Shown here: piece after piece, positions 1 through 64,000 of the stretch | Layout: each line of letters opens with the position of its first letter | How positions within the stretch are numbered: the stretch's first letter is position 1 | Made by a program: the position numbers and the translations under genes | Virus record (IMG/VR): IMGVR_UViG_3300045988_159816 | DNA: 64,000 nucleotides | Origin: a virus | Strand: one strand, 5' to 3' | The notes under the pieces: generated by a model | Told to the model about the DNA's origin: nothing | The model's input: only the letters and a program-made list of their open reading frames with translations | The model's database searches: none

Positions 1-185
1 ATTTTTTTTTGCTATTTTTGCAGAATACCCTTTAAACCTTCATATTTTAGTTTTAACGGCTTTTTTGCTTTACAGGTATAAATATATGCGTTGTTGCTAA
101 AAAATTAAATACAGGGCAATTATGAAGGTGAAAGTTATTCACAGGCTGTGGATAAAGTTGTGGATAACTTTTTTATAAAAAATGC

Positions 186-214
186 TTGACTTTTTAAGCA
201 AAGTCGGTTATAAT
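186..214 (+). promoter_or_regulatory. sigma-70-like early promoter P1 (TTGACT-17-TATAAT)
   Basis: TTGACT at 186-191 and TATAAT at 209-214 with 17-bp spacing, followed by leader acaaaataaacaagggggtc and an ATG at 247. Confidence 0.55.
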
Positions 215-246
215 TAAATTACAAAATAAACAAGGGGGTCATTAAT

Positions 247-876
247 ATGGCAAACAACAAACTCGAACAAAAAATTATTAAATTATTGGAGTTAAGCAAA
301 AAAAATAGTAATAAAGAGGAGGCTATTGCTGCGGCGGCAAAAGCCCAGGAATTAATGGCAAAATATAATATTAGCGTTGCAAATTTAAAAGGTAACGCAA
401 ACAAACAACCTGAATTTAGTTATGCAAGTTGCGTAGGGCGTAGTTACCGTTTTAAATTAGCACAAATTATCGCCGACAATTATGGCGTTAAATTGTTGTG
501 GTCGGGCAAAATGGTTGCTGTTTTTTACGGCTACCCCGCAAACGTTACAACTGCTACTAAGGTATACGAATGGCTGTGGAATGTTATTCACCGTATGGCT
601 GATAGTTATCAAACAAAAGTTTGGAAGCAAGGTAATGGCGTTAAAGGTGTATATGGTAGTTTTGTGCAAGGGTTTTTAACAGGTTTAAAGGAAACACTCG
701 ATGCCAACTGTAAAGCACTAAAAATTACAGTCGATGAAAATGTTGTGCAGTTATTTGACGAATATTGTAAACAAAATACAAAAACATTTACCAGTAAAGG
801 CATGAAAGTCAGCCAGTTAAACGTTGAAGCCTTTAACAGTGGCGAAAACGAAGGTAAAAAAAATTATGGTAACTAA
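247..876 (+). CDS. hypothetical early protein (N-terminal DUF2786-like helical motif)
   Basis: 209-aa ORF with a strong RBS (caagggggtc). The N-terminus KIIKLLELSKK...EEAIAAAAKAQELMAKY resembles DUF2786-type phage proteins. Confidence 0.5.
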   Translation: MANNKLEQKIIKLLELSKKNSNKEEAIAAAAKAQELMAKYNISVANLKGNANKQPEFSYASCVGRSYRFKLAQIIADNYGVKLLWSGKMVAVFYGYPANVTTATKVYEWLWNVIHRMADSYQTKVWKQGNGVKGVYGSFVQGFLTGLKETLDANCKALKITVDENVVQLFDEYCKQNTKTFTSKGMKVSQLNVEAFNSGENEGKKNYGN

Positions 877-881
877 GCAAA

Positions 882-1085
882 TTGGTGAGTAATATGGAAA
901 TATTATTAGGTAGTATTATAGTTGCTTTACTAATAAACTACATAATTAAACAGCCTGAAGCCCTTTCGAGGGTTTTTGGCTGGTTAGTTATAACCATAAT
1001 ATATATTGCTGGCTTTCCAATATTTATGCTGTTAAATTACTGGCAACTGTTAAAGCGTTTTAATAAAACATATAAAAAGGGGTAA
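882..1085 (+). CDS. small hydrophobic membrane protein
   Basis: 67-aa ORF with two hydrophobic segments, tightly spaced after the previous gene. Confidence 0.4.
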   Translation: MVSNMEILLGSIIVALLINYIIKQPEALSRVFGWLVITIIYIAGFPIFMLLNYWQLLKRFNKTYKKG

Positions 1086-1094
1086 GTAGGAATT

Positions 1095-1370
1095 ATGATT
1101 ATTAGTAACGATTTAGTAATTAATGTTGAGTCGTTTTTAAAATGTACGCTTGATTGTTACCTATTGAAAGAAAGTAGGTTATGCTGTGAAGTATTAGTGC
1201 TTACAGAGGAGGAGGTAGCGGAATTAATCGAAGCTGCATTTTGCGACTATATAGCCGACTATGGTATTTACATTCAAAGAGTATATACGAAAAAAAGCGA
1301 ACAAGGAATATTTATTGATTATAAATATGGTACTAAAAAAGCAAAATTACAATATGAAATAATACAATAA
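1095..1370 (+). CDS. hypothetical early protein
   Basis: 91-aa ORF in the same operon, preceded by RBS ggggtaagtagg. Confidence 0.4.
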   Translation: MIISNDLVINVESFLKCTLDCYLLKESRLCCEVLVLTEEEVAELIEAAFCDYIADYGIYIQRVYTKKSEQGIFIDYKYGTKKAKLQYEIIQ

Positions 1371-1388
1371 TTAGGAGGAATTACTATT

Positions 1389-1700
1389 ATGCCGGGTGAA
1401 TTAGTAATATTAAATGAACAATTACAAATACTATTTCCAATTTGTGACGAAATTGGAGTTATTATTAAACAGGAAGGTTTAAACATTGAAGCTATTCGTA
1501 ATTTTGTTAATAGTAAAATAGCGGGGGCTTACTATACAGAAGGTGAAATTTATATAAAAAACGAATACGGTAGAAGTATAATTACATACAACGATTCACC
1601 CATTGTTACATTGCAAGTCGAATTAAATTGTTTTAGTGGTTATGGCGAAGCTTTTGATATTGTGTATAAATACAGCGTAAACAGGGAAAGTATTTATTAA
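1389..1700 (+). CDS. hypothetical early protein
   Basis: 103-aa ORF preceded by RBS ttaggagg. Confidence 0.45.
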   Translation: MPGELVILNEQLQILFPICDEIGVIIKQEGLNIEAIRNFVNSKIAGAYYTEGEIYIKNEYGRSIITYNDSPIVTLQVELNCFSGYGEAFDIVYKYSVNRESIY

Positions 1701-1706
1701 AAAAGC

Positions 1707-1735
1707 TTGACTTTTAAATCAAAACCATATATAAT
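1707..1735 (+). promoter_or_regulatory. sigma-70-like early promoter P2 (TTGACT-17-TATAAT)
   Basis: TTGACT at 1707-1712 and TATAAT at 1730-1735. Confidence 0.55.
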
Positions 1736-1778
1736 ATAAGTATAGTAAGTAACCAAATTAAATAGGGGGTTTTATTAA

Positions 1779-2069
1779 ATGAAAACTGTAAGGCTAGGTT
1801 GTACCGACATTGGGGCTATATTGTTTGCGGGGATTGATGATGACAATAATTTATGCAGTACATATATAAGTGTTGGTGGCGATGGCGAATTTACTGGTTT
1901 ACTAACAACTAACAAGGCTGAAATACCGCCAACATATGACCATATGTTTACCAGTTATTATTGGCTAAAAATTTACGATGACAATAGTTTAACTTTTAGT
2001 AAATATGCCACAACTATCGAAGTTTACCAAAATGTCGATTTAAGTATTATTATTTTAATAAACGAATAA
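1779..2069 (+). CDS. hypothetical early protein
   Basis: 96-aa ORF with RBS tagggggtt, downstream of P2. Confidence 0.45.
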   Translation: MKTVRLGCTDIGAILFAGIDDDNNLCSTYISVGGDGEFTGLLTTNKAEIPPTYDHMFTSYYWLKIYDDNSLTFSKYATTIEVYQNVDLSIIILINE

Positions 2070-2076
2070 AAAACAC

Positions 2077-2105
2077 TTGACAAACTAAGCAAAATAGGTT
2101 ATAAT
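2077..2105 (+). promoter_or_regulatory. sigma-70-like early promoter P3 (TTGACA-17-TATAAT)
   Basis: TTGACA at 2077-2082 and TATAAT at 2100-2105. Confidence 0.55.
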
Positions 2106-2144
2106 AAAAACATGGCAAGTATAAAAAAATAGGGGGTTAAAATT

Positions 2145-2420
2145 ATGTTTAACGAAAAATTATTTAATGATGTAAAGGCGGTTTCATTTAAAAATACTAT
2201 TTATGAATACGATGCGCCTGAAGTTATTGCACAACTTGAAAGTGTAATTGGTAGTGAGTGTTTTGATATTGAAACAACTTTATCCGAAGTTAAATATGTT
2301 TTTGATGGTTTTGTGGTTGAAGTCGACTACGAAAATAATAAACTAATAAAATTAGTAATACATGATGAAACTCAGCCGGGTAAAATTATTAAATATGGTG
2401 AGGTATATACTAACGAATAA
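2145..2420 (+). CDS. hypothetical early protein
   Basis: 91-aa ORF with RBS tagggggtt. Confidence 0.45.
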   Translation: MFNEKLFNDVKAVSFKNTIYEYDAPEVIAQLESVIGSECFDIETTLSEVKYVFDGFVVEVDYENNKLIKLVIHDETQPGKIIKYGEVYTNE

Positions 2421-2487
2421 TAATTATTATATGTAAAAAATGAGTCCGTTTTAAAAATACAAATTAATAAAATTTACTGAAATTTTT

Positions 2488-2535
2488 AGGCTGGCAAGGG
2501 TACATACAAACACCCTAACCAGCCTATTTACTTTT
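2488..2535 (+). terminator. putative intrinsic terminator (imperfect hairpin)
   Basis: aggctggcaagggt...accctaaccagcct hairpin followed by a T-rich tract. Confidence 0.35.
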
Positions 2536-2744
2536 AATACAGCCCCATTTTCGTCGATGTAAATTTGTAAATTCGGGCAAAAAATAACACCTTATGCAGT
2601 TATAAAGGCGTTATAGAGTAGGCACACACGAAAATTTTTAATTTGGCGAATATAAGGTTATAGTAAATATTGAAAATAAGCAAATAAGATTAATAAGAAA
2701 ATAACAGTAATAGGAATAGTTATTATAAAAGCATCATTAGCATA

Positions 2745-2815
2745 ATGGCAGCATTATTATTTGGGGCAGCAAAGCAATTAGGGCAGCATCGTGTTTTACA
2801 ACTTAATAGCAGCAA
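2745..2815. repeat. four direct GGCAGCA-type repeats at about 18-25 bp spacing
   Basis: ggcagcattatt / gggcagcaaagc / gggcagcatcgtg / tagcagcaaaac lie in an ORF-free region. Confidence 0.4.
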
Positions 2816-3019
2816 AACACTATTAAAACAATTTGCTATTAAACTTAAAATTGCTTATAAATATTGCGTATTATTTAGTTAATATTACTATTAGTAATAA
2901 TTACTATTAATGCTATTTTTTTATGCACTTTAATAATACTACTTTAAAGGTGACTTGTAAATAGGCAAACTCGATTTATTTTTTACCAAAAAAATTTATA
3001 AAAAATGCTTAAAAAGGTA

Positions 3020-3048
3020 TTGCAATTTATTTAGCAATATGGTATAAT
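3020..3048 (+). promoter_or_regulatory. sigma-70-like early promoter P4 (TTGCAA-17-TATAAT)
   Basis: TTGCAA at 3020-3025 and TATAAT at 3043-3048. Confidence 0.5.
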
Positions 3049-3081
3049 GTACTTAACTTAAATAAAGGGGGTAACAATATT

Positions 3082-3594
3082 ATGTTACAAGCAAAAAGTA
3101 AAAACAACAAAACCTACAAAAATATGTTGGCGGTAAGCAACTTATACCAGTATTACTGGCAGGCATTAAATAGTTTAAAAGTGCCTACTAACAAGGTAAA
3201 AAACCAGCAGTATATTACACAATTAGTAACTAATATTATTAACGCCGAGCTACAATATAGCCCCGAGGTGCAACAAGTAACAAATGGTATTAAGTACGAG
3301 CTCGAGTTTATGCAAATGGGCAATATAAACAACTGCCCCAATTTAGGTTTACTAATTAATGTAATAATAACAGTAAACAGTAATGGTACAGTTATGGTAA
3401 ACACACTTACTTTAACGTACGAAAGTAAAGTAACACCAGCGTTTGTACCTAATTATAACTACATACCATATGGTGGCTATATGCACACAATGTTTAATAA
3501 TAAATTGGTGCAATTAGTAAATTATACTAATTACGAAAAATTATGGCAAATTGCATTTATAAATAATGGGCGGTTAGGCATATTTAATGGTTAA
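3082..3594 (+). CDS. hypothetical N/Q/Y-rich early protein
   Basis: 170-aa ORF with RBS aagggggtaac. Confidence 0.45.
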   Translation: MLQAKSKNNKTYKNMLAVSNLYQYYWQALNSLKVPTNKVKNQQYITQLVTNIINAELQYSPEVQQVTNGIKYELEFMQMGNINNCPNLGLLINVIITVNSNGTVMVNTLTLTYESKVTPAFVPNYNYIPYGGYMHTMFNNKLVQLVNYTNYEKLWQIAFINNGRLGIFNG

Positions 3595-3597
3595 CTT

Positions 3598-3628
3598 TTA
3601 AGGGGGTATTTACCCCCTTATTTTTTTA
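3598..3628 (+). terminator. intrinsic terminator
   Basis: aagggggtatttaccccctt hairpin followed by T8. Confidence 0.6.
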
Positions 3629-3647
3629 TAATTTTTTAAAAAACTGC

Positions 3648-3676
3648 TTGCAAATGTTGCTGGTTTGTGTTATAAT
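3648..3676 (+). promoter_or_regulatory. sigma-70-like early promoter P5 (TTGCAA-17-TATAAT)
   Basis: TTGCAA at 3648-3653 and TATAAT at 3671-3676. The leader acaaaataaacaagggggct is nearly identical to the P1 leader. Confidence 0.55.
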
Positions 3677-3707
3677 TAAAGTACAAAATAAACAAGGGGG
3701 CTTTACA

Positions 3708-4010
3708 ATGTTACAAAATTGCATTAATGGTTTTAGCGAGCAAATTAATACCTGTTTGCAAATTTATATGCAAATGGTACAGCAACTACAACAAGGGGTA
3801 AATGCAAGTAAGGTATTTAGTAATGCCGAGGTAATACTAAATAATAATTGCGATGCTTACTTTAATAGTAATACTTATTGTTTAAAAATAGTTACTGTTA
3901 ACGGGGGTATAAGTACTATAAATTTAAAAAATAATAAATTAATACTCGATGCTACTTATGCTATTGCAACAAATAACTATTTAAACTATTACAACGAAAC
4001 TGCTATATAA
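3708..4010 (+). CDS. hypothetical early protein
   Basis: ATG at 3708 follows RBS caagggggct. The ORF track extends the start to 3648, which would place it inside the promoter. Confidence 0.45.
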   Translation: MLQNCINGFSEQINTCLQIYMQMVQQLQQGVNASKVFSNAEVILNNNCDAYFNSNTYCLKIVTVNGGISTINLKNNKLILDATYAIATNNYLNYYNETAI

Positions 4011-4027
4011 TAATAATTACTAATAAG

Positions 4028-4056
4028 CTGGCAAACAATGCCAGTTTATTTTTTTA
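4028..4056 (+). terminator. intrinsic terminator
   Basis: ctggcaaacaatgccag hairpin followed by a T-run. Confidence 0.6.
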
Positions 4057-4078
4057 GCTAAAAATAGGCAAAAAAATA

Positions 4079-4106
4079 ACCCCCTAATAAAGGGGGCATT
4101 TTTTTA
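4079..4106. terminator. bidirectional intrinsic terminator
   Basis: ccccct-aataa-aggggg hairpin flanked by A-runs and T-runs on both sides, serving the + genes and the convergent - gene. Confidence 0.5.
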
Positions 4107-4376
4107 TTAAACTATGCAACTGCCTGTATAAACTATACAGTTTTTAGCGTTTGTATGCCAACTTAAACAGTAGGTATTATGGCTATACTGGTAATGTTGC
4201 ACATAAATATTAAAGGTAATATTGCCATTTTTGCCCTTGTAGGTTTTTAACCTTAAAACCCTAAAGTGTAAGGCTTTAATGTACTGCAATAAAACTGCAA
4301 TAACTTTAGTGGCGTGTTGGCGTGGTAAATTGTGTTTGTTTAATTGGGCAAAGTGCCTTTTAAAATAAGTTAACAT
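4107..4376 (-). CDS. hypothetical small early protein (inverted early module)
   Basis: Minus-strand ATG at 4376 sits behind the same AAGGGGGT RBS type used by the + early genes. The longer 185-aa track ORF probably over-extends into the promoter region. Confidence 0.35.
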   Translation of the reverse strand: MLTYFKRHFAQLNKHNLPRQHATKVIAVLLQYIKALHFRVLRLKTYKGKNGNITFNIYVQHYQYSHNTYCLSWHTNAKNCIVYTGSCIV

Positions 4377-4409
4377 AATTAAAACCCCCTTGTTATTTAA
4401 GTTACTTAT

Positions 4410-4438
4410 ATTATAACATTTATAAGCAATAATTGCAA
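4410..4438 (-). promoter_or_regulatory. sigma-70-like promoter for the minus-strand early gene
   Basis: On the - strand, TTGCAA (fwd 4433-4438) and TATAAT (fwd 4410-4415) with 17-bp spacing. Confidence 0.45.
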
Positions 4439-5719
4439 TATACAATATTAAAAAATTACAAGCAAAATATGTAAACATATTGCTTATGTTGCAAACAAAA
4501 AAGGCAAAAAACAAGCAAATTACAGGTATTTTAATAAAATAAATAGCGTTTATAGGGGCATAAATGGGGCTATAAGCAGTTTTATGCAATATAGGTATAA
4601 ATGTAAGTGGGGTGTTAAAAAGTATTAATACAGGGCAATTTTGCTGGCGGCGGTAAGTAAACATTTGTGTATTTTGTTGATTTATGAATTAATTAGTAAA
4701 AATAATAAAATAATAAATAAAAGGTAATAGTAAAGGTAGGCAAATATGTAAACAAACAGTAAATAAAACAAGCAAACTAGCAATAATTATTAATAAGTAA
4801 AAAGCATAAAAAAGCGAGTAAATAAGGCAGGTTTGGCAGGGTAATAAACAATAAGGAAATTGACATTATTAGTAATAATTATTGATAGTGAAGTAATATT
4901 AAATAAAATATAAGGTAAAGTAAGGAAGGTAGATAAATAGGTATAATAAAAAATTTAAAACCGCGCGCTAAATGAAATTATGTGTTTATTAGGAATATAA
5001 GAGTAATAGTAATATAAGGTAAAAATAATACTATATAAACAAGAAATAATAGCAATTAAAAGTATTATACAAGTAAGCTTTATTAGCTATTGTAGTTATA
5101 ACAATATAGGCATAAATACTAATATAATAAGGTTTTATAAGGAAAACAAACACTTATAAAATAAGCTATTTTTAATAGTAATGATTATGAATAAGTAATA
5201 AAGTACTATTGTAGTTTAGCTTATTTAGTTATAAATATTAGGTATTAATGCTTATGAAGAGGTATAAGGAAGTAAAGGAGAATAGTGTAAAAATAGGTTT
5301 TAACGGCTGGACAGCACATATACTTATAAGCATTTCATATTTTTAACGCCTTTTTACCTGTTTGCACCCAATATTTAACAGTATTTGTTATTATTTTATG
5401 CTTAAATCAAGTAGTAACAATTATTATTAATCAATAATTGCAAGCAAGAGTTGTTATTACTCGCAAACCAAGTGTATATGCCATGTTTGCCGAGTTAAGT
5501 AAGTGTTATTATTAGTAATTATGATTAAATGATTATGAAAGAAAATAATAAAAAGTGTTTATTTTATATATAGGCAAAACACCAATAATACTTATTAGCA
5601 ACCAATCAAACAAGCAATAGCAATTTATTAGTAATTATTACTAGCAACAATGACTGACTAATGTGCCAAAAGTACAATAAACAATAGCGACTAGCTGGCA
5701 AGCTCAGTTAGATAATAAT

Positions 5720-6012
5720 AAAGATGATACCCCCCTGCGTCCGTTTTAAGAATTGTTGCTACCACCCACCCCATCTATAATACATATCCATTATAGAGTC
5801 AATTTTACAAGTCAAAAATACAAACCCCCATTGAGTCTTTTTTCTTAATCAAAAATATCCCCCCTTATAGAGTCATTTATTCCAATCAAATAATCTATGA
5901 TTAATTCCCCACAAGGTCAGCAATCCCCCAATATAATCACAAGCAATCCCCCATTAAGTCCTCATAAATCAAATTCGATAATCAAAAATATCCTGCCCCA
6001 TTGAGTCAACTA
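5720..6012. repeat. iteron-like direct-repeat array (about 8 copies, consensus AATCAAAAATAT..CCCCCATTGAGTC)
   Basis: Repeat copies include cccccattgagtc at 5825-5837, ccccccttatagagtc at 5858-5874, ccattatagagtc at 5788-5800, cccccattaagtc at 5948-5960 and ctgccccattgagtc at 5994-6008. The preceding aatcaaaaata half-motif is also repeated. Confidence 0.6.
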
Positions 6013-6064
6013 ATCCAATCAAATAAAGAACGACTAAAAATATTCTTTTCGTATAAATAAAATG

Positions 6065-6093
6065 TTGACAATAGCAAACTAAAGTATTATAAT
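6065..6093 (+). promoter_or_regulatory. sigma-70-like promoter of the long rightward operon
   Basis: TTGACA at 6065-6070 and TATAAT at 6088-6093, immediately downstream of the iteron array. Confidence 0.55.
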
Positions 6094-6187
6094 AACTATA
6101 GTCAAAGTTTTAAATGCAAGTATGAAAAATGCCTTGTACACATTTAAAACTTTACTAATATAAAAGTAATAAGGGGGCGTATAAAAA

Positions 6188-6571
6188 GTGTGTAGTGGGC
6201 AAAATTCATTAGGTAAAGGAGGATTAAATGCAAAAGCTGGATTTTGTTATCCCTATAATAATAGGTATATTAGTTTTTTACCTTCTGATGATACTGAAAT
6301 TTTTATATCTAGAAATGTAAAAGCAAAGCGGCGAGAATTTATTGAATGTGATATTAGAAAATCCCCGTTTTCAAAACCTTGTGTAATGGATACTGATAGT
6401 GTCAATAAACGTATATTAAAGGATTTAGAAGATTATATAGCAAGATGTAAGGAATGTGATTTCCTTCCTTTAATTCCTGATGGCACTATGTATGAAATTA
6501 ATCAATATGCTGAATATGTGGATTTAAGTATTACTTTAACAAGAAAGGATTTTAATTGTGGAATTGATTAG
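6188..6571 (+). CDS. hypothetical protein
   Basis: 127-aa ORF with RBS aagggggcg. The true start is uncertain. Confidence 0.4.
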   Translation: MCSGQNSLGKGGLNAKAGFCYPYNNRYISFLPSDDTEIFISRNVKAKRREFIECDIRKSPFSKPCVMDTDSVNKRILKDLEDYIARCKECDFLPLIPDGTMYEINQYAEYVDLSITLTRKDFNCGID

Positions 6572-6848
6572 CAAAGATGCTTTAGAAGCTAAATTAATGT
6601 TATGTATGGACATGAATAGGGCTGATTGGTCTTATAACAAAATGATTATGGCAAATAAAATGCTGGAAATTTTAGATCAAGAACCTATTATAGAAGAACG
6701 AAAGCACGGATACTGGATATTCATAGAACCTGATAAATATGGTAATTTTATTCAGTGCAGCGTTTGTGAAAGCAAGTTTGGATTATATAGCAAAGACAAT
6801 TATTGTCAGAGTTGTGGTGCTATTATGGATAAGGAGGATAAATTATGA
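6558..6848 (+). CDS. small zinc-ribbon protein (paralog 1)
   Basis: Contains CSVCES...CQSCGA (CxxC...CxxCG). Confidence 0.45.
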   Translation: MELISKDALEAKLMLCMDMNRADWSYNKMIMANKMLEILDQEPIIEERKHGYWIFIEPDKYGNFIQCSVCESKFGLYSKDNYCQSCGAIMDKEDKL

Positions 6849-7195
6849 GATTAATAGATGCGGACAAATTAAAAGATATAATACAGAATGGCTATGTTTG
6901 CCTTATTTCCGATCCGGAAACTGACAAAATCATTCAAATGATTGAGAACAGTATTATAAAAGTGATAGACGAAGCCCCAGATGTAGAGGAGGAACTTGGC
7001 GTGTTGAAAGATATACCTGATGATGAAGCCTACTACAGAAATGGCTATTGTACTAAATGTAAAGCCCAAATGCCTACTGAAGTTCTACATGGCAAACTAT
7101 CACAAAGATCTATCAGATTTTGTTTTAACTGCGGGGCTAAAATTAATGGCGTTTTATGGACTTTGATAGAAGAAGGAATTATCAAGGAGAAGTAA
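6845..7195 (+). CDS. small zinc-ribbon protein (paralog 2)
   Basis: Contains CTKCKA...CFNCGAK. The N-terminus is similar to that of 6558..6848. Confidence 0.45.
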   Translation: MRLIDADKLKDIIQNGYVCLISDPETDKIIQMIENSIIKVIDEAPDVEEELGVLKDIPDDEAYYRNGYCTKCKAQMPTEVLHGKLSQRSIRFCFNCGAKINGVLWTLIEEGIIKEK

Positions 7196-7198
7196 ATA

Positions 7199-7447
7199 AT
7201 GAATGATGATTTATTAGTATTAAAATCACTTATAGCTGAAGCTAATGACATTATATCACAAAGAGAGCTTTATCAAAGGGATTCTTTACAATTTCTATTG
7301 TTGACTCAAAGATTAGTTGATACATTAAGTGTTTGTGAGCATGTTTCGTGTAAACATACTAATACTATGAAAAATTTAAAAGAAGCTAATCTGATTATTC
7401 TTAATGATGCTATTGAATCAAAGAAATTAGTAGATAGGGGCGAATAA
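7199..7447 (+). CDS. hypothetical protein
   Basis: 82-aa ORF, translationally coupled to its neighbours. Confidence 0.4.
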   Translation: MNDDLLVLKSLIAEANDIISQRELYQRDSLQFLLLTQRLVDTLSVCEHVSCKHTNTMKNLKEANLIILNDAIESKKLVDRGE

Positions 7448-7800
7448 TGATGTTGAATCAAGAATATGTAAAAAAGTTGAATAAAAAATTTGAAGAGATA
7501 AAGGAATTAGCGACTAAAAAAGCAAATCAGTATAAAACTCATGAGGCTCTTGCCGCTTTTGAAACCGCCGCTAGATTGAAATACGGCGATGCTCGTTATA
7601 ATTACCAATATGCCGCACTTAAAGATTTTATGTCAAAACACGTTGCTCATATTTATAATAATGACCTCGATGGCGATAAAGTATCTGAAAGTTTAACTGA
7701 TATTGCTGTATACTGTATTATCGCTAGTGTTATGTTTGATGAACATTATGCTGAAAGATGTCATATTAATCCGGAGGATGTAAATAATGCTAATAGTTGA
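7447..7800 (+). CDS. hypothetical protein (possible MazG/DUF1599-like helical fold)
   Basis: Acidic helical motif SESLTDIAVYCIIASVMFDEHY. The assignment is weak. Confidence 0.35.
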   Translation: MMLNQEYVKKLNKKFEEIKELATKKANQYKTHEALAAFETAARLKYGDARYNYQYAALKDFMSKHVAHIYNNDLDGDKVSESLTDIAVYCIIASVMFDEHYAERCHINPEDVNNANS

Positions 7801-8473
7801 ACATATGTCAACATGGGGTTTTGAGCATGCTATTAGGGGCATGAGAAATCCTATGAATAGTTGGGATAAATCTGATAGTCATTTTCATTATAATGACTGT
7901 TTAAGTTGTGTTCACACAAACGAGGATTGTGTTAAAGAGCACAAAATTTGTGGAGATATAGTTTGCTTTAATATTGGCGAAAACGATCTAGACCTTATGC
8001 AACGTCTTTATAAAGCGGGTACTGAGCATGGTAAATTTTTACGTCAAATTTTTGTGAGTATGGATATTACAGCCCCGCTTTATTGGTGGAAGGAGTTTGA
8101 TACTTATAAAGTCGGCACTGTTGCTAATTCCTGTTCCACGATGCACAAAATTCATGCTAAAAAATTTGAGATGGAAGATTTTAGTCATGAACATTTAAAT
8201 GAAGCTTGTTATTTGCAATTAGCACACGTTATTGAAACTCTAAACGTAGTACGAGATGTATATGTTGAAAATAATGATAAAGAATATTGGTGGCAGATGA
8301 TTCAGTTATTGCCGTCAAGCTATAATCAAAAACGAACCATTACTATGAATTATGAGAATGTCATGAATATTATAAATCAACGTCAGTATCATAAATTAGA
8401 CGAATGGGTCAATTTTGTTAAGTATTTAAGAATATTACCATATATAAAAGAGATAAGGGATGAAGAAAAATGA
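7787..8473 (+). CDS. hypothetical protein
   Basis: 228-aa ORF with a His/Cys-rich N-terminus. The function was not recognised. Confidence 0.45.
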   Translation: MLIVEHMSTWGFEHAIRGMRNPMNSWDKSDSHFHYNDCLSCVHTNEDCVKEHKICGDIVCFNIGENDLDLMQRLYKAGTEHGKFLRQIFVSMDITAPLYWWKEFDTYKVGTVANSCSTMHKIHAKKFEMEDFSHEHLNEACYLQLAHVIETLNVVRDVYVENNDKEYWWQMIQLLPSSYNQKRTITMNYENVMNIINQRQYHKLDEWVNFVKYLRILPYIKEIRDEEK

Positions 8474-8787
8474 AAAATATGAATGCTAATACATTTAAAT
8501 TAATGACAGAAACACTTGCTAGTTTAACTTATGTAATATTACAAAATAATTTCGATTTGGCTCAATTAAAACAAAATGTTTATCGAGATAAATTAAATTT
8601 AGCTGCTGTACTTGGTGTATTGCTCAGGCGTGAATTAGTATCTGGAAGTGATGTTGATGAACTTTTGGCAGAAATTAAAAGGGACTCTGAAGTTCAGGAA
8701 GAATTACAAAAGTGTCGGGACGACTTAAAGAAAGCACAGGAAACGACTGAAAAATTATTATCATATATGAAAGCTATGGGAGATTAA
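8470..8787 (+). CDS. hypothetical protein
   Basis: 105-aa ORF, translationally coupled. Confidence 0.4.
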   Translation: MKNMNANTFKLMTETLASLTYVILQNNFDLAQLKQNVYRDKLNLAAVLGVLLRRELVSGSDVDELLAEIKRDSEVQEELQKCRDDLKKAQETTEKLLSYMKAMGD

Positions 8788-8789
8788 TT

Positions 8790-9095
8790 ATGGACTTAAA
8801 AGATTTTATTACTTGCCTTTCTATTGCTTTTAACTGTGCTATTTCTATCGCATATTTGGCAGAACGAAGTACGAAAAATCTGCATATAGCGAGAAATCAT
8901 GAATTGGAAGCCAGACTATCCAAATTGTATAAAGAATATTTAGATAGTTTAAATCAACAAATGGTAGTTGTAAAAAAATTAGATGATACATTACATAATC
9001 AAAAAATAGTTTGTGATTGTTTAGTTCAGTTTTCTCATAATAATCCGGACAAAGAACAAATTTTGAAAAAATTAAATGGGGTGATTAAACTATGA
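8790..9095 (+). CDS. hypothetical protein with N-terminal TM helix
   Basis: 101-aa ORF with a hydrophobic N-terminus. Confidence 0.4.
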   Translation: MDLKDFITCLSIAFNCAISIAYLAERSTKNLHIARNHELEARLSKLYKEYLDSLNQQMVVVKKLDDTLHNQKIVCDCLVQFSHNNPDKEQILKKLNGVIKL

Positions 9096-9252
9096 CTTTT
9101 ATGCAAAAGTTGACAGCGGCTCTTGTATTATTTGGATTATTTGCCAGTATTTATCTACTTAATGAAGGAGCCCCTATAAGTGCTACAGCGGTTAATACTG
9201 GACTTATTGTAGTATTACTTTATGATATATTTTGTGAGTTGGGGAAAAAGTA

Positions 9253-9519
9253 ATGAATAAGTTTGTTGTATTTTCAATAATGGTATGTGCTTTCTACTTT
9301 TTAATAGAGCCTACTAAAAAATTAATTGACTATATACGTTGGTATTTCGGATTCACATATGGCTATGAGGATAAAGTTTTAGTTCTTGGTATCGGTATTG
9401 GCTATATTAAGGGCGTGATTAATGGCAATATGTATTTAGTTGAATTTCCAAACCACCCTTTAAAAATTGTTAGTCACGAGGATATTACAAGAATTTATCG
9501 TAGAGGTGAAGAGAAATGA
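9253..9519 (+). CDS. hypothetical membrane protein
   Basis: 88-aa ORF with a hydrophobic N-terminus. Confidence 0.4.
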   Translation: MNKFVVFSIMVCAFYFLIEPTKKLIDYIRWYFGFTYGYEDKVLVLGIGIGYIKGVINGNMYLVEFPNHPLKIVSHEDITRIYRRGEEK

Positions 9520-9669
9520 TTAAATTACTCTTACTCGCTATCACGCAGATATTACTTTATATTGTGTTGTTGACTACAAATGATCTGTCCACAAGACCAT
9601 TGATTTTTGCAGCACAAATTTCGCTTTTTTTGTATCAATTTATATTCGAATAAGGAATGGAGTGAAAAA

Positions 9670-9900
9670 ATGACCGTAGGTGAAGTAAGAAAAATTTGTG
9701 ATGGAGAACCAATACAGTTAATCGGAGCTCGTACTGGTAAAAAACTTACGAATAACTGGAATAATGTAACGGAAGTATTAGCAAGATATGATAATCATGA
9801 ATCATGTGGAATATTTGCCAGTATGAGAGTTCAAACAGATAGAGTAAATATGCCAAACTACATAACACCCATTATTTGTATTTGGGTAACAGGAGAATAA
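9670..9900 (+). CDS. hypothetical protein
   Basis: ATG at 9670 follows RBS aaggaatggagtg. The track start at 9607 lacks an RBS. Confidence 0.4.
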   Translation: MTVGEVRKICDGEPIQLIGARTGKKLTNNWNNVTEVLARYDNHESCGIFASMRVQTDRVNMPNYITPIICIWVTGE

Positions 9901-9904
9901 GAAT

Positions 9905-10105
9905 ATGAAAAAAGTAACAGCAGAAGTTATCGAGAAAAATCGTTATCTAGTCACAGTAGAGGTTGAAGATAATGCTACAGACGGTGATATTTATGATGCA
10001 ATAGTAAGAGCTTATATAGGAGATGATACTTATATGGGAGATAGTTGTAAAGTTATTGAACAATATATTTATGACGTTACAAATATAAAGGTGAAAGAAA
10101 AATGA
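9905..10105 (+). CDS. hypothetical protein
   Basis: 66-aa ORF with RBS caggagaataagaatatg. Confidence 0.4.
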   Translation: MKKVTAEVIEKNRYLVTVEVEDNATDGDIYDAIVRAYIGDDTYMGDSCKVIEQYIYDVTNIKVKEK

Positions 10106-10275
10106 TTAAAGAATATAAATGGATTGGAAATACATATATGACAAATTTAATGATTGATGTTAATAAAGATGCTTGTAACGGTTGGCGACTTGTAAGTGTT
10201 GGTCATAATGGCAAGTTTTATTTTGCAGTAGTTCAACGTGATAAAATTGAAACAGAGGAGAGTGAAGAAAAATGA
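10102..10275 (+). CDS. hypothetical small protein (57 aa)
   Basis: ATGA start-stop overlap at both ends (10102 and 10272). Confidence 0.35.
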   Translation: MIKEYKWIGNTYMTNLMIDVNKDACNGWRLVSVGHNGKFYFAVVQRDKIETEESEEK

Positions 10276-10475
10276 AATTCAATGTTAAATCGGAAAAAAC
10301 TTACACAATTACTTTAGACGATAAAACTTGTTCATTATTAGTGCAAGCATTAAAATATGCAGATTTGCATATAATTGAATTACCTGTAGACGTTATAAAA
10401 AGTAAAGAATCTTTGTTAAGTGATATAAGATTCTTTATTAAAGAATTTACATCTAGAATGTCAGAGGAGGAATAA
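10272..10475 (+). CDS. hypothetical protein
   Basis: 67-aa ORF, translationally coupled. Confidence 0.4.
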   Translation: MKFNVKSEKTYTITLDDKTCSLLVQALKYADLHIIELPVDVIKSKESLLSDIRFFIKEFTSRMSEEE

Positions 10476-10476
10476 T

Positions 10477-10914
10477 ATGAGAAGATTTGAAGCTGTTCAA
10501 GGAAAATTAGTTACTTTACCAACAAGAAAAACTATTGGTTCTGCTGGGTATGATTTTTGTTGTCCTTACAGTTATACATTAAACGCAGGGGAAACTGTAG
10601 TTTTTAAAACAGGCGTCAAAGCTTGTATGAATCGTAATGAAGTATTATATATTTACATTCGTTCAAGCTTGGGAATCAAACATAAATTAGCCTTAACTAA
10701 TGGTACAGGTATTATTGATTCAGACTATTATAATAATCCTGACAATGAAGGAGAAATTTTAATTCCTATTACTAATAATGGTAATACCCCTTATGAATTT
10801 ACTATTGGGGATAGAATTGCACAGGGCATTTTTTCAACATATCTTACTGTAGATGGGGAGAATACAGAAGAATTGCAGGAAAGAGTTGGCGGAGTAGGAA
10901 GTACAGGCAAATGA
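10477..10914 (+). CDS. dut: dUTP diphosphatase (trimeric dUTPase)
   Basis: Motifs SAGYDF, GIIDSDYY, GDRIAQ and a C-terminal RVGGVGSTGK. Confidence 0.9.
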   Translation: MRRFEAVQGKLVTLPTRKTIGSAGYDFCCPYSYTLNAGETVVFKTGVKACMNRNEVLYIYIRSSLGIKHKLALTNGTGIIDSDYYNNPDNEGEILIPITNNGNTPYEFTIGDRIAQGIFSTYLTVDGENTEELQERVGGVGSTGK

Positions 10915-10955
10915 AAATGCCCTTTTAAGGGTATTTATAAAGGGGGTTAAGGTGT

Positions 10956-11210
10956 TTGTATGTACAGAAAAATGTAATTTTACAGGTTTTAGAGCTGTAT
11001 AATTTAAAGCCCTATCAAAAGTTCAAGCTTACAGATGGATATACTAAAAAGGTGCTTGGAATGTATTACTTTAACAGATCCGGATATTTATGCCAATGTT
11101 TTAGTAAGAAATGGGATAATGATTTTAGTTGTATAATTCGAGATATAAATCATATCCACACTGTAAATATTTTAAATGGTATTCATCTCATTGAATTAAA
11201 AGATGGTTGA
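10956..11210 (+). CDS. hypothetical protein
   Basis: 84-aa ORF. Confidence 0.35.
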   Translation: MYVQKNVILQVLELYNLKPYQKFKLTDGYTKKVLGMYYFNRSGYLCQCFSKKWDNDFSCIIRDINHIHTVNILNGIHLIELKDG

Positions 11211-11297
11211 CATTCTTTAAGATTTGTTCTAAAATTAAATAAAGATATGAATGGGTATATCTTGGATATACCCATTTTTATTGATAGGAGGAAAATC

Positions 11298-11858
11298 ATG
11301 ATTAAACCATTAATATCTATTAAAGATATTCGTTCCGAAGAAGAAGAAGGCTTTTGCATGGATATCGCTCTTGGTGCTGGTTATGCTGAAGCATTTAAAC
11401 ATTGGTTTCCAGAAAGGGCTGAAAGGGTAAAATCTTTAGGTGCTTCCGGATATCAACTTGCACAAAGACCAAAAATGGCAAACAGAATAATGGAGCTTGT
11501 TAAAGCAAGAGAAGATCAAAACACTAAAGCATTAGAATGGACAAGAACTAAATCCATTGAAAAACTTCACTATGTTATTAATTGTTGTCAAGCTGAAATA
11601 AATAGGGTTAATAAAGCTTTTGAAGATGAATTGCAGTTTTTAGAAGAACAAATCAACGAAACTTCTGACCCCGCTGAAATTCGTAGACTTGTTAATAAAA
11701 TGATTAAACTTCGTCAAAAAAGTCATCTTAATAAAATTCAGATTAGTGGCATAACAGATGCTATTGCCGAATTAAATACCATGCACGGATTCAATGAAAG
11801 TAATGTCAATATTAATAGCGCTGTTTCTTTTGTTGGGGAAGAAGACTTGGAGGACTAA
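11298..11858 (+). CDS. terminase small subunit (putative)
   Basis: Sits immediately upstream of the large terminase, with RBS gataggagg before the ATG at 11298. Helical N-terminus. Confidence 0.55.
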   Translation: MIKPLISIKDIRSEEEEGFCMDIALGAGYAEAFKHWFPERAERVKSLGASGYQLAQRPKMANRIMELVKAREDQNTKALEWTRTKSIEKLHYVINCCQAEINRVNKAFEDELQFLEEQINETSDPAEIRRLVNKMIKLRQKSHLNKIQISGITDAIAELNTMHGFNESNVNINSAVSFVGEEDLED

Positions 11859-13130
11859 ATGAGTTCAGTTAATATTGCTCAAGTTGTTGGTAAGGGATAT
11901 AAATCTTTTTGGAATTTTAAAGGTAGATATCGTTGTTTAAAAGGTGGACGTGGTAGCAAAAAGTCTTGTACGGCTGCATTGTGGTATATTTTTAATATGA
12001 TGAAGTTTTGGGAAAAATATCATTTAAAGCCAAATACAATGGTTGTTCGACGTTATTATAATACACACAGAGATTCTACTTTTCGTCAGTTAAAATGGGC
12101 AATTAATAGATTAGGTGTAAATCATTTGTGGAAAGCTACAGTCAATCCTTTGGAGATAACTTATATTCCTTCCGGACAAAAGATATTTTTTAGGGGTATG
12201 GATGATGCACAATCTATTACATCTATCACAGTAGAAGATGGCTATCTTTGTTGGGTATGGTGGGAAGAAGCTTTTCAATGTTCTAATGAAGATGAATTTA
12301 ATAAGGTAGATTTATCCATTCGTGGTGTTATTCCAGAACCTCTATTTAAGCAACATACGTTTACTTTCAATCCATGGTCTGATAAAATTTGGCTTAAAAA
12401 AAGATTCTTTGATAAAGCAGATGGTAAAGATATTTTTGCTTTAACAACTAATTATCAATGTAATGAATGGTTAGGTGAAGATGATTTAGAAATTTTCGCT
12501 AAAATGAAATTAGAAAATCCACGTCGTTATAATATCGAAGGCATGGGAGATTGGGGTATCGCTGAAGGTCTTATTTATAATAACTGGCAAGAAATGGAAT
12601 TTGATATTTCTTACTTCTTGAATGCAAAGGATATGAAAGGTAATCTTATATATCGTGATCTTAAAGGACTTGACTTTGGTTATACTAATGACCCAACAGC
12701 TTTGAGTTGTGTATTTGTTGATGAAAAGAAATATGAAATTTATATTTATGATGAAATTTATCGTACTCGTATGAGTAATCAAATGATTTACGATAATATC
12801 AAATATAAAGGTTATCAACATCATCTAATTACAGCCGACTGCGAGGATACAAGAACAATCAATGAATTATATTTATTAGGATTAAATCGAATTAAGGCAT
12901 CTAAAAAAGGTCATGGTAGTAAAATTGCTGGTATTCAAAAATTGATGGATTATAAGATTTATGTTCACCCACGATGTGTTAATCATATCGTAGAATTAAG
13001 TAACTATGTGTGGGATAAAGATAAAGATACTGGTAAACCTATTAATGAACCAATTGATGAATATAATCATCTTATGGACGCATTACGTTACGCTACTGAA
13101 AAATGTAATGGAAGAACATTTAGTTTCTAA
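11859..13130 (+). CDS. terL: terminase large subunit (PBSX/Terminase_3-like)
   Basis: Walker-A-like GGRGSKKS and a C-terminal nuclease-domain motif HLMDALRYA. Confidence 0.85.
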   Translation: MSSVNIAQVVGKGYKSFWNFKGRYRCLKGGRGSKKSCTAALWYIFNMMKFWEKYHLKPNTMVVRRYYNTHRDSTFRQLKWAINRLGVNHLWKATVNPLEITYIPSGQKIFFRGMDDAQSITSITVEDGYLCWVWWEEAFQCSNEDEFNKVDLSIRGVIPEPLFKQHTFTFNPWSDKIWLKKRFFDKADGKDIFALTTNYQCNEWLGEDDLEIFAKMKLENPRRYNIEGMGDWGIAEGLIYNNWQEMEFDISYFLNAKDMKGNLIYRDLKGLDFGYTNDPTALSCVFVDEKKYEIYIYDEIYRTRMSNQMIYDNIKYKGYQHHLITADCEDTRTINELYLLGLNRIKASKKGHGSKIAGIQKLMDYKIYVHPRCVNHIVELSNYVWDKDKDTGKPINEPIDEYNHLMDALRYATEKCNGRTFSF

Positions 13131-13142
13131 GGAGGTAGAATT

Positions 13143-14687
13143 ATGTTCAAGTTACCCGATTTTATGAGGATTGATCCAACAGATTTAAACGCTGAAAGTA
13201 TTCGTCGTTTAAGTACTTTCGGAAAACCTCAAGAAGATTTTATTATGGGTGCAGTACAGCAATTTCAAAATTCTAATATTTTTAAAGAACGTGAAGTTGC
13301 TAGAAGGTATTTTGAGAATGAAACAGATATTGATAAAAAGGAAAGGTATTATTTTAATCGTCATAAACAAAAAGTTCTTGATGATACTGTAACTAATACT
13401 AAATTAAGACACGCTTTTTATCGTAAACTTGTAAATCAAAAGGTAAATTATCTGTTAAGTAAACCATTTACTATCAAATGCAGAAATAAAGAATTTGAAC
13501 AATTATTAAAAACATATTTTGATAAAAAATTCTTACGTCAGTTACAAAATACGGTTAGAAAGACCGTTGTTACTGGAATAAGTTGGTTACAGGTTTATTA
13601 TGATGTAAATGGCTCTTTAATGTTTAAACGCATTCCAGATGATGAAGTTATTCCATTTTGGGCAGATGCCGATCATACTGTTTTAGATGCAGTTATCCGT
13701 TATTATATTATTTCAGAGTATAAACCAAATGGCGATGAAATCCAGCATCAAAAAGTAGAATACTATACTCCTGAAGGAGTGTGGTATTACGAAGTTAAAG
13801 AAACTGGTTTAGTAGTTGATCCGGATAAAACGCAACCAACTGATGGTCATTTTAAAGTTAAGCAGAAAAAATTAAATAATGATGGTCTTGTTTTAACAGA
13901 TGATAAAGGTGATCCCATTTATGTTGCTGAACCTCAAAGCTGGGGACGTGTACCATTTATTCCTATTAAATATAATAGCGAAGAATTGCCTTTATTACGA
14001 TATGTTAAAACTCTAATTGATGATTATGATTTTATTACAAGCGATATTAGTGATCAAATTCATGATGTTCCTAATAGTATTCGTATTGTAAAGGGTTATG
14101 ATGGTACTGATAAAGACGAATTTATTTTAAACCTTAAACAAACGAAAATGGCATATGTAACAGAAGATGGTGACGTTACTAACCTAGATATCCCATTTAA
14201 GCTGGAAGGTGCAGAATTGCACTTAAATCGTCTGCGTAAAGATATTTATGAAGATGGTTCTGGCGTAGATACTCAACAAGATGAAATGCGCGATATTAGT
14301 GGCGAGGCGTTGAAGTTTAAATATATTGATTTGTCTTTGGATTGTAATGATATTGGTGTACAAGTTACGGAAGCTTTGGAAATATTAGCTTGGTTTATTA
14401 AAGAGCATGAAAAAACTTTCAATACTAAAGATTATGATCAAGAAAATTTCGATATTATCTTTAACACTGATATGATTACCAACGAAGCTCAAACAATTCT
14501 TGATTGCAAAAACAGTGAAGGTATTATTAGTAAATCTACTATTGTTTCTAATCATCCTTGGGTTTTGGATTCTGAAGAAGAACTCAAGCTTATGGAACAA
14601 GATGAAGAAGCGGAACAGCAAAAAGAAATTGAATTACAAACTAAATTAGCACAAGCCACTTATACCGGAGGAGAGGGCAATGAATGA
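13143..14687 (+). CDS. portal protein (SPP1 gp6-like)
   Basis: 514 aa, positioned after terL, with an acidic C-terminus. Confidence 0.7.
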   Translation: MFKLPDFMRIDPTDLNAESIRRLSTFGKPQEDFIMGAVQQFQNSNIFKEREVARRYFENETDIDKKERYYFNRHKQKVLDDTVTNTKLRHAFYRKLVNQKVNYLLSKPFTIKCRNKEFEQLLKTYFDKKFLRQLQNTVRKTVVTGISWLQVYYDVNGSLMFKRIPDDEVIPFWADADHTVLDAVIRYYIISEYKPNGDEIQHQKVEYYTPEGVWYYEVKETGLVVDPDKTQPTDGHFKVKQKKLNNDGLVLTDDKGDPIYVAEPQSWGRVPFIPIKYNSEELPLLRYVKTLIDDYDFITSDISDQIHDVPNSIRIVKGYDGTDKDEFILNLKQTKMAYVTEDGDVTNLDIPFKLEGAELHLNRLRKDIYEDGSGVDTQQDEMRDISGEALKFKYIDLSLDCNDIGVQVTEALEILAWFIKEHEKTFNTKDYDQENFDIIFNTDMITNEAQTILDCKNSEGIISKSTIVSNHPWVLDSEEELKLMEQDEEAEQQKEIELQTKLAQATYTGGEGNE

Positions 14688-15705
14688 TTTTGAGTATTGG
14701 CAAGAGCGTTCTGAACAAAATATAATTTTAACAGAACAGCTTGCTAACAGTTACAATGAGCAATTAGCTCGTGAATACAATAAAGTTATAAAATCCTTAC
14801 AGCAACAGCTTTATGAGTTTTATGCTCTATATGCTAGCGAAAATGGATTGACTTTACAAGAGGCTCAAAAGAAACTAAGTTCAAAGGAATTAAAAGAATT
14901 AAGGGCTACTATTGATGAATATATTGAAGAAGCCAAAAAGTTTGACAGTAAGAATGCTAATAAATATTTAAAAAATTTAGAAGAATTGCAAGCAAAAGCA
15001 AAGGTATCTAGATTAGAATTATTAATGGCAGAATACCGTCATGCAATTGAAATGTTGTTATTGCAACAGGAGGTCGACCAGCCGAATATTTATTTAGAAG
15101 GCTATGAATCCTCCTTCTACCATACTTTATATGACATACAAACTTACTCCGGAATAGGGGCAACCTTCACTCGTCCTACAAGAGATATGGTAGTGGCTGC
15201 TCTTGCCCAAAAGTATTTAGGACAAAATTTTAGTGACCGTTTATGGCAAAATAAAGAAATGCTTATTTACACATTAAAAAAAGAAATAAAGCAAGCCTTT
15301 GCCGCTGGTACATCTGCAAAGAATGTAGCAGAAACAGTCGCTAAAAAAATGAATACTCGATTGGGAGTTGCACAAACTCTTGTTCGTACAGAAATGGCGA
15401 ATGTTGCAAATCAGGGAAATTTGCTTGCATATAAAGAAGCGGGCGTTAAAGAATATAAATTATTAGCAACATTGGATTTTAAAACATCAGAAATTTGTAG
15501 AGAATTAGATGGAAATGTATATTTAGTATCTCAAGCAGAAAGAGGAGTAAATTATCCACCATTTCACCCTAATTGTCGCACAACTACTGTTCCGGTTATT
15601 GATGGAGAATCCTATCATACTAGAATTGCTAAAAAAGATGGTTCCTATGAAGTAGTTAAAGATATTACCTATAAACAGTGGTATAAAAAATATGTAAAAG
15701 ATTAA
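14680..15705 (+). CDS. minor head / head morphogenesis protein (Mu F / SPP1 gp7 family)
   Basis: Conserved PFHPNCRTTTVP (HxNCRC-type) motif. Confidence 0.75.
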   Translation: MNDFEYWQERSEQNIILTEQLANSYNEQLAREYNKVIKSLQQQLYEFYALYASENGLTLQEAQKKLSSKELKELRATIDEYIEEAKKFDSKNANKYLKNLEELQAKAKVSRLELLMAEYRHAIEMLLLQQEVDQPNIYLEGYESSFYHTLYDIQTYSGIGATFTRPTRDMVVAALAQKYLGQNFSDRLWQNKEMLIYTLKKEIKQAFAAGTSAKNVAETVAKKMNTRLGVAQTLVRTEMANVANQGNLLAYKEAGVKEYKLLATLDFKTSEICRELDGNVYLVSQAERGVNYPPFHPNCRTTTVPVIDGESYHTRIAKKDGSYEVVKDITYKQWYKKYVKD

Positions 15706-15748
15706 GAACTATTATAGTGACAATTAAGAATTATCCTGTTATACTTTA

Positions 15749-15779
15749 CTCATAAGGTTTTCCTTATGAGTATTTTTTA
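15749..15779 (+). terminator. intrinsic terminator
   Basis: ctcataagg-tttt-ccttatgag hairpin followed by T7. Confidence 0.55.
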
Positions 15780-15797
15780 TGAAAAGGAGAGAAAGTA

Positions 15798-16406
15798 ATG
15801 ACAAAAGAACAATTGATTGCTCTCGGCTTGACAGAAGAACAAGCTAATAAAGCAATCGAATTACATACCACTGCATTACAGGGGTATGTGGCTAAAGGCA
15901 CTTATGACGTGCTAAAGGCAGAGGCTGATAATCTAAAAGCTACTAACGATTCTATGAAAGCCGAAGTTGACAAACTTAAAAAGTTCGAAGGCACTAATGC
16001 TGAATTAGCTGCTAAAATCGAAAAACTTCAAGGTGATGTGACTACAAAAGAAGAAACTTATAAATCTGAATTGGAGAAACTTCGCAAAATCAATGCTGTG
16101 GAACTGGTATTGTTGCAAGGCGAAAATAAACCTTATGATTTAGATTTAGTTAAGGGTCTTGTAGATTTAAGTTTGATTAAACTTGATGGCGATAAAGTTG
16201 TTAGCGGTTTAAAAGAACAAATCGATACTCTGCGTACCGATAAAGCATTCTTATTTAATCCTGGAGAACAAAAAAGAGAACCTTTTGGAAATACTCCGAA
16301 TGATAGTTTTAAACCTCTCAAAACAGATAATGTAGCTGATTTCGGTAAATCTTTAGCAAAGACTAAGCTCACTATGATGGGCATAAATCCTGAAGGAGGT
16401 AATTAA
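15798..16406 (+). CDS. scaffolding protein
   Basis: Ala/Glu/Lys-rich coiled coil, located between the minor head protein and the capsid gene. Confidence 0.65.
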   Translation: MTKEQLIALGLTEEQANKAIELHTTALQGYVAKGTYDVLKAEADNLKATNDSMKAEVDKLKKFEGTNAELAAKIEKLQGDVTTKEETYKSELEKLRKINAVELVLLQGENKPYDLDLVKGLVDLSLIKLDGDKVVSGLKEQIDTLRTDKAFLFNPGEQKREPFGNTPNDSFKPLKTDNVADFGKSLAKTKLTMMGINPEGGN

Positions 16407-16408
16407 AA

Positions 16409-16768
16409 ATGATGAAATTCACCACTAAAGAATATGATTCTGCTAAACATATTCTTGCGATTCCTGATCATTATGTTGCTATCGCACGCACTGCTGCAAA
16501 AGCTACTGCTGCTGGCGGTATGGTAGTATCTGAAAATGGTCGATTTATTATCAAAGCTGGTACTGTCTATCCTGCAAATGATGCAACTGCAATCGGTCTT
16601 GTAATGCAAGATTACGATGTAACCGATAGTGATGCTTCTATGGCAATCATTATTCATGGTTTCGTTCGTGCAGATCGTTTGCCCGCAGTTCTGTCTGCAA
16701 CAGCAAAACCTGTTTTGCCACAAATTACAGTAATCGCTGCAATTACAGATAGCGAAGAAGGAGAATAA
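16409..16768 (+). CDS. head decoration protein (lambda gpD-like position and pattern)
   Basis: 119-aa ORF directly upstream of the gpE-family capsid gene. Confidence 0.5.
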   Translation: MMKFTTKEYDSAKHILAIPDHYVAIARTAAKATAAGGMVVSENGRFIIKAGTVYPANDATAIGLVMQDYDVTDSDASMAIIIHGFVRADRLPAVLSATAKPVLPQITVIAAITDSEEGE

Positions 16769-16770
16769 TC

Positions 16771-17856
16771 ATGGCATCTTATAGCATTTTTGATATTTTT
16801 GATTCTAAAGCAATTGCAGCCTATTGGACTGACGTCAATACTGCAATGAAAGATCCGATGATCGGTTCTACATTCTTTCCGGATACTCGTACTGCAAGTT
16901 TAGAGTTATCTTGGATTAAAGGTCGTAACAATCTTCCGATTGCTTTGCAACCTTCTGCTTTTGATACTAAAGCAAGTTTGAGAGATCGTATCGGTGTAAC
17001 CGAGATCTCAACTGAAATGCCGTTCTTCCGTGAAGCGATGCGTATCGGAGAAAAAGAACGTCAGGATATTCAAAACTTGTTAGCTAAGGGTATTCCTTTT
17101 GCACAACCTACCATTGCTAGAGTATATGACGACATCACTAATCTTGTTGATGGTGCTCGTGTTCAGGCAGAACGTATGCGTATGAGTTTGTTAGTAAATG
17201 GTAAAATTTCGGTAACTGCCACTAAAGGTACTGGTCGTGACATTACTTATCAGTATAACTACGATCCCAATGGAGATTGGGCAAGTGATCACTCTGTTAC
17301 TTTGGCAGGTAATGGTACTTGGACTGTAGCTAATAAAGCAACTTCTGATCCTATTGGGGATTTGTTAGATGCTAAAGAAGCTATGGCTGATCAGTATGGC
17401 ATTACTTTAACTCGTGCTTTGATGACTACCAAAACACTTCGTAATATGTTAGCTTCTGAATCTATTAAGAAAGCTATGAATCCTTTGGGTGCTACTAGCA
17501 TGATCTTGTTGGATACTGAAGCAAAACGGTATTTAGAACAACAGACTGGATTAACTATTATCACTTATGATAAAATGTTCAAAGACGAAGAAGGCGTAGA
17601 TCAGAAATTCTATCCTGATAATTATGTAACCTTACTTCCCAGCTATGCTGTCGGAAATACTTGGTTTGGTACTACTCCGGAAGAATATGATCTTATGAGT
17701 GGTAATACTAATGCTTCTGTTTCTGTTGTTGGTAGTGGTATTGCAATTACTACTATTAAAGAACCGCATCCTGTAAACGTGTTCACAGTTGTTGATGCAA
17801 TCGCGCTTCCTTCTTTTGAACGCATGGATGATATCTATGTAATGAAAGTTGCATAA
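16771..17856 (+). CDS. major capsid protein (lambda gpE family)
   Basis: The C-terminal region FYPDNYVTLLP...PEEYDLM...AITTIKEPHPVNVFTVVDAIALP parallels lambda gpE FLPDNTMVLGN...PLMLLADPDEFVSVQLA. Confidence 0.8.
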   Translation: MASYSIFDIFDSKAIAAYWTDVNTAMKDPMIGSTFFPDTRTASLELSWIKGRNNLPIALQPSAFDTKASLRDRIGVTEISTEMPFFREAMRIGEKERQDIQNLLAKGIPFAQPTIARVYDDITNLVDGARVQAERMRMSLLVNGKISVTATKGTGRDITYQYNYDPNGDWASDHSVTLAGNGTWTVANKATSDPIGDLLDAKEAMADQYGITLTRALMTTKTLRNMLASESIKKAMNPLGATSMILLDTEAKRYLEQQTGLTIITYDKMFKDEEGVDQKFYPDNYVTLLPSYAVGNTWFGTTPEEYDLMSGNTNASVSVVGSGIAITTIKEPHPVNVFTVVDAIALPSFERMDDIYVMKVA

Positions 17857-17872
17857 TTTTTAGGAGGTCAGT

Positions 17873-18106
17873 ATGGCTAAGGTTAAAGTTCAATTTCCTA
17901 TCACAGTGAAATATCAGCGTGTAATATATCCTCCATACACCAATATCCTTGCGGATACTGAAGATCTTCCGGACATGAAAAAAGCTGGAGCCGTTATTTT
18001 TGAAGAAGAATCTGTTGAAGAAAAGATTTCTGAAGAAGTAGTTGCTCCAAAAACAAGTAAATCTAAATCCCAACGAAAGAATAAATCTGGACGTTTGGTA
18101 GAATGA
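17873..18106 (+). CDS. hypothetical head-associated protein
   Basis: 77-aa ORF with RBS ttaggaggtc. Confidence 0.4.
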   Translation: MAKVKVQFPITVKYQRVIYPPYTNILADTEDLPDMKKAGAVIFEEESVEEKISEEVVAPKTSKSKSQRKNKSGRLVE

Positions 18107-18534
18107 TTACTGTTGATAAAGGTTTAATTGCGGACATCGTAAAGACTCAGCTCGGAGTGGATACACCCTCCGAGCCTTTACTGAATTTAACTATTGACGA
18201 AGTAGAGCAAGAAATTAAAAACTTCTGCAATATAAAAGAAGTTCCACAAGAACTCACCTATACTTTCGCTAATATAGTAGTGGATTTATTTAGGTATCGT
18301 CAAGAGTTTATAAACGCCACTAAAAAACCTGTTGAGGGTGAAGAAGATGACGATATTACTATAAATGAGGGTAATATGAACTCAATTCGTGTTGGTGATA
18401 CCACAATTACTTTCGGTTCCGGAAGTGATACTATGGTTTATAATAAGAATATGAGGAGTCATCAGGCAAATTTAGACGATGTTATATTAAACTATAAAGC
18501 TCAACTCAAAAAGTTTCGGAGGATGGTGTGGTAA
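18103..18534 (+). CDS. head-tail connector (gp6-like)
   Basis: Assigned from position and size. Confidence 0.45.
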   Translation: MITVDKGLIADIVKTQLGVDTPSEPLLNLTIDEVEQEIKNFCNIKEVPQELTYTFANIVVDLFRYRQEFINATKKPVEGEEDDDITINEGNMNSIRVGDTTITFGSGSDTMVYNKNMRSHQANLDDVILNYKAQLKKFRRMVW

Positions 18535-18924
18535 ATGGCGATTAGAATTGGTGGAACAAGGAAAATATTTAAAAAGTATATGTATAAGGATAGGTTCGAA
18601 GTTTATCGTTTAACTCAAAAAGAGAATGATGATTTCACTGTGAATAATCAAGTATTAGAACCTTTATATACAAACGAACCTTGCAAAATCAGTTTAAATT
18701 ATCAAGATTTACCTGAGGAAGATTCTTTGTTAGTTAATCCAACAAATCAACATATTGGTATTTTTTGTGATCCAAAACTCGATATTCGTAAAGGCGATAA
18801 AATTATAGCTTATATTATGGACGATCGAGGTAATGTATTAGATACCTTTACTGATTTTGCTGGTAGACCTGAAAAACATACTTCCCATCAACAATTTGCT
18901 CTTGTGAATAGAGGATATGCTTAA
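18535..18924 (+). CDS. head-tail adaptor / head closure protein
   Basis: Assigned from position. Confidence 0.4.
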   Translation: MAIRIGGTRKIFKKYMYKDRFEVYRLTQKENDDFTVNNQVLEPLYTNEPCKISLNYQDLPEEDSLLVNPTNQHIGIFCDPKLDIRKGDKIIAYIMDDRGNVLDTFTDFAGRPEKHTSHQQFALVNRGYA

Positions 18925-19397
18925 TGTCTAGGGTTAATTTTGATTTTAAAAACTTTGATAGGTTTACAAAAAACTTTGAAAAACTTCAAAAAGAATTTGA
19001 TCCATTTTGTCGAAGATTTCTGTTAGATCAGGCAATGATTGCTCTAGCAGATACTAAGGCAATGACACCAGTTAAAACAGGTGATTTAAGAAATAGGTGG
19101 GAGTTATCTCAAGTTTTTAAAACCACCAAAGGATATTATATTCAAATATTTAATACTTTAGAATATGCCTCTTATGTAGAAGATGGGCATAGACAACAAG
19201 TAGGTAGATTCGTTCCTGGGATTTTCGTTGGTGGGAAGTTTGTTTATCAAAAAGGTGCTAAATCCGGAATGGTTTTAAAAAAGCCATGGGTAAATGGGTT
19301 TCATATGTGTCGAATAGCTGTTGATCGTGTTCAAGATAATATGCAACAGAAATTTGATCAAGCCTTTAAAAGTTTTTGCGGAAGGAATCAATTATGA
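18924..19397 (+). CDS. HK97 gp10-family tail-component protein
   Basis: Motif MTPVKTGDLRNRWE matches the TG-LRNS family signature. Confidence 0.55.
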   Translation: MSRVNFDFKNFDRFTKNFEKLQKEFDPFCRRFLLDQAMIALADTKAMTPVKTGDLRNRWELSQVFKTTKGYYIQIFNTLEYASYVEDGHRQQVGRFVPGIFVGGKFVYQKGAKSGMVLKKPWVNGFHMCRIAVDRVQDNMQQKFDQAFKSFCGRNQL

Positions 19398-19891
19398 TTA
19401 TACCAATAAAGGGAGATTTTATTATTAGCGCCATGGCAACAAAAATGGCACAGTGTCTAAGAAATGATACAGTTGATCCTCCTGTTATTCCTACGATGTA
19501 TAAAAATAAAATTATGGAAGGGGCTAAAGAACCTTTCTTTTTACTTTCTATTATTGATATGACTCAAGAAAACGGAATGACAACTTCTGCATGGAGAGTA
19601 TATCGTATGAAAGTTGAATACCATTTAGAGGAAACAGATTACGATCGACATTCAGAGTATAGAGATATGGGTGAAAGACTTCTTGGTATTTTAAGAACGA
19701 TTGATCTTCCAGATAAATATGAGGGTGATAAAATTATCACTCGATTAGTGAAAGCTAATAAAATGAGTTTTCAAATTGTTGAAAATGTTTTACAGTTTTT
19801 TGTTAATTACAAGATCAAAGTAAAATTAATTTTACCTGATCCAGTTAAAATGCAAGAACTGGAAATCAATCGATTGGAGGTCGATGAATAA
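19376..19891 (+). CDS. tail completion / sheath terminator protein
   Basis: Lies before the sheath gene. The start is probably at 19394. Confidence 0.4.
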   Translation: MRKESIMIIPIKGDFIISAMATKMAQCLRNDTVDPPVIPTMYKNKIMEGAKEPFFLLSIIDMTQENGMTTSAWRVYRMKVEYHLEETDYDRHSEYRDMGERLLGILRTIDLPDKYEGDKIITRLVKANKMSFQIVENVLQFFVNYKIKVKLILPDPVKMQELEINRLEVDE

Positions 19892-21228
19892 TGGCAGGCG
19901 GAGTCTTTGAAGCTATGAATAAAGTTCGTCCTGGAGCTTATATTGTCTTTCAGAGTGCTTCTCAACCCTTGAATATGGTTGGTGATCGTGGTATCGCCAC
20001 TTTACCTATTCAAATGAATTGGGGTGCTAATGATACTCTGATAGAACTTACTCCGGAACAATTATTAGATGGCTCATGCGAAAGCATTATCGGTTGTAAT
20101 ATCATGGAAGAAGAATCTTTGATTTATCAACAGGTATTGACTGATTGTGTTAAAGTATTACTTTTTAGAATGGATACTGGCGGCGTTAAAGCAACATTGA
20201 CCCTTAATACTTTAACTGCAACAGCTAAATATGCGGGAACGGCTGGTAATAAAATTGCCGTTTCCATCGTTGAAAATGGGTCTAATTTCGACGTTATAAC
20301 CTCTTTTAATGGTGCAGTTGTAGATACTCAAACAGGGGCATTAGTTGGAGATATCGTAGATAATGATTTCGTTGATTTTAGTGGAACCTCTACCGCCGCT
20401 CTTGTTGCAAATGCGGGTGGAGAATTAGAAGATGGTGAAAATGGTACGGTTGTAAATAGTACCTATAGCAAATATTTTGATTTGTTGAAAACTGCAAAAT
20501 GGAATACACTGGGTATTCCACTTGAAACTTCCACAGAAATTCAAGCACAGTTAAAAACATTTATTAAATATATGCGTGATACTGTAGGTACAAAAGTTCA
20601 GGCAGTTGCTAATAACATTGATTCAGATACAGAGGGTATTATATCTACACTTAATCAGGGCTATAAATCAGATCAGTATAATATTACAATTCCGATGTTT
20701 GTTGCAAGGGTTACAGGCATGACTGCTGGCTGTGCAATTAATAAGTCTTTGACTTATTATGCTTTTGAAGATGCGAATGAAATTATCGGTCAATTATCCC
20801 ATGAAGAAATTGTATCGGCTTTGCAAAGTGGTAAGTTTGTGTTGTCCGCTCGTCAAGATGGTGTTGTTGTTGTCGAACAAGATATCAACACACTACATAC
20901 CTTCACTTCGCAAAAAGATTATTCTTTTAGTAAAAATAGGGTTATTCGTACAATTGACCAAATAAATAATGATATTCGTTTATTGTTTGAAAAGAGTTAT
21001 CTAGGTAAACAGGATAATAATGATGATGGTCGTACAGTATTTAAAGCAGATATTATTGATTACTGCTATAAGTTACAAAAGATGAACGCCATTCAGAATT
21101 TTGATGGTTCTACTGATATTACCATTGCTCAAGGTGCAAATCTTGATGAAGTAATTGTTAAGTTGAATATTCAACCTGTTGATTCTATGGAAAAACTCTA
21201 CATGACAGTTACGCTTCGTCGTTATTAA
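19891..21228 (+). CDS. contractile tail sheath protein (XkdK-like)
   Basis: 445-aa ORF upstream of the tube gene, as in PBSX-like tail modules. Confidence 0.75.
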   Translation: MAGGVFEAMNKVRPGAYIVFQSASQPLNMVGDRGIATLPIQMNWGANDTLIELTPEQLLDGSCESIIGCNIMEEESLIYQQVLTDCVKVLLFRMDTGGVKATLTLNTLTATAKYAGTAGNKIAVSIVENGSNFDVITSFNGAVVDTQTGALVGDIVDNDFVDFSGTSTAALVANAGGELEDGENGTVVNSTYSKYFDLLKTAKWNTLGIPLETSTEIQAQLKTFIKYMRDTVGTKVQAVANNIDSDTEGIISTLNQGYKSDQYNITIPMFVARVTGMTAGCAINKSLTYYAFEDANEIIGQLSHEEIVSALQSGKFVLSARQDGVVVVEQDINTLHTFTSQKDYSFSKNRVIRTIDQINNDIRLLFEKSYLGKQDNNDDGRTVFKADIIDYCYKLQKMNAIQNFDGSTDITIAQGANLDEVIVKLNIQPVDSMEKLYMTVTLRRY

Positions 21229-21243
21229 TAGGAGGGATTTGTA

Positions 21244-21717
21244 ATGTCACAAGAACATGATTATTTACGAGCTGGTGATGCCGTTTCCGGTCAAGAAGGT
21301 TGGGCAACAATGACCGTTGATGGCGTTGTACAAGAACTCTTTATGATTAAGGATTGTACAATGACAATGACCAAACGTAAAAAGGAATTTAGAGCTCTTG
21401 GTTTTAGGGGTTCTCAACATAAGTCCGCAGGTTGGTCTGGTAAAGGTGAATTTACTATGTATCATGTTAGTTCTGTATTCCGCAAACTTATGCGTGAATA
21501 TGCAAAAACTGGTAAAGATATTTATTTCACTCTTACCATTAAAAATAATGATCCAACAACCTCTATTGGACAGCAGGTAGCTGCATTTTATTATGTGAAC
21601 ATCGATGAAGGTGTTCTTGCAAAATTAGACGTTGAAGCCGAAGTATTGGAAGAAACTATGACGGTTACTTTCTCTGACTTCGAATATTTAGAATACTTCA
21701 ACAGTCCTCAAAATTAA
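21244..21717 (+). CDS. tail tube protein (XkdM-like)
   Basis: 157-aa ORF following the sheath gene. Confidence 0.65.
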   Translation: MSQEHDYLRAGDAVSGQEGWATMTVDGVVQELFMIKDCTMTMTKRKKEFRALGFRGSQHKSAGWSGKGEFTMYHVSSVFRKLMREYAKTGKDIYFTLTIKNNDPTTSIGQQVAAFYYVNIDEGVLAKLDVEAEVLEETMTVTFSDFEYLEYFNSPQN

Positions 21718-21729
21718 AGGAGAATATAA

Positions 21730-22104
21730 ATGGAACTTTTAGATTTACTTAAATCGCGTGATATTCGCGCTACTAAAGAAATTGAATTAAAAGGTGAACT
21801 GGCTGGTTGTAAAATTACTATTCGTCCTGTAACTACAGAAGAATGGCAATCTGCAAGGGCTCGTTCTATTAAAATTAGTAAAACTGGTGAACCTTCTGTA
21901 GATCAGATTGCAATGGGAATTTCTTTAATGATTGATGGCTGTGTAGTACCGAACTTTAGATCTACTGAAGTATTAGGTACTTTTACAGTTCCGGAAGAAT
22001 TTGTTAAGTATAATTTCAAGCCAGGTGAAATTGAAAGAATTGCTAATATAATCATGCAATATTCTGGCTATAGCGAGGATGTAAATCAAACTGTAAAAAA
22101 GTAA
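21730..22104 (+). CDS. tail assembly chaperone (XkdN / gpG-like)
   Basis: Position between tube and tape measure. Ends at a slippery site. Confidence 0.55.
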   Translation: MELLDLLKSRDIRATKEIELKGELAGCKITIRPVTTEEWQSARARSIKISKTGEPSVDQIAMGISLMIDGCVVPNFRSTEVLGTFTVPEEFVKYNFKPGEIERIANIIMQYSGYSEDVNQTVKK

Positions 22105-22280
22105 AAAAGCTTTTTTATGATAATGATTCTGATACAGTCGCAGCTTATTGGTGTTTCCGAAAGTTAGGCTGGAAACCTTCAGAATTTTTAGATTTACCGA
22201 TTGATGAAAAAGCCTGTGTATTTGCTTTTTTAGAAATAGCAGCTAAACAGGCAAAAGAAGCTCAATCACAAATAAAATAA
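21730..22280 (+). CDS. tail assembly chaperone -1 frameshift fusion product (gpGT-like)
   Basis: The frame after the slip stays open for about 60 codons. This G/GT architecture is conserved upstream of tape measure genes. Confidence 0.5.
22095..22101 (+). other. -1 programmed ribosomal frameshift heptamer A_AAA_AAG
   Basis: In gta aaa aag taa, the -1 frame stays open from here to a TAA at 22278-22280. Confidence 0.6.
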
Positions 22281-22307
22281 TGATTTAAAGATAAGCGAGG
22301 TAAAATC

Positions 22308-24020
22308 ATGGAAGTCAGGAACTCAATTCATTTAGATGATGGGATGTCACCTGTTCTCAGTAAGATTTTAGCCTCGCTTCGTCTTACTTTAACGGCTTTA
22401 AATAGTACGCCGGGCGAAGCGGGTTTATTTAGGGCGGCACAACGAGATATTTCAAGAGCTAATCAACTTTTGAATGGATTTAATAGCGAATTAAAACAAT
22501 CACAAGATTTAATTCGTAATCTTGGATACCGAGATGATAATCCAATAGGTAACGTTTTTTCACGAGCAATGAATCCTTTGACTGAGTTAGTTGCTGGAGT
22601 TTATTTATTAAAATCTGCAATTGATGAAGTTGGAAGACTAACAACTCTTGGCGATAATTTAATGTTAAATCAGGCAAGATTAAATATTGTCAACGATGGA
22701 TTAAGAACACAAGAAGAATTATCAAAAGCTATTTATGAATCGGCACAAAGATCCAGAGCAGATTATTTAGCTACAAGTCGTGTTATTGGTCGTATGGGTA
22801 TTCTTGCTGGACAAGCCTTTAATAATAATGATGAATTAATCGCTTTTACAGAATTAGTTAATAAAGCTTTCCTTGTTGGTGGTAGTACTCAACAAGAACA
22901 GAGAGCCGCTATGTACCAATTGACTCAAGCGATGGCATCAGGCAGACTTCAAGGTGATGAAATGCGTACCATTCGTGAATCTGCTCCCTTACTGAAAAAG
23001 GCAATTCAAAATTATATGGGTTTAGATGATGCTGCTTTTAAAGAGGCTCAAAAGAATGGTGAAATTACAGCGGAAGTTATTAAAAATGCTGTATTTGCAT
23101 CTTCAGATGAAATCCAAAATAAATTTAATGAAATTCCTATAACTTTTAGTCAAGCAATGACGATGGCAGGAAACTCCTTATTGACTAATATGGAAGACAT
23201 ATTTACTGGTATTAGTACAAATGGAGTTAGTATGATACAGACTCTAGTTAGTAATTTTGATATCCTTGCAGGTATACTAGGTTATATCGCTGGCGTATCA
23301 CTTGTTATCTTAATTAGAAACCTAGTAGCTGCACTACCAGCTGCGGCGGCGTTGGCATTAAGTTTCATTGCCATGAATTGGCAGGTCTTATTATTAGTTG
23401 CGGCTGTAATGGCACTGTTTAAATTATTTTTAGCTTTTCCTGAAGCGTTTGGTGTTTTAATTGGTGGTGTTAAAGCATTAGGAACAGCTTTTATGAACAT
23501 GGTAAAATTAGTAGCTGATTATTTCTTAATGTTATTTAATGAAATAATTTTAAGAGGTATGAATTTTGTTCTTGATAAATTAGGTAAAGAAAAAATTCAA
23601 AATGTAGAATATTTTGGAATGGAAAGTGTTGGATTAAGTTATCTTGAAGGATACTCTAGCGGTAAAAAATGGGCAGAGGATACAGGGGTTAAATTAGATA
23701 ACTTTATGACTGGAATGAAGAATACTTTCAATCCAAATACATCTGTTTTAGGCGGAACTGTTCCTAAACCAGTAACAGATCTTGATACTGTTGGCGAAGT
23801 TAAAAACATTAAAGGTGGTAAAATTAATCTTGATGACAATAGTATTCAATGGATAAAAGATGCTGGAGCTATAGAATTTGTAAATCGTTTTACAAATATG
23901 CGACCTATCTTGAAAGTTAATTTTGGGGACGTACATCAAACGGCGGATGTTAATGAAATTGCCGACGCTATTGCAGATATGGTTGAAAATGCCGTTACAA
24001 CATCTTTAGAGGGGGAATGA
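22308..24020 (+). CDS. tail tape measure protein
   Basis: 570 aa, helical, with a hydrophobic central segment. Lies downstream of the chaperone pair. Confidence 0.7.
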   Translation: MEVRNSIHLDDGMSPVLSKILASLRLTLTALNSTPGEAGLFRAAQRDISRANQLLNGFNSELKQSQDLIRNLGYRDDNPIGNVFSRAMNPLTELVAGVYLLKSAIDEVGRLTTLGDNLMLNQARLNIVNDGLRTQEELSKAIYESAQRSRADYLATSRVIGRMGILAGQAFNNNDELIAFTELVNKAFLVGGSTQQEQRAAMYQLTQAMASGRLQGDEMRTIRESAPLLKKAIQNYMGLDDAAFKEAQKNGEITAEVIKNAVFASSDEIQNKFNEIPITFSQAMTMAGNSLLTNMEDIFTGISTNGVSMIQTLVSNFDILAGILGYIAGVSLVILIRNLVAALPAAAALALSFIAMNWQVLLLVAAVMALFKLFLAFPEAFGVLIGGVKALGTAFMNMVKLVADYFLMLFNEIILRGMNFVLDKLGKEKIQNVEYFGMESVGLSYLEGYSSGKKWAEDTGVKLDNFMTGMKNTFNPNTSVLGGTVPKPVTDLDTVGEVKNIKGGKINLDDNSIQWIKDAGAIEFVNRFTNMRPILKVNFGDVHQTADVNEIADAIADMVENAVTTSLEGE

Positions 24021-24026
24021 GTATAA

Positions 24027-24884
24027 ATGGCTGCGCAGTCTGGTAATCCCAGTGAATTAAAGACACTTCTTGAGAGTCTTTCTCCAAATTCGGATTCTAT
24101 GAGCCAAGCTAGAGGCGATGTAAAGATATTTGTAGTGTATAAAGGGGATACAATACAGATTCCAGTGAATCCAGAAAAGTTGAATATAAGAACTCCCGGA
24201 AATAATAAAACTTTTCCGATAGTTTCTTTAGGTGAAATCAATGTTCTAAAAAATCCTAAATTGACCACTATAGGATTTAGTTGTTTTTTTCCGATTCCGG
24301 AAAGACAGAATTATCCATATGTATTGACAGGTAATTCAGAACCAACATTTTACACAGCACTTATTAAGCAAATTTTAAATAAGCAAAATAAAACTCAATT
24401 TTTACCTCCAACTTTTTATACGACATTTTTTGAAAAAATTCGTAATGGAAAAGAACCTGTAAGACTAATAATTACAGGATTACCTGTCGGGTTTAATAAA
24501 TTAGTGTCTGTAGAAAAATTTGATTATGGTTACGATGAAGGTGACTATGATGTTGTTTATGATATTGAGTTTAAAGTTTATCCTATTTATGCTATTAATG
24601 GAGCTACTATTGATGAAGATGGAACAATTACCGTTGATACTGGTGAGTTAAGAACAGATGAATCCGAAAGTTTAACAATGGGCGATGAAGTAAGTGTTAC
24701 AGGTACAATTTATAAAGACCCGGCTATGCAATTTGTTGATAGGTATGTAAAAAATAAAACAGGCTGTTTTGTTAATTTATTAGATTTTGATAATAATGGA
24801 GCTATTCATCTAACAGATAGTGAAGATAGATGGATTGGTTGGGTATCAGAAACAGCTGTAAATAAAGTAACAGGTATTTTATGA
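24027..24884 (+). CDS. tail protein (XkdP-like position)
   Basis: Assigned from position. Confidence 0.45.
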   Translation: MAAQSGNPSELKTLLESLSPNSDSMSQARGDVKIFVVYKGDTIQIPVNPEKLNIRTPGNNKTFPIVSLGEINVLKNPKLTTIGFSCFFPIPERQNYPYVLTGNSEPTFYTALIKQILNKQNKTQFLPPTFYTTFFEKIRNGKEPVRLIITGLPVGFNKLVSVEKFDYGYDEGDYDVVYDIEFKVYPIYAINGATIDEDGTITVDTGELRTDESESLTMGDEVSVTGTIYKDPAMQFVDRYVKNKTGCFVNLLDFDNNGAIHLTDSEDRWIGWVSETAVNKVTGIL

Positions 24885-25873
24885 TGAAAATATTATTAGC
24901 AGTTGAAACTCCAGATAATAAAATATTTGAAATATCTGAAGTAGTTTATGATATATCATGGACTACTACATTACTTGAACAGCCGGGAAAATTAAAATTT
25001 TCTATTCCAAGTAATGTTGAATTGGTATTAGATTTTGCAACAACTGTTAATTTAATGGTTGATGAAGTACCAGTCTTTTATGGATATGTAGTTAATATGA
25101 ATTGTACTGAAGATACCATTATTTATGAAGCAGTAGATCAAATGTTTTATCTAAAAAATAAAGAATCCTATGTATTTTCTGGAAAAACAGCCACTCAAAT
25201 ATTTAAAGCGATCTGTGATGACTGGAAATTTACCTATAAAATTGTAGATGAATGTAATTGGCAGGTATCTACAAGAGTTCATGATGGAAAATCTTTATAC
25301 TCGATAATTGCTTATGGTTATGATGAAGCTTTGGTAAATACTCAAAACTGGTTTATTATTCGAGATAATTATGGAACATTGGAACAAATCAGTTTATTAT
25401 CCCTTAAAACAAATTATTATATTTCTGATGACTTAAATGTTACCAACTTTAATTACCGAAAAAGTATTGACAGAGATTCGTATAATCGGGTAAAATTAGT
25501 ACAAGATAACACCAAAGAAGGTGTTAGAAAAGTATATGTTGCTCAAGATGATGAGAATCAACGAAAATGGGGTATTTTACAATATTATGAAAAAGTTGAT
25601 AAAAATGCAACAGAAAATCAAATAAAAGAACGTGGTAACGCTCTATTAAAAATTAAGAACAGAGAATTAAAAACAATTAAAATTCAGTGTGTTGGTTTAC
25701 CACATAATTTTAGAGCTGGGCACTGGTTATTTGTTGCATTAAATCCTTTAACAAAAGCAGGTTTTGTAAATAATCAAGAATATATTGTTGTTGATTGTAC
25801 ACATCAGTGGAAAAATAATGAGCATACTATTAGTTTAAATCTTAACGAATACAGTTTAAATGTAGGTGGTTAA
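24881..25873 (+). CDS. tail/baseplate protein (XkdQ-like position)
   Basis: Assigned from position. Confidence 0.45.
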   Translation: MMKILLAVETPDNKIFEISEVVYDISWTTTLLEQPGKLKFSIPSNVELVLDFATTVNLMVDEVPVFYGYVVNMNCTEDTIIYEAVDQMFYLKNKESYVFSGKTATQIFKAICDDWKFTYKIVDECNWQVSTRVHDGKSLYSIIAYGYDEALVNTQNWFIIRDNYGTLEQISLLSLKTNYYISDDLNVTNFNYRKSIDRDSYNRVKLVQDNTKEGVRKVYVAQDDENQRKWGILQYYEKVDKNATENQIKERGNALLKIKNRELKTIKIQCVGLPHNFRAGHWLFVALNPLTKAGFVNNQEYIVVDCTHQWKNNEHTISLNLNEYSLNVGG

Positions 25874-26270
25874 TGTGGCAGAAAGCACAGCAGGATTCAG
25901 ATTAGTTAGTATTACAAGAAAAATGATTAAACAAAAAGCACAGAGTACTGATGTGGCTGATTGTGTGTATGGTACAGTTCTTTCTGTAGCTCCATTAAGT
26001 GTGCAATTAGACACAAGAACAACTTTACAGGAAGCTCAATTAGTTGTCGGTGCTCTATGTAAAGAAACCATTATTAAGATTCCTTTTCCGGAAAAAGGTC
26101 AAATTAAACACAAACATCAGGCAATTCACAATGGTATGCACAATACGACAATGGAATTGCCTGAAATTCAATTGTGGCGAGGTTTAAATACTGGAGATCG
26201 TGTTATTTTGCAAAGATTTAATAATGGTCAAAAGTATTTAATCTTGCAAAGAGTGGAGGGAATACCTTGA
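25866..26270 (+). CDS. baseplate protein (DUF2577 / XkdR-like)
   Basis: Motif YGTVLSVAPLSVQLD resembles DUF2577 proteins. Confidence 0.45.
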   Translation: MVNVAESTAGFRLVSITRKMIKQKAQSTDVADCVYGTVLSVAPLSVQLDTRTTLQEAQLVVGALCKETIIKIPFPEKGQIKHKHQAIHNGMHNTTMELPEIQLWRGLNTGDRVILQRFNNGQKYLILQRVEGIP

Positions 26271-26668
26271 TACCGTCAAATCGTAACCTTATTGTTACTC
26301 AAATTGGACAAAATGAAGTTACAAGAACTTATAAAGTTGATTCTTATAATAAAAGAATTATTGGAACAACTGATGGACAGCCTGCAATTGAACAAGCAAT
26401 TTTAAAAAATTTTGATACAGAAAGATTTGCTTATGTTATTTATTCTAAAAATTATGGTATTGAATTAGAAAAATACATTGGTAAAGATTATGATTTTATT
26501 CGTTCAGATTTGCAAAGGGCAATAGAGGAATGTTTATTAGTTGATGCAAGAATTTATTCTATTAATAATTTACAATTTACTCAAGAAGGTCTGGATTATA
26601 TGTCAATTACAATGGATATAGAAACAGAACAAGGTGTTTTGACTACAACTTTAGAGGTGAAAAAATGA
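26267..26668 (+). CDS. baseplate protein (DUF2634 / XkdS-like)
   Basis: Assigned from position and size. Confidence 0.4.
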   Translation: MIPSNRNLIVTQIGQNEVTRTYKVDSYNKRIIGTTDGQPAIEQAILKNFDTERFAYVIYSKNYGIELEKYIGKDYDFIRSDLQRAIEECLLVDARIYSINNLQFTQEGLDYMSITMDIETEQGVLTTTLEVKK

Positions 26669-27837
26669 ATGCACTTTCAACCTATTTAGAAAAATATTCA
26701 TATGATTATATTTTATCTGAAGCACTAAAACAAGTTCCGGACACTGTGGATAAACGTGAAGGTGCTATTATTCGAGATGCTTTGGCTCCTTGTTGTTATG
26801 AGGCAGCGAAGGCTATTTTGTATCTTGCAGATATTATCGAACAAACTTATGTAGCAACTGCAAATGGACTTTGGCTGGATGGTCGTGTTTTAGAGGGTGG
26901 AATTACTCGAGATCCTGCTACATATTCTAAAAATTTAGGTGTTTTTAAAGATCAATTAGGTAATCCTGTTCAAATTTCTATCGGACAAACTTTCTCGACT
27001 GTAGGAGATACCATTTTAAATTATGTTTGTGTACAGGTTTATGTGGATGAAAATGGGGATGTAGTTCCCGGAAGTTATGTATTACAATGTAATACTATAG
27101 GGTCTGTTGGTAATAGTTATATAGGTAGAATCGTTCCTAATGATTATATTGAAAAACTTGCTAGCGCTGAAATAACAAGTTTATTATATCCCGGCGAAGA
27201 AGAAGAAACAGATGAATCTTTACGTGAACGATATTTAGGTAATATGTTAAAAACAGCTTTTGGTGGTAATGTTGCACAGTATAGACAATGGGCAAAAGAA
27301 ATTGCAGGTATTGGTGGAGTTCAGGTTTATCCTGTTTGGGCAGGTGGTGGAACAGTTAAATTGAGTATTATTGATACGGATTATAATCCGGCTTCTACAG
27401 AATTTTGTCAAACTATTTTAGAAATGTTTGATCCAGAAAATTCCGGAGTAGAAAATACTCGTGGATTAGGTTTAGGTATCGCTCCAATAGATCATAAAAT
27501 GACAATATCAACTCCTTTACCAAGAACTATCAATGTATCTGGAAAAATCACATTATTACCCGGATATAAATTAGAAACACTATTACCTAAAATTAAAGAA
27601 TCTATTTCTAATTATCTATTAATGTTAAGACAACATTGGGAAGATAGTGACGAACAAAATAATTATTCAGTTATTGTATATTTGGGCAGAATTACAGTTG
27701 CTATTTTAAGTGTTGAAGGTGTATCAAGTGCTTATGAATTAAAACTTAATGATACTGATACTGATGTTGTTTTAACAGAAACAAGTTCTTTACAGGAAGT
27801 TCCTGTTTTAGGGTCGGTGAATTTCATTGAACAATAA
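26665..27837 (+). CDS. baseplate J-like protein (XkdT-like)
   Basis: 390 aa, assigned from position. Confidence 0.55.
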   Translation: MNALSTYLEKYSYDYILSEALKQVPDTVDKREGAIIRDALAPCCYEAAKAILYLADIIEQTYVATANGLWLDGRVLEGGITRDPATYSKNLGVFKDQLGNPVQISIGQTFSTVGDTILNYVCVQVYVDENGDVVPGSYVLQCNTIGSVGNSYIGRIVPNDYIEKLASAEITSLLYPGEEEETDESLRERYLGNMLKTAFGGNVAQYRQWAKEIAGIGGVQVYPVWAGGGTVKLSIIDTDYNPASTEFCQTILEMFDPENSGVENTRGLGLGIAPIDHKMTISTPLPRTINVSGKITLLPGYKLETLLPKIKESISNYLLMLRQHWEDSDEQNNYSVIVYLGRITVAILSVEGVSSAYELKLNDTDTDVVLTETSSLQEVPVLGSVNFIEQ

Positions 27838-28756
27838 AATTTATAATCGAACTGGGTTATATAGGACAAGAATTGGTCGTTATTTTCCAAAATATTATGA
27901 AGGTATTTTGGAAACAGATGAACTAATTAAAGTTGAAAATGATATTTGGAATAACATTTATAATTTGATTGTAAAAGCTAAAAGAAATCAATTTATTGCT
28001 TATGCAGATGAAGATGGAATTTATGCTTATGAACAATTATTCCAAATAGTTTCAGATCCCACTACTGAAACATTAGAAGAAAGAAGATTTAGACTACTTA
28101 ATAGAGTACAAACATTGTCTTATTATACAATGAATTTTCTTCGCGAAAAATTAGATAATTTATTTGGCGTGGATAATTATGAAATCCAAATGGATTATCC
28201 AAATAGAACATTATATGTCAAGAGTAATTTTTCAAATTATTTTGTTTACAATGAAACGATTGCATTAATTCACAAAATAAGACCAGCCAATATGGTTTTT
28301 GTTAATGTACCTTTAATTCCGTCAACAGTTGAAGTTGGAGAAGAAATCTATCAACAAAAATGGTGGTGGAATTATATTTTAGGTGGTAAATGGAAAGTCG
28401 GTGAAAAACCGATTATTAGTGTACAGGAATTGGCTAAATTAAAATCAGAGGAGGTACAATCCTTGACGCCTTTAATGCTTAATAAATTAAAAGAATTTAC
28501 AGCAGAAACAATTCAAGCTGTGCTAATCAATGATACCTATAAGGTAACAACATTCGTTCAAAAAATTATTACTGGTGGGTATTTAAGAATCCAGTATAAT
28601 ATTGAAAATTGGGAACAAATAAAATTAATTACTAATATTAAATTTTTAGACGCTGAAGGATTTATTTTATCAAATAATGCTGTGTATATTCCAGTGGCTT
28701 CAGATACAATGATTGAACACAGAATTAATATTCGGGAGGTTACTTCAAATGGCTAA
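27827..28756 (+). CDS. tail protein (XkdU-like position)
   Basis: Assigned from position. Confidence 0.45.
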   Translation: MNNKIYNRTGLYRTRIGRYFPKYYEGILETDELIKVENDIWNNIYNLIVKAKRNQFIAYADEDGIYAYEQLFQIVSDPTTETLEERRFRLLNRVQTLSYYTMNFLREKLDNLFGVDNYEIQMDYPNRTLYVKSNFSNYFVYNETIALIHKIRPANMVFVNVPLIPSTVEVGEEIYQQKWWWNYILGGKWKVGEKPIISVQELAKLKSEEVQSLTPLMLNKLKEFTAETIQAVLINDTYKVTTFVQKIITGGYLRIQYNIENWEQIKLITNIKFLDAEGFILSNNAVYIPVASDTMIEHRINIREVTSNG

Positions 28757-29657
28757 TATTATAATGCAAATTACTGATTACATTGCTCATTTATGGCATA
28801 ACACATCTGATGATATTGTAATGGCTGAAAATATTAATGGTTGGGAAGATACATTACAACAACATTCACAATTCTTAAAAAGATTTTCTTGGCAACCGAA
28901 TACTACTTATCTAAAAAATTCAGTATTACTTTATCCATTCGGATTACATACTAAATTAGTATCTAAAAACGCTGGTACAAGTGGCAGCGTTGAGCCTACA
29001 TGGTCAGAGGCTACAGGGGTAGAAGGTTCAAGAACAATTCAGGATAATGATATTGTTTGGGAAGAACAACCTATTCAAATATCTTCAGATACTACACCAG
29101 TGGGAACCATTAAACAGCAGCTCTGGAACTCAGCACCTCCTGGATATTTAAAACTTGATAAAAGTGTAATTCTAAATAGATCCGAATATCCGGAATTGTG
29201 GGATTTTGTTCAAAAATATATGCCTTTAACTACAGAGGTTGAATGGCAAAAGATGTTGACTCAAAATGGGACTTCCGTTGGTTTCTTTTCACAAGGCGAC
29301 GGCTCTACTACTTTTAGAACACCAATTATGATAGATTTTGGTCGTGGTGGCTCCTCTGCTGGTGCTTTCTTTAAAGACCAAAATAAACTCCATAACCATA
29401 CGGCTAATATTGATACTACCCCCGCACAGGGTAGCTTCAGGTTGTGGAAATTTGATCCTGCCGCTACTGGTGTATTCTCATCAAGTTATTTAGGAAGATG
29501 GGCAAACAGTAAAAACGGCGGTGATGATGCAATGTATCAAATTAATTTTAATCTTGCAAATGCTTTAAATAACATTACAATCGCTTCTTCGGGAGGATCT
29601 GAAGGGTATCCGAAACACGTTACAATGCCATTTTACTTGAGAACTTTAAATATTTAA
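28752..29657 (+). CDS. tail fibre protein with collar-like domain and invertible C-terminus
   Basis: Tail-collar-like motif WDFVQKY...GDGSTTFRTP. The ATG at 28752 follows RBS gggaggt. A 34-bp inverted repeat lies inside its 3' third. Confidence 0.6.
   Translation, partial: ANIIMQITDYIAHLWHNTSDDIVMAENINGWEDTLQQHSQFLKRFSWQPNTTYLKNSVLLYPFGLHTKLVSKNAGTSGSVEPTWSEATGVEGSRTIQDNDIVWEEQPIQISSDTTPVGTIKQQLWNSAPPGYLKLDKSVILNRSEYPELWDFVQKYMPLTTEVEWQKMLTQNGTSVGFFSQGDGSTTFRTPIMIDFGRGGSSAGAFFKDQNKLHNHTANIDTTPAQGSFRLWKFDPAATGVFSSSYLGRWANSKNGGDDAMYQINFNLANALNNITIASSGGSEGYPKHVTMPFYLRTLNI
29365..29398. repeat. left 34-bp inverted repeat of the invertible segment
   Basis: ctttctttaaagaccaaaataaactccataacca, perfectly reverse-complementary to 29908-29941. 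Confidence 0.8.
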
Positions 29658-29907
29658 TGTTCTTAAATAGTAAGGCATAATGATATGTTTAGGATAGGCT
29701 TCTGATCCACCACTATCACTCATGTTTAAATCGTGGGAGTGTGTACCATTAAAGTTGACAACTTCACGAGCATCACCTTTATGAGCACAACTACCAGCCC
29801 ATTGACCAGTTCTGGAAAATACTCCTGTTGTTCGACCTGAATCTTGTCCAACTTGTTGAGCTGCAATAAAACTACCTGTTAAACTTTTAGATTGGATGCT
29901 TCCAGAG
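29646..29907 (-). other. silent alternative tail-fibre C-terminal cassette (minus strand, promoterless)
   Basis: The minus-strand reading gives PFFKDQNKLHNH|SGSIQSKSLTG...YPKHIIMPYYLRTLNI*, parallel to the active C-terminus ...FFKDQNKLHNH|TANIDTT...YPKHVTMPFYLRTLNI*. The two stop codons overlap tail-to-tail. Confidence 0.65.
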
Positions 29908-29941
29908 TGGTTATGGAGTTTATTTTGGTCTTTAAAGAAAG
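29908..29941. repeat. right 34-bp inverted repeat of the invertible segment
   Basis: tggttatggagtttattttggtctttaaagaaag. It overlaps the RBS region of the next gene. Confidence 0.8.
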
Positions 29942-29950
29942 GAGTATAAA

Positions 29951-31135
29951 GTGATTAAATTTAGAATATTCAATCAACGATTAAGTTATTATGGAGATTC
30001 TGAAGTAGTTGCAGATAGTAAAGGATATTTAACATTTACACTTGAAACCTCTGAAGATTGGGCTAATTATGTAGGTAAGACTGTACAATTTACAAGGGAC
30101 GGAAAAACTTACAGTGTAACCAATATTTCAGACGGCGTAGAGTATGTTGTTCCTTGGGAAGTCCTTGTTGGTGCAGGAGTAATGCAAGTAAATGCGTTCG
30201 CTGTATCAATGGTGGGAAGTAAAAGAGCAACTACAAATGAAATCCAAATAGAGGTTATAGACAGTGGATTTAATCCGGACGATCTAGAACCAACAGATCC
30301 AACTCCTGATATTTTTGAACAGTATGTTCAACAAGTTCAGGAAAATGCAGATAAAGCAGAACAAGCGGCTAAAGATGCAAAAGATTCTGCGGATACTGCG
30401 CAAGAATTAAAAAACAAAATTGATACTATTTATCAAAATGTTAAAGATATTAAGAGTGACATAGAAGATTTATTAGAACAAGTACAGAATTACGCTAATA
30501 ATGCCTATCAATATGCAGAAGCCGCTAAATTATCTGCACAACAAGCTTCAAAATCTGAAACAGAAGCAGGTCGATATGCAGGCGAAGCAAAGGTATTTTC
30601 TCAAAATGCTAAAGAATCAGAAAATAATGCTAAAATCAGCGCAGATTCTGCTAAAGAATCAGAAAATAATGCTAAAATCAGCGCAGATTCTGCTAAAGGT
30701 AATGCAGAATTAGTCTTAGCGACTAAAGAAGAGATAGATACTATTTATGCAAATATCGAAATAATTAAAGCGGATATTGATAATAAGTATACACAAATTA
30801 ATTCACAAGCAGATTCAATAAATTCGATGTATACTCAAATACAAGAATGGTATAATTCTTTTTTACAATCAGCTTCTTATATAAATTTTACAGATGAAGT
30901 TTCTGAAGATTTATGGAATGCAGACGAAAATGATTATACTCTATCTCTTGATACATCAGGAAGGGCTATTTTAAATATTCAAATGTTGGATACGAATGGA
31001 TTATACACAAGAAGTCCTTTTGTAGATATGGAATTTCCTGATGACGTTAGTGTAACAATCAGGGCTATTGCTCCTTTTACTGGTAGACTATGCTTATACG
31101 AATTAATGAAAGGAAGCGAAACTAATGCTCAATAA
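29951..31135 (+). CDS. tail fibre protein (coiled-coil, repeat-containing)
   Basis: GTG start after aaaggagt. Ala/Lys/Glu-rich coiled coil with an internal 14-aa tandem repeat. Confidence 0.5.
   Translation: MIKFRIFNQRLSYYGDSEVVADSKGYLTFTLETSEDWANYVGKTVQFTRDGKTYSVTNISDGVEYVVPWEVLVGAGVMQVNAFAVSMVGSKRATTNEIQIEVIDSGFNPDDLEPTDPTPDIFEQYVQQVQENADKAEQAAKDAKDSADTAQELKNKIDTIYQNVKDIKSDIEDLLEQVQNYANNAYQYAEAAKLSAQQASKSETEAGRYAGEAKVFSQNAKESENNAKISADSAKESENNAKISADSAKGNAELVLATKEEIDTIYANIEIIKADIDNKYTQINSQADSINSMYTQIQEWYNSFLQSASYINFTDEVSEDLWNADENDYTLSLDTSGRAILNIQMLDTNGLYTRSPFVDMEFPDDVSVTIRAIAPFTGRLCLYELMKGSETNAQ
30608..30691 (+). repeat. perfect 42-bp tandem duplication inside the tail fibre gene
   Basis: gctaaagaatcagaaaataatgctaaaatcagcgcagattct occurs twice, encoding AKESENNAKISADS twice. 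Confidence 0.85.
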
Positions 31136-31679
31136 AATTAGTCAAGTTATTTCTGGATTATCCCTAATCAAATTTATTAATTCTGTTATAGATGGCATAA
31201 ACGCTCATTTATCTGATTATAATAATCCTCATAAAGTAACAGCGGCTCAATTAGGTTTATCTAATGCGTATAAATATAAGGGTAGTGTTGAAACTTATGA
31301 GGATTTACCAACATCAGCTGAAAGTGGTGATGTTTATAATGTTGTTAAAGGTGATAAAGAACAAGGTATTGCAGATGGAGCAAATTTTGCTTGGGACGGT
31401 ACTAAATGGGATAATTTAGGCGGGTTATTAACTGGTACAGGTGCAATTAGGGTTGAATTTGTGGCTGCAAGTTGGCAAATTAATTCTTCCACTAATTTAT
31501 ATGAACTTCCATTAAATCTTTTTGAACAAGTGGAAAGTGTTGGTGTTTTAAGTGTTGAGGCTGTTGAAAATAATGAAAGACATAGCGTTTTAATCGACAC
31601 TATTGGGAATAAAGTAGTTGCTTTAAATGCTTTTGATGGTGCTATTTATTATACAACTTTTCGGGAGGTAACACAATGA
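31125..31679 (+). CDS. tail fibre N-terminal/adaptor protein
   Basis: Fibre-like motifs NPHKVTAAQLGL and ANFAWDGTKWDNLGG. Confidence 0.45.
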   Translation: MLNKISQVISGLSLIKFINSVIDGINAHLSDYNNPHKVTAAQLGLSNAYKYKGSVETYEDLPTSAESGDVYNVVKGDKEQGIADGANFAWDGTKWDNLGGLLTGTGAIRVEFVAASWQINSSTNLYELPLNLFEQVESVGVLSVEAVENNERHSVLIDTIGNKVVALNAFDGAIYYTTFREVTQ

Positions 31680-33511
31680 AAAAAATTTCTCGCCAGCAAG
31701 ATGTAACAGTAGCTAATGTTTTAAGATGTTTAAATGAATTAAATGATGAAAATATGGTTTATGTCGGAACAGAACCTCCGGAAGAAGTTAAAAAAGGATT
31801 AATATGGGTAAATCCAGAAGAAATAACAGAAGAACCTGAAAAAATTTATGTTGGTCATATGGTTGGGGATATCTATCCTGTTAGTTATACCGAATTAGAA
31901 TCGGGTCAATTAGTATTAAAAGGTCAGTTAGTTAGTCGTGAAATTTATGGTGTATTATGGGCATGGTTGCAAAAACACCCTAGTTTACTAATAACAGAAC
32001 AAGAATATACCGAATATTTAAATTCCTCAGAAAATTTATGTTGTCCTTATTTTAGCACAGGAACAACAGAAAATAATTTCAGATTACCTAATTATAATGG
32101 CGTATTCTTTAAAGCAACTAATGATACTTCTAAAATTAACGAATTTGAAACTGATAAACAGAGAAATATAACTGGTAGCTATGTTCAACTAGCTACCAGT
32201 TGGGATGATGGTGGAAGAGGTGTAATATCATTTTCAATGTCAGGAGCTTATTCTTCTACAGATGGTGGTACAACTAATGACAGTATACATCAGGATCCCA
32301 GTGATAGGACAGGTATAACAATAGATTTCGACGCCTCTCGTTCCGTCGGAACTGAGCACACTGGCAGCGAAGTTAAACCTAAAAGTCTTAATCAGGTATG
32401 GGTAGTTCAAGCTTTCGGAGTAATCACTAATGCAAGTTCCCTTGATATCTCTGTTTTAGAACAACAAATACAACAAATTACAGATTATAGCAATTATGAA
32501 GTTTCGTGTATTAAGAATAATCCAGTTTATTACAATAGAGATCAATTATTTTATTCTAATAAAACAAATATCACAATTCCAAAAAATCTAAAAATAAACA
32601 TTGATGGAGAATGTTATATAAGTACCATTAATAAAGTTCTTCAATTATCCACTGTAGACACTCCTCAAAATTTAGCCGGGAAAGATGTTTACATTTATGC
32701 TTGTAAACCTCAAGATATTTCTTCTACAGAGCCAATTTTCATTTTGTCTTTAAATAGTACAGTGCCCACAGGTTATACTGCAAGTTCTAGCCGTAAAATA
32801 GGTGGATTTCATTGTTTATGTGCAGATGTTGGTACAATAGATGGACATACTTTATCCGGATATGTTACTGGAGATATTTTACCCGCATCAATTTGGGATT
32901 TACTACACAGACCTAAAGGAGATTCAGAAGGACTTGCTTATGATGAAGTTTCTGAATGTTGGTTAAGTATTTATCAATTAAGTTGGGACGGCACTAAATT
33001 AGTCAGTGTTTATAATGGAGTTATTGCAGATGGTACTTCAACTAAAAAATGGCATGGTGAAGCTTTTATTGAACAATTAATGAATCAAAAAATGCGATTA
33101 CCTTGGCGACATGAATTTCAGATGGCGGCAAAAGGAAGTAATGAAGGAACATCAATTAAGAATGCAGCAGATCCTAATACTACAGGTGGTCATGTAGATA
33201 GTAACAATAGAAGAATGATTAGTAATATTGGATTAGAAGATTGTTGTGGCTGTTCTTGGCAATGGGCTATGGATTTAGGCTTTGCAGGGGGATCAGGATG
33301 GAATGATTCTGTTTATAATTCCAATGTTGATTCTCAAAGATATGGTCAGTCTTATGGTACTTTATATCGTTTGCTCCTGGGCGCTTGCTGGTATAGCGGT
33401 TCGTATTGCGGTTCTCGTTCTGTCGCTTGTCATTCTGGCTCGTCTAGTGTCATTTCCGCTTACTCTGCGCGCGGTGCGTCGGAGCCGAGGGTTGTCACGA
33501 ATTTAAACTAA
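31676..33511 (+). CDS. DGR target: tail fibre/receptor-binding protein with C-terminal variable region
   Basis: N-terminal collar-like segment paralogous to the 28752 and 35487 proteins. The 3' end carries the VR. The C-terminus ...GACWYSGSYCGSRSVACHSGSSS is of the type usually found in DGR variable regions. Confidence 0.8.
   Translation: MKKISRQQDVTVANVLRCLNELNDENMVYVGTEPPEEVKKGLIWVNPEEITEEPEKIYVGHMVGDIYPVSYTELESGQLVLKGQLVSREIYGVLWAWLQKHPSLLITEQEYTEYLNSSENLCCPYFSTGTTENNFRLPNYNGVFFKATNDTSKINEFETDKQRNITGSYVQLATSWDDGGRGVISFSMSGAYSSTDGGTTNDSIHQDPSDRTGITIDFDASRSVGTEHTGSEVKPKSLNQVWVVQAFGVITNASSLDISVLEQQIQQITDYSNYEVSCIKNNPVYYNRDQLFYSNKTNITIPKNLKINIDGECYISTINKVLQLSTVDTPQNLAGKDVYIYACKPQDISSTEPIFILSLNSTVPTGYTASSSRKIGGFHCLCADVGTIDGHTLSGYVTGDILPASIWDLLHRPKGDSEGLAYDEVSECWLSIYQLSWDGTKLVSVYNGVIADGTSTKKWHGEAFIEQLMNQKMRLPWRHEFQMAAKGSNEGTSIKNAADPNTTGGHVDSNNRRMISNIGLEDCCGCSWQWAMDLGFAGGSGWNDSVYNSNVDSQRYGQSYGTLYRLLLGACWYSGSYCGSRSVACHSGSSSVISAYSARGASEPRVVTNLN
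33369..33483 (+). repeat. DGR variable repeat (VR)
   Basis: 115 bp aligned to the TR with 20 mismatches, every one at a TR adenine. Confidence 0.85.
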
Positions 33512-33544
33512 TGACCGAGGGAACTATTTTACGAGGAAAACGGT

Positions 33545-33566
33545 GGCTAGTATGAAATACTAGCCA
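33545..33566 (+). terminator. hairpin downstream of the target gene (possible terminator, followed by TATAAT at 33584-33589)
   Basis: ggctagtat-gaaa-atactagcc perfect 9-bp stem. Confidence 0.4.
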
Positions 33567-33634
33567 AAGCTAACTTTTTAGTGTATAATATTAATTAGGT
33601 TAATGTATTTTTCAGTAGCTGGCGGTTTTTTCGG

Positions 33635-33749
33635 GTTTGCTCATGGGCGCTAACTGGAATAACAGTTCGAATTGCAGTTCTCGTTCTGTCAATTGTAATA
33701 ATGGCTCGTCTAATGTCAATTCCAATTACTCTGCACGCAGTACGTCGGA
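33635..33749 (+). repeat. DGR template repeat (TR), non-coding
   Basis: gtttgctcatgggcgctaactggaataacag...gtacgtcgga. It is rich in AAC/AAT codons in the VR frame, and no ORF covers it. Confidence 0.85.
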
Positions 33750-33859
33750 TACGGGGAAAATTAGCAGGTGCGGCTAACCCTCGGCTGATACATTGACCTT
33801 GCTGAAAAGCAAAATACGAAAAAGGGTGAAGCAGTGGTTAGTAGTTAATTCGAACGTCA

Positions 33860-34906
33860 TTGCTTCAATTTTTAATAATGAAAAGACATAATAATTTATT
33901 TGACAAAATTGTAGACAAGGATAATCTTTTGTTAGCGTATAAAAAAGCTAAAAAACATAAAAGCTGGCAACAAAAAGTTATTCGTGTTGAAAAAGATTTG
34001 GATAATTTAATTGAAGAATTAAGATTAAGTCTAATTAATGGTACTTACAAAACAGCTGAATACAGAACAAAGAAAATTTATGAACCAAAAGAAAGAACAA
34101 TTTATGTACTTCCATTTTATCCAGATCGCATTGTTCATCACGCTATAATGAATATTTTAGAACCTATATGGGATAACCTTTTTATTTCTGATAGTTATGC
34201 TTGTAGAAATGGTAAAGGTCAACATAAAGGAAGTCAAAAATGTATGGAATTTGTTCGCAAAAATAAGTATTGTTTAAAATGTGATATTAGTAAATTTTAT
34301 CCATCTATAAATCATGAAATATTAAAATTAATTATTCGTAAGAAAATAAAATGTAAACGCACTTTAAATTTATTAGATACCATTATTGATAGTATTGATG
34401 GAGAAACAAATATTCCTATTGGTAATTATCTTAGTCAATGGTTTGGAAATTTATATTTAAACGAATTAGATATGTTTATGAAACATGATAATAAAATTAA
34501 ATGTTATATTCGTTATTGTGATGATTTTCTTTTATTTTCTAATGATAAAGCTTTATTAAAAGAAATGGCTATTAAAATCAAAGATTATGTTGAAAATATT
34601 TTAAAATTAAGATTAAGTAAATGTAATTTATTCCCGACTTCTCAGGGAATAGATTTTTTAGGTTATAGGCATTTTTCGTCTGGATATATTCTTGTTCGTA
34701 AAACTACAGCTAAAAGAATGAAGAAAAGAATCCGGAGATTAAAATGGGAATTGGCTAAAAAGAAAATTACTAATGATAGAGCTTTATCTGTTATTGGAAG
34801 TATTTCGGGCTGGTTAAAATGGGCTAATACATATAACCTTCAAATATCCTTACAACTAAATGAATTAAAAGAATCTATAGGAGGTTCTGTTAATGAACAA
34901 ATTTAG
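33860..34906 (+). CDS. DGR reverse transcriptase
   Basis: Motifs DISKFYPSINHE (motif A), IPIGNYLSQWFGNLYLNELD (motif B) and YCDDFLLF (YxDD). The 348-aa size is typical of DGR RTs. Confidence 0.9.
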   Translation: MLQFLIMKRHNNLFDKIVDKDNLLLAYKKAKKHKSWQQKVIRVEKDLDNLIEELRLSLINGTYKTAEYRTKKIYEPKERTIYVLPFYPDRIVHHAIMNILEPIWDNLFISDSYACRNGKGQHKGSQKCMEFVRKNKYCLKCDISKFYPSINHEILKLIIRKKIKCKRTLNLLDTIIDSIDGETNIPIGNYLSQWFGNLYLNELDMFMKHDNKIKCYIRYCDDFLLFSNDKALLKEMAIKIKDYVENILKLRLSKCNLFPTSQGIDFLGYRHFSSGYILVRKTTAKRMKKRIRRLKWELAKKKITNDRALSVIGSISGWLKWANTYNLQISLQLNELKESIGGSVNEQI

Positions 34907-35174
34907 TGATTTTGCCGAAGAAAAATTTATCGGCGAAAAGATTAAAATATCAAAAGTGTTGAATAAAGAAATTAAAGTTTTAGCTTTTCAAGTTAAGAAA
35001 AGTAAAATTGAAAAAGATGGTTTTTATATTCAAATGCAAATAGAAGTAGACGATGAAAGAAAAGTCTTATTTACTAATTCAAGTGTATTAAAAGACCAAC
35101 TTGAAAAGTATAAAGATAACCTTCCATTTATCACTACTATTATCCAACCAAAGAAATATTTTTCATTTAGTTAG
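34893..35174 (+). CDS. hypothetical protein downstream of the RT
   Basis: 93-aa Lys-rich ORF. It appears beta-rich, unlike the helical Avd fold. Confidence 0.4.
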   Translation: MNKFSDFAEEKFIGEKIKISKVLNKEIKVLAFQVKKSKIEKDGFYIQMQIEVDDERKVLFTNSSVLKDQLEKYKDNLPFITTIIQPKKYFSFS

Positions 35175-35185
35175 GAGGATTATTA

Positions 35186-35484
35186 TGTATGGCTATCCAA
35201 AAGCACTAAAAACAAAAGAAGATTATGAATATGTTCGTAATTATTTTCCAAAAGAACTTTGGAAAAAAGATTTTCAGGCTTTATTAGATACTCAATATGA
35301 TTGGTTTTTTATTGATAAACTACTAAAAAATGAAGAGGTTGTTTTAAAGAAAAATCAAAGAATTGAGTATAATGAAGAATTAGATGAAAGATACTTATAC
35401 GAATATAAGTATAATCCTAATTGTAAATTAGCTACTATTGGTTATTCAGAAGAAGAAGTACAATCAATTTTACAGGAGGATTAA
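35186..35484 (+). CDS. hypothetical protein
   Basis: ATG at 35186 follows ttaggaggatt. The track start at 35101 overlaps the previous ORF. Confidence 0.4.
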
Positions 35485-35486
35485 TC

Positions 35487-37091
35487 ATGGCAGATGTAAA
35501 AATTTATGACGGCGAAAAATTTGTAAACTTTAACATATCAAATGGTATTGAATTACCTGTAGGATTTGAATACTATGTACCTTATTCAGAATTAGATAGT
35601 GGTCAATTAATTCGTGATGGACAAATTGTAAGTCGTAGTGTTTATAAAGATTTATGGGATTTTGTTCAAAAGCATCCGTCTTTATTATTGACCGAGGAAC
35701 AATGGCAAGCTGAATTATCTGCTAATGAAGGAATAGTAAATAATTATTATTCTTCGGGTGATGGTTCAACTACTTTTAGATTACCTAAAGCTGGAGTTAT
35801 TGAATTACCTGTTATCACAGCTGAAGGACTTAATAAATTTAGTACGGATAGTTTTAAATCTCATAATCACGAAAATATAACAGAGCCTATTAGTGGAAAA
35901 ATATTAAATCCTATATATTGGAATACTACTGATAATGGTGCAATATTAAATAACGCAAATATTAAATCTCAAAACTCTGGCTCTCTTACTCCTTATTTTG
36001 CGCCACTATCAGGAACTAATATAACTAATGTTGGAGGAACAGAAACTAAACCTAAAACAATAACTAAATTAGCTGTAGTTCAAGCCTTTGGTAGAGTTAT
36101 AAATACAGGTACTTTAGATATTAATGATTTGGTAAACGATGTAAATAACTTAATTCAATCTAATCATATTAAAACCTATACAGATTTAACTCAAATTGGC
36201 TTAACTAATGGAATTGAGCAATTCCAGGATATTGGTAAAAACTTGCCTGAAAATTCTCAAATAACTTATCGAGTTTGGGAGAAAGATAATCATAATCACG
36301 TCCTTTATCCTAGTATAAGTGGAATATTCACAATGGAAAAAGCAATAACATTTTGCAGATGTTTTTATAATAGTATAACACCTAATAAACAATGGCAAAT
36401 GGCTTTTGATTATCGTGATGAATTTTACATTGAACCAACTTGGGAATTATTAGCAAAAAATAATAAATTGAGTATGCCTTCTAATAACAAGATAATTATT
36501 AATTTAAAAAATCAGGGAGATTCCTGGACAGCTCCCTGTGATGGTTATATATGGGGAATGAAAATTGGGGGTAGTGATGTTGTAAACAGTTGGTTAAATG
36601 TTTGGGACTCTACTGATGCAGATACAAGTAATTATGGCACTTTGATTTATTGTGATTATGGTCAACCATATATTAATTTATGCGGTAATTTAGCTGTACG
36701 AAAAGGGCAAACTGTTTATTTTAACTGGAATAATAATTGTAGAGTATATTTTTATCCAGCTTTAAATAATAATATGCCTGTTTATGGTGAGGATGTAAGA
36801 ATTTACATCAAAGCTATTAATATAAATGGTTATCCAGTTAAGGGAGCTAATGTTGAGATAACAATATCTTCTGGCCATACAGAAAATGGAAAAACTAATA
36901 ATGATGGTAGATATTTACTATCCTACGCTGGTTATAAGAAGATAAAAAATGCAAATATAAGTTCAGGCGATATGCCTAAAGTGATGGATGTTAAAGTATC
37001 AAGCAACGAAGGAAGTGACGTACTCACACTTTATAATTTAGAAGAATTACAAGAAAATAAAATTTATGATTTAGAAATACACATTGTATAA
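35487..37091 (+). CDS. tail fibre protein (third collar-domain paralog)
   Basis: The N-terminal YVPYSELDSGQLIRDGQIVSRSVYKDLWDFVQKHPSLLLTEE...GDGSTTFRLP parallels the DGR target N-terminus. It has no VR. Confidence 0.6.
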   Translation: MADVKIYDGEKFVNFNISNGIELPVGFEYYVPYSELDSGQLIRDGQIVSRSVYKDLWDFVQKHPSLLLTEEQWQAELSANEGIVNNYYSSGDGSTTFRLPKAGVIELPVITAEGLNKFSTDSFKSHNHENITEPISGKILNPIYWNTTDNGAILNNANIKSQNSGSLTPYFAPLSGTNITNVGGTETKPKTITKLAVVQAFGRVINTGTLDINDLVNDVNNLIQSNHIKTYTDLTQIGLTNGIEQFQDIGKNLPENSQITYRVWEKDNHNHVLYPSISGIFTMEKAITFCRCFYNSITPNKQWQMAFDYRDEFYIEPTWELLAKNNKLSMPSNNKIIINLKNQGDSWTAPCDGYIWGMKIGGSDVVNSWLNVWDSTDADTSNYGTLIYCDYGQPYINLCGNLAVRKGQTVYFNWNNNCRVYFYPALNNNMPVYGEDVRIYIKAININGYPVKGANVEITISSGHTENGKTNNDGRYLLSYAGYKKIKNANISSGDMPKVMDVKVSSNEGSDVLTLYNLEELQENKIYDLEIHIV

Positions 37092-37103
37092 TTATAATAA
37101 AGC

Positions 37104-37132
37104 TTGACAAAATAAAAGAAATATACTATAAT
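37104..37132 (+). promoter_or_regulatory. sigma-70-like promoter ahead of the lysis genes
   Basis: TTGACA at 37104-37109 and TATAAT at 37127-37132. Confidence 0.5.
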
Positions 37133-37145
37133 TAAGGAGTATAAG

Positions 37146-37475
37146 ATGAAAGATAAAATACTTAACTGGTTTAAAAAATTGGTTGAAAATACACCACAAT
37201 TAATAGGTAACAAATACATTAAGTATATAGCTTTCTACCTTATATTGGTGTATCTCGGCTTTACTGTAATGTTTGTTTACGGATGGATACATAACCTAAA
37301 TGTAACAAATGAAGCAGACTTGCCGATAATTATTTCATTTTTGACTTTCTTTGTAAGTGGGTCAACTGTTTATGCTATTACATTTTTAGCTAAATTATTT
37401 ATTGATAAAAATAATAATGGCATATCAGATATTCTTGAAGGAAAGGAGGAAAAAGACAATGGTAACTATAAATGA
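37146..37475 (+). CDS. holin (putative)
   Basis: 109 aa with 2-3 TM helices and a charged C-terminus, directly upstream of the endolysin. Confidence 0.55.
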   Translation: MKDKILNWFKKLVENTPQLIGNKYIKYIAFYLILVYLGFTVMFVYGWIHNLNVTNEADLPIIISFLTFFVSGSTVYAITFLAKLFIDKNNNGISDILEGKEEKDNGNYK

Positions 37476-38001
37476 AATCATTGCACTTGCCGAAAGGGCT
37501 AAAAATGGTGGTATTAATCGAATTTATTGTCATCATACTGGTGGATTATACAAAATGAATAGTGTTGAAAAAGAACATTATCATATTTGTATTGAAAGTG
37601 ATGGAACTGTTCGTATTAATGGTGAACTTACAGACTACAAAGAGCATACATGGCATCGAAACAGTAATGCTATTGGAATCGCTTTATGTTGTGCTTATGG
37701 GGCGACTGTTTATAAAAATCCTGAAAGAATTAATTGGAACGGTTATCCACCAACACCAATTCAAGTCGAACGGTTAGCCGAGGTAATTTGTTTTATAGCA
37801 ACTGTTCTAGAAATTCCAATAGACTCAGAGCATGTTATGACTCATGCAGAAATCGCTGATATTGATGGTTATGGTCTTTATGGTAATGATCCGGATTTAA
37901 GATGGGATTTACTTCTTTTAGACGATCCCGGAACAGGTAGAAAAGATCAGCCCGGCGGCGATGTAATTCGTGGATTGGCAATCTGGAAACAAAATAATTG
38001 A
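37459..38001 (+). CDS. endolysin, N-acetylmuramoyl-L-alanine amidase (Amidase_2/PGRP type)
   Basis: RBS aaggagg before the ATG at 37459. Zn-amidase-like motifs IYCHHTGG...HYHICIESDG...WHRNSNAIGIALC. Confidence 0.75.
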   Translation: MVTINEIIALAERAKNGGINRIYCHHTGGLYKMNSVEKEHYHICIESDGTVRINGELTDYKEHTWHRNSNAIGIALCCAYGATVYKNPERINWNGYPPTPIQVERLAEVICFIATVLEIPIDSEHVMTHAEIADIDGYGLYGNDPDLRWDLLLLDDPGTGRKDQPGGDVIRGLAIWKQNN

Positions 38002-38014
38002 GGAGGAATCTAAA

Positions 38015-38134
38015 ATGGAAGAAATTAAAGAATTTTTTGATAAAATAAAAGCTACTTTTAATCGTTATCCAAAACTGATCTCCTTTGGACTTGGATTTGC
38101 AATCGGAGTTTACTTTACTTGGAAGCAATGGTAA
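38015..38134 (+). CDS. small membrane protein (39 aa)
   Basis: Strong RBS ttgaggaggaatc. Single TM segment GLGFAIGVYFTW. Confidence 0.3.
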   Translation: MEEIKEFFDKIKATFNRYPKLISFGLGFAIGVYFTWKQW

Positions 38135-38554
38135 ATGAAAAGAAAAATATTTTTCATGCTTTTGTTGTTTGGTTTATCATTGGGTTTATGTCAGCAGGCT
38201 TATGCACAGGATTATTATTTAGTTCCAGCGAAGAAATTCGAAATGCAAGAACAACAAATAGCGCAAGCGATATCCCTAAACGAACAATCGATAAACAAAA
38301 TTCTGACGTTGAAAAAACAACGGACGGAATTAAACAACAACTTACAGAAAGCCAATCAGTCAGTAATAACATTGGAAAAACAGCAAACGATGTTGAAGAC
38401 ATCTTACGACAACAAAATCAAATACTTAGAGAGTTGCAATCAGACTTTAGAACAGGAGTCCAAAGAATACAAAAAGAAGATTAAACAATTAAAAGCTGAA
38501 AAAACTTTATTGTATATTGGACTTGGCACTGTTTTATTAATTGCGATATCCTAG
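38135..38554 (+). CDS. secreted/lipoprotein-like coiled-coil protein with C-terminal TM anchor
   Basis: N-terminal signal MKRKIFFMLLLFGLSLGLC, a Q/K-rich coiled coil and the C-terminal TM LLYIGLGTVLLIAIS. Confidence 0.45.
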   Translation: MKRKIFFMLLLFGLSLGLCQQAYAQDYYLVPAKKFEMQEQQIAQAISLNEQSINKILTLKKQRTELNNNLQKANQSVITLEKQQTMLKTSYDNKIKYLESCNQTLEQESKEYKKKIKQLKAEKTLLYIGLGTVLLIAIS

Positions 38555-38563
38555 GAGGATGTA

Positions 38564-38908
38564 ATGGAAAATCCAAATAATAAAGATTTGCAGCACCTAG
38601 ATAAGTATCTAGAGAGGTTAATGCAAAGACAAGATGAAATAGATAAAAAAGCAAAAGACGCTCAAATTTATCGGGACTATAATGTAAAGCTTTTAGGTCT
38701 TTTGAAAATCATGGTCGTTGGATTTTTATGCTGTATTTTTTTATGCGCTTGTGCAATAGGAATCTCTTCGGTACTTATTGCTAAAGAATACTTTACTTAT
38801 GAACAGGGTATTGTCAGAACTGTTACTGAAGATTCTGATACTATTTCCGGCTCTGGAAGCAGTGTTATTATGAACAGAAGTAACGGAGCAACAATAAATG
38901 GAAAATAG
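38564..38908 (+). CDS. membrane protein
   Basis: TM segment MVVGFLCCIFLCACAIGISSVLIA. Confidence 0.4.
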   Translation: MENPNNKDLQHLDKYLERLMQRQDEIDKKAKDAQIYRDYNVKLLGLLKIMVVGFLCCIFLCACAIGISSVLIAKEYFTYEQGIVRTVTEDSDTISGSGSSVIMNRSNGATINGK

Positions 38909-39278
38909 AGTAAATTATGAAAAATTAAAAGCTGAAATTCAAAATCTGACTCATAGAATGGATCAGATGGAGAAAAGAGCATCCATGTATGAAGAACAAT
39001 TCCGTGAAACCTCGAAAACTGTGCAATCAATAGATTTTAATGTCAATAATTTATTAAAATTATTCGACAAACTTGAATCAAGAATGTCTAACGATCAGGA
39101 GATATTACATAAAAGAATAGGTTCTTTAAAACAGGATTTTGAAGATTATCAAATGAAAGATTTAAAGAATTACTATAACTATAAAAGAGTTATAGTAAAC
39201 ACTGTTCTAACTCTAATTATCGGAGGACTTTTTGGTGGAGTTGTTACAGCCTGGAGAGTCTTCAAGATTAATGGTTGA
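38898..39278 (+). CDS. coiled-coil protein with C-terminal TM helix
   Basis: TM segment TVLTLIIGGLFGGVVTAW at the C-terminus. Confidence 0.4.
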   Translation: MENRVNYEKLKAEIQNLTHRMDQMEKRASMYEEQFRETSKTVQSIDFNVNNLLKLFDKLESRMSNDQEILHKRIGSLKQDFEDYQMKDLKNYYNYKRVIVNTVLTLIIGGLFGGVVTAWRVFKING

Positions 39279-39561
39279 ATCAGATTTTAATAAAAAACTC
39301 AAAACATTGTCACAAATTGCACTAAAGGTGATCATAAAAGGAACTGGCTTAAAAACGAAAAGTGAATTGCTTTTATGGAAATTTTACATAGAAGATAAAA
39401 CTTATTCCGAAATAGCCGATGACTTAGGAATTGAAATATCTTCAGTTGGCAAAGCCTTATGGAATGCCAAAAAGGAATTAAAAGAAATCATTAATAATGA
39501 AAGGCATTTAATTCCACAGGAAATCCAACCATATATTGAGCTCTTGTTGCAAAAACAATAG
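39232..39561 (+). CDS. sigma-70 region-4-like HTH regulator (possible late-gene regulator)
   Basis: HTH motif KTYSEIADDLGIEISSVGKALWNAKKELKEI. Confidence 0.45.
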   Translation: MVELLQPGESSRLMVESDFNKKLKTLSQIALKVIIKGTGLKTKSELLLWKFYIEDKTYSEIADDLGIEISSVGKALWNAKKELKEIINNERHLIPQEIQPYIELLLQKQ

Positions 39562-39574
39562 CAAGGGAATAAAT

Positions 39575-39622
39575 AGACAAGCTCTTTACATATTTTAGGA
39601 AATATGTAGAGGGCTTGTTTTT
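39575..39622 (+). terminator. intrinsic terminator (nested hairpin followed by T-run)
   Basis: acaagctctttacatattttaggaaatatgtagagggcttgtttttg. Confidence 0.45.
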
Positions 39623-39712
39623 GTTATAATAATTACAGGTAATAACCCCTGCGGGGTGTTAAAAAAGTTTAATATCGTCCAAATATGGTGGCGGTATAGG
39701 GAGGACAAATGT

Positions 39713-40246
39713 ATGTATCCAACTAATTACATGAATCCAATGAATAATCAGCCAATGAGTCCGGATTATGGTTATAATCGTATGCAACAAGTACAGCAAA
39801 TGCAACAAGCAATAAATCCTACTGTTCCAAATATGTTTGGTCAGATGAATCAAATGAATAATATGAATCAACAACAGCAAACACCGTATATTTCAGCGAT
39901 TCCTGTTACTTGTTTAGATGAAGCGAAAGCCGCAAGAATTTCTTTAGATGGCACTTTAAGTGTTTTTATTAATATTCAAGATGGTGAAATTTATACTAAA
40001 CAATTAAACATGAATGGTTTGGCAGAATTAAAAACTTATAAATTAGTCAACCCACAAGAAAACAAGGTTGAATATATTACTTCAGATACCTTTAATGGTT
40101 TAGACCAACGTGTTCAAAATATTGAACAATTATTAGCAAGTATAGGAGGAAATAATCATGAATCCAATGCAAATGTTACAAGTATTCAACCAAATACGAG
40201 CGATGCAAAATCCTCAACAAGGAATGGAGCAAATGTTCGGAAGTAA
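39713..40246 (+). CDS. Q/N-rich low-complexity protein
   Basis: RBS tatagggagg before the ATG at 39713. The N-terminus is dominated by Q/N/M/P. Confidence 0.4.
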   Translation: MYPTNYMNPMNNQPMSPDYGYNRMQQVQQMQQAINPTVPNMFGQMNQMNNMNQQQQTPYISAIPVTCLDEAKAARISLDGTLSVFINIQDGEIYTKQLNMNGLAELKTYKLVNPQENKVEYITSDTFNGLDQRVQNIEQLLASIGGNNHESNANVTSIQPNTSDAKSSTRNGANVRK

Positions 40247-40391
40247 TCCAGTATTTCAACAAGCTAGAAAAATGGCTGAAGGAAAAAGCCCTGAACAAAT
40301 GAAAGAAACCGTTTTAAATTTAGCTAAAACACAGGGTGTAGATATTCAGCAAATTATGGGTATGTTAAATCAATTCGGAATTAAAATTTAA
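40158..40391 (+). CDS. Q/M-rich small protein
   Basis: Strong RBS ataggaggaaataatc. It overlaps the 3' end of the previous ORF by 89 bp. Confidence 0.45.
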   Translation: MNPMQMLQVFNQIRAMQNPQQGMEQMFGSNPVFQQARKMAEGKSPEQMKETVLNLAKTQGVDIQQIMGMLNQFGIKI

Positions 40392-40442
40392 TAGATGCGC
40401 ACTGTTAAATTTTGATTTAATAAATTAAGGGAGTGTTCAATT

Positions 40443-41105
40443 ATGGCATTCGAAGGGGCTCAAATGGTTCCGGTTTACGACATGAATAAGTCTGACAACG
40501 CTGGTATGATGGGCGGCGGAGCTGGCTGGATGTGGGTAATTATGTTATTCTTCCTGCTTGCTTGGGGCGGCTTCGGCGGCGGTGGATTTGGTGGTGCTAA
40601 TGGCGCTGTCAATACATTGACTAACGAATTTCTTTATACCAACTTGAACAACACTTTGGATCGTGGATTCAACCAGTTGGCTAATCAAAACTTTGGTATC
40701 CAACGTGATATCTGTCAATCCACTGGTGCTATCCAAATGGGTATGTGTCAAGGATTCAATCAGACTAACGCTGCAATAGCTGAAAGTCGTTTTGCTGCTC
40801 AGCAATGCTGCTGCGAAACCAATCGCAACATTGATGCTGTTCGTGCAGAAAACTACAAAAACACTTGTGAAATCACTACTGCAATTCATGCAGAAGCTGA
40901 AGCAACTCGTGCTTTGATGACTGCAAATGTAATGCAAGAATTGCGTGATCAGTTACAGGCAGCTCAATTGCAACTTGGTAACCTTTCTCAAACTCAAAAC
41001 ATTATCAACGCAGTTCGTCCGTTCCCGCAGCCCGCTTATATCACTTGCAGTCCTTATACATCTGTAAATGGTTTCGGTTGTGGCAATGGTTGCGGAATTG
41101 TCTAA
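40443..41105 (+). CDS. Gly/Cys-rich membrane protein
   Basis: A TM segment is followed by a GGFGGGGFGG tract, a QQCCCE motif and a C-terminal GFGCGNGCG. Confidence 0.45.
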   Translation: MAFEGAQMVPVYDMNKSDNAGMMGGGAGWMWVIMLFFLLAWGGFGGGGFGGANGAVNTLTNEFLYTNLNNTLDRGFNQLANQNFGIQRDICQSTGAIQMGMCQGFNQTNAAIAESRFAAQQCCCETNRNIDAVRAENYKNTCEITTAIHAEAEATRALMTANVMQELRDQLQAAQLQLGNLSQTQNIINAVRPFPQPAYITCSPYTSVNGFGCGNGCGIV

Positions 41106-41111
41106 TTAGGA

Positions 41112-41474
41112 GTGATTATTGTGGCTTGTAACCGCTGTGATAGATTTATTAAAAGTTCCAGCATCACAGCCAGTTCTTCTGACGTGATCATTACTATTAG
41201 TTCTGCTCCCACTCTTACAAATTTAAAACGATTCTGTCTTGTGCTTGCACAAAATCTTCCTGAAGGAGCGAATACCTTACCTGTTCAAATTAGTATTGGC
41301 GGGACGACATATCCTGTTTATACAAGAACTGGTAATCTGTTAAGAGCAGATCAAATTCGTTGCCGTAGAGTATATCCGATTATCTTTGGTAATGATCCCA
41401 ATCATTTCTCATTGTTATGTTGCGTACCTAATACAGTATATACACCACCTGTAGTAGTTCCGACGGAGGGTTAA
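41112..41474 (+). CDS. Cys-containing hypothetical protein
   Basis: 120-aa ORF. Confidence 0.4.
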   Translation: MIIVACNRCDRFIKSSSITASSSDVIITISSAPTLTNLKRFCLVLAQNLPEGANTLPVQISIGGTTYPVYTRTGNLLRADQIRCRRVYPIIFGNDPNHFSLLCCVPNTVYTPPVVVPTEG

Positions 41475-41478
41475 TATT

Positions 41479-41943
41479 ATGTTAGATACCTTATTAAAAC
41501 ATCTCAAAGAGCAAAAAGATGTCGGCTTAACTAATGAAATTTTAATGGAAACCTTTAAGGAGTCCATTAAACCATTAAAATACTCTGATAGGGAAATCTA
41601 TGAAGAAGTCGTTGACAAGTTGTATAAAGAGTGTTATGGAGAACATTTCAGTGATTGGTTAGCGGAAAAGGCTGTTGAAAACTTTAAGAACGTAGACGGC
41701 ACGGAAGGAGCACACTGGACGATTGAACAAATTGATGATGTAATTCGTCAATATAACATTAAATGTGTTGGTTTCAATCGTTGGGATTTATATTATGTAA
41801 TGAATATGCTTTATAGCGATTATTACAATGTATTAGGCTCGGATACCGCTATCTATGTAAAGTTGAGTAAGGCATGGTTTGAAGACCCGGATGTAAGCGA
41901 GGGCAAAGCCTACCGTTACTATATGCAAGTAGCAAAAGCCTAA
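41479..41943 (+). CDS. hypothetical protein
   Basis: 154-aa ORF followed by a terminator. Confidence 0.45.
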   Translation: MLDTLLKHLKEQKDVGLTNEILMETFKESIKPLKYSDREIYEEVVDKLYKECYGEHFSDWLAEKAVENFKNVDGTEGAHWTIEQIDDVIRQYNIKCVGFNRWDLYYVMNMLYSDYYNVLGSDTAIYVKLSKAWFEDPDVSEGKAYRYYMQVAKA

Positions 41944-41950
41944 TTAAAGA

Positions 41951-41983
41951 AAGAGTACATTCTTCGGAGTGTACTCTTTTTTA
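41951..41983 (+). terminator. intrinsic terminator
   Basis: agagtacattcttcggagtgtactct hairpin followed by T6. Confidence 0.6.
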
Positions 41984-42012
41984 TTGACAATTTTAGTTCG
42001 TTGGAGTATAAT
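41984..42012 (+). promoter_or_regulatory. sigma-70-like promoter of the replication/DNA-metabolism module
   Basis: TTGACA at 41984-41989 and TATAAT at 42007-42012. Confidence 0.55.
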
Positions 42013-42034
42013 TGTCACATAAGGAGGAATAACA

Positions 42035-43705
42035 GTGGTCAAAATTAATATTAAAAAATCCAGAAAATTTACTGAATTTGAATATAGTTTATTTATTATA
42101 TTTGATTTTGATATTAAGATTGTAAGTCAATTAAGAAAGTTGACTTATAGATATTTTCATACAGAATCAAACTGCTGGGAAGTTCCTTCTGTGCACTACG
42201 AAGCCGTATTAAAAATATTAAATGGCACTCAATTTGTCATTTCTAATAAAGAACTATTAGAAAAGAATATGCCTGATTATGAATTTAAAACAACTCCTTA
42301 TAATTACCAATTAGAAGGTATTAAATTTGGATTGTCTAAAAATAGATTTCATTTGGGTGATGAACAAGGTTTAGGTAAAACTAAACAATGTATTGATTTA
42401 GCCTGTATTCAAAAGCAGGAAAAAGGTATTCAACATTGTTTAATTATTTGTGGTGTAGCAACTCTACGCTGGAATTGGCGTGATGAAATTGAAACACATA
42501 GTAATGAAGATCATTGTATATTAGGATTGCGTAAACGTAAACGTAAAAATACTATGTATGATGGCGGCACTACTGCAAAGATTGAAGATTTGCAAAGTAT
42601 TCCGGAAGCGTTCTTTTGGATAATCAATGTAGAAGCTTTACGTGATGAAACCATAATCAAAATATTAAAAAAATATCATGAAGATGGTATTATTGGAATT
42701 ATTATTACTGACGAAGTTCATAAAATAAAAAATCCTTTATCTGCACAAGGCAAAGGATATTTGAAGATTGTAAATATTAAGGATACTGAAGATATTCGTA
42801 TAACTATTAGTGGCACACCCTTAATTAATCAACCAATGGATTTATATATGATTTTTAAATCTTTGGGCTATGAAAATAATAGTTACACAGCTTTTAAAAA
42901 CCATTATTGTATCATGGGCGGTTATATGAATAGGGAGATTATTGGATATCAAAATCTTCAAGAATTAAAGAATCGTTTAAAAAATATTCAGATAAGAAGA
43001 TTAAAAAAAGATGTTCTTGAACTCCCTGAAAAGTTACCTCAAACAATTTACGTTGAATTAGCTAAAGAACAAATGGATCTTTATCAGGAAGTAAGAATAG
43101 CTTTACAAGATAAAGTTGATTTAATAAAATTAAATCCAAATCCGCTTGCACAATTTACAAGATTAAGACAGGTCACAGGCACTCCGCAGTTAATTAGTTC
43201 TATTGTTAGCAAATCCACTAAATTGGATAGGTTAGTAGAGCTTGTGAACGAAATTGCCGATAGGGGAGAACAATGCCTTATCTTTAGTAATTGGGCAGAG
43301 GTATGTAAGATAATAGTTGATAAGCTAAAGAGTGTTAATGCTCTAGGTTATATTAGTGGCTGTAAGGATTTAAAAGCCATAGAAACAGAGTTTAAAGCTA
43401 ATTCTAATCATGTTGCATTAGTTGGTACTATCAAATTAATGGGTACAGGCTTAACTTTTAATAATAGCAATAATGTAATATTCTTTGATAGTCCATGGAC
43501 TGATGCGGATAAACAACAAGCAATTGATCGTTGTCATCGTATAGGACAAACAAGTGATTTAAATATTTATACTCTTGTTTGTGCTAATACTATAGATGAA
43601 AAAGTTGAGAAAATTATTCAAAGAAAACATATTTTGTCAGATGGTATTGTAGATGGCGGAAATGTAATGAAACTTGAACAATTAATCAACTTACTCTTAT
43701 CGTAA
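42035..43705 (+). CDS. SNF2-family DNA helicase/translocase
   Basis: GTG start after aaggaggaat. Motifs GLGKT, DEVHKIKN and the helicase-C motif QAIDRCHRIGQ. Confidence 0.85.
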   Translation: MVKINIKKSRKFTEFEYSLFIIFDFDIKIVSQLRKLTYRYFHTESNCWEVPSVHYEAVLKILNGTQFVISNKELLEKNMPDYEFKTTPYNYQLEGIKFGLSKNRFHLGDEQGLGKTKQCIDLACIQKQEKGIQHCLIICGVATLRWNWRDEIETHSNEDHCILGLRKRKRKNTMYDGGTTAKIEDLQSIPEAFFWIINVEALRDETIIKILKKYHEDGIIGIIITDEVHKIKNPLSAQGKGYLKIVNIKDTEDIRITISGTPLINQPMDLYMIFKSLGYENNSYTAFKNHYCIMGGYMNREIIGYQNLQELKNRLKNIQIRRLKKDVLELPEKLPQTIYVELAKEQMDLYQEVRIALQDKVDLIKLNPNPLAQFTRLRQVTGTPQLISSIVSKSTKLDRLVELVNEIADRGEQCLIFSNWAEVCKIIVDKLKSVNALGYISGCKDLKAIETEFKANSNHVALVGTIKLMGTGLTFNNSNNVIFFDSPWTDADKQQAIDRCHRIGQTSDLNIYTLVCANTIDEKVEKIIQRKHILSDGIVDGGNVMKLEQLINLLLS

Positions 43706-43717
43706 AGGAGGGATAAT

Positions 43718-44032
43718 GTGTCAAGAACTCGTAGACATAGAAAACGTCAAGGCTTTAAAAAACGAAATGTTAATTGTTCTTTGTGTCTTTTTGAAGAAAG
43801 TTGCAATCTAAAAGATGCTAAAATTTGTCATGGGTTTGTATTAAAGGATACTAAACCAATCGTTACTAATGCTGATACTAAAATAACGAATGTAGACAAA
43901 GAAAATCAAGTAGAACAATTACCAATGTACGATCCTGAATATACAGCACCAGTATCAATGTCTGAATGTCTTGCTATGTTTTTATTTATTATTTTATTGT
44001 TTATTGGTTGTGCTTACTTAATTTTAAGATAG
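43718..44032 (+). CDS. hypothetical protein with C-terminal TM helix
   Basis: 104-aa ORF. Confidence 0.4.
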   Translation: MSRTRRHRKRQGFKKRNVNCSLCLFEESCNLKDAKICHGFVLKDTKPIVTNADTKITNVDKENQVEQLPMYDPEYTAPVSMSECLAMFLFIILLFIGCAYLILR

Positions 44033-44044
44033 GAGATGCCTTGA

Positions 44045-44407
44045 ATGAATGAAATTATTGCTAATTTTATCAATGTACACAAACAAGAATCTGTTTTAGC
44101 TAAACAATTAAAATCTCTTAAAGAGCAAGTAAAAAATATCTTAAAAGAAGCAAATCAAGATTCTTATGTTATTGATGGAGTAGGTAGTGTTTCTATTAGT
44201 GAAAGTAAATCATTACAATTTGATGAACAAAGATTAATAGCATATTTAGAAGAACACTATCCTCAGTGTATTATTCAAGAACCTAAGATTGATTATACTT
44301 TATTAGATAAATTAGCGTATGAAAATCAAGAAATTATTAAAGAATTAGTTCCTTTTCAATATGAAAAAGTAACAGAAAGGATTAATGTTAAATATGTCAA
44401 AGATTAA
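44045..44407 (+). CDS. hypothetical protein
   Basis: 120-aa ORF. Confidence 0.4.
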   Translation: MNEIIANFINVHKQESVLAKQLKSLKEQVKNILKEANQDSYVIDGVGSVSISESKSLQFDEQRLIAYLEEHYPQCIIQEPKIDYTLLDKLAYENQEIIKELVPFQYEKVTERINVKYVKD

Positions 44408-44585
44408 AGAATTTACAGTTAGCAGTAAACGTAGTGTTCAAATACAGGGTGAATTTTTTACTTTTGAATGTTCTGAATTAATTAGTTTGGACGAAAAAGA
44501 TGATATTGAAAAAGCAAGATTTGAAGCTTGGGAAAGAGTTAATAATGAAGTAGATAATCAAGTTATTGATGCGTCTAAAATGTAA
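44385..44585 (+). CDS. hypothetical small protein
   Basis: 66-aa ORF. Confidence 0.35.
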   Translation: MLNMSKIKEFTVSSKRSVQIQGEFFTFECSELISLDEKDDIEKARFEAWERVNNEVDNQVIDASKM

Positions 44586-44642
44586 ATAAAAAATATTTTT
44601 TTACGAATAGTTGACAACTAAAAAGGGATATGTTATTATACT

Positions 44643-44763
44643 TATAGAGCGGTAATGTACTCGGCGGTCTTACTGCCTCATAAGTACATATCGCTCTAGA
44701 CCCCTATTTATTTAAGTCAAAAAAGGCTCCTTACGACCGCCGAGAAAGTAAGGGGTCTTTTTT
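44643..44763 (+). terminator. complex nested stem-loop region ending in an intrinsic terminator
   Basis: Paired segments tatagagcg/cgctctag, ctcggcggtc/gaccgccgag and agacccct/aggggtct, followed by T6. Confidence 0.45.
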
Positions 44764-44791
44764 GTTGAAAAGTGAAAGTGAGGTTTTTACA

Positions 44792-45127
44792 ATGTTAAAA
44801 AAAATGTTAATTAGTGGACTAATGATATTAGCCATTAGCAGCTCTGTAAGTGCCTGCGAGGTGGAGAATAAGGGGGTAACTGCGGAAGGTAACATCATTA
44901 CTGATTTCAAGCCTTGTATGCAAGAAAGTTGCCCCATGTACCGTAAATATAGAGAGTTAGAAATATTAATAGAGATTGAATTAGGGGAAAATATGTCTGA
45001 TGAAGAAGTTCAAACAAGAGCAGCTCGTCAAGATTTCGTAAAAGCTAATACTAGAGTAATTGAACCTAAAAAAATCGTATATGGCGAAGTTTCGATGGAT
45101 GTAAATAAACATTTAAGGAGAAAATGA
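44792..45127 (+). CDS. putative lipoprotein
   Basis: Signal and lipobox MLKKMLISGLMILAISSSVSAC. Confidence 0.45.
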   Translation: MLKKMLISGLMILAISSSVSACEVENKGVTAEGNIITDFKPCMQESCPMYRKYRELEILIEIELGENMSDEEVQTRAARQDFVKANTRVIEPKKIVYGEVSMDVNKHLRRK

Positions 45128-45972
45128 TGACTAATAATTTTTCATTTATTATTCACTCTTGGATGCTAACTTCATTAGAGCTAAAAGGAAATGAATTAAT
45201 TGCTTATGCAATAATTTATAAATATTCAGATATTAAAGGTCAAAAATTTGTTGTTAGTATTAGAAAATTAGCAGAAATTATGAATGTTAGTAAAAATACA
45301 GCTCAGGCTGTGCTTGATTCATTAATCGAAAAAGGTTTTATTCTTAAGTGTGCAAGTCTTGATAATGTTATGGGTAGCAATACCTATAAAGTTGATTTAG
45401 ATTTAATTGAGAGTTTTGTTGGGTGTGAAAATGGGACTATCCCCAAAAATGGGACACACCAAAAAAGCCAGGAAAAACAAGGCTCTATAGGCATTTCTAA
45501 TCAGAGCGATGGGTCAGAAACTGGGACTTTAGAAAACAAGAAAATAAATAATATTAATAATATAAATAAACTAGCTAATAAGAATACTAGAAAACAAGGG
45601 GGTTTATTAAGGGGGGGCAGTACGTCAACATCAAAGTATTCAACCATGTTAGGTCAACTACTTGCATTTTGCAGAACAAATTTTTACACTCGAAAAGAGC
45701 AACAGGAATATGTTTTTAAAGCTTTAAAGCAATATTTAGATTATCGCATTAAATTTAAACTCGAGCCTGAACAATGGCAAGCAATTTTAGATTCTGTAAA
45801 AGATTTTGACGCTGAGGACATTGCAAGGCGGGTACAGACAGCTCTTGCGGGGGGTTATAAAATTTTAGTGCCATCGTGGGAAGTTAATAAACCGCAAAGA
45901 AGAGTTGATAATATTACTCCTCAAAAAGATGACGATAATGATCATCATGATGTTGAAGGAGTGTATTTCTAA
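45124..45972 (+). CDS. replication initiation / replisome organiser-like protein (N-terminal wHTH)
   Basis: HTH motif NVSKNTAQAVLDSLIEKGFIL. Lies upstream of the DnaC/DnaB pair. Confidence 0.5.
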   Translation: MMTNNFSFIIHSWMLTSLELKGNELIAYAIIYKYSDIKGQKFVVSIRKLAEIMNVSKNTAQAVLDSLIEKGFILKCASLDNVMGSNTYKVDLDLIESFVGCENGTIPKNGTHQKSQEKQGSIGISNQSDGSETGTLENKKINNINNINKLANKNTRKQGGLLRGGSTSTSKYSTMLGQLLAFCRTNFYTRKEQQEYVFKALKQYLDYRIKFKLEPEQWQAILDSVKDFDAEDIARRVQTALAGGYKILVPSWEVNKPQRRVDNITPQKDDDNDHHDVEGVYF

Positions 45973-46656
45973 ATGGCTTATGAATACAAATTTGATCGTG
46001 AAAGTTGCTGGTTTAAAAAAGTTTGTACGGCGTATAAGTCAAATACTTGTGAAAAGTTTTGTGTTAGATACATGGAGTTTGACTTTTTAATTTATGCTAG
46101 CCGCCTGCCTAAAAAGTTACAGTATCCAGCAAAGCTAATTCCGGAAGATAAAGATTTAGCTTGTTTTACAATGCTTGATGATTTAAGAAGTGATATTTTA
46201 ACTTTTGTTGAAGAAGGTGAAAATTTAATTATAGCTGGGGCTAATACTGGCAATGGCAAGACTACATGGGCTGTTAAGCTACTACTGCGGTATTTTCAAG
46301 AAATATGGGCTTGTAATGGTTTTAGACCTAGAGGATTATTTATATCGACATCGAGTTTATTTTTTGCAATTAAGCAATCTTTTAGCAAAGAAAATGATGT
46401 TAAAGAAATTTTAGACCTTATTCCGAAAGTGGATTTGATAGTATGGGACGATGTTGCGGTTAAAAGTTTAACAGCCTTTGAACAGGATTTACTTTATGAT
46501 TTTATCAATACAAGAATGAATAACGGATTATCAAATATTTTTACGACAAACATTTTGCCTGAAAATTTAGAAGTTGAAATTGGCAAAAGAATTGCAAGTC
46601 GAATTATGAGTGGTAATCAGGCATTCATTTTGGGAAGGGATCGTCGTCATGGTTGA
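45973..46656 (+). CDS. DnaC/IstB-like helicase loader ATPase
   Basis: Walker A GANTGNGKTT and Walker B LIVWDDV. Confidence 0.7.
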   Translation: MAYEYKFDRESCWFKKVCTAYKSNTCEKFCVRYMEFDFLIYASRLPKKLQYPAKLIPEDKDLACFTMLDDLRSDILTFVEEGENLIIAGANTGNGKTTWAVKLLLRYFQEIWACNGFRPRGLFISTSSLFFAIKQSFSKENDVKEILDLIPKVDLIVWDDVAVKSLTAFEQDLLYDFINTRMNNGLSNIFTTNILPENLEVEIGKRIASRIMSGNQAFILGRDRRHG

Positions 46657-47935
46657 TCTTCAGATACTTAACAAGTGTATTAGCAGTGGAAATTTTGATT
46701 TAGTAGTTAATAATAATCTTACAGAGGATTATTTTGCTGCTTACCCTGATGAATATAATTTTATAAAATATCAAGTAAACAGATTCGGTAAAGTTCCGGA
46801 TAAAGAAACAATGTTATTGAATTTTCCGGAATTTACTTTACTTGATGTAAAAGAAACTGATGAATATTTAGTCACTACCATTCGGGAAGAATACTTGTAT
46901 GGACAAATGGTTCCGGTTATTACCGAGTGCGCAGACCTTGTTAAAAATGATGCGAATGAAGCTTTAAAGTTTTTAACAAGTAAATTAGCTGTATTAAATA
47001 GTCAAGCTACTGCTGGTGGTGTGGATATTGTTAAAGAGTCACAAGAAAGACTTGAATTGCATAAGCATAAAAAAGAACATGGTACTAATTATATTAAAAC
47101 AGGTTTTCCACAGCTTGACGACGCTATTTATGGATTAGAACCAGGAAACGAATTATTGACTATTGCAGGTAGACCTAATCAGGGCAAAACATGGATATTA
47201 TTAAAAATGCTAGTAGAGGCGTGGAAGCAAGGAAAAACTGTTGCCATGTATAGTGGCGAAATGAATAAATATCAAATAGGGTATCGCTTTGATACCTTAT
47301 TAGGTAACTTTTCAAATCGTTCATTGATTAATGGCACAGAAACAAATGGCTATGAATCGTTTGTTCTTGATATGCAGAAAGAGAAAGTGCCCTTTTATAT
47401 TTTTACCCCTAAAAGCTTTGGCGGTAGGGCAACATTATCCTCTATTCAATCAATGATAAACTCTTGTCATGCAGATATTGTTGGTATCGACCAATACAGT
47501 TTAATGGACGATGAAAATTATCGTAAAGGTAAAAGTAAAACAGAGCAATTATTTAGTATCACAGAAGGCTTAATGCGTTTATCAGAAAATCATAATATTC
47601 CAATAATTGGATTATCCCAGTTAAATCGTGATGGGGAAATATCTAAGGATAATGTAGATGCTGATGCTGATTTATCCAATTTAGCGGATAGTGATAGTAT
47701 TGGTCAAAATAGTTCAAAGGTATTATTTATACGACAAACTGGAGCGGGGTTAAAATTATCCTTAACGAAGAATAGAAGTGGTACAGTTGGAGTCAACTTT
47801 ATTTATTTTTGGGATATTGATAATGGTAGATTTATTTATGTTCCCAGTGCAACAGATTCATCTACACCACAGCAAAAACAAGAAGCACAACAAACTCAAA
47901 AAAAGAAATTTAAAGATAGAAAAGAGGTTTTTTGA
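46610..47935 (+). CDS. DnaB-like replicative helicase
   Basis: Walker A GRPNQGKTW and motifs SGEM, IIGLSQLNRD. The start may be at 46649. Confidence 0.8.
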   Translation: MVIRHSFWEGIVVMVDLQILNKCISSGNFDLVVNNNLTEDYFAAYPDEYNFIKYQVNRFGKVPDKETMLLNFPEFTLLDVKETDEYLVTTIREEYLYGQMVPVITECADLVKNDANEALKFLTSKLAVLNSQATAGGVDIVKESQERLELHKHKKEHGTNYIKTGFPQLDDAIYGLEPGNELLTIAGRPNQGKTWILLKMLVEAWKQGKTVAMYSGEMNKYQIGYRFDTLLGNFSNRSLINGTETNGYESFVLDMQKEKVPFYIFTPKSFGGRATLSSIQSMINSCHADIVGIDQYSLMDDENYRKGKSKTEQLFSITEGLMRLSENHNIPIIGLSQLNRDGEISKDNVDADADLSNLADSDSIGQNSSKVLFIRQTGAGLKLSLTKNRSGTVGVNFIYFWDIDNGRFIYVPSATDSSTPQQKQEAQQTQKKKFKDRKEVF

Positions 47936-48948
47936 TGTTTAGTGTTAATGGTAAAACTTTGCTAGAAGATGATTTACATATTTTATCAATGTTGCAATCA
48001 GAAATTTATAATCGAACAGGTATAACCTTTTTGGGTAAATTTATTGTTAGTGATACAGATATTCAATTTTGCTGTCCTTTTCATAGCAATGGACAAGAAA
48101 GAAGACCTTCTTGCGGTATTACAAGAGTTGAAAAAGGTACAGGTAAAAATAAAATTCCAGCTGGTACTGTACATTGTTTTACCTGTGGAGCGACTACATC
48201 ACTAGAGAATATGGTTAGTTATTTATTTGGTTTTAATGATGAAGGTATTTATGGGTCAAAATGGTTAATATCTAAATTCTTATCTGTAGAAATTGAAGAT
48301 AGAAAAGATATAAGATTAGAATTTAATAGATATAAAGCGAATGCAATTCTTAAAAAATATGTATCAGAAAAAGAGTTAGATCGTTATAGATATATTCATC
48401 CTTATATGTATAAGAGAGGTATGACAGATGATTTAATTGAAAAGTTCGATGTAGGTTATGACCCAGCTTTTAAATTAAAGAAAGGTGAAAAGACATTCCC
48501 CTGCATTACTTTTCCTGTGAGGGATAAACAAGGCAATACTTTATTTATTGCAAGACGTGCAATAGATTTCAAGCTCTATCACTATCCCGAGGGAGTAGAT
48601 AAGCCCTTGTATGGGGTATATGAGCTGGACTACAGTAAAAATACATTAGTTGTTTGCGAAAGTATTATTAATGCAATTACGGCTACTAAGTATGGGGATA
48701 ACGCTATTGCTTTATTAGGTACAGGAGCAAAGAATCAATATGATTTAATTAAAAAGTTACCATTTAGATATATTATAGCTGCTTTTGATGGTGATGAAGC
48801 TGGAGAACGTGGTGCTTATAGGTTAATCAAAAACTTACCTAATAAATTAGTTAAGGTTTTAAAAGTCCCACAAGGTAAAGATATTAATGATTTAACAGAG
48901 GAAGAATATAATAATCTTCCCGAATATTTTTTATCTAAAAGGTATTGA
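47932..48948 (+). CDS. DNA primase (CHC2 zinc finger + TOPRIM)
   Basis: Zinc finger CCPFHSNGQERRPSCGI and TOPRIM motif VVCESIINAIT...FDGDEAGE. Confidence 0.75.
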   Translation: MMFSVNGKTLLEDDLHILSMLQSEIYNRTGITFLGKFIVSDTDIQFCCPFHSNGQERRPSCGITRVEKGTGKNKIPAGTVHCFTCGATTSLENMVSYLFGFNDEGIYGSKWLISKFLSVEIEDRKDIRLEFNRYKANAILKKYVSEKELDRYRYIHPYMYKRGMTDDLIEKFDVGYDPAFKLKKGEKTFPCITFPVRDKQGNTLFIARRAIDFKLYHYPEGVDKPLYGVYELDYSKNTLVVCESIINAITATKYGDNAIALLGTGAKNQYDLIKKLPFRYIIAAFDGDEAGERGAYRLIKNLPNKLVKVLKVPQGKDINDLTEEEYNNLPEYFLSKRY

Positions 48949-49027
48949 CATTGAGATATCTAAGCAGTATAATGTATTTGAAGGTGAAGGTTTTCACCAA
49001 TAAAATTTATAAAAAGGTGGTAATATT

Positions 49028-49891
49028 ATGAAGGTAATTTGTACTCGAAACAATGCAGAATTTGAATTTGTAAGAATGGAAGGCGAAGATTATGTATTAG
49101 CCGATCCGGAAACTGGTAAAGAAAAAATTATTAATGCAAAAGCATATAAACGCTTTTACAAAGAAGTTGAAGAACCTGAAGATCCGGTTGTTGATGAAGA
49201 AGTAGAAGAAGAAACTGAATCTGAAGATGTTGAAGACGAGGAAGAGGTTGAGGAAGCTGAGGAGGAAGAAACTCCGAAAGAAGAACCTAAAACTAAAAAA
49301 GCCCCTGCAAAAGAAAAGAAAGCAGCTGCTAAAGCTAAAGAACCTAAAACTAAAAAAGTCAAGGAGCCAAAAGCACCTCGTGAAATTTCTCCCTTGAAAG
49401 ATATTGTAGAAAAGATTGTTCTTGCAGCTGATTGTACAATTTTTGAAACACAAGTAAAAGGTTTCCATACTTTTAAAGTTGCTGAACATATGTGCATGGC
49501 AATGACTTTTAGTACAAAAGGTGTTGTGCTTTGGTTGCGTACTAAAGTATTAAAAGATTTAGATTTGGGAATTAATTACAAACCTATGAAGCATATGTTT
49601 GATGCTCGTTTGCCCATTACTGAAGTAACAGATGAAAATGTTGATTTGATTCGCAAACTTGTAGCTGCTCATGTAGAGTATCAAAAGGGCATTAATAAAC
49701 AACGTGCAGAAAAGGTTTTAAAACAAGAAGCTGCTCGTAAAAAACGTGAAGAAAAAGCTGAAGCTAAGAAAAAAGAAGAAATGGCTAAAAAGTTGGGAGT
49801 TAAATCTAAAAAATCTAAAAAAGAAGAAAAAGTTGAAAAACCAGTAGAAGCTGAAGTAGAAGAATCCGAAGAGGTTGAAGAGGAGGAATAA
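49028..49891 (+). CDS. highly acidic E/K-rich protein
   Basis: Poly-Glu tracts EEVEEETESEDVEDEEEVEEAEEEE. Confidence 0.45.
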   Translation: MKVICTRNNAEFEFVRMEGEDYVLADPETGKEKIINAKAYKRFYKEVEEPEDPVVDEEVEEETESEDVEDEEEVEEAEEEETPKEEPKTKKAPAKEKKAAAKAKEPKTKKVKEPKAPREISPLKDIVEKIVLAADCTIFETQVKGFHTFKVAEHMCMAMTFSTKGVVLWLRTKVLKDLDLGINYKPMKHMFDARLPITEVTDENVDLIRKLVAAHVEYQKGINKQRAEKVLKQEAARKKREEKAEAKKKEEMAKKLGVKSKKSKKEEKVEKPVEAEVEESEEVEEEE

Positions 49892-49894
49892 TCA

Positions 49895-50533
49895 ATGGCT
49901 CGCGTAAAACTTGAAGATGTCGATAAAGTAGTAACATCATCAACACAGTTTTTTCAAATGAAAAACGATGGGGATATCGAAAAAGTTAATATATTATATG
50001 AAACAATTGATGATGTTGAATGTCATTCCCTTCATAAAGTTAAAGTTAATGGACGCGATCGTTGGGTTGAATGCTTGCGGGAAGTTGGGGATGAAGTAGA
50101 GGCTTGTCCTTTATGTGCTTCCGGAAGTAAAATAGCATTAAGAGTATTTGTTCCATTGTATGTTAATGGTCAGGTTCAATTTTGGGAACGTGGTAAGAGT
50201 TTTGTTGATGATTTGAAAAGTTATTGTAATCGTTATAAACCTTTATGCGGTATGAATTTTGAAATTGAACGTCAGGGTGAAAAAGGCAATACTCAAACAA
50301 AATATCAATTCTTTCCATTAGAAAAGAATGGCAAAACTTTGAAGGACTTTCCGGAGGTTCCGGAAGTTCCAGACCAGTTCTTGCTTACTAAAACGGCTGA
50401 TGAACTGTATGACTTTTTAGATACGGGTATTATGCCAGGAGTTGAAGCAACACAAGAAAAGAAACAGGAAGTTCAGCCAAGACGTCGAGAGGGTAGTCCA
50501 CGAACAAACCGCCGTCGTGAAGTTCAATTTTAA
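49895..50533 (+). CDS. putative zinc-binding ssDNA-binding-like protein
   Basis: His/Cys cluster H...H...C...CPLC with a basic C-terminus. The assignment is weak. Confidence 0.35.
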   Translation: MARVKLEDVDKVVTSSTQFFQMKNDGDIEKVNILYETIDDVECHSLHKVKVNGRDRWVECLREVGDEVEACPLCASGSKIALRVFVPLYVNGQVQFWERGKSFVDDLKSYCNRYKPLCGMNFEIERQGEKGNTQTKYQFFPLEKNGKTLKDFPEVPEVPDQFLLTKTADELYDFLDTGIMPGVEATQEKKQEVQPRRREGSPRTNRRREVQF

Positions 50534-52818
50534 TGGCACTGTTTAATTTTAAACCTCGTTCAACAAAAGCAACTGATGCTGAAATAGCGAGTAAGGCTAA
50601 ATCTAAATTACCTGTTTTATCTTCTGGCGGTGTAAAATTAAAAGCAGGTAATTTAGCTAGTACCATTACTTCCATAAAAGCAATGACCAATAGGTATTTT
50701 GCTGATAAAAAAGATATGTATCTTAATATTATGGAAGAAGATGTTTTAATAGGATTAATTGATAAATTTATTGAAAATGGAATTGGAGCAATTGATACCG
50801 AAACAACAAGCCTTGATCCTATAACAACCACCTTAGCGGGTGTTTGTATATATACTCCTAACCATAAGGCGGGATATATTCCTATTAATCACATTAGTTA
50901 TTTAACTGGAGTTAAGATTAAAGGTCAACTTACTCCCGAGTTTGTCCGAAGTCAATTACAAAGATTAAAAGATGCTAATGTAAAGATTGATATGTTTAAC
51001 AGCGATTTCGATTGCCGTGTATTAAAACATACTTTAGGAATTATCTTGCCTTGTTGGTGGGACGGTTATATTGCACAGCGTTTGTTGGACGAAAATAATA
51101 AAGACAATGCTTTAAAACCTTTATGGGATAAGTATGTTAATAAAGGCAAAGACAAGTCCCATACATTTAGTGAGTTATTTAAGGGAATACCATTTACAAT
51201 GATTCCTTTAGATATAGCCTATTTATATGCTGCAAATGATCCGCAGATAACATATGAATTGGCAGAGTTTCAAAGACCATTTTTAACAGAAACATCACAA
51301 GTATGTCAGGAGTATGACCTCGCGGATGTAGCTAAATTATTCCACGAATTAGAAATGCCTTTAGTTCCTGTTGTTTCGGAAATGGAAGATACTGGTGTTG
51401 CATTTGATTTAGATGTACAACAGAAACTTTCCATCAAGTATAATAAGCTGGTTGAAGAAGCGAATACAGAATTTAAAGAAACTTTAAAAATGTATGAATC
51501 TGAAATTGAAGCTTATAGAATTAAAAAAGGTTCTTCCTGTAAATTACCCGAAGAAATAAACGTAGCAAGTCCTGAACAGATTGCAATTTTATTGTACGAT
51601 GTTTTAGAACTACCTCCTGCCAGTAAAAAAGAGCCGAGAGGTACAGGTGAAAAAATATTATTACAATATGATAATGATTTGGTTAAAGCGATATTAAAAT
51701 ATCGTGGGGCGGCAAAGTTAGTATCTACTTATGTGGATAAATTTCCGAAAATTCTTAATCCGAAAACAGGGCGTGTTCATGCACGGTTTAATCAATTAGG
51801 CACAGTAACAGGTCGGTTTTCAAGCAATGACCCTAATTTGCAAAACATTCCCAGCCACGCTAAAGATATTCGTAAGATGTTCAAAGCTAGTGACGGCTAT
51901 GTAATGTTATCTTGTGACTATTCCGCACAGGAGCCTAGACTCACTGTTCATTTGGCACAAGACCAAAAAGGTATTCAAGCCTACCTTGATGGAAAAGATT
52001 TATATGCCGAAATCGCTTCATTAGCGTTTGGAGTACCTTATGAAGAATGCTTAGAGTTCAGACCTGATGGTACACATAATCCGGAAGGAAAGGACAGACG
52101 TGGCAGGGCAAAAGCAATATTATTAGGAATCAACTATGATAAAGGTGTTCCAGCTATTGCAGAGGACTTGCGCATATCTAAAAAATTAGCACAAGAAATT
52201 TATGATGCTGTATTAAATGCCTTTCCGAAGTTAAGGGATTTCCGTGATGATAGTCGAAGCATGGCAAGGGAATTAGGATATGTTACAACTATATGGGGAC
52301 GTAAAAGACGTTTACCCGATATGCAATTACCTGATTACGAGTTTTATTGGAAAGATGGTGTTGCTCGTGATTATGATCCTCTTGCAGATGATGAAGATGA
52401 AAACACAGAAGTTCCTGAAGAAACAGTAAACTATTATTGGAGTAAATTAGAGAGTTGTAAAAGTTTTAAGCAGGTTAAAGCTATAATTGCAGAAGCTAAT
52501 AACGAAGGAATTAGAGTAGTTGATAATCGAATGAAAATTGCTGACGCCACTAGAATGTGTGTTAATGCAAGGGTACAGGGCAGTGCGGCGGACTTAACTA
52601 AATTCGCAATGCTTAAAATTAGTAGATGTGAAGAGTTAAAACAGCTTGGCTTCCGTTTATTAATTCAAGTACATGATGAAATTATTGGTGAGTGTCCGGA
52701 AGAAAATAAAGATCGTGTTGCAGAGTTAATAAATGAATGTATGGTAAATGCAGTTAAATTATCTATTCCTTTCAAATGTGATGTCGAAGTTACAAAATGC
52801 TGGTATGAAAACGAATAA
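50533..52818 (+). CDS. family A DNA polymerase (Pol I-like, with 3'-5' exonuclease domain)
   Basis: Motif A DYSAQEPRL, motif B RRGRAKAILLGINYD and motif C QVHDEI. Confidence 0.9.
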   Translation: MALFNFKPRSTKATDAEIASKAKSKLPVLSSGGVKLKAGNLASTITSIKAMTNRYFADKKDMYLNIMEEDVLIGLIDKFIENGIGAIDTETTSLDPITTTLAGVCIYTPNHKAGYIPINHISYLTGVKIKGQLTPEFVRSQLQRLKDANVKIDMFNSDFDCRVLKHTLGIILPCWWDGYIAQRLLDENNKDNALKPLWDKYVNKGKDKSHTFSELFKGIPFTMIPLDIAYLYAANDPQITYELAEFQRPFLTETSQVCQEYDLADVAKLFHELEMPLVPVVSEMEDTGVAFDLDVQQKLSIKYNKLVEEANTEFKETLKMYESEIEAYRIKKGSSCKLPEEINVASPEQIAILLYDVLELPPASKKEPRGTGEKILLQYDNDLVKAILKYRGAAKLVSTYVDKFPKILNPKTGRVHARFNQLGTVTGRFSSNDPNLQNIPSHAKDIRKMFKASDGYVMLSCDYSAQEPRLTVHLAQDQKGIQAYLDGKDLYAEIASLAFGVPYEECLEFRPDGTHNPEGKDRRGRAKAILLGINYDKGVPAIAEDLRISKKLAQEIYDAVLNAFPKLRDFRDDSRSMARELGYVTTIWGRKRRLPDMQLPDYEFYWKDGVARDYDPLADDEDENTEVPEETVNYYWSKLESCKSFKQVKAIIAEANNEGIRVVDNRMKIADATRMCVNARVQGSAADLTKFAMLKISRCEELKQLGFRLLIQVHDEIIGECPEENKDRVAELINECMVNAVKLSIPFKCDVEVTKCWYENE

Positions 52819-52828
52819 GACCATTAAT

Positions 52829-52861
52829 AACCATTACGATTGAATCGTAATGGTTATTTTT
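52829..52861 (+). terminator. intrinsic terminator
   Basis: aaccattacgatt-gaa-tcgtaatggtt perfect hairpin followed by T-run. Confidence 0.65.
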
Positions 52862-52862
52862 A

Positions 52863-52891
52863 TTGACATTACTATAATAGTGTAGTATAAT
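52863..52891 (+). promoter_or_regulatory. sigma-70-like promoter of the deazaguanine module
   Basis: TTGACA at 52863-52868 and TATAAT at 52886-52891. Confidence 0.55.
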
Positions 52892-52915
52892 AGTAAATAG
52901 AAAAGGGGGTTTAAA

Positions 52916-53839
52916 ATGTTTGATTTATACTTCGCAGGTCAAGTAACAGACCATGTTGACAAATGTTTATTTGACATGGGAGCTAACCATCTATTTTCTT
53001 TTTTAAATGAAAGAAAAAATATTGATAGATGGATCAGGTGGGTCGATACCTATGGCAAAAGGGGAAAGTTATTTATTGATAGTGGTGCTTTTACAGCGTG
53101 GACTAAAGGTACTTATATCAACGTAGATGACTATATTTATTTCTTAAATGATAGGGTACAGTATATTGACCTTTTTGGGCAGTTGGATTGTATTCCCGGA
53201 AACATCAGAAATAAACCAACACAGGCACAAGTAAATGATGCGGCTGTTAAAACTTGGAAAAACTTCATTTATATGAGGGAGAGAGTGCTTAACAAAAAAG
53301 GTTTATTATTTACTTTTCATGTAGGTGAGCCTATATGGTGTCTGCGTAGAGCCTTAGAGTGGAAAGACGAAAATGGGTTGCCATTGGACTATATTGCCCT
53401 CGGTGGTATGGTTGGTAAGCCTAAAGACGTACAAAAGAATTTTTTAGATTTATGTTTTGACATTATTAAAAGTTCTAGTAATCCGAATGTCAAGGTTCAT
53501 GCTTTTGGAATGACAGTAAGAAAGATATTACAGTCATTTCCAGTATTTTCAGCAGATAGTTCTTCATGGATTCAAAGTGGTCACAATGGAGCTATTTATA
53601 CTCCTTGGGGTACAGTTATTATTAGTGCTCAGCAAAAGGATAAAATAGTTCATCCTTTAAATGGTAGTGCGGTTGCTTTAGAAGACTTGAAAAATTATAT
53701 TTCCAGTAAGAAGTTCGATTTTGAACAGCTTATGGAAGATTATGTTCAGCGTGATCTATGGAATGTTACATTCTTAATGGATTGGGCAAAAGATTATACC
53801 TATCATGGTGGAAAACTTATCAGGAGGCGATTATTTTGA
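52916..53839 (+). CDS. dpdA: DpdA-like DNA-guanine transglycosylase (TGT superfamily), putative
   Basis: TGT-like FIDSGAFTA motif. No zinc site. Lies immediately upstream of queC-queD-queE-folE. Confidence 0.5.
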   Translation: MFDLYFAGQVTDHVDKCLFDMGANHLFSFLNERKNIDRWIRWVDTYGKRGKLFIDSGAFTAWTKGTYINVDDYIYFLNDRVQYIDLFGQLDCIPGNIRNKPTQAQVNDAAVKTWKNFIYMRERVLNKKGLLFTFHVGEPIWCLRRALEWKDENGLPLDYIALGGMVGKPKDVQKNFLDLCFDIIKSSSNPNVKVHAFGMTVRKILQSFPVFSADSSSWIQSGHNGAIYTPWGTVIISAQQKDKIVHPLNGSAVALEDLKNYISSKKFDFEQLMEDYVQRDLWNVTFLMDWAKDYTYHGGKLIRRRLF

Positions 53840-54516
53840 AAGCAGTAGTATTATTAAGTGGTGGTGTAGATAGTGCCACTTGTTTAGCGATGGCAGTAAA
53901 CAGTTATGGAAATGACGAGGTTACTGCCTTATCTATTCATTATGGTCAAAAACACGAAAAAGAAATTGAGTGTGCAAGAAAGCTTGCTGAATATTATAAG
54001 GTAAAACACATTGAACATGATGTTAGTAGCGTAATGGATTTTAGTTCTTGTCCCTTATTGAAAGATAGAGGAGAGATTGAACATAAAAGTTATGCTGAAC
54101 AACTTAAAGAAAAAGGCGGGGAAGGAACTGTTGATACTTATGTCCCTTTTAGAAATGGCTTATTTTTAAGTGTAGCAACTGCTATTGCATTAAGTTTGTA
54201 TGCAAGTGAGGTTTGGTATGGCGCACATTTAGATGATGCGGCAGGCAGAGCCTATCCGGATTGTACAAGCGAATTTGTAGATAGTATGCGTCGAGCAATT
54301 CTTGAAGGTACAGCCTATCAGGTTACTTTAAGAGCTCCTTTGATTTTCTTTAATAAAGCGGGAGTTGTTGAAGCTGGTTTACGTTTAGATGTACCTTATC
54401 AATATACATGGTCTTGCTATGAAGGCGGGGATAAACCTTGTGGTGAGTGTGGTACTTGTTTAGACCGTCAGAAAGCTTTTGAATTAAATGGTGTTAAAGA
54501 CCCTGCAATGAGGTAA
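53836..54516 (+). CDS. queC: 7-cyano-7-deazaguanine synthase QueC
   Basis: TTG start after aggaggcga. Motifs KAVVLLSGGVDS and C-terminal CGECGTCLDR. Confidence 0.85.
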   Translation: MKAVVLLSGGVDSATCLAMAVNSYGNDEVTALSIHYGQKHEKEIECARKLAEYYKVKHIEHDVSSVMDFSSCPLLKDRGEIEHKSYAEQLKEKGGEGTVDTYVPFRNGLFLSVATAIALSLYASEVWYGAHLDDAAGRAYPDCTSEFVDSMRRAILEGTAYQVTLRAPLIFFNKAGVVEAGLRLDVPYQYTWSCYEGGDKPCGECGTCLDRQKAFELNGVKDPAMR

Positions 54517-54520
54517 TAAT

Positions 54521-54709
54521 ATGAACTGTTTAAAAGGTGAAATTATCAAAGAAATGGAAGCTAAAGCTAAAAGGGCTATTGACCAAAAAGAATATACAAT
54601 GGGCAATGTTTTAGTCAATGCAGAACAGTTATTAAGCCTTATTTATGAAGTTAAAGTAAAAAGATATCATAATCATATTAAACCAGGAGGAAAGAAATGT
54701 ACACAGTAA
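54521..54709 (+). CDS. hypothetical small protein
   Basis: 62-aa ORF. Confidence 0.3.
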   Translation: MNCLKGEIIKEMEAKAKRAIDQKEYTMGNVLVNAEQLLSLIYEVKVKRYHNHIKPGGKKCTQ

Positions 54710-55032
54710 TTAAAGATTTAGAAATTTCAGCTTGCCACAGATTAAATTTGAATTATGCAAGTAAATGTACTCAAAGGCATGGTCACAACTGGCATATCAG
54801 AGTGATATGCGAAAGTAATGAATTAAACGAAAATGGTATGGTGGTTGATTTTACTCATATTAAACAATTTATTTCAGATATGTTTGATCATCAAGATTTA
54901 AACGAAAAAATGGACGTAAATCCTACAGCAGAAAATATTGCAAAAATGATTTGTGATAATGTTGCAAATTGTGTTAGGGTAGAAGTTCAAGAAAGTGATG
55001 GTAATTTAGCTATTTATGACAAAACAAGATAA
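54697..55032 (+). CDS. queD: 6-carboxytetrahydropterin synthase QueD
   Basis: Motif CHRLNLNYASKCTQRHGHNW (C...HGH). Confidence 0.8.
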   Translation: MYTVIKDLEISACHRLNLNYASKCTQRHGHNWHIRVICESNELNENGMVVDFTHIKQFISDMFDHQDLNEKMDVNPTAENIAKMICDNVANCVRVEVQESDGNLAIYDKTR

Positions 55033-55675
55033 AGTTTATAGTGTAAACGAAATATTTACAAGTATTGAAGGAGAAGGTATTCGTACTGGATTTCTTTCAA
55101 CATTTGTCAGATTTAATGGTTGTAATTTAGCTTGCGGTTACTGCGATACAAAATATGCACAAGAACCTCAAGAACCTAATATGTCATTGCATGATATTTT
55201 AGAAGCCGTTAGTCAATCGGGATGTGGTAGAGTTACCCTCACAGGCGGAGAACCTTTATTTAGAGGTTATATGCAGGAGTTAATTCAAGAATTATCATGG
55301 CTTAGTTATCATGTTAATATTGAAACTAATGGGTCAATCATTCTTCCAGATTGTGTAACATTACCCGGAGTTTTTGTCACAATGGATTGGAAATGTCCGA
55401 GTAGTGGTCAAAATGGTAGTATGAAATCAGAAAATTTAAAAAAATTAACTTTAGTAGATGTATTGAAATTTGTTGTTGCTACGGAAGAAGATTTAGCTGA
55501 ATTTAAACGTATTTATGAACAAAATTTAGTTTGTACTTATGTGTTAAGCCCAGTATTCGGAGCAATTGAGCCAAAAGCATTAGTTGAATTTATTAAAGAA
55601 AATAAAATGAATAATGCAATGGTACAAGTACAACTTCATAAAATTATTTGGGATCCGAATGAAAGAGGTGTCTAA
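55016..55675 (+). CDS. queE: 7-carboxy-7-deazaguanine synthase QueE (radical SAM)
   Basis: Radical-SAM motif EGEGIRTG...FNGCNLACGYCDTKYA. Confidence 0.85.
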   Translation: MTKQDKVYSVNEIFTSIEGEGIRTGFLSTFVRFNGCNLACGYCDTKYAQEPQEPNMSLHDILEAVSQSGCGRVTLTGGEPLFRGYMQELIQELSWLSYHVNIETNGSIILPDCVTLPGVFVTMDWKCPSSGQNGSMKSENLKKLTLVDVLKFVVATEEDLAEFKRIYEQNLVCTYVLSPVFGAIEPKALVEFIKENKMNNAMVQVQLHKIIWDPNERGV

Positions 55676-56270
55676 AGTGGAAGTAAATATTGATAAGGAG
55701 CAATCATTAAAGCTCCTTGAACAGGCTGGTACACTTATTTTGCAAGCGTTAAATAAAAATATAAATGAACCAGGATTAATTGAAACTCCAAAAAGATTTG
55801 CTAAAATGATTATGGAACAATGCGAAGGCGAATTTGTTACAGACAAAGATATTATTAGAATGTTTGATAAATGTTTCCCACAGGATTCTGAAGATATTGT
55901 TACCTGTTGCAATATCCCTGTATTTAGTCATTGCGAACATCATCTTGCATTAATGTATGACATGACTGTAAGCATTGGTTATTATCCTAATGGAAAAGTG
56001 ATTGGACTTTCTAAGATGGCTCGTATTGCAGATATGGTTTCAAAAAGACTTCAACTGCAAGAAAGAATCGGAAATCAAATTAAATATATTTTATCCAATA
56101 TTTTAGAAACAGAAAATGTTATTGTAGTTGTTAGTGGTAAACATTCTTGTATGACTGCAAGGGGAATTAAAAAGCCAGAGGCGGGAACTGTAACTGTTCA
56201 TACTTCAGGTAGATTTAAATATATTGATGAACAGGAAAAATTTATGGAAATTGTGAGGTTAAGTAAATGA
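55659..56270 (+). CDS. folE: GTP cyclohydrolase I FolE
   Basis: Motifs ETPKRFAKM and CEHH. The start is 55659 (ATG) or 55677 (GTG). Confidence 0.8.
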   Translation: MKEVSKVEVNIDKEQSLKLLEQAGTLILQALNKNINEPGLIETPKRFAKMIMEQCEGEFVTDKDIIRMFDKCFPQDSEDIVTCCNIPVFSHCEHHLALMYDMTVSIGYYPNGKVIGLSKMARIADMVSKRLQLQERIGNQIKYILSNILETENVIVVVSGKHSCMTARGIKKPEAGTVTVHTSGRFKYIDEQEKFMEIVRLSK

Positions 56271-57346
56271 AGATTGATATTATAACTACCGAATTAAAGG
56301 ATATGGTTGCTCGAGCAATTAAAGGTGCAAGCTGTAATAAAATTCTTCCTTTAACGAATTATATGGGCTTTGAGGTTGTTGATAATACCCTGTATTTAAA
56401 AACTACTGACGGCTTGCATTATTTGACAGTATGTAAAGATAAAGTAAAATGTGAAGACTTTGCCTGTGTACTACCTGTGCAAACTTTTGCTAAATTAGTA
56501 AATAAAACCACCAGTGAACACATTATTTTAACTGTTAAAGACGGTGTACTTACCGTTAAAGGTAATGGTTATTACCACATTGAGCTTGTACTGGACGAAA
56601 ATGGGGATATATTGCAATTTCCGGATACGTCTATAGAAATACCTGAAGATATTAAGGCGGTAAAGGTTAAACAGCCAATTCTTCAGGCGGTTTTCGATAT
56701 TTGTACAGCAAGTTTATCTAAAACAATGGAAAATGCAGTTTTAACAGGTTATTTCTTTGATAAGAATGTAATTACTACAGACAGTATTAAACTTTGCGTT
56801 TATTCAGTCAATGTATTTAAAAGACCTGCACTGTTATCTGTAGAGATGCTTAAACTTGCAACTTTAATTCCGGAAGAAGATATATCTGTTTATTTTGTTG
56901 ATAACGATGTAATCTTTAAAACCGAAACAATGGAAATTGCAGGTGCACAATTAGAAGATATTGAAACATATCCAGTTGAAGAACTTGAATCCTTTTTAGA
57001 AACAGAATTTCCTTCAAATTGTGTAGTAAATAAGGGGCTTGTACTTTCTGCCCTTGACCGTTTAAATATCTTTGTATCTGAATATGATAAAAACACTATT
57101 AAATTAGTATTTACTAAAGATGGTATGAAAATTATTTCTAGACGTACTAAAGCCGAAGAAACTATTCCTTATATGGAGAGTGAAAGCTTTGAAGAGTTTG
57201 AATGTTTGGTAGACATTCAACAATTTAAAGACCAGTTAAACGCTTTAGCAACCGATTCTATCGACTTGTCTTATGGTTCTCCTCAAGCTATTAAGATTGT
57301 CGAAGGTAAGGTAGTACAAATTCTTTCTTTGGTTGATGAAGAATAA
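56267..57346 (+). CDS. DNA polymerase sliding clamp (beta-clamp-like)
   Basis: 359 aa with a DnaN-like N-terminal pattern. The neighbourhood includes clamp-loader genes. Confidence 0.55.
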   Translation: MKIDIITTELKDMVARAIKGASCNKILPLTNYMGFEVVDNTLYLKTTDGLHYLTVCKDKVKCEDFACVLPVQTFAKLVNKTTSEHIILTVKDGVLTVKGNGYYHIELVLDENGDILQFPDTSIEIPEDIKAVKVKQPILQAVFDICTASLSKTMENAVLTGYFFDKNVITTDSIKLCVYSVNVFKRPALLSVEMLKLATLIPEEDISVYFVDNDVIFKTETMEIAGAQLEDIETYPVEELESFLETEFPSNCVVNKGLVLSALDRLNIFVSEYDKNTIKLVFTKDGMKIISRRTKAEETIPYMESESFEEFECLVDIQQFKDQLNALATDSIDLSYGSPQAIKIVEGKVVQILSLVDEE

Positions 57347-58137
57347 TGGCTAAATCATCTTTAAAAAATTTACTTGCCATAGTAAATGAAACAAAGAAGC
57401 AAAGCCCTATTGCAGAATCCTTTTTGATGGACTTAATACAGTCCATCGAAAGGACTGCAAATAAGAATGAGAAAAAACCTAGTCCTCATTATAAGCCCAG
57501 TAGTTTGAATTGTATTCGTAATATGTATTATCAAATTGTAGGTCAAGATATGGACGAAAGTATTAAAGAGGCTGTGCTTGTTGGTATTGGGGAAAGTGGT
57601 ACGGATCGTCACGAACGTATCCAAAAAGCAATTATGCAAATGAAATCAAACGGTTTTGATTGCGAATATTTAGATGTTGGGGAATATGTAGAAGAAAATG
57701 AAATTCCAGGATTGATTGTAAAAGGTAAAAGTGGAGTAGAAACACGACTTTTCAATGAACCATGGAATTTAAGTTTTCTTTGTGATGGTATTATTAAATA
57801 TAAAGGTCAATATTATATATTTGAATTTAAAACTGAAGTATCTAAGAAATTTTTAATGCGTAAAGATGTTGATGAAGACCATAAAAAACAGGCAACAGCC
57901 TATGCTTTATCTTTAGGAATTGATAAAGTTTTATTTGTTTATGAATGTCGAGATAACTGTGATAAAAAATCTTATATGTTAGATGTAACAGATGACATGA
58001 AAAAGAATTTAATACAGTTAATTCAGGATTGCGATGATTATGTAGATGCTAATGTAGTCCCGCCTAAACCAAAAGATATTAAAACTAAAACTTGTCAATA
58101 TTGTAAATATCGCCTAGCGTGCAGAAAGGACGTATAA
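57346..58137 (+). CDS. PD-(D/E)xK nuclease, Cas4/RecB-like exonuclease
   Basis: Motif YIFEFKTE and C-terminal Cys cluster CQYCKYRLAC. Confidence 0.5.
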   Translation: MAKSSLKNLLAIVNETKKQSPIAESFLMDLIQSIERTANKNEKKPSPHYKPSSLNCIRNMYYQIVGQDMDESIKEAVLVGIGESGTDRHERIQKAIMQMKSNGFDCEYLDVGEYVEENEIPGLIVKGKSGVETRLFNEPWNLSFLCDGIIKYKGQYYIFEFKTEVSKKFLMRKDVDEDHKKQATAYALSLGIDKVLFVYECRDNCDKKSYMLDVTDDMKKNLIQLIQDCDDYVDANVVPPKPKDIKTKTCQYCKYRLACRKDV

Positions 58138-58138
58138 T

Positions 58139-58624
58139 ATGCCTGTATCCCTCGGAAAAAAGTTTGAAGAACACTTTTCAACCCAACTTGAAGACGCTGC
58201 AATATGTTTTGATCGTTTTAAAGATGATACCGCAGGGTATAAAGGTATTCGTAATATATGCGACTTTTCTGTCTTTTTTAATGGGTATTTATTTTACATC
58301 GAATGTAAAAGTATACATGGCAAAACCTTTAATTATGCTAATTTAACTGATAATCAATACACTGGATTATTAGATAAATGTGAATATGATAAAGTTATTG
58401 CAGGAGTTTTAATATGGTTTATAGACTGTGATGTTACGGTATTTGTTCCTATTTCTGTTATTAAACAGCATAAGGAATTATTAAACTATAAATCGTTTAA
58501 AAGCTATGAAATTCCGGATATGTGTACTATTTTTGAAGGTAAAAAATTAAGAAAATTCTTTAAATATGATATAGATAAAAATTTATCTACGATCATAAGA
58601 AAGGCTAATCAATATGGAAGTTGA
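58139..58624 (+). CDS. RecU-like Holliday junction resolvase (putative)
   Basis: Motif DFSVFFNGYLFYIECKS (D...E.K). Confidence 0.45.
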   Translation: MPVSLGKKFEEHFSTQLEDAAICFDRFKDDTAGYKGIRNICDFSVFFNGYLFYIECKSIHGKTFNYANLTDNQYTGLLDKCEYDKVIAGVLIWFIDCDVTVFVPISVIKQHKELLNYKSFKSYEIPDMCTIFEGKKLRKFFKYDIDKNLSTIIRKANQYGS

Positions 58625-59135
58625 TAAATCATTCGTAAAAAGTAGAATGGAAGATATAACAACTCAGCAAAGGTATTTAACAAGATTTGTAAATCAGGTT
58701 GTTAGAGAAGCTTGTGGAGAACTTGATTCTTTGATGTCTACTATTAGAACAAGAATTAAGGATATCAATAATCCAATCACAGATATGGAGTTAGAACACT
58801 TTATATTGAACTTACCTGCATTGATGTATTATGCTTATGAATGTCAAGAAGCAATTGGTATTCGGGAAGACTTGGCAAAACAGGAAAAAACTCAAAAATA
58901 TAATAACAGTTATATGTCAAATGATGGCAATATGCAGGAACGCAAACAACAGGCTGAATTGGATATAATTACAGATTCTTTAGTATTGAATATTTATGTT
59001 CGTGCAAGACGGCAAATTCAGAATAAATTAGATACTTCAACAGAGATGTTGCAAAGTCTAAAGAAAATAGCTACTCGTAGAATTAGTGAAAATAATTTTA
59101 ATAATTTAACCAATTTACCATATAAGGAGGATTAA
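58614..59135 (+). CDS. hypothetical protein
   Basis: 173-aa ORF. Confidence 0.4.
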   Translation: MEVDKSFVKSRMEDITTQQRYLTRFVNQVVREACGELDSLMSTIRTRIKDINNPITDMELEHFILNLPALMYYAYECQEAIGIREDLAKQEKTQKYNNSYMSNDGNMQERKQQAELDIITDSLVLNIYVRARRQIQNKLDTSTEMLQSLKKIATRRISENNFNNLTNLPYKED

Positions 59136-59136
59136 G

Positions 59137-59709
59137 ATGTATACAGCTGAAATATTTACTAGATATATCAATCAAATTAAAAGTCCGGAAGTAAAGAATA
59201 TTGTTAAAAGAGGATTAGCAGAATGTCCTGAAGAATTTTATACAATGGCAGCGTCAACTACAGGTAAGTATCATCCTAAATTCGCTCTTGGTGAAGGTGG
59301 ACTCATTCGTCATACGTTAGCGGCTTGTTGTTGGGCAGTAGATATGCTGGAAATGGAACAGTATGAAGAATTGAGAGCCTATAAAGACTTAATTTTAGCA
59401 GCTTTAATTCTTCATGACAGCGTTAAAAAGGGTACAGGCAAAAGTAAATATACCTTATTTGAACATCCAATATTTGCGGCTGAAATGGTAGAAAGAATTA
59501 GTAAAGAACTGTATAATGAAACATTCAATGAAGTGTATAAAGAAAAAGGTCATTATATAGCTTGTTTAATTGCTAGTCATATGGGGCAATGGAATGTTAA
59601 TCTTTATAGTAAAACAATATTACCAAAACCTAAAACTGCAACTCAAAAATTTGTTCATTTATGTGACTATTTAGCTAGTCGAAAAGGTGATGTTGATGTC
59701 CAATATTGA
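59137..59709 (+). CDS. HD-domain phosphohydrolase
   Basis: HD-domain motifs H...ILHDSVK...H. Confidence 0.55.
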   Translation: MYTAEIFTRYINQIKSPEVKNIVKRGLAECPEEFYTMAASTTGKYHPKFALGEGGLIRHTLAACCWAVDMLEMEQYEELRAYKDLILAALILHDSVKKGTGKSKYTLFEHPIFAAEMVERISKELYNETFNEVYKEKGHYIACLIASHMGQWNVNLYSKTILPKPKTATQKFVHLCDYLASRKGDVDVQY

Positions 59710-60847
59710 TGCTGTATTAAAAGAAATCAATAAAAAATTTAAAGCTGAACTTGTATTTCAAGGTAGGGCTGAATATGATGTTAAAGAAACAGAAAAGATT
59801 CAGTTTACAAGTTGCAGATTAAATTATATGCTCTATGGGGGCTTACCTCGTGGAAAACTGATTGAGTTTTCGGGAGAAGAAAATTCAGGCAAAACAACTA
59901 CAGCTTTAGATGCTGTAGGAAATGCACAACAACAATTCATCAAAGAGTATAAAGAACAACTTGCAGAATTGGAAGAAATTCCAAAAAGAAATAAAGCAGA
60001 AGAAGAGGCTTATCGTAAATTAAAAGCAAGAGGAGCTTTAAAGGCTTTATTTGTAGATTGTGAAAATACTTTAGATGAAGAGTGGGCAGAAAAGCTTGGT
60101 GTTGATGTAGATTCCTTGTATGTTGTAAAACCTACCAATCAAACGGCAGAACAAATCTTTGATATCATTGAAAGTCTTGTTGAAACAGAAGAATTTGGAA
60201 TCGTTGTCATTGATAGTTTTGCAGTTATGTTATCTCAAGATGAATATGACGAATCTGCTGAAAAAAGAACATATGGCGGTATATCCAAACCTCTAACGAA
60301 ATTTACTAAAAAAATGATACAGTTGTGTAGTAGGTTAAATGTTACCTTAATTGGTATAAACCAGCTCAGGGACAAAATAAATAGTCCATATGGGGGGAAA
60401 GATACTCCCGGCGGCAGGGCTTGGAAACATAATGCAGTATTACGTTTATTTTTTAGCAAAGGAACATATTTTGATGAAAATTTAAAAGATTTAACTCGTA
60501 ATACGGAAGAACCAGCTGGTAATTATGTCATGATTAATATAGCTAAAACTAAAGTTTGTAAACCTGATAGACGTGTTGGTTGCTATACATTAAATTATAC
60601 ATTCGGTATTGATTGGATAAATGATTTAGTTGAAATGGGACTTAAATTAGGTTATATTGATCAGGCTGGTGCATGGTTTAGATTTATTGATGAAGATGGC
60701 GTTATTATGTGTGATGAAAATGGTGATGATATTAAATTACAAGGTAAAGCCTCTGTAACTGCCTTTTTAGAAGATGAAGCAAATGCAGATATTTTGCAAG
60801 ATTTTGACCAATTAATTAATAGTAAAATTTCAAGTAACGTTCGGTAA
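59687..60847 (+). CDS. RecA-family recombinase
   Basis: Walker A FSGEENSGKTT and RecA-like core VVIDSFAVM. Confidence 0.7.
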   Translation: MMLMSNIDAVLKEINKKFKAELVFQGRAEYDVKETEKIQFTSCRLNYMLYGGLPRGKLIEFSGEENSGKTTTALDAVGNAQQQFIKEYKEQLAELEEIPKRNKAEEEAYRKLKARGALKALFVDCENTLDEEWAEKLGVDVDSLYVVKPTNQTAEQIFDIIESLVETEEFGIVVIDSFAVMLSQDEYDESAEKRTYGGISKPLTKFTKKMIQLCSRLNVTLIGINQLRDKINSPYGGKDTPGGRAWKHNAVLRLFFSKGTYFDENLKDLTRNTEEPAGNYVMINIAKTKVCKPDRRVGCYTLNYTFGIDWINDLVEMGLKLGYIDQAGAWFRFIDEDGVIMCDENGDDIKLQGKASVTAFLEDEANADILQDFDQLINSKISSNVR

Positions 60848-60856
60848 AAGTAATTG

Positions 60857-60885
60857 TTGACAACTCCCTCTAAGTGTACTATAAT
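60857..60885 (+). promoter_or_regulatory. sigma-70-like promoter with an inverted repeat spanning the -10
   Basis: TTGACA at 60857-60862 and TATAAT at 60880-60885. ctccctc...gagggag flanks the -10 element. Confidence 0.5.
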
Positions 60886-60908
60886 AGTATCATAAGGAGG
60901 GAGTTGAT

Positions 60909-61259
60909 ATGGCATTATTTGACGTTAAAAAATTAGTAAAGAAAGACCCAACAGTTCCTGAAGATATTAAAGCCCTTATCAAACGTAGAAGGTTGCAGCT
61001 TATTGTTCATAGCTGTATATATTACAGATTGAATAATAACCTTATAACTGATGCAACTTATGATAAATGGGCGAGAGAACTTGCAAAACTTCATCAAAAG
61101 TATGGCGTAGTTAAAATTAATTGTTATGATGAATACTTCAATGATTGGGTATTTGCATTAGGTAAAACCTATTCAGGATTTCAATTACCAATTAATAATT
61201 ATGAAATAATTGCACTTGCAGGAGATCTGATATCTTATGAACACAAGAAAGTACAGTAA
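60909..61259 (+). CDS. hypothetical protein
   Basis: 116-aa ORF with RBS ataaggaggg. Confidence 0.4.
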   Translation: MALFDVKKLVKKDPTVPEDIKALIKRRRLQLIVHSCIYYRLNNNLITDATYDKWARELAKLHQKYGVVKINCYDEYFNDWVFALGKTYSGFQLPINNYEIIALAGDLISYEHKKVQ

Positions 61260-61560
61260 TTTGCAAGAAAGAAGAATCGCTAAAAAATTACAAGGTAAAA
61301 AGCAATTAAACAGTGGGGCGACTATGTTTGCTAAAGGCGATGTAGTTACCGATAATTTTTTAGTGGAGTGTAAAACCAAAATTAAAGATTCAAAGTCTAT
61401 TTCAATTCAGAAAGAGTGGATTGAAAAATTAAAAGAAGAGTGTTTTGCAATGCGAAAACCTTATTGGGCTATATCCTTTAGTTTTGGGGATAATGAAGAT
61501 TATTTCATTATCAATGAAAAATTATTTAAACAATTAATGGAGGCTTGCAATAATGAGTAA
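61237..61560 (+). CDS. hypothetical protein
   Basis: 107-aa ORF. Confidence 0.4.
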   Translation: MNTRKYSNLQERRIAKKLQGKKQLNSGATMFAKGDVVTDNFLVECKTKIKDSKSISIQKEWIEKLKEECFAMRKPYWAISFSFGDNEDYFIINEKLFKQLMEACNNE

Positions 61561-61996
61561 AAAAGATATGGATAATTATATTAAAGATGTGCAGGAAGGC
61601 GGTATCATTGATCCTGGTCATGTAAGAGAAATGAATATGTTGGCATATTTAGGAACTCTGCCTGAATTTGATGAATTATTAGGTGGTATGAGTAGTGAAA
61701 ATGAATTATCTATGCAAATAGTACAAGCTGAAGATGAATTTAGTACAAATGTACATATTAATGGATATGATTATCCTTTAGCTTATCTTGGAGTTTTAGG
61801 TGTAGTTACAGCAGCTAAAGCACGTGATATAGACCCGATTGTTATGTTTACAGCTTGTTATTATAAATGGCTTAAAGATGGCAATCTTAAAAGATTAGGA
61901 AAATTTAGAACAAAAAGTCCGAATGAGGGCGCTGTTAAAGAAATGATAGACTTTATGGATTTGATGTATTCTTTACAAAAAGAAAGAGGAAAATAA
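61553..61996 (+). CDS. hypothetical protein
   Basis: 147-aa ORF. Confidence 0.4.
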   Translation: MSKKDMDNYIKDVQEGGIIDPGHVREMNMLAYLGTLPEFDELLGGMSSENELSMQIVQAEDEFSTNVHINGYDYPLAYLGVLGVVTAAKARDIDPIVMFTACYYKWLKDGNLKRLGKFRTKSPNEGAVKEMIDFMDLMYSLQKERGK

Positions 61997-61999
61997 AAG

Positions 62000-63016
62000 A
62001 TGATTTCACTCGCTGTTAAATATAGACCAACAAAATTTGATGACGTTGTTTCTCAAGATAGTATTAAAGCTATTTTACAACAACAAATTGAGAGCAAAAA
62101 TCATAAAAATTGTTACTTATTTACTGGCGGTGCTGGCACAGGTAAAACAACCTGTGCTCGCATTTTTGCCAATGCTCTTAATGCTGGCAAAGGAAATGCC
62201 ATTGAAATTGACGCGGCTTCAAATAATGGTGTAGAAAATGTTCGTGGCATTATCGAAGATTCTAAACATAAATCTTTAGATAGTGAATTTAAAGTTTATA
62301 TACTTGACGAAGTTCATATGTTAAGTACAGGTGCATGGAATGCAATGCTTAAATTATTAGAAGAACCGCCATTGAAAACAATTTTCTTAATGTGTACTAC
62401 AGACCCACAGAAAATCCCTGCAACAATTTTGAGTCGTGTTCAAAGATTTGATTTTCATAGAATACCAACCGATCAGATAGTTCAAAGACTTGATGATATA
62501 TTGGTTATGGAATTAGAAGAATCTGCAATAGATTGCGAATGGGAAATGGACGCTTTGGAATATATTGCTAAAATTGCAGATGGTGGTATGCGTGATGCAA
62601 TTACATTATTAGATAAATGTTTATCTTATGATTCTACAGAACTAACAATGCAAACAGTTATTACTGCTTTGGGTGTTATGGATTATTCAGAATTATTTAG
62701 TTTATTTAAGGATATTTATCATGCAGAAGATGCGAATATCATTCGTAGTATTGAAGATACTTATATGAACGGTAAGGATTTAAAGCAATTTACAAGACAA
62801 TTCTTCTTCTTTGTGCTTGAGCTTGTTAAGTATAATGTTGTTAAAGATTTCAAATATGTATCAATTCCTAATACTTATGCTGACCAGTGTAGTTTATCTG
62901 CTGGGGAACAAGAGTTCGCAATGAGGTTAATTATTAAATTACAGGAACTTGTAAATGTGATTAAATGGGAACAAAATCCAAAACCGTTTATTATTGCAAG
63001 GTTGTTGACGATATGA
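62000..63016 (+). CDS. clamp loader ATPase (DnaX gamma/tau-like AAA+)
   Basis: Motifs GGAGTGKTT, ILDEVHMLS and LLKLLEEPP. Confidence 0.7.
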   Translation: MISLAVKYRPTKFDDVVSQDSIKAILQQQIESKNHKNCYLFTGGAGTGKTTCARIFANALNAGKGNAIEIDAASNNGVENVRGIIEDSKHKSLDSEFKVYILDEVHMLSTGAWNAMLKLLEEPPLKTIFLMCTTDPQKIPATILSRVQRFDFHRIPTDQIVQRLDDILVMELEESAIDCEWEMDALEYIAKIADGGMRDAITLLDKCLSYDSTELTMQTVITALGVMDYSELFSLFKDIYHAEDANIIRSIEDTYMNGKDLKQFTRQFFFFVLELVKYNVVKDFKYVSIPNTYADQCSLSAGEQEFAMRLIIKLQELVNVIKWEQNPKPFIIARLLTI

Positions 63017-63846
63017 TGCAGGAAAAATTAAAGAACCAACTTGATCAAATGAATATAGCAAGGTTTACGATTGTTGTTGGAGATAGTGCAATGGGCTGTG
63101 AAGAAATTGCAAAGTGTATTGCAACAAGATGTAATGCGACTTTTGTAGATTGTGGCATTAAAGTTGATGATGTTCGCAATATTATTTCTATGGCATATAA
63201 GCAAAGCAGCCCGATTGCATATGTTTTTAAGAATAGTGATTTAATGAGTCCAGCCGCAAAAAATGCTTTATTAAAAGTTATAGAAGAACCTCCAAGACAG
63301 GCATATTTTATAATGATTTTAAAAGATAAAGCAAATACTTTAGCTACAATTTTAAGCAGAGGTATGGTTATTACTTTAAATCCATACACAGCAAAAGAGT
63401 TAAGGCAGTATGCCCTGCGTAAGAACAAAACTTTAAACAAAACACAGTTAAATTACATTGAAAATACCTGTACAACTCCGGAACAGGTAAATTTGTTATT
63501 ATCCTATGGCATAGAGGAATTTTATGAGTTCGTTGAGAATGTCGTGGATTACCTTCCTGAAGTAACGATAACTAATAGTTTAAAAATTGCAGGGCGATTA
63601 AACTTAAAAGATAAGGAAGAAGAACAGGATAAATATGATGTAGGTTTGTTTTTAAATACTTATACGAATCTTGTTTTGGATAAATTTCTTGATGGTATTT
63701 ACGATGAAGAACAAATCGAATTAATTATGAATAGTCTTTTAACGATTAAATCGAGATTGAGAGTAGTTGGAATAAATAAATCTTCTTTAGTTAAGCAATG
63801 GTTAATGCGTCAATGGGAAATAGTTGGGGGTGAGGATATTGCATGA
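63013..63846 (+). CDS. clamp loader delta-prime-like subunit (HolB-like)
   Basis: Motif LLKVIEEPP. The ATG at 63013 avoids a 50-bp overlap. Confidence 0.5.
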   Translation: MMQEKLKNQLDQMNIARFTIVVGDSAMGCEEIAKCIATRCNATFVDCGIKVDDVRNIISMAYKQSSPIAYVFKNSDLMSPAAKNALLKVIEEPPRQAYFIMILKDKANTLATILSRGMVITLNPYTAKELRQYALRKNKTLNKTQLNYIENTCTTPEQVNLLLSYGIEEFYEFVENVVDYLPEVTITNSLKIAGRLNLKDKEEEQDKYDVGLFLNTYTNLVLDKFLDGIYDEEQIELIMNSLLTIKSRLRVVGINKSSLVKQWLMRQWEIVGGEDIA

Positions 63847-64000
63847 TTGGTTAAATGAGATTGAAATTGGTACGAAATTATATGTAGGCGCACAGTATAA
63901 AAATCGGGTATTATATCGAACAGGTGAATATGCGGGTAGTGAAAATAATATTTTAAAGTTAGCAACTACTCGAAAATATCGTCATAAATTAGCTAATTTA
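63839..64000 (+). CDS. partial ORF running off the window end
   Basis: TTG at 63839 follows ggtgagga. Open to position 64000. Confidence 0.25.
   Translation, partial: MHDWLNEIEIGTKLYVGAQYKNRVLYRTGEYAGSENNILKLATTRKYRHKLANL

Follow-up and report, generated by a model that had tools for sequence, protein, structure and literature searches.

Inversion-based switching of the tail-fibre tip is a textbook trait of a small number of enterobacterial plasmids and temperate phages, each equipped with its own invertase. In the G segment of Mu (inverted by Gin), the C segment of P1 and P7 (Cin), the P segment of e14 (Pin) and the Min system of p15B, an invertible segment lies within a tail-fibre gene and combines a constant part with opposed C-terminal alternatives. 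The repeats bounding the Mu G segment measure 34 bp, and those flanking the P1 C segment roughly 0.6 kb. The crossover site of the Din type spans 26 bp and comprises two imperfect 12-bp inverted half-sites and a 2-bp core. Chloroplast genomes and herpesviruses undergo a different kind of flip-flop, a recombinase-independent isomerisation through long inverted repeats.

Gene-altering inversions, including those in the fibres of Mu-like prophages, have been surveyed by Milman et al. (NAR 2023; PMC9881135). In these loci, as in the one described below, the repeats lie in a full-length and a partial coding sequence that face opposite ways, close strains show both orientations, and the target is a specificity-determining surface protein. 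That survey covered bacterial genomes only, leaving viruses to later work. As late as 2026, a paper presented putative invertons of gut viral genomes as a first report (PMC13501310), which indicates that well-supported examples are scarce. In the cyanophage A-1(L)/N-1 group, a segment of ~30 kb isomerises without an identified dedicated recombinase (bioRxiv 10.64898/2026.02.14.705889).

The locus analysed here belongs to a contractile-tailed phage of the human gut with a genome of roughly 64 kb. The window, that is the whole stretch of 64,000 nucleotides under analysis (IMG/VR record IMGVR_UViG_3300045988_159816), forms a near-complete circular genome together with ~2.1 kb read from relatives. 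The genome is closed: contig 115771 corresponds to the circle minus the invertible segment, and a 115-kb contig holds the locus twice, 64,435 bp apart. As it lacks an integrase, the phage is probably virulent. Bacillota are the hosts of its nearest cultured relatives: the best portal matches, at no more than 43% identity, are to Brevibacillus and Clostridium phages, and megablast returned no close relatives among GenBank phages. Nor did the fibre profile find a relative among 185,579 species genomes of bacteria and archaea, and an Rfam scan of the window found nothing.

The switch resides in a tail-fibre or receptor-binding protein gene on the plus strand (28749..29657), whose current isoform, A, is 302 aa long. 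Translation runs from an ATG at 28749, one codon upstream of the start at 28752 given by an earlier, sequence-only reading of this DNA, to a stop at 29655-29657. The gene lies directly 3' of the Baseplate_J (26665-27837) and Mu Gp48-like (27827-28756) genes, a gene order shared with Mu. It matches PHROG tail-fibre and tail-protein families with E values down to 9e-14, and the profile of the family matches the collar-like repeats of the T5-like L-shaped tail fibre (PDB 8hqz, E 1.9e-15). Membership of the Pfam Tail Collar family is not claimed, the match being sub-threshold (E 0.069), and an AlphaFold2 model of the fibre was rejected as unusable (mean pLDDT 49).

Comparison with relatives divides the fibre into a constant N-terminal part outside the segment (residues 1-205; 28749..29364) and exchangeable tips. 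In every relative the constant part keeps its collinearity with the genes upstream, irrespective of the cassette attached. Cassette A, currently expressed, encodes the variable C-terminal 85 residues and a stop (29399..29657, plus strand). Cassette B, currently silent, occupies the minus strand (29646..29907) and encodes an alternative C terminus of 86 residues and a stop. It reads openly from the right repeat arm to its end, FFKDQNKLHNH-SGSIQSKSLTGSF...YPKHIIMPYYLRTLNI followed by the stop codon, in agreement with the sequence-only reading, which had announced an alternative C terminus on this strand; exact retranslation disclosed no frame disruption. Cassette B has neither a start codon nor a promoter of its own, and a stop lies six codons upstream of FFKDQ (I-stop-SLYTP-FFKDQ). 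The check proposed with that reading, reverse-complementing 29399-29907 in silico, yields an intact, in-frame 302-aa fibre with a different 86-residue tip. Smaller details needed correction: the two tips share their first 11 residues, not 12; the last 16, described as shared, are similar, with 13/16 identical; and the interval 29660-29907 measures 248 bp rather than 280 bp. The distal fixed flank of the switch is the next gene (29951..31135, plus strand, GTG start), which encodes a coiled-coil, fibre-shaft-like protein related to PHROG tail-fibre families and is collinear with the constant part in all relatives.

The two cassettes are enclosed by a perfect inverted repeat. The left arm, CTTTCTTTAAAGACCAAAATAAACTCCATAACCA (29365..29398, plus strand), codes for the conserved motif (A)FFKDQNKLHNH in the expressed gene, and its exact reverse complement forms the right arm (29908..29941, minus strand), as had been stated; the spacing between the 34-nt arms is 509 nt (29399-29907). 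Identity breaks off sharply at both sides of each arm. No exact inverted repeat in the window is longer; the runner-up measures 19 nt, and the longest ones in 20 Markov-simulated sequences of 64 kb reached 15-20 nt. With up to 3 mismatches allowed, the window contains no third copy of the arm, nor did any of 100 shuffles produce a match. The outer edge of the right arm adjoins the ribosome-binding site AGGAG (29942-29946) of the next gene. At the segment centre, the stop codons of the two cassettes overlap tail-to-tail, as previously described, in a 12-bp perfect palindrome read directly from the sequence, TTAAATATTTAA (29646..29657), which codes for L-N-I-stop on either strand; in a second clade of relatives the cassette ends overlap in the same manner. 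With both arms the switch measures 577 bp, a stripped-down module that encodes no enzyme: the 509 bp contain only the two overlapping cassettes, and the locus comprises one segment and one repeat pair.

Natural relatives carry both arrangements. Among ~30 related contigs from gut viromes and metagenomes, each of two clades (clade 2 at ~82% identity) contains both orientations, with breakpoints inside the repeat, which bears out the earlier proposal that inversion swaps the distal ~85 residues of the fibre. In the pairs L004/L017 and L005/L020 the flanks match the window one way and the repeat-bounded 577 bp the other way. Cassette A is expressed in five clade-1 members (the window, L009, L024, L025 and L031), and cassette B is joined to the constant part and expressed in three (L017, L020 and L029); in clade 2, A' is expressed in L010, L011, L021, L023, L028 and L035, and B' in L013-L016, L032 and L034. 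The locus thus displays repeats within two opposed coding segments and both orientations among close relatives, as an inverton in the broad sense does.

Orientation is independent of phylogeny. The constant regions of L010 (A) and L032 (B) are 100% identical, and that of L023 (A) is identical to those of five B loci. Between L023 and L013 the flanks differ at 1/1,446 bp and the segment is 99.5% identical after flipping; near-identical phages from different people carry opposite orientations. The 19 loci require at least four independent flips, some of them separating genomes whose flanks are identical, and flipping is fast relative to point mutation. The segment is almost certainly a real, recurrently inverting fibre-tip switch.

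Several other observations were set aside. The presence of both orientations in one metagenome is not claimed, as the IMG/VR set 3300045988 pools assemblies of different samples. What looked like a third cassette type (L033 and L037) proved to consist of clade-2 B' cassettes on short, partly chimeric contigs, and truncated database proteins, considered as a sign of assembly breaks at the repeat, turned out to be frameshift or adapter artefacts. Invertons with other arms in the distant fibres P0056, P0051 and P0012 were rejected, each of these having a single cassette, and none was found in the 327-328-aa fibres of the L019 type. Some contigs break off precisely at the repeat (both ends of 115771; L030), a suggestive feature that may equally stem from assembler or k-mer artefacts.

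Both cassettes have been kept in working order. Silent cassettes are intact in 19/19 loci that cover them fully, and identical tip peptides occur in both the expressed and the silent state: orthologous copies of cassette A are expressed in some relatives and silent in others. The dN/dS ratio is 0.10-0.15 for cassette A (window versus the clade-2 orthologue), 0.05 for cassette B (window copy versus the expressed copy of L017) and 0.05-0.3 for most cassette pairs. These substitution patterns point to purifying selection on both cassettes.

The arms follow a course of their own. The position of the left arm is conserved in the two clades, which differ within it by three synonymous changes mirrored in both arms. 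This corresponds to 3 changes over 4.33 synonymous sites (pS 0.69), compared with a between-clade pS of 0.52 in the constant region and 0.58-0.62 in cassette A. Judged from these values, the arms diverge between clades at least as fast as the flanking DNA and evolve in concert within a genome, an argument that draws on only 3 substitutions, spread over 10 bp and ~4.3 synonymous sites. Within one genome, the C-terminal 21 codons common to A and B have reached synonymous saturation (pS 0.75-0.88), which indicates that homogenisation is confined to the arms. These are 34, 35 or 36 bp long depending on the locus, and in some loci the two arms are not quite identical (L011 at position 23, L015 at positions 11 and 25). 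Almost every locus has the same bases at positions 1-13, which contain the 10-bp palindrome TCTTTAAAGA; at the DNA level, coding constraint accounts for all the conservation of the repeat.

The absence of an invertase gene from the window, already remarked upon from the sequence, extends to essentially the whole genome. A Pfam scan of the plus-strand window ORFs of at least 75 aa and of the ORFs in the ~2.1 kb outside the window yielded no match to PF00239 or any other resolvase, integrase or transposase, nor to the tyrosine recombinase family PF00589. The minus-strand ORFs of the window were covered by six-frame tblastn, in which Hin, Gin and gamma-delta resolvase probes gave only hits with E > 1 and an XerD probe noise only. 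No recombinase emerged among 10 unassigned ORFs run against PHROGs. An ORF of invertase-like size on the minus strand (4107-4664, 185 aa), scanned against Pfam as well, was rejected as a gene: it has no Pfam match and a low-complexity, AT-rich translation. The ~2.1 kb outside the window, known from L006 and L007, codes only for a protein resembling DNA polymerase III delta and for small proteins. By these searches, the near-complete ~64-kb genome is devoid of a recognisable serine or tyrosine recombinase. Inspection of the arms disclosed no hix/gix- or lox-like dyad symmetry, the only internal dyad being TCTTTAAAGA; in the best hix-like register one half-site agrees with the consensus at 9/12 positions and the other does not match.

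The likeness to the Mu G and P1 C segments put forward in the sequence-only reading therefore stands as a functional analogy: a constant fibre part is fused by inversion to alternative, opposed parts, and both fusions occur naturally. It does not extend to the machinery, as this genome has no Gin- or Cin-type serine invertase gene that could be found, its arms have no 26-bp gix/cix-like dyad-symmetric site, and the 509-bp segment contains no tail-fibre chaperone or assembly genes (U/U'). A Fis-dependent recombinational enhancer, another hallmark of the Din type, would lie in an invertase gene, and no such gene was found here. The parallel drawn between the 34-bp arms and the repeats of both Mu and P1 is valid for Mu only, given the longer P1 repeats. 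Further differences concern scale and placement. The segment measures 509 bp, as against about 3-4 kb in the Mu G/P1 C type, and the join, instead of lying between large gene segments, falls at a conserved H-x-H motif inside a collar-like domain. Unlike phages of the Mu type, this one has no integrase, is probably not temperate and has arms that evolve in concert. The shufflons and invertons driven by tyrosine recombinases (R64 Rci, PsrA/Tsr-type) differ likewise: here no PF00589 member was found, and one pair of repeats encloses the only segment.

The loci surveyed in bacteria are enriched for adjacent recombinase genes (PMC9881135), and none was found at the present locus; moreover, this switch sits on a free phage genome without relatives in the 185,579 bacterial species genomes. 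The A-1(L)/N-1 isomerisation offers a further parallel, since there too orientation ignores phylogeny and the repeats differ between lineages and match within a genome. In that group repeats of 400-700 bp or longer flip large blocks of genes and leave coding unchanged; here arms of 34-36 bp re-splice one gene.

Inversion of the 509-bp segment joins the other tip in frame to the constant part (residues 1-205), so that a given genome produces a single fibre type while the alternative stays silent; the exchange presumably changes the receptor or host that can be used. The most likely catalytic mechanism, with about an even chance of being the right one, is homology-dependent recombination between the arms, with no dedicated invertase. 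The mode of evolution of the arms suggests this rather than a sequence-specific site: they match within a genome, diverge between lineages and hold no discernible site, as in a homology flip-flop, a comparison that involves few sites. The phage also encodes recombination functions. A RecA-family recombinase (59687..60847, plus strand; Pfam RecA, E 4.5e-36) is a candidate catalyst, and three plus-strand genes are candidate accessories: a RecU-like Holliday-junction resolvase (58139..58624; Pfam RecU, E 1e-6), a Cas4 or PD-(D/E)XK-like exonuclease (57346..58137; PHROG 1706, E 2e-43; PHROG 1990, 'Cas4-domain exonuclease') and a single-strand DNA-binding protein (49895..50533; PHROG 14578, E 4e-46). 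These four might act together during replication, or else host RecA or template switching might be responsible; repair of heteroduplexes, i.e. gene conversion, would keep the arms identical.

A minimal efficient pairing segment of 31-34 bp has been given for RecA (PMC3945230), and the arms, at 34-36 bp, lie just at this minimum. They are nonetheless very short for efficient RecA-type recombination, and the recombinase-free isomerisations known from phages involve repeats of 400-700 bp (bioRxiv 10.64898/2026.02.14.705889). The locus L043 lacks the inverton. It is 97.5-98.2% identical to the window on both sides (~17 kb compared) and differs only over 29337-29941, the outer edge of the right arm being the exact point where homology restarts. 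Near-identical backbones with and without the module fit a self-sufficient unit. The genomes OLSF01000177 and OBAG01000210 have the module, and ERZ28563653 scaffold_174 and the P0013 and P0070 contigs do not. A tentative proposal, falling just short of an even chance, is that of a recombinase-free inverton served by the RecA system of the phage, with arms trimmed to the minimal pairing length, gene conversion between them and reversible switching at a low rate.

A possible, though rather unlikely, alternative is that a site-specific recombinase of the host, a serine or tyrosine invertase and possibly a global one like Mpi of Bacteroides or RecV of Clostridioides, acts in trans during infection and recognises the arms or a core within them. 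Host Pin is able to complement gin mutants of Mu. A host enzyme would account for the failure to find a recombinase in the phage, for the sharp and perfectly conserved outer boundaries of the arms, and for a rate of flipping that, relative to point mutation, is typical of programmed inversion; the invariant positions 1-13 with TCTTTAAAGA could represent a short recombinase core, a point that counts against homology. For many invertons of bacteria the recombinase is encoded elsewhere, and invertons without a nearby recombinase are documented (PMC9881135). However, cutting and rejoining would leave the arms unhomogenised, yet three synonymous changes over 10 bp are mirrored in them; the repeat, as noted, is conserved no further than its coding role demands, and inspection disclosed no dyad-symmetric full site. 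Arm positions 1-22 gave two single, chance-level matches in the 185,579 bacterial species genomes and never an inverted pair. A probably virulent phage tied to one enzyme would, besides, lose its switch on a change of host.

It is improbable that the recombinase is a phage protein of an unrecognised family. About 30 ORFs have no function assigned by Pfam or PHROGs (for example 3082-3594, 11247-11858, 49028-49891 and 58614-59135), but none of them adjoins the inverton, the backbone shared with L043 over ~17 kb implies that no gene there co-varies with it, and the concerted evolution of the arms speaks against any sequence-specific enzyme. Less probable still is a mere by-product, a tail-to-tail duplication with rare accidental inversions and no maintained switch: the missing recombinase and the possibly artefactual contig breaks at the repeat would suit it, but it is at odds with the repeated flips between genomes with identical flanks, with the intact silent cassettes under purifying selection, with arms kept identical while the rest of the cassettes diverged to saturation, and with an extremely compact layout conserved across two clades.

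The switching logic of the enterobacterial systems recurs here in an uncultured phage of the human gut, one without an integrase whose relatives among Bacillota phages are only distant; there is direct evidence from nature that the switch flips repeatedly in human guts. If inversion is driven by homology between the arms, phase variation of coding sequences would be possible without a dedicated recombinase, about 35 bp of identity would suffice as a functional recombination switch during phage replication, and searches that rely on recombinase adjacency would miss such switches.

Inversion is not the only source of fibre diversity in this phage. A diversity-generating retroelement (DGR) is associated with a different fibre gene, 2 kb downstream. 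Like the DGR of Bordetella phage BPP-1, which acts on Mtd, the inverton is a dedicated means of varying a receptor-binding fibre tip, but a DGR operates by mutagenic retrohoming rather than DNA inversion, and the inverton fibre has no VR/TR pair. A third, exchangeable fibre gene is present as well. The inverton, the DGR on a second fibre and the exchangeable third gene would together make this phage a compact model of layered host-range diversification in gut phages. Near the inverton locus there is also a 42-bp direct repeat, present in one or two copies among the relatives.

The fibre gene, an ORF of 302 aa on the plus strand (ATG at 28749, stop at 29655–29657), contains the left arm of the inverton, a 34-nt sequence at 29365–29398 whose exact reverse complement forms the right arm on the minus strand at 29908–29941, 509 nt away. 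Identity stops sharply on either side of both arms, which represent the longest exact inverted repeat of the window (the runner-up is 19 nt long, and simulated sequences gave 15–20 nt). Allowing up to 3 mismatches, the window contains no further arm copy, and 100 shuffles likewise produced none. The sequence-only reading had placed an alternative fibre C-terminus on the minus strand, and the frame is indeed open without interruption from the right arm to its stop. This silent cassette, B, lacks a start codon, and its frame is closed by a stop 6 codons ahead of the shared motif. Cassette B and the expressed cassette A meet, as had been proposed, in overlapping tail-to-tail stops: a perfect 12-bp palindrome, TTAAATATTTAA (29646–29657), reads L-N-I-stop on both strands. 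When 29399–29907 is reverse-complemented in silico, an intact in-frame 302-aa fibre results, in which residues 1–216 are the same and the last 86 are swapped. Some details of the first account required correction: its gene start was off by one codon, the shared residues number 11 instead of 12, and a stretch described as 280 bp measures 248 bp.

Queries with the arm sequence and the fibre protein turned up approximately 30 related loci in collections of viruses and metagenomes; all the contigs stem from human-gut assemblies. On the contigs bearing L004/L017 and L005/L020 the flanks share one orientation relative to the window and the repeat-bounded 577 bp lie in the opposite one, a simple inversion with breakpoints within the arms. 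Orientations were tabulated by mapping the constant part of the fibre and both cassettes. In clade 1, whose constant region is ∼94–100% identical to that of the window, A is expressed in the window, L009, L024, L025 and L031, and B in L017, L020 and L029. In clade 2 (constant part ∼82% identical), the corresponding cassette A′ is expressed in L010, L011, L021, L023, L028 and L035, and B′ in L013–L016, L032 and L034. Phylogeny does not predict orientation. The constant regions of L010 (A) and L032 (B) are 100% identical, L023 (A) is identical to five B-state loci, and L029 (B) matches L009 (A) at 99.3% identity. Between L023 and L013, 1,446 bp of flank contain 1 mismatch, and the segments are 99.5% identical after flipping. 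At least four independent flips are needed to account for 19 loci. The predicted exchange of the distal ∼85 residues is thus borne out by both orientations being found among related contigs. Silent cassettes are intact in 19/19 of those fully covered, the same cassette peptides are found in expressed and silent states, and cassette dN/dS is 0.05–0.3 for most pairs; both tips are therefore in regular use.

The arms themselves offer clues to the flipping mechanism. Orthologous A and B cassettes, arranged in the same compact way, are present in both clades, so the inverton arose once. Between clades the arm differs at three synonymous positions (14 C/T, 17 A/G and 23 A/G), and within each clade these states are the same in the left and right arm. 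With 3 changes among 4.33 synonymous sites (pS 0.69), the arms have diverged no more slowly than cassette A (0.58–0.62) or the constant region next to them (0.52). The arm DNA thus lacks the conservation expected of a recognition site, yet the arms stay mutually identical. An internal control is provided by the last 21 codons, where the protein is conserved between A and B and synonymous sites are saturated within one genome (pS 0.75–0.88). Reciprocal cut-and-rejoin at a fixed point is unable to transfer a change between arms. Heteroduplex repair during homologous recombination is able to do so. Since the arms change together, a homology-based mechanism is favoured: the segment would flip by homology-driven inversion between the arms, and gene conversion through heteroduplex repair would keep them identical. 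On the sequence evidence, we give this proposal about an even chance of being correct. Several further features agree with a homology-based mechanism: the arms are 34, 35 or 36 bp long depending on the locus; a few loci (L011, L015) carry mismatches in a single arm; by inspection the arms contain a 10-bp palindrome, TCTTTAAAGA, as their sole dyad and nothing resembling hix/gix or lox symmetry; and the copy number of a nearby 42-bp direct repeat changes. The latter is a perfect tandem duplication at 30607–30690, within a coiled-coil fibre-shaft gene (29951–31135), which encodes SAKESENNAKISAD twice; two copies are present in most clade-1 relatives and one in L027 and L031. The arm length also matches the published minimal segment for efficient RecA pairing, 31–34 bp (PMC3945230), again in keeping with dependence on homology. 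The phage encodes RecA, a RecU-like resolvase, SSB and a Cas4-like exonuclease.

The main rival, a host invertase flipping the segment in trans, is considered less probable. Bacterial invertons with distant recombinases are on record (PMC9881135), arm positions 1–13 are invariant in nearly all loci, and the concerted evolution of the arms, which fixed-point cutting would leave unexplained, rests on three substitutions only. Fibre and arm sequences had no meaningful occurrence in 185,579 bacterial species genomes. An unrecognised recombinase of the phage itself is improbable, and a non-programmed relic is the least credible of all.

Searches for a recombinase in the phage were negative throughout. 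Among all window plus-strand ORFs of at least 75 aa, and the ORFs in the ∼2.1 kb missing from the window (sequence taken from relatives), Pfam identified neither a resolvase or integrase nor a transposase or large serine recombinase; PHROGs gave no recombinase for ten unassigned ORFs, and when the window was probed in six frames by tblastn with Hin, Gin, γδ resolvase and XerD, only noise was returned. These searches uphold the earlier statement that the window has no invertase gene.

Within the fibre family (376 database matches) most members harbour one C-terminal module, with the next gene 11–20 nt past the stop; this layout recurs in a 327–328-aa fibre type and in more distant types. Every C-terminal module starts at a conserved '...DQNK-H-H' and ends in 'MP[FY][FY]LR-LN[IV]'; the arms therefore sit on a protein motif that is structurally constrained and kept also in fibres without an inverton. 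L043, a related locus devoid of the inverton, matches the window at 97.5–98.2% identity on either side and differs only across 29337–29941, homology restarting at the first base past the right arm. The inverton is thus one exchangeable module on a common backbone.

The sequence-only reading had likened the locus to Mu G and P1 C. The switch logic holds, as Mu G, P1 C, e14 P and p15B Min likewise join a constant fibre part to alternative inverted tips; what the phage lacks are the features that define these systems, namely a serine invertase, a dyad-symmetric crossover site (by inspection) and, within the segment, chaperone genes. Gene-altering programmed inversions as a broad class (PMC9881135) accommodate the switch, although the usual adjacent recombinase is missing and a free phage genome lies outside that survey's coverage. 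Recombinase-free flip-flop is known with long repeats, such as those of 400–700 bp in cyanophages (bioRxiv 10.64898/2026.02.14.705889); our literature search on it found no example with ∼35-bp arms re-splicing a gene. Putative invertons in gut viral genomes were still presented as a first report in 2026 (PMC13501310).

The window covers nearly the entire phage genome, with ∼31% GC, almost all genes on the plus strand and no tRNAs. Terminase, SPP1-type portal, capsid, sheath, tube, tape measure and baseplate genes were identified, together with endolysin, family-A DNA polymerase, DnaB, primase, clamp, clamp loader and a queuosine/7-deazaguanine cluster. Among cultured phages, those of Brevibacillus and Clostridium come nearest (portal identity ≤43%). 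The genome is closed: contig IMGVR_UViG_3300045988_115771 (L001/L003; 64,185 bp) runs exactly from one arm to the other and covers the whole circle except for the invertible segment. The contig of L030 (ULUW01050941.1) also ends at an arm. Such breaks are suggestive; they could stem from mixed read orientations or from assembly with a k-mer below the repeat length. OIYW01000024.1 (L024/L036; 115,199 bp) contains the inverton locus twice, 64,435 bp apart, and, like the contigs of L002/L008 (138881; 81,541 bp) and L013/L026 (113,939 bp), exceeds one length of a circularly permuted ∼64.4-kb genome; these long assemblies overstate genome size. IMG/VR set 3300045988 mixes contigs of different ENA assemblies (3300045988_136394 and ERZ772854 NODE_75 have identical length, 113,939 bp, and coordinates). 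It therefore pools samples, contigs sharing the identifier are not from one sample, and co-occurrence in a single sample cannot be claimed.

An AT-rich region of ∼2.2 kb (4011–6187; ∼28% GC) is free of plus-strand ORFs of 75 aa or more and of Rfam matches, and could serve in regulation or as an origin. Its sole long ORF (minus strand, 4107–4664) is invertase-sized; it was considered as an invertase gene, looks spurious and was rejected as not being a gene. The cluster at 52916–56270, comprising an unassigned 307-aa ORF (52916–53839), QueC, PTPS/QueD-like, radical-SAM QueE-like and GTP cyclohydrolase I genes, suggests DNA modification by the phage. ORF 39232–39561 (weak Sigma70_r4_2 match, E 4e-4) and an ORF in the missing stretch (L007 906–1250; 114 aa, HTH-like by eye only, no family match) may encode transcription factors.

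The switching fibre gene follows Baseplate_J and Mu-Gp48-like genes and matches PHROG tail-fibre families. Its family profile matches the repeated collar-like domains of the T5-like L-shaped tail fibre (PDB 8hqz, E 1.9e-15); the Pfam 'Collar' match is sub-threshold and the predicted structure has a pLDDT of 49. From the position of the swap in the fibre tip, we infer a change of receptor specificity. A complete diversity-generating retroelement (31676–34906), aimed at another fibre, is located 2 kb downstream of the inverton. It comprises an Mtd-like target gene (31676–33511; Pfam mtd_2nd, E 2.6e-22) containing the VR (∼33372–33484), the TR ∼266 nt downstream (33638–33750) and a reverse transcriptase (33860–34906); 20/21 core VR/TR mismatches fall at TR adenines. 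With the inverton, this endows the phage with two different fibre-diversifying systems. A third fibre-like gene (35487–37091; 534 aa) has PHROG tail-fibre matches. The block in which it lies, 35851–37101, is swapped or strongly diverged among otherwise 98%-identical relatives, homology to the window being lost at 35850 and regained at ∼37101 in L002, L003, L004 and L043, and appears to be another exchangeable receptor-binding module.
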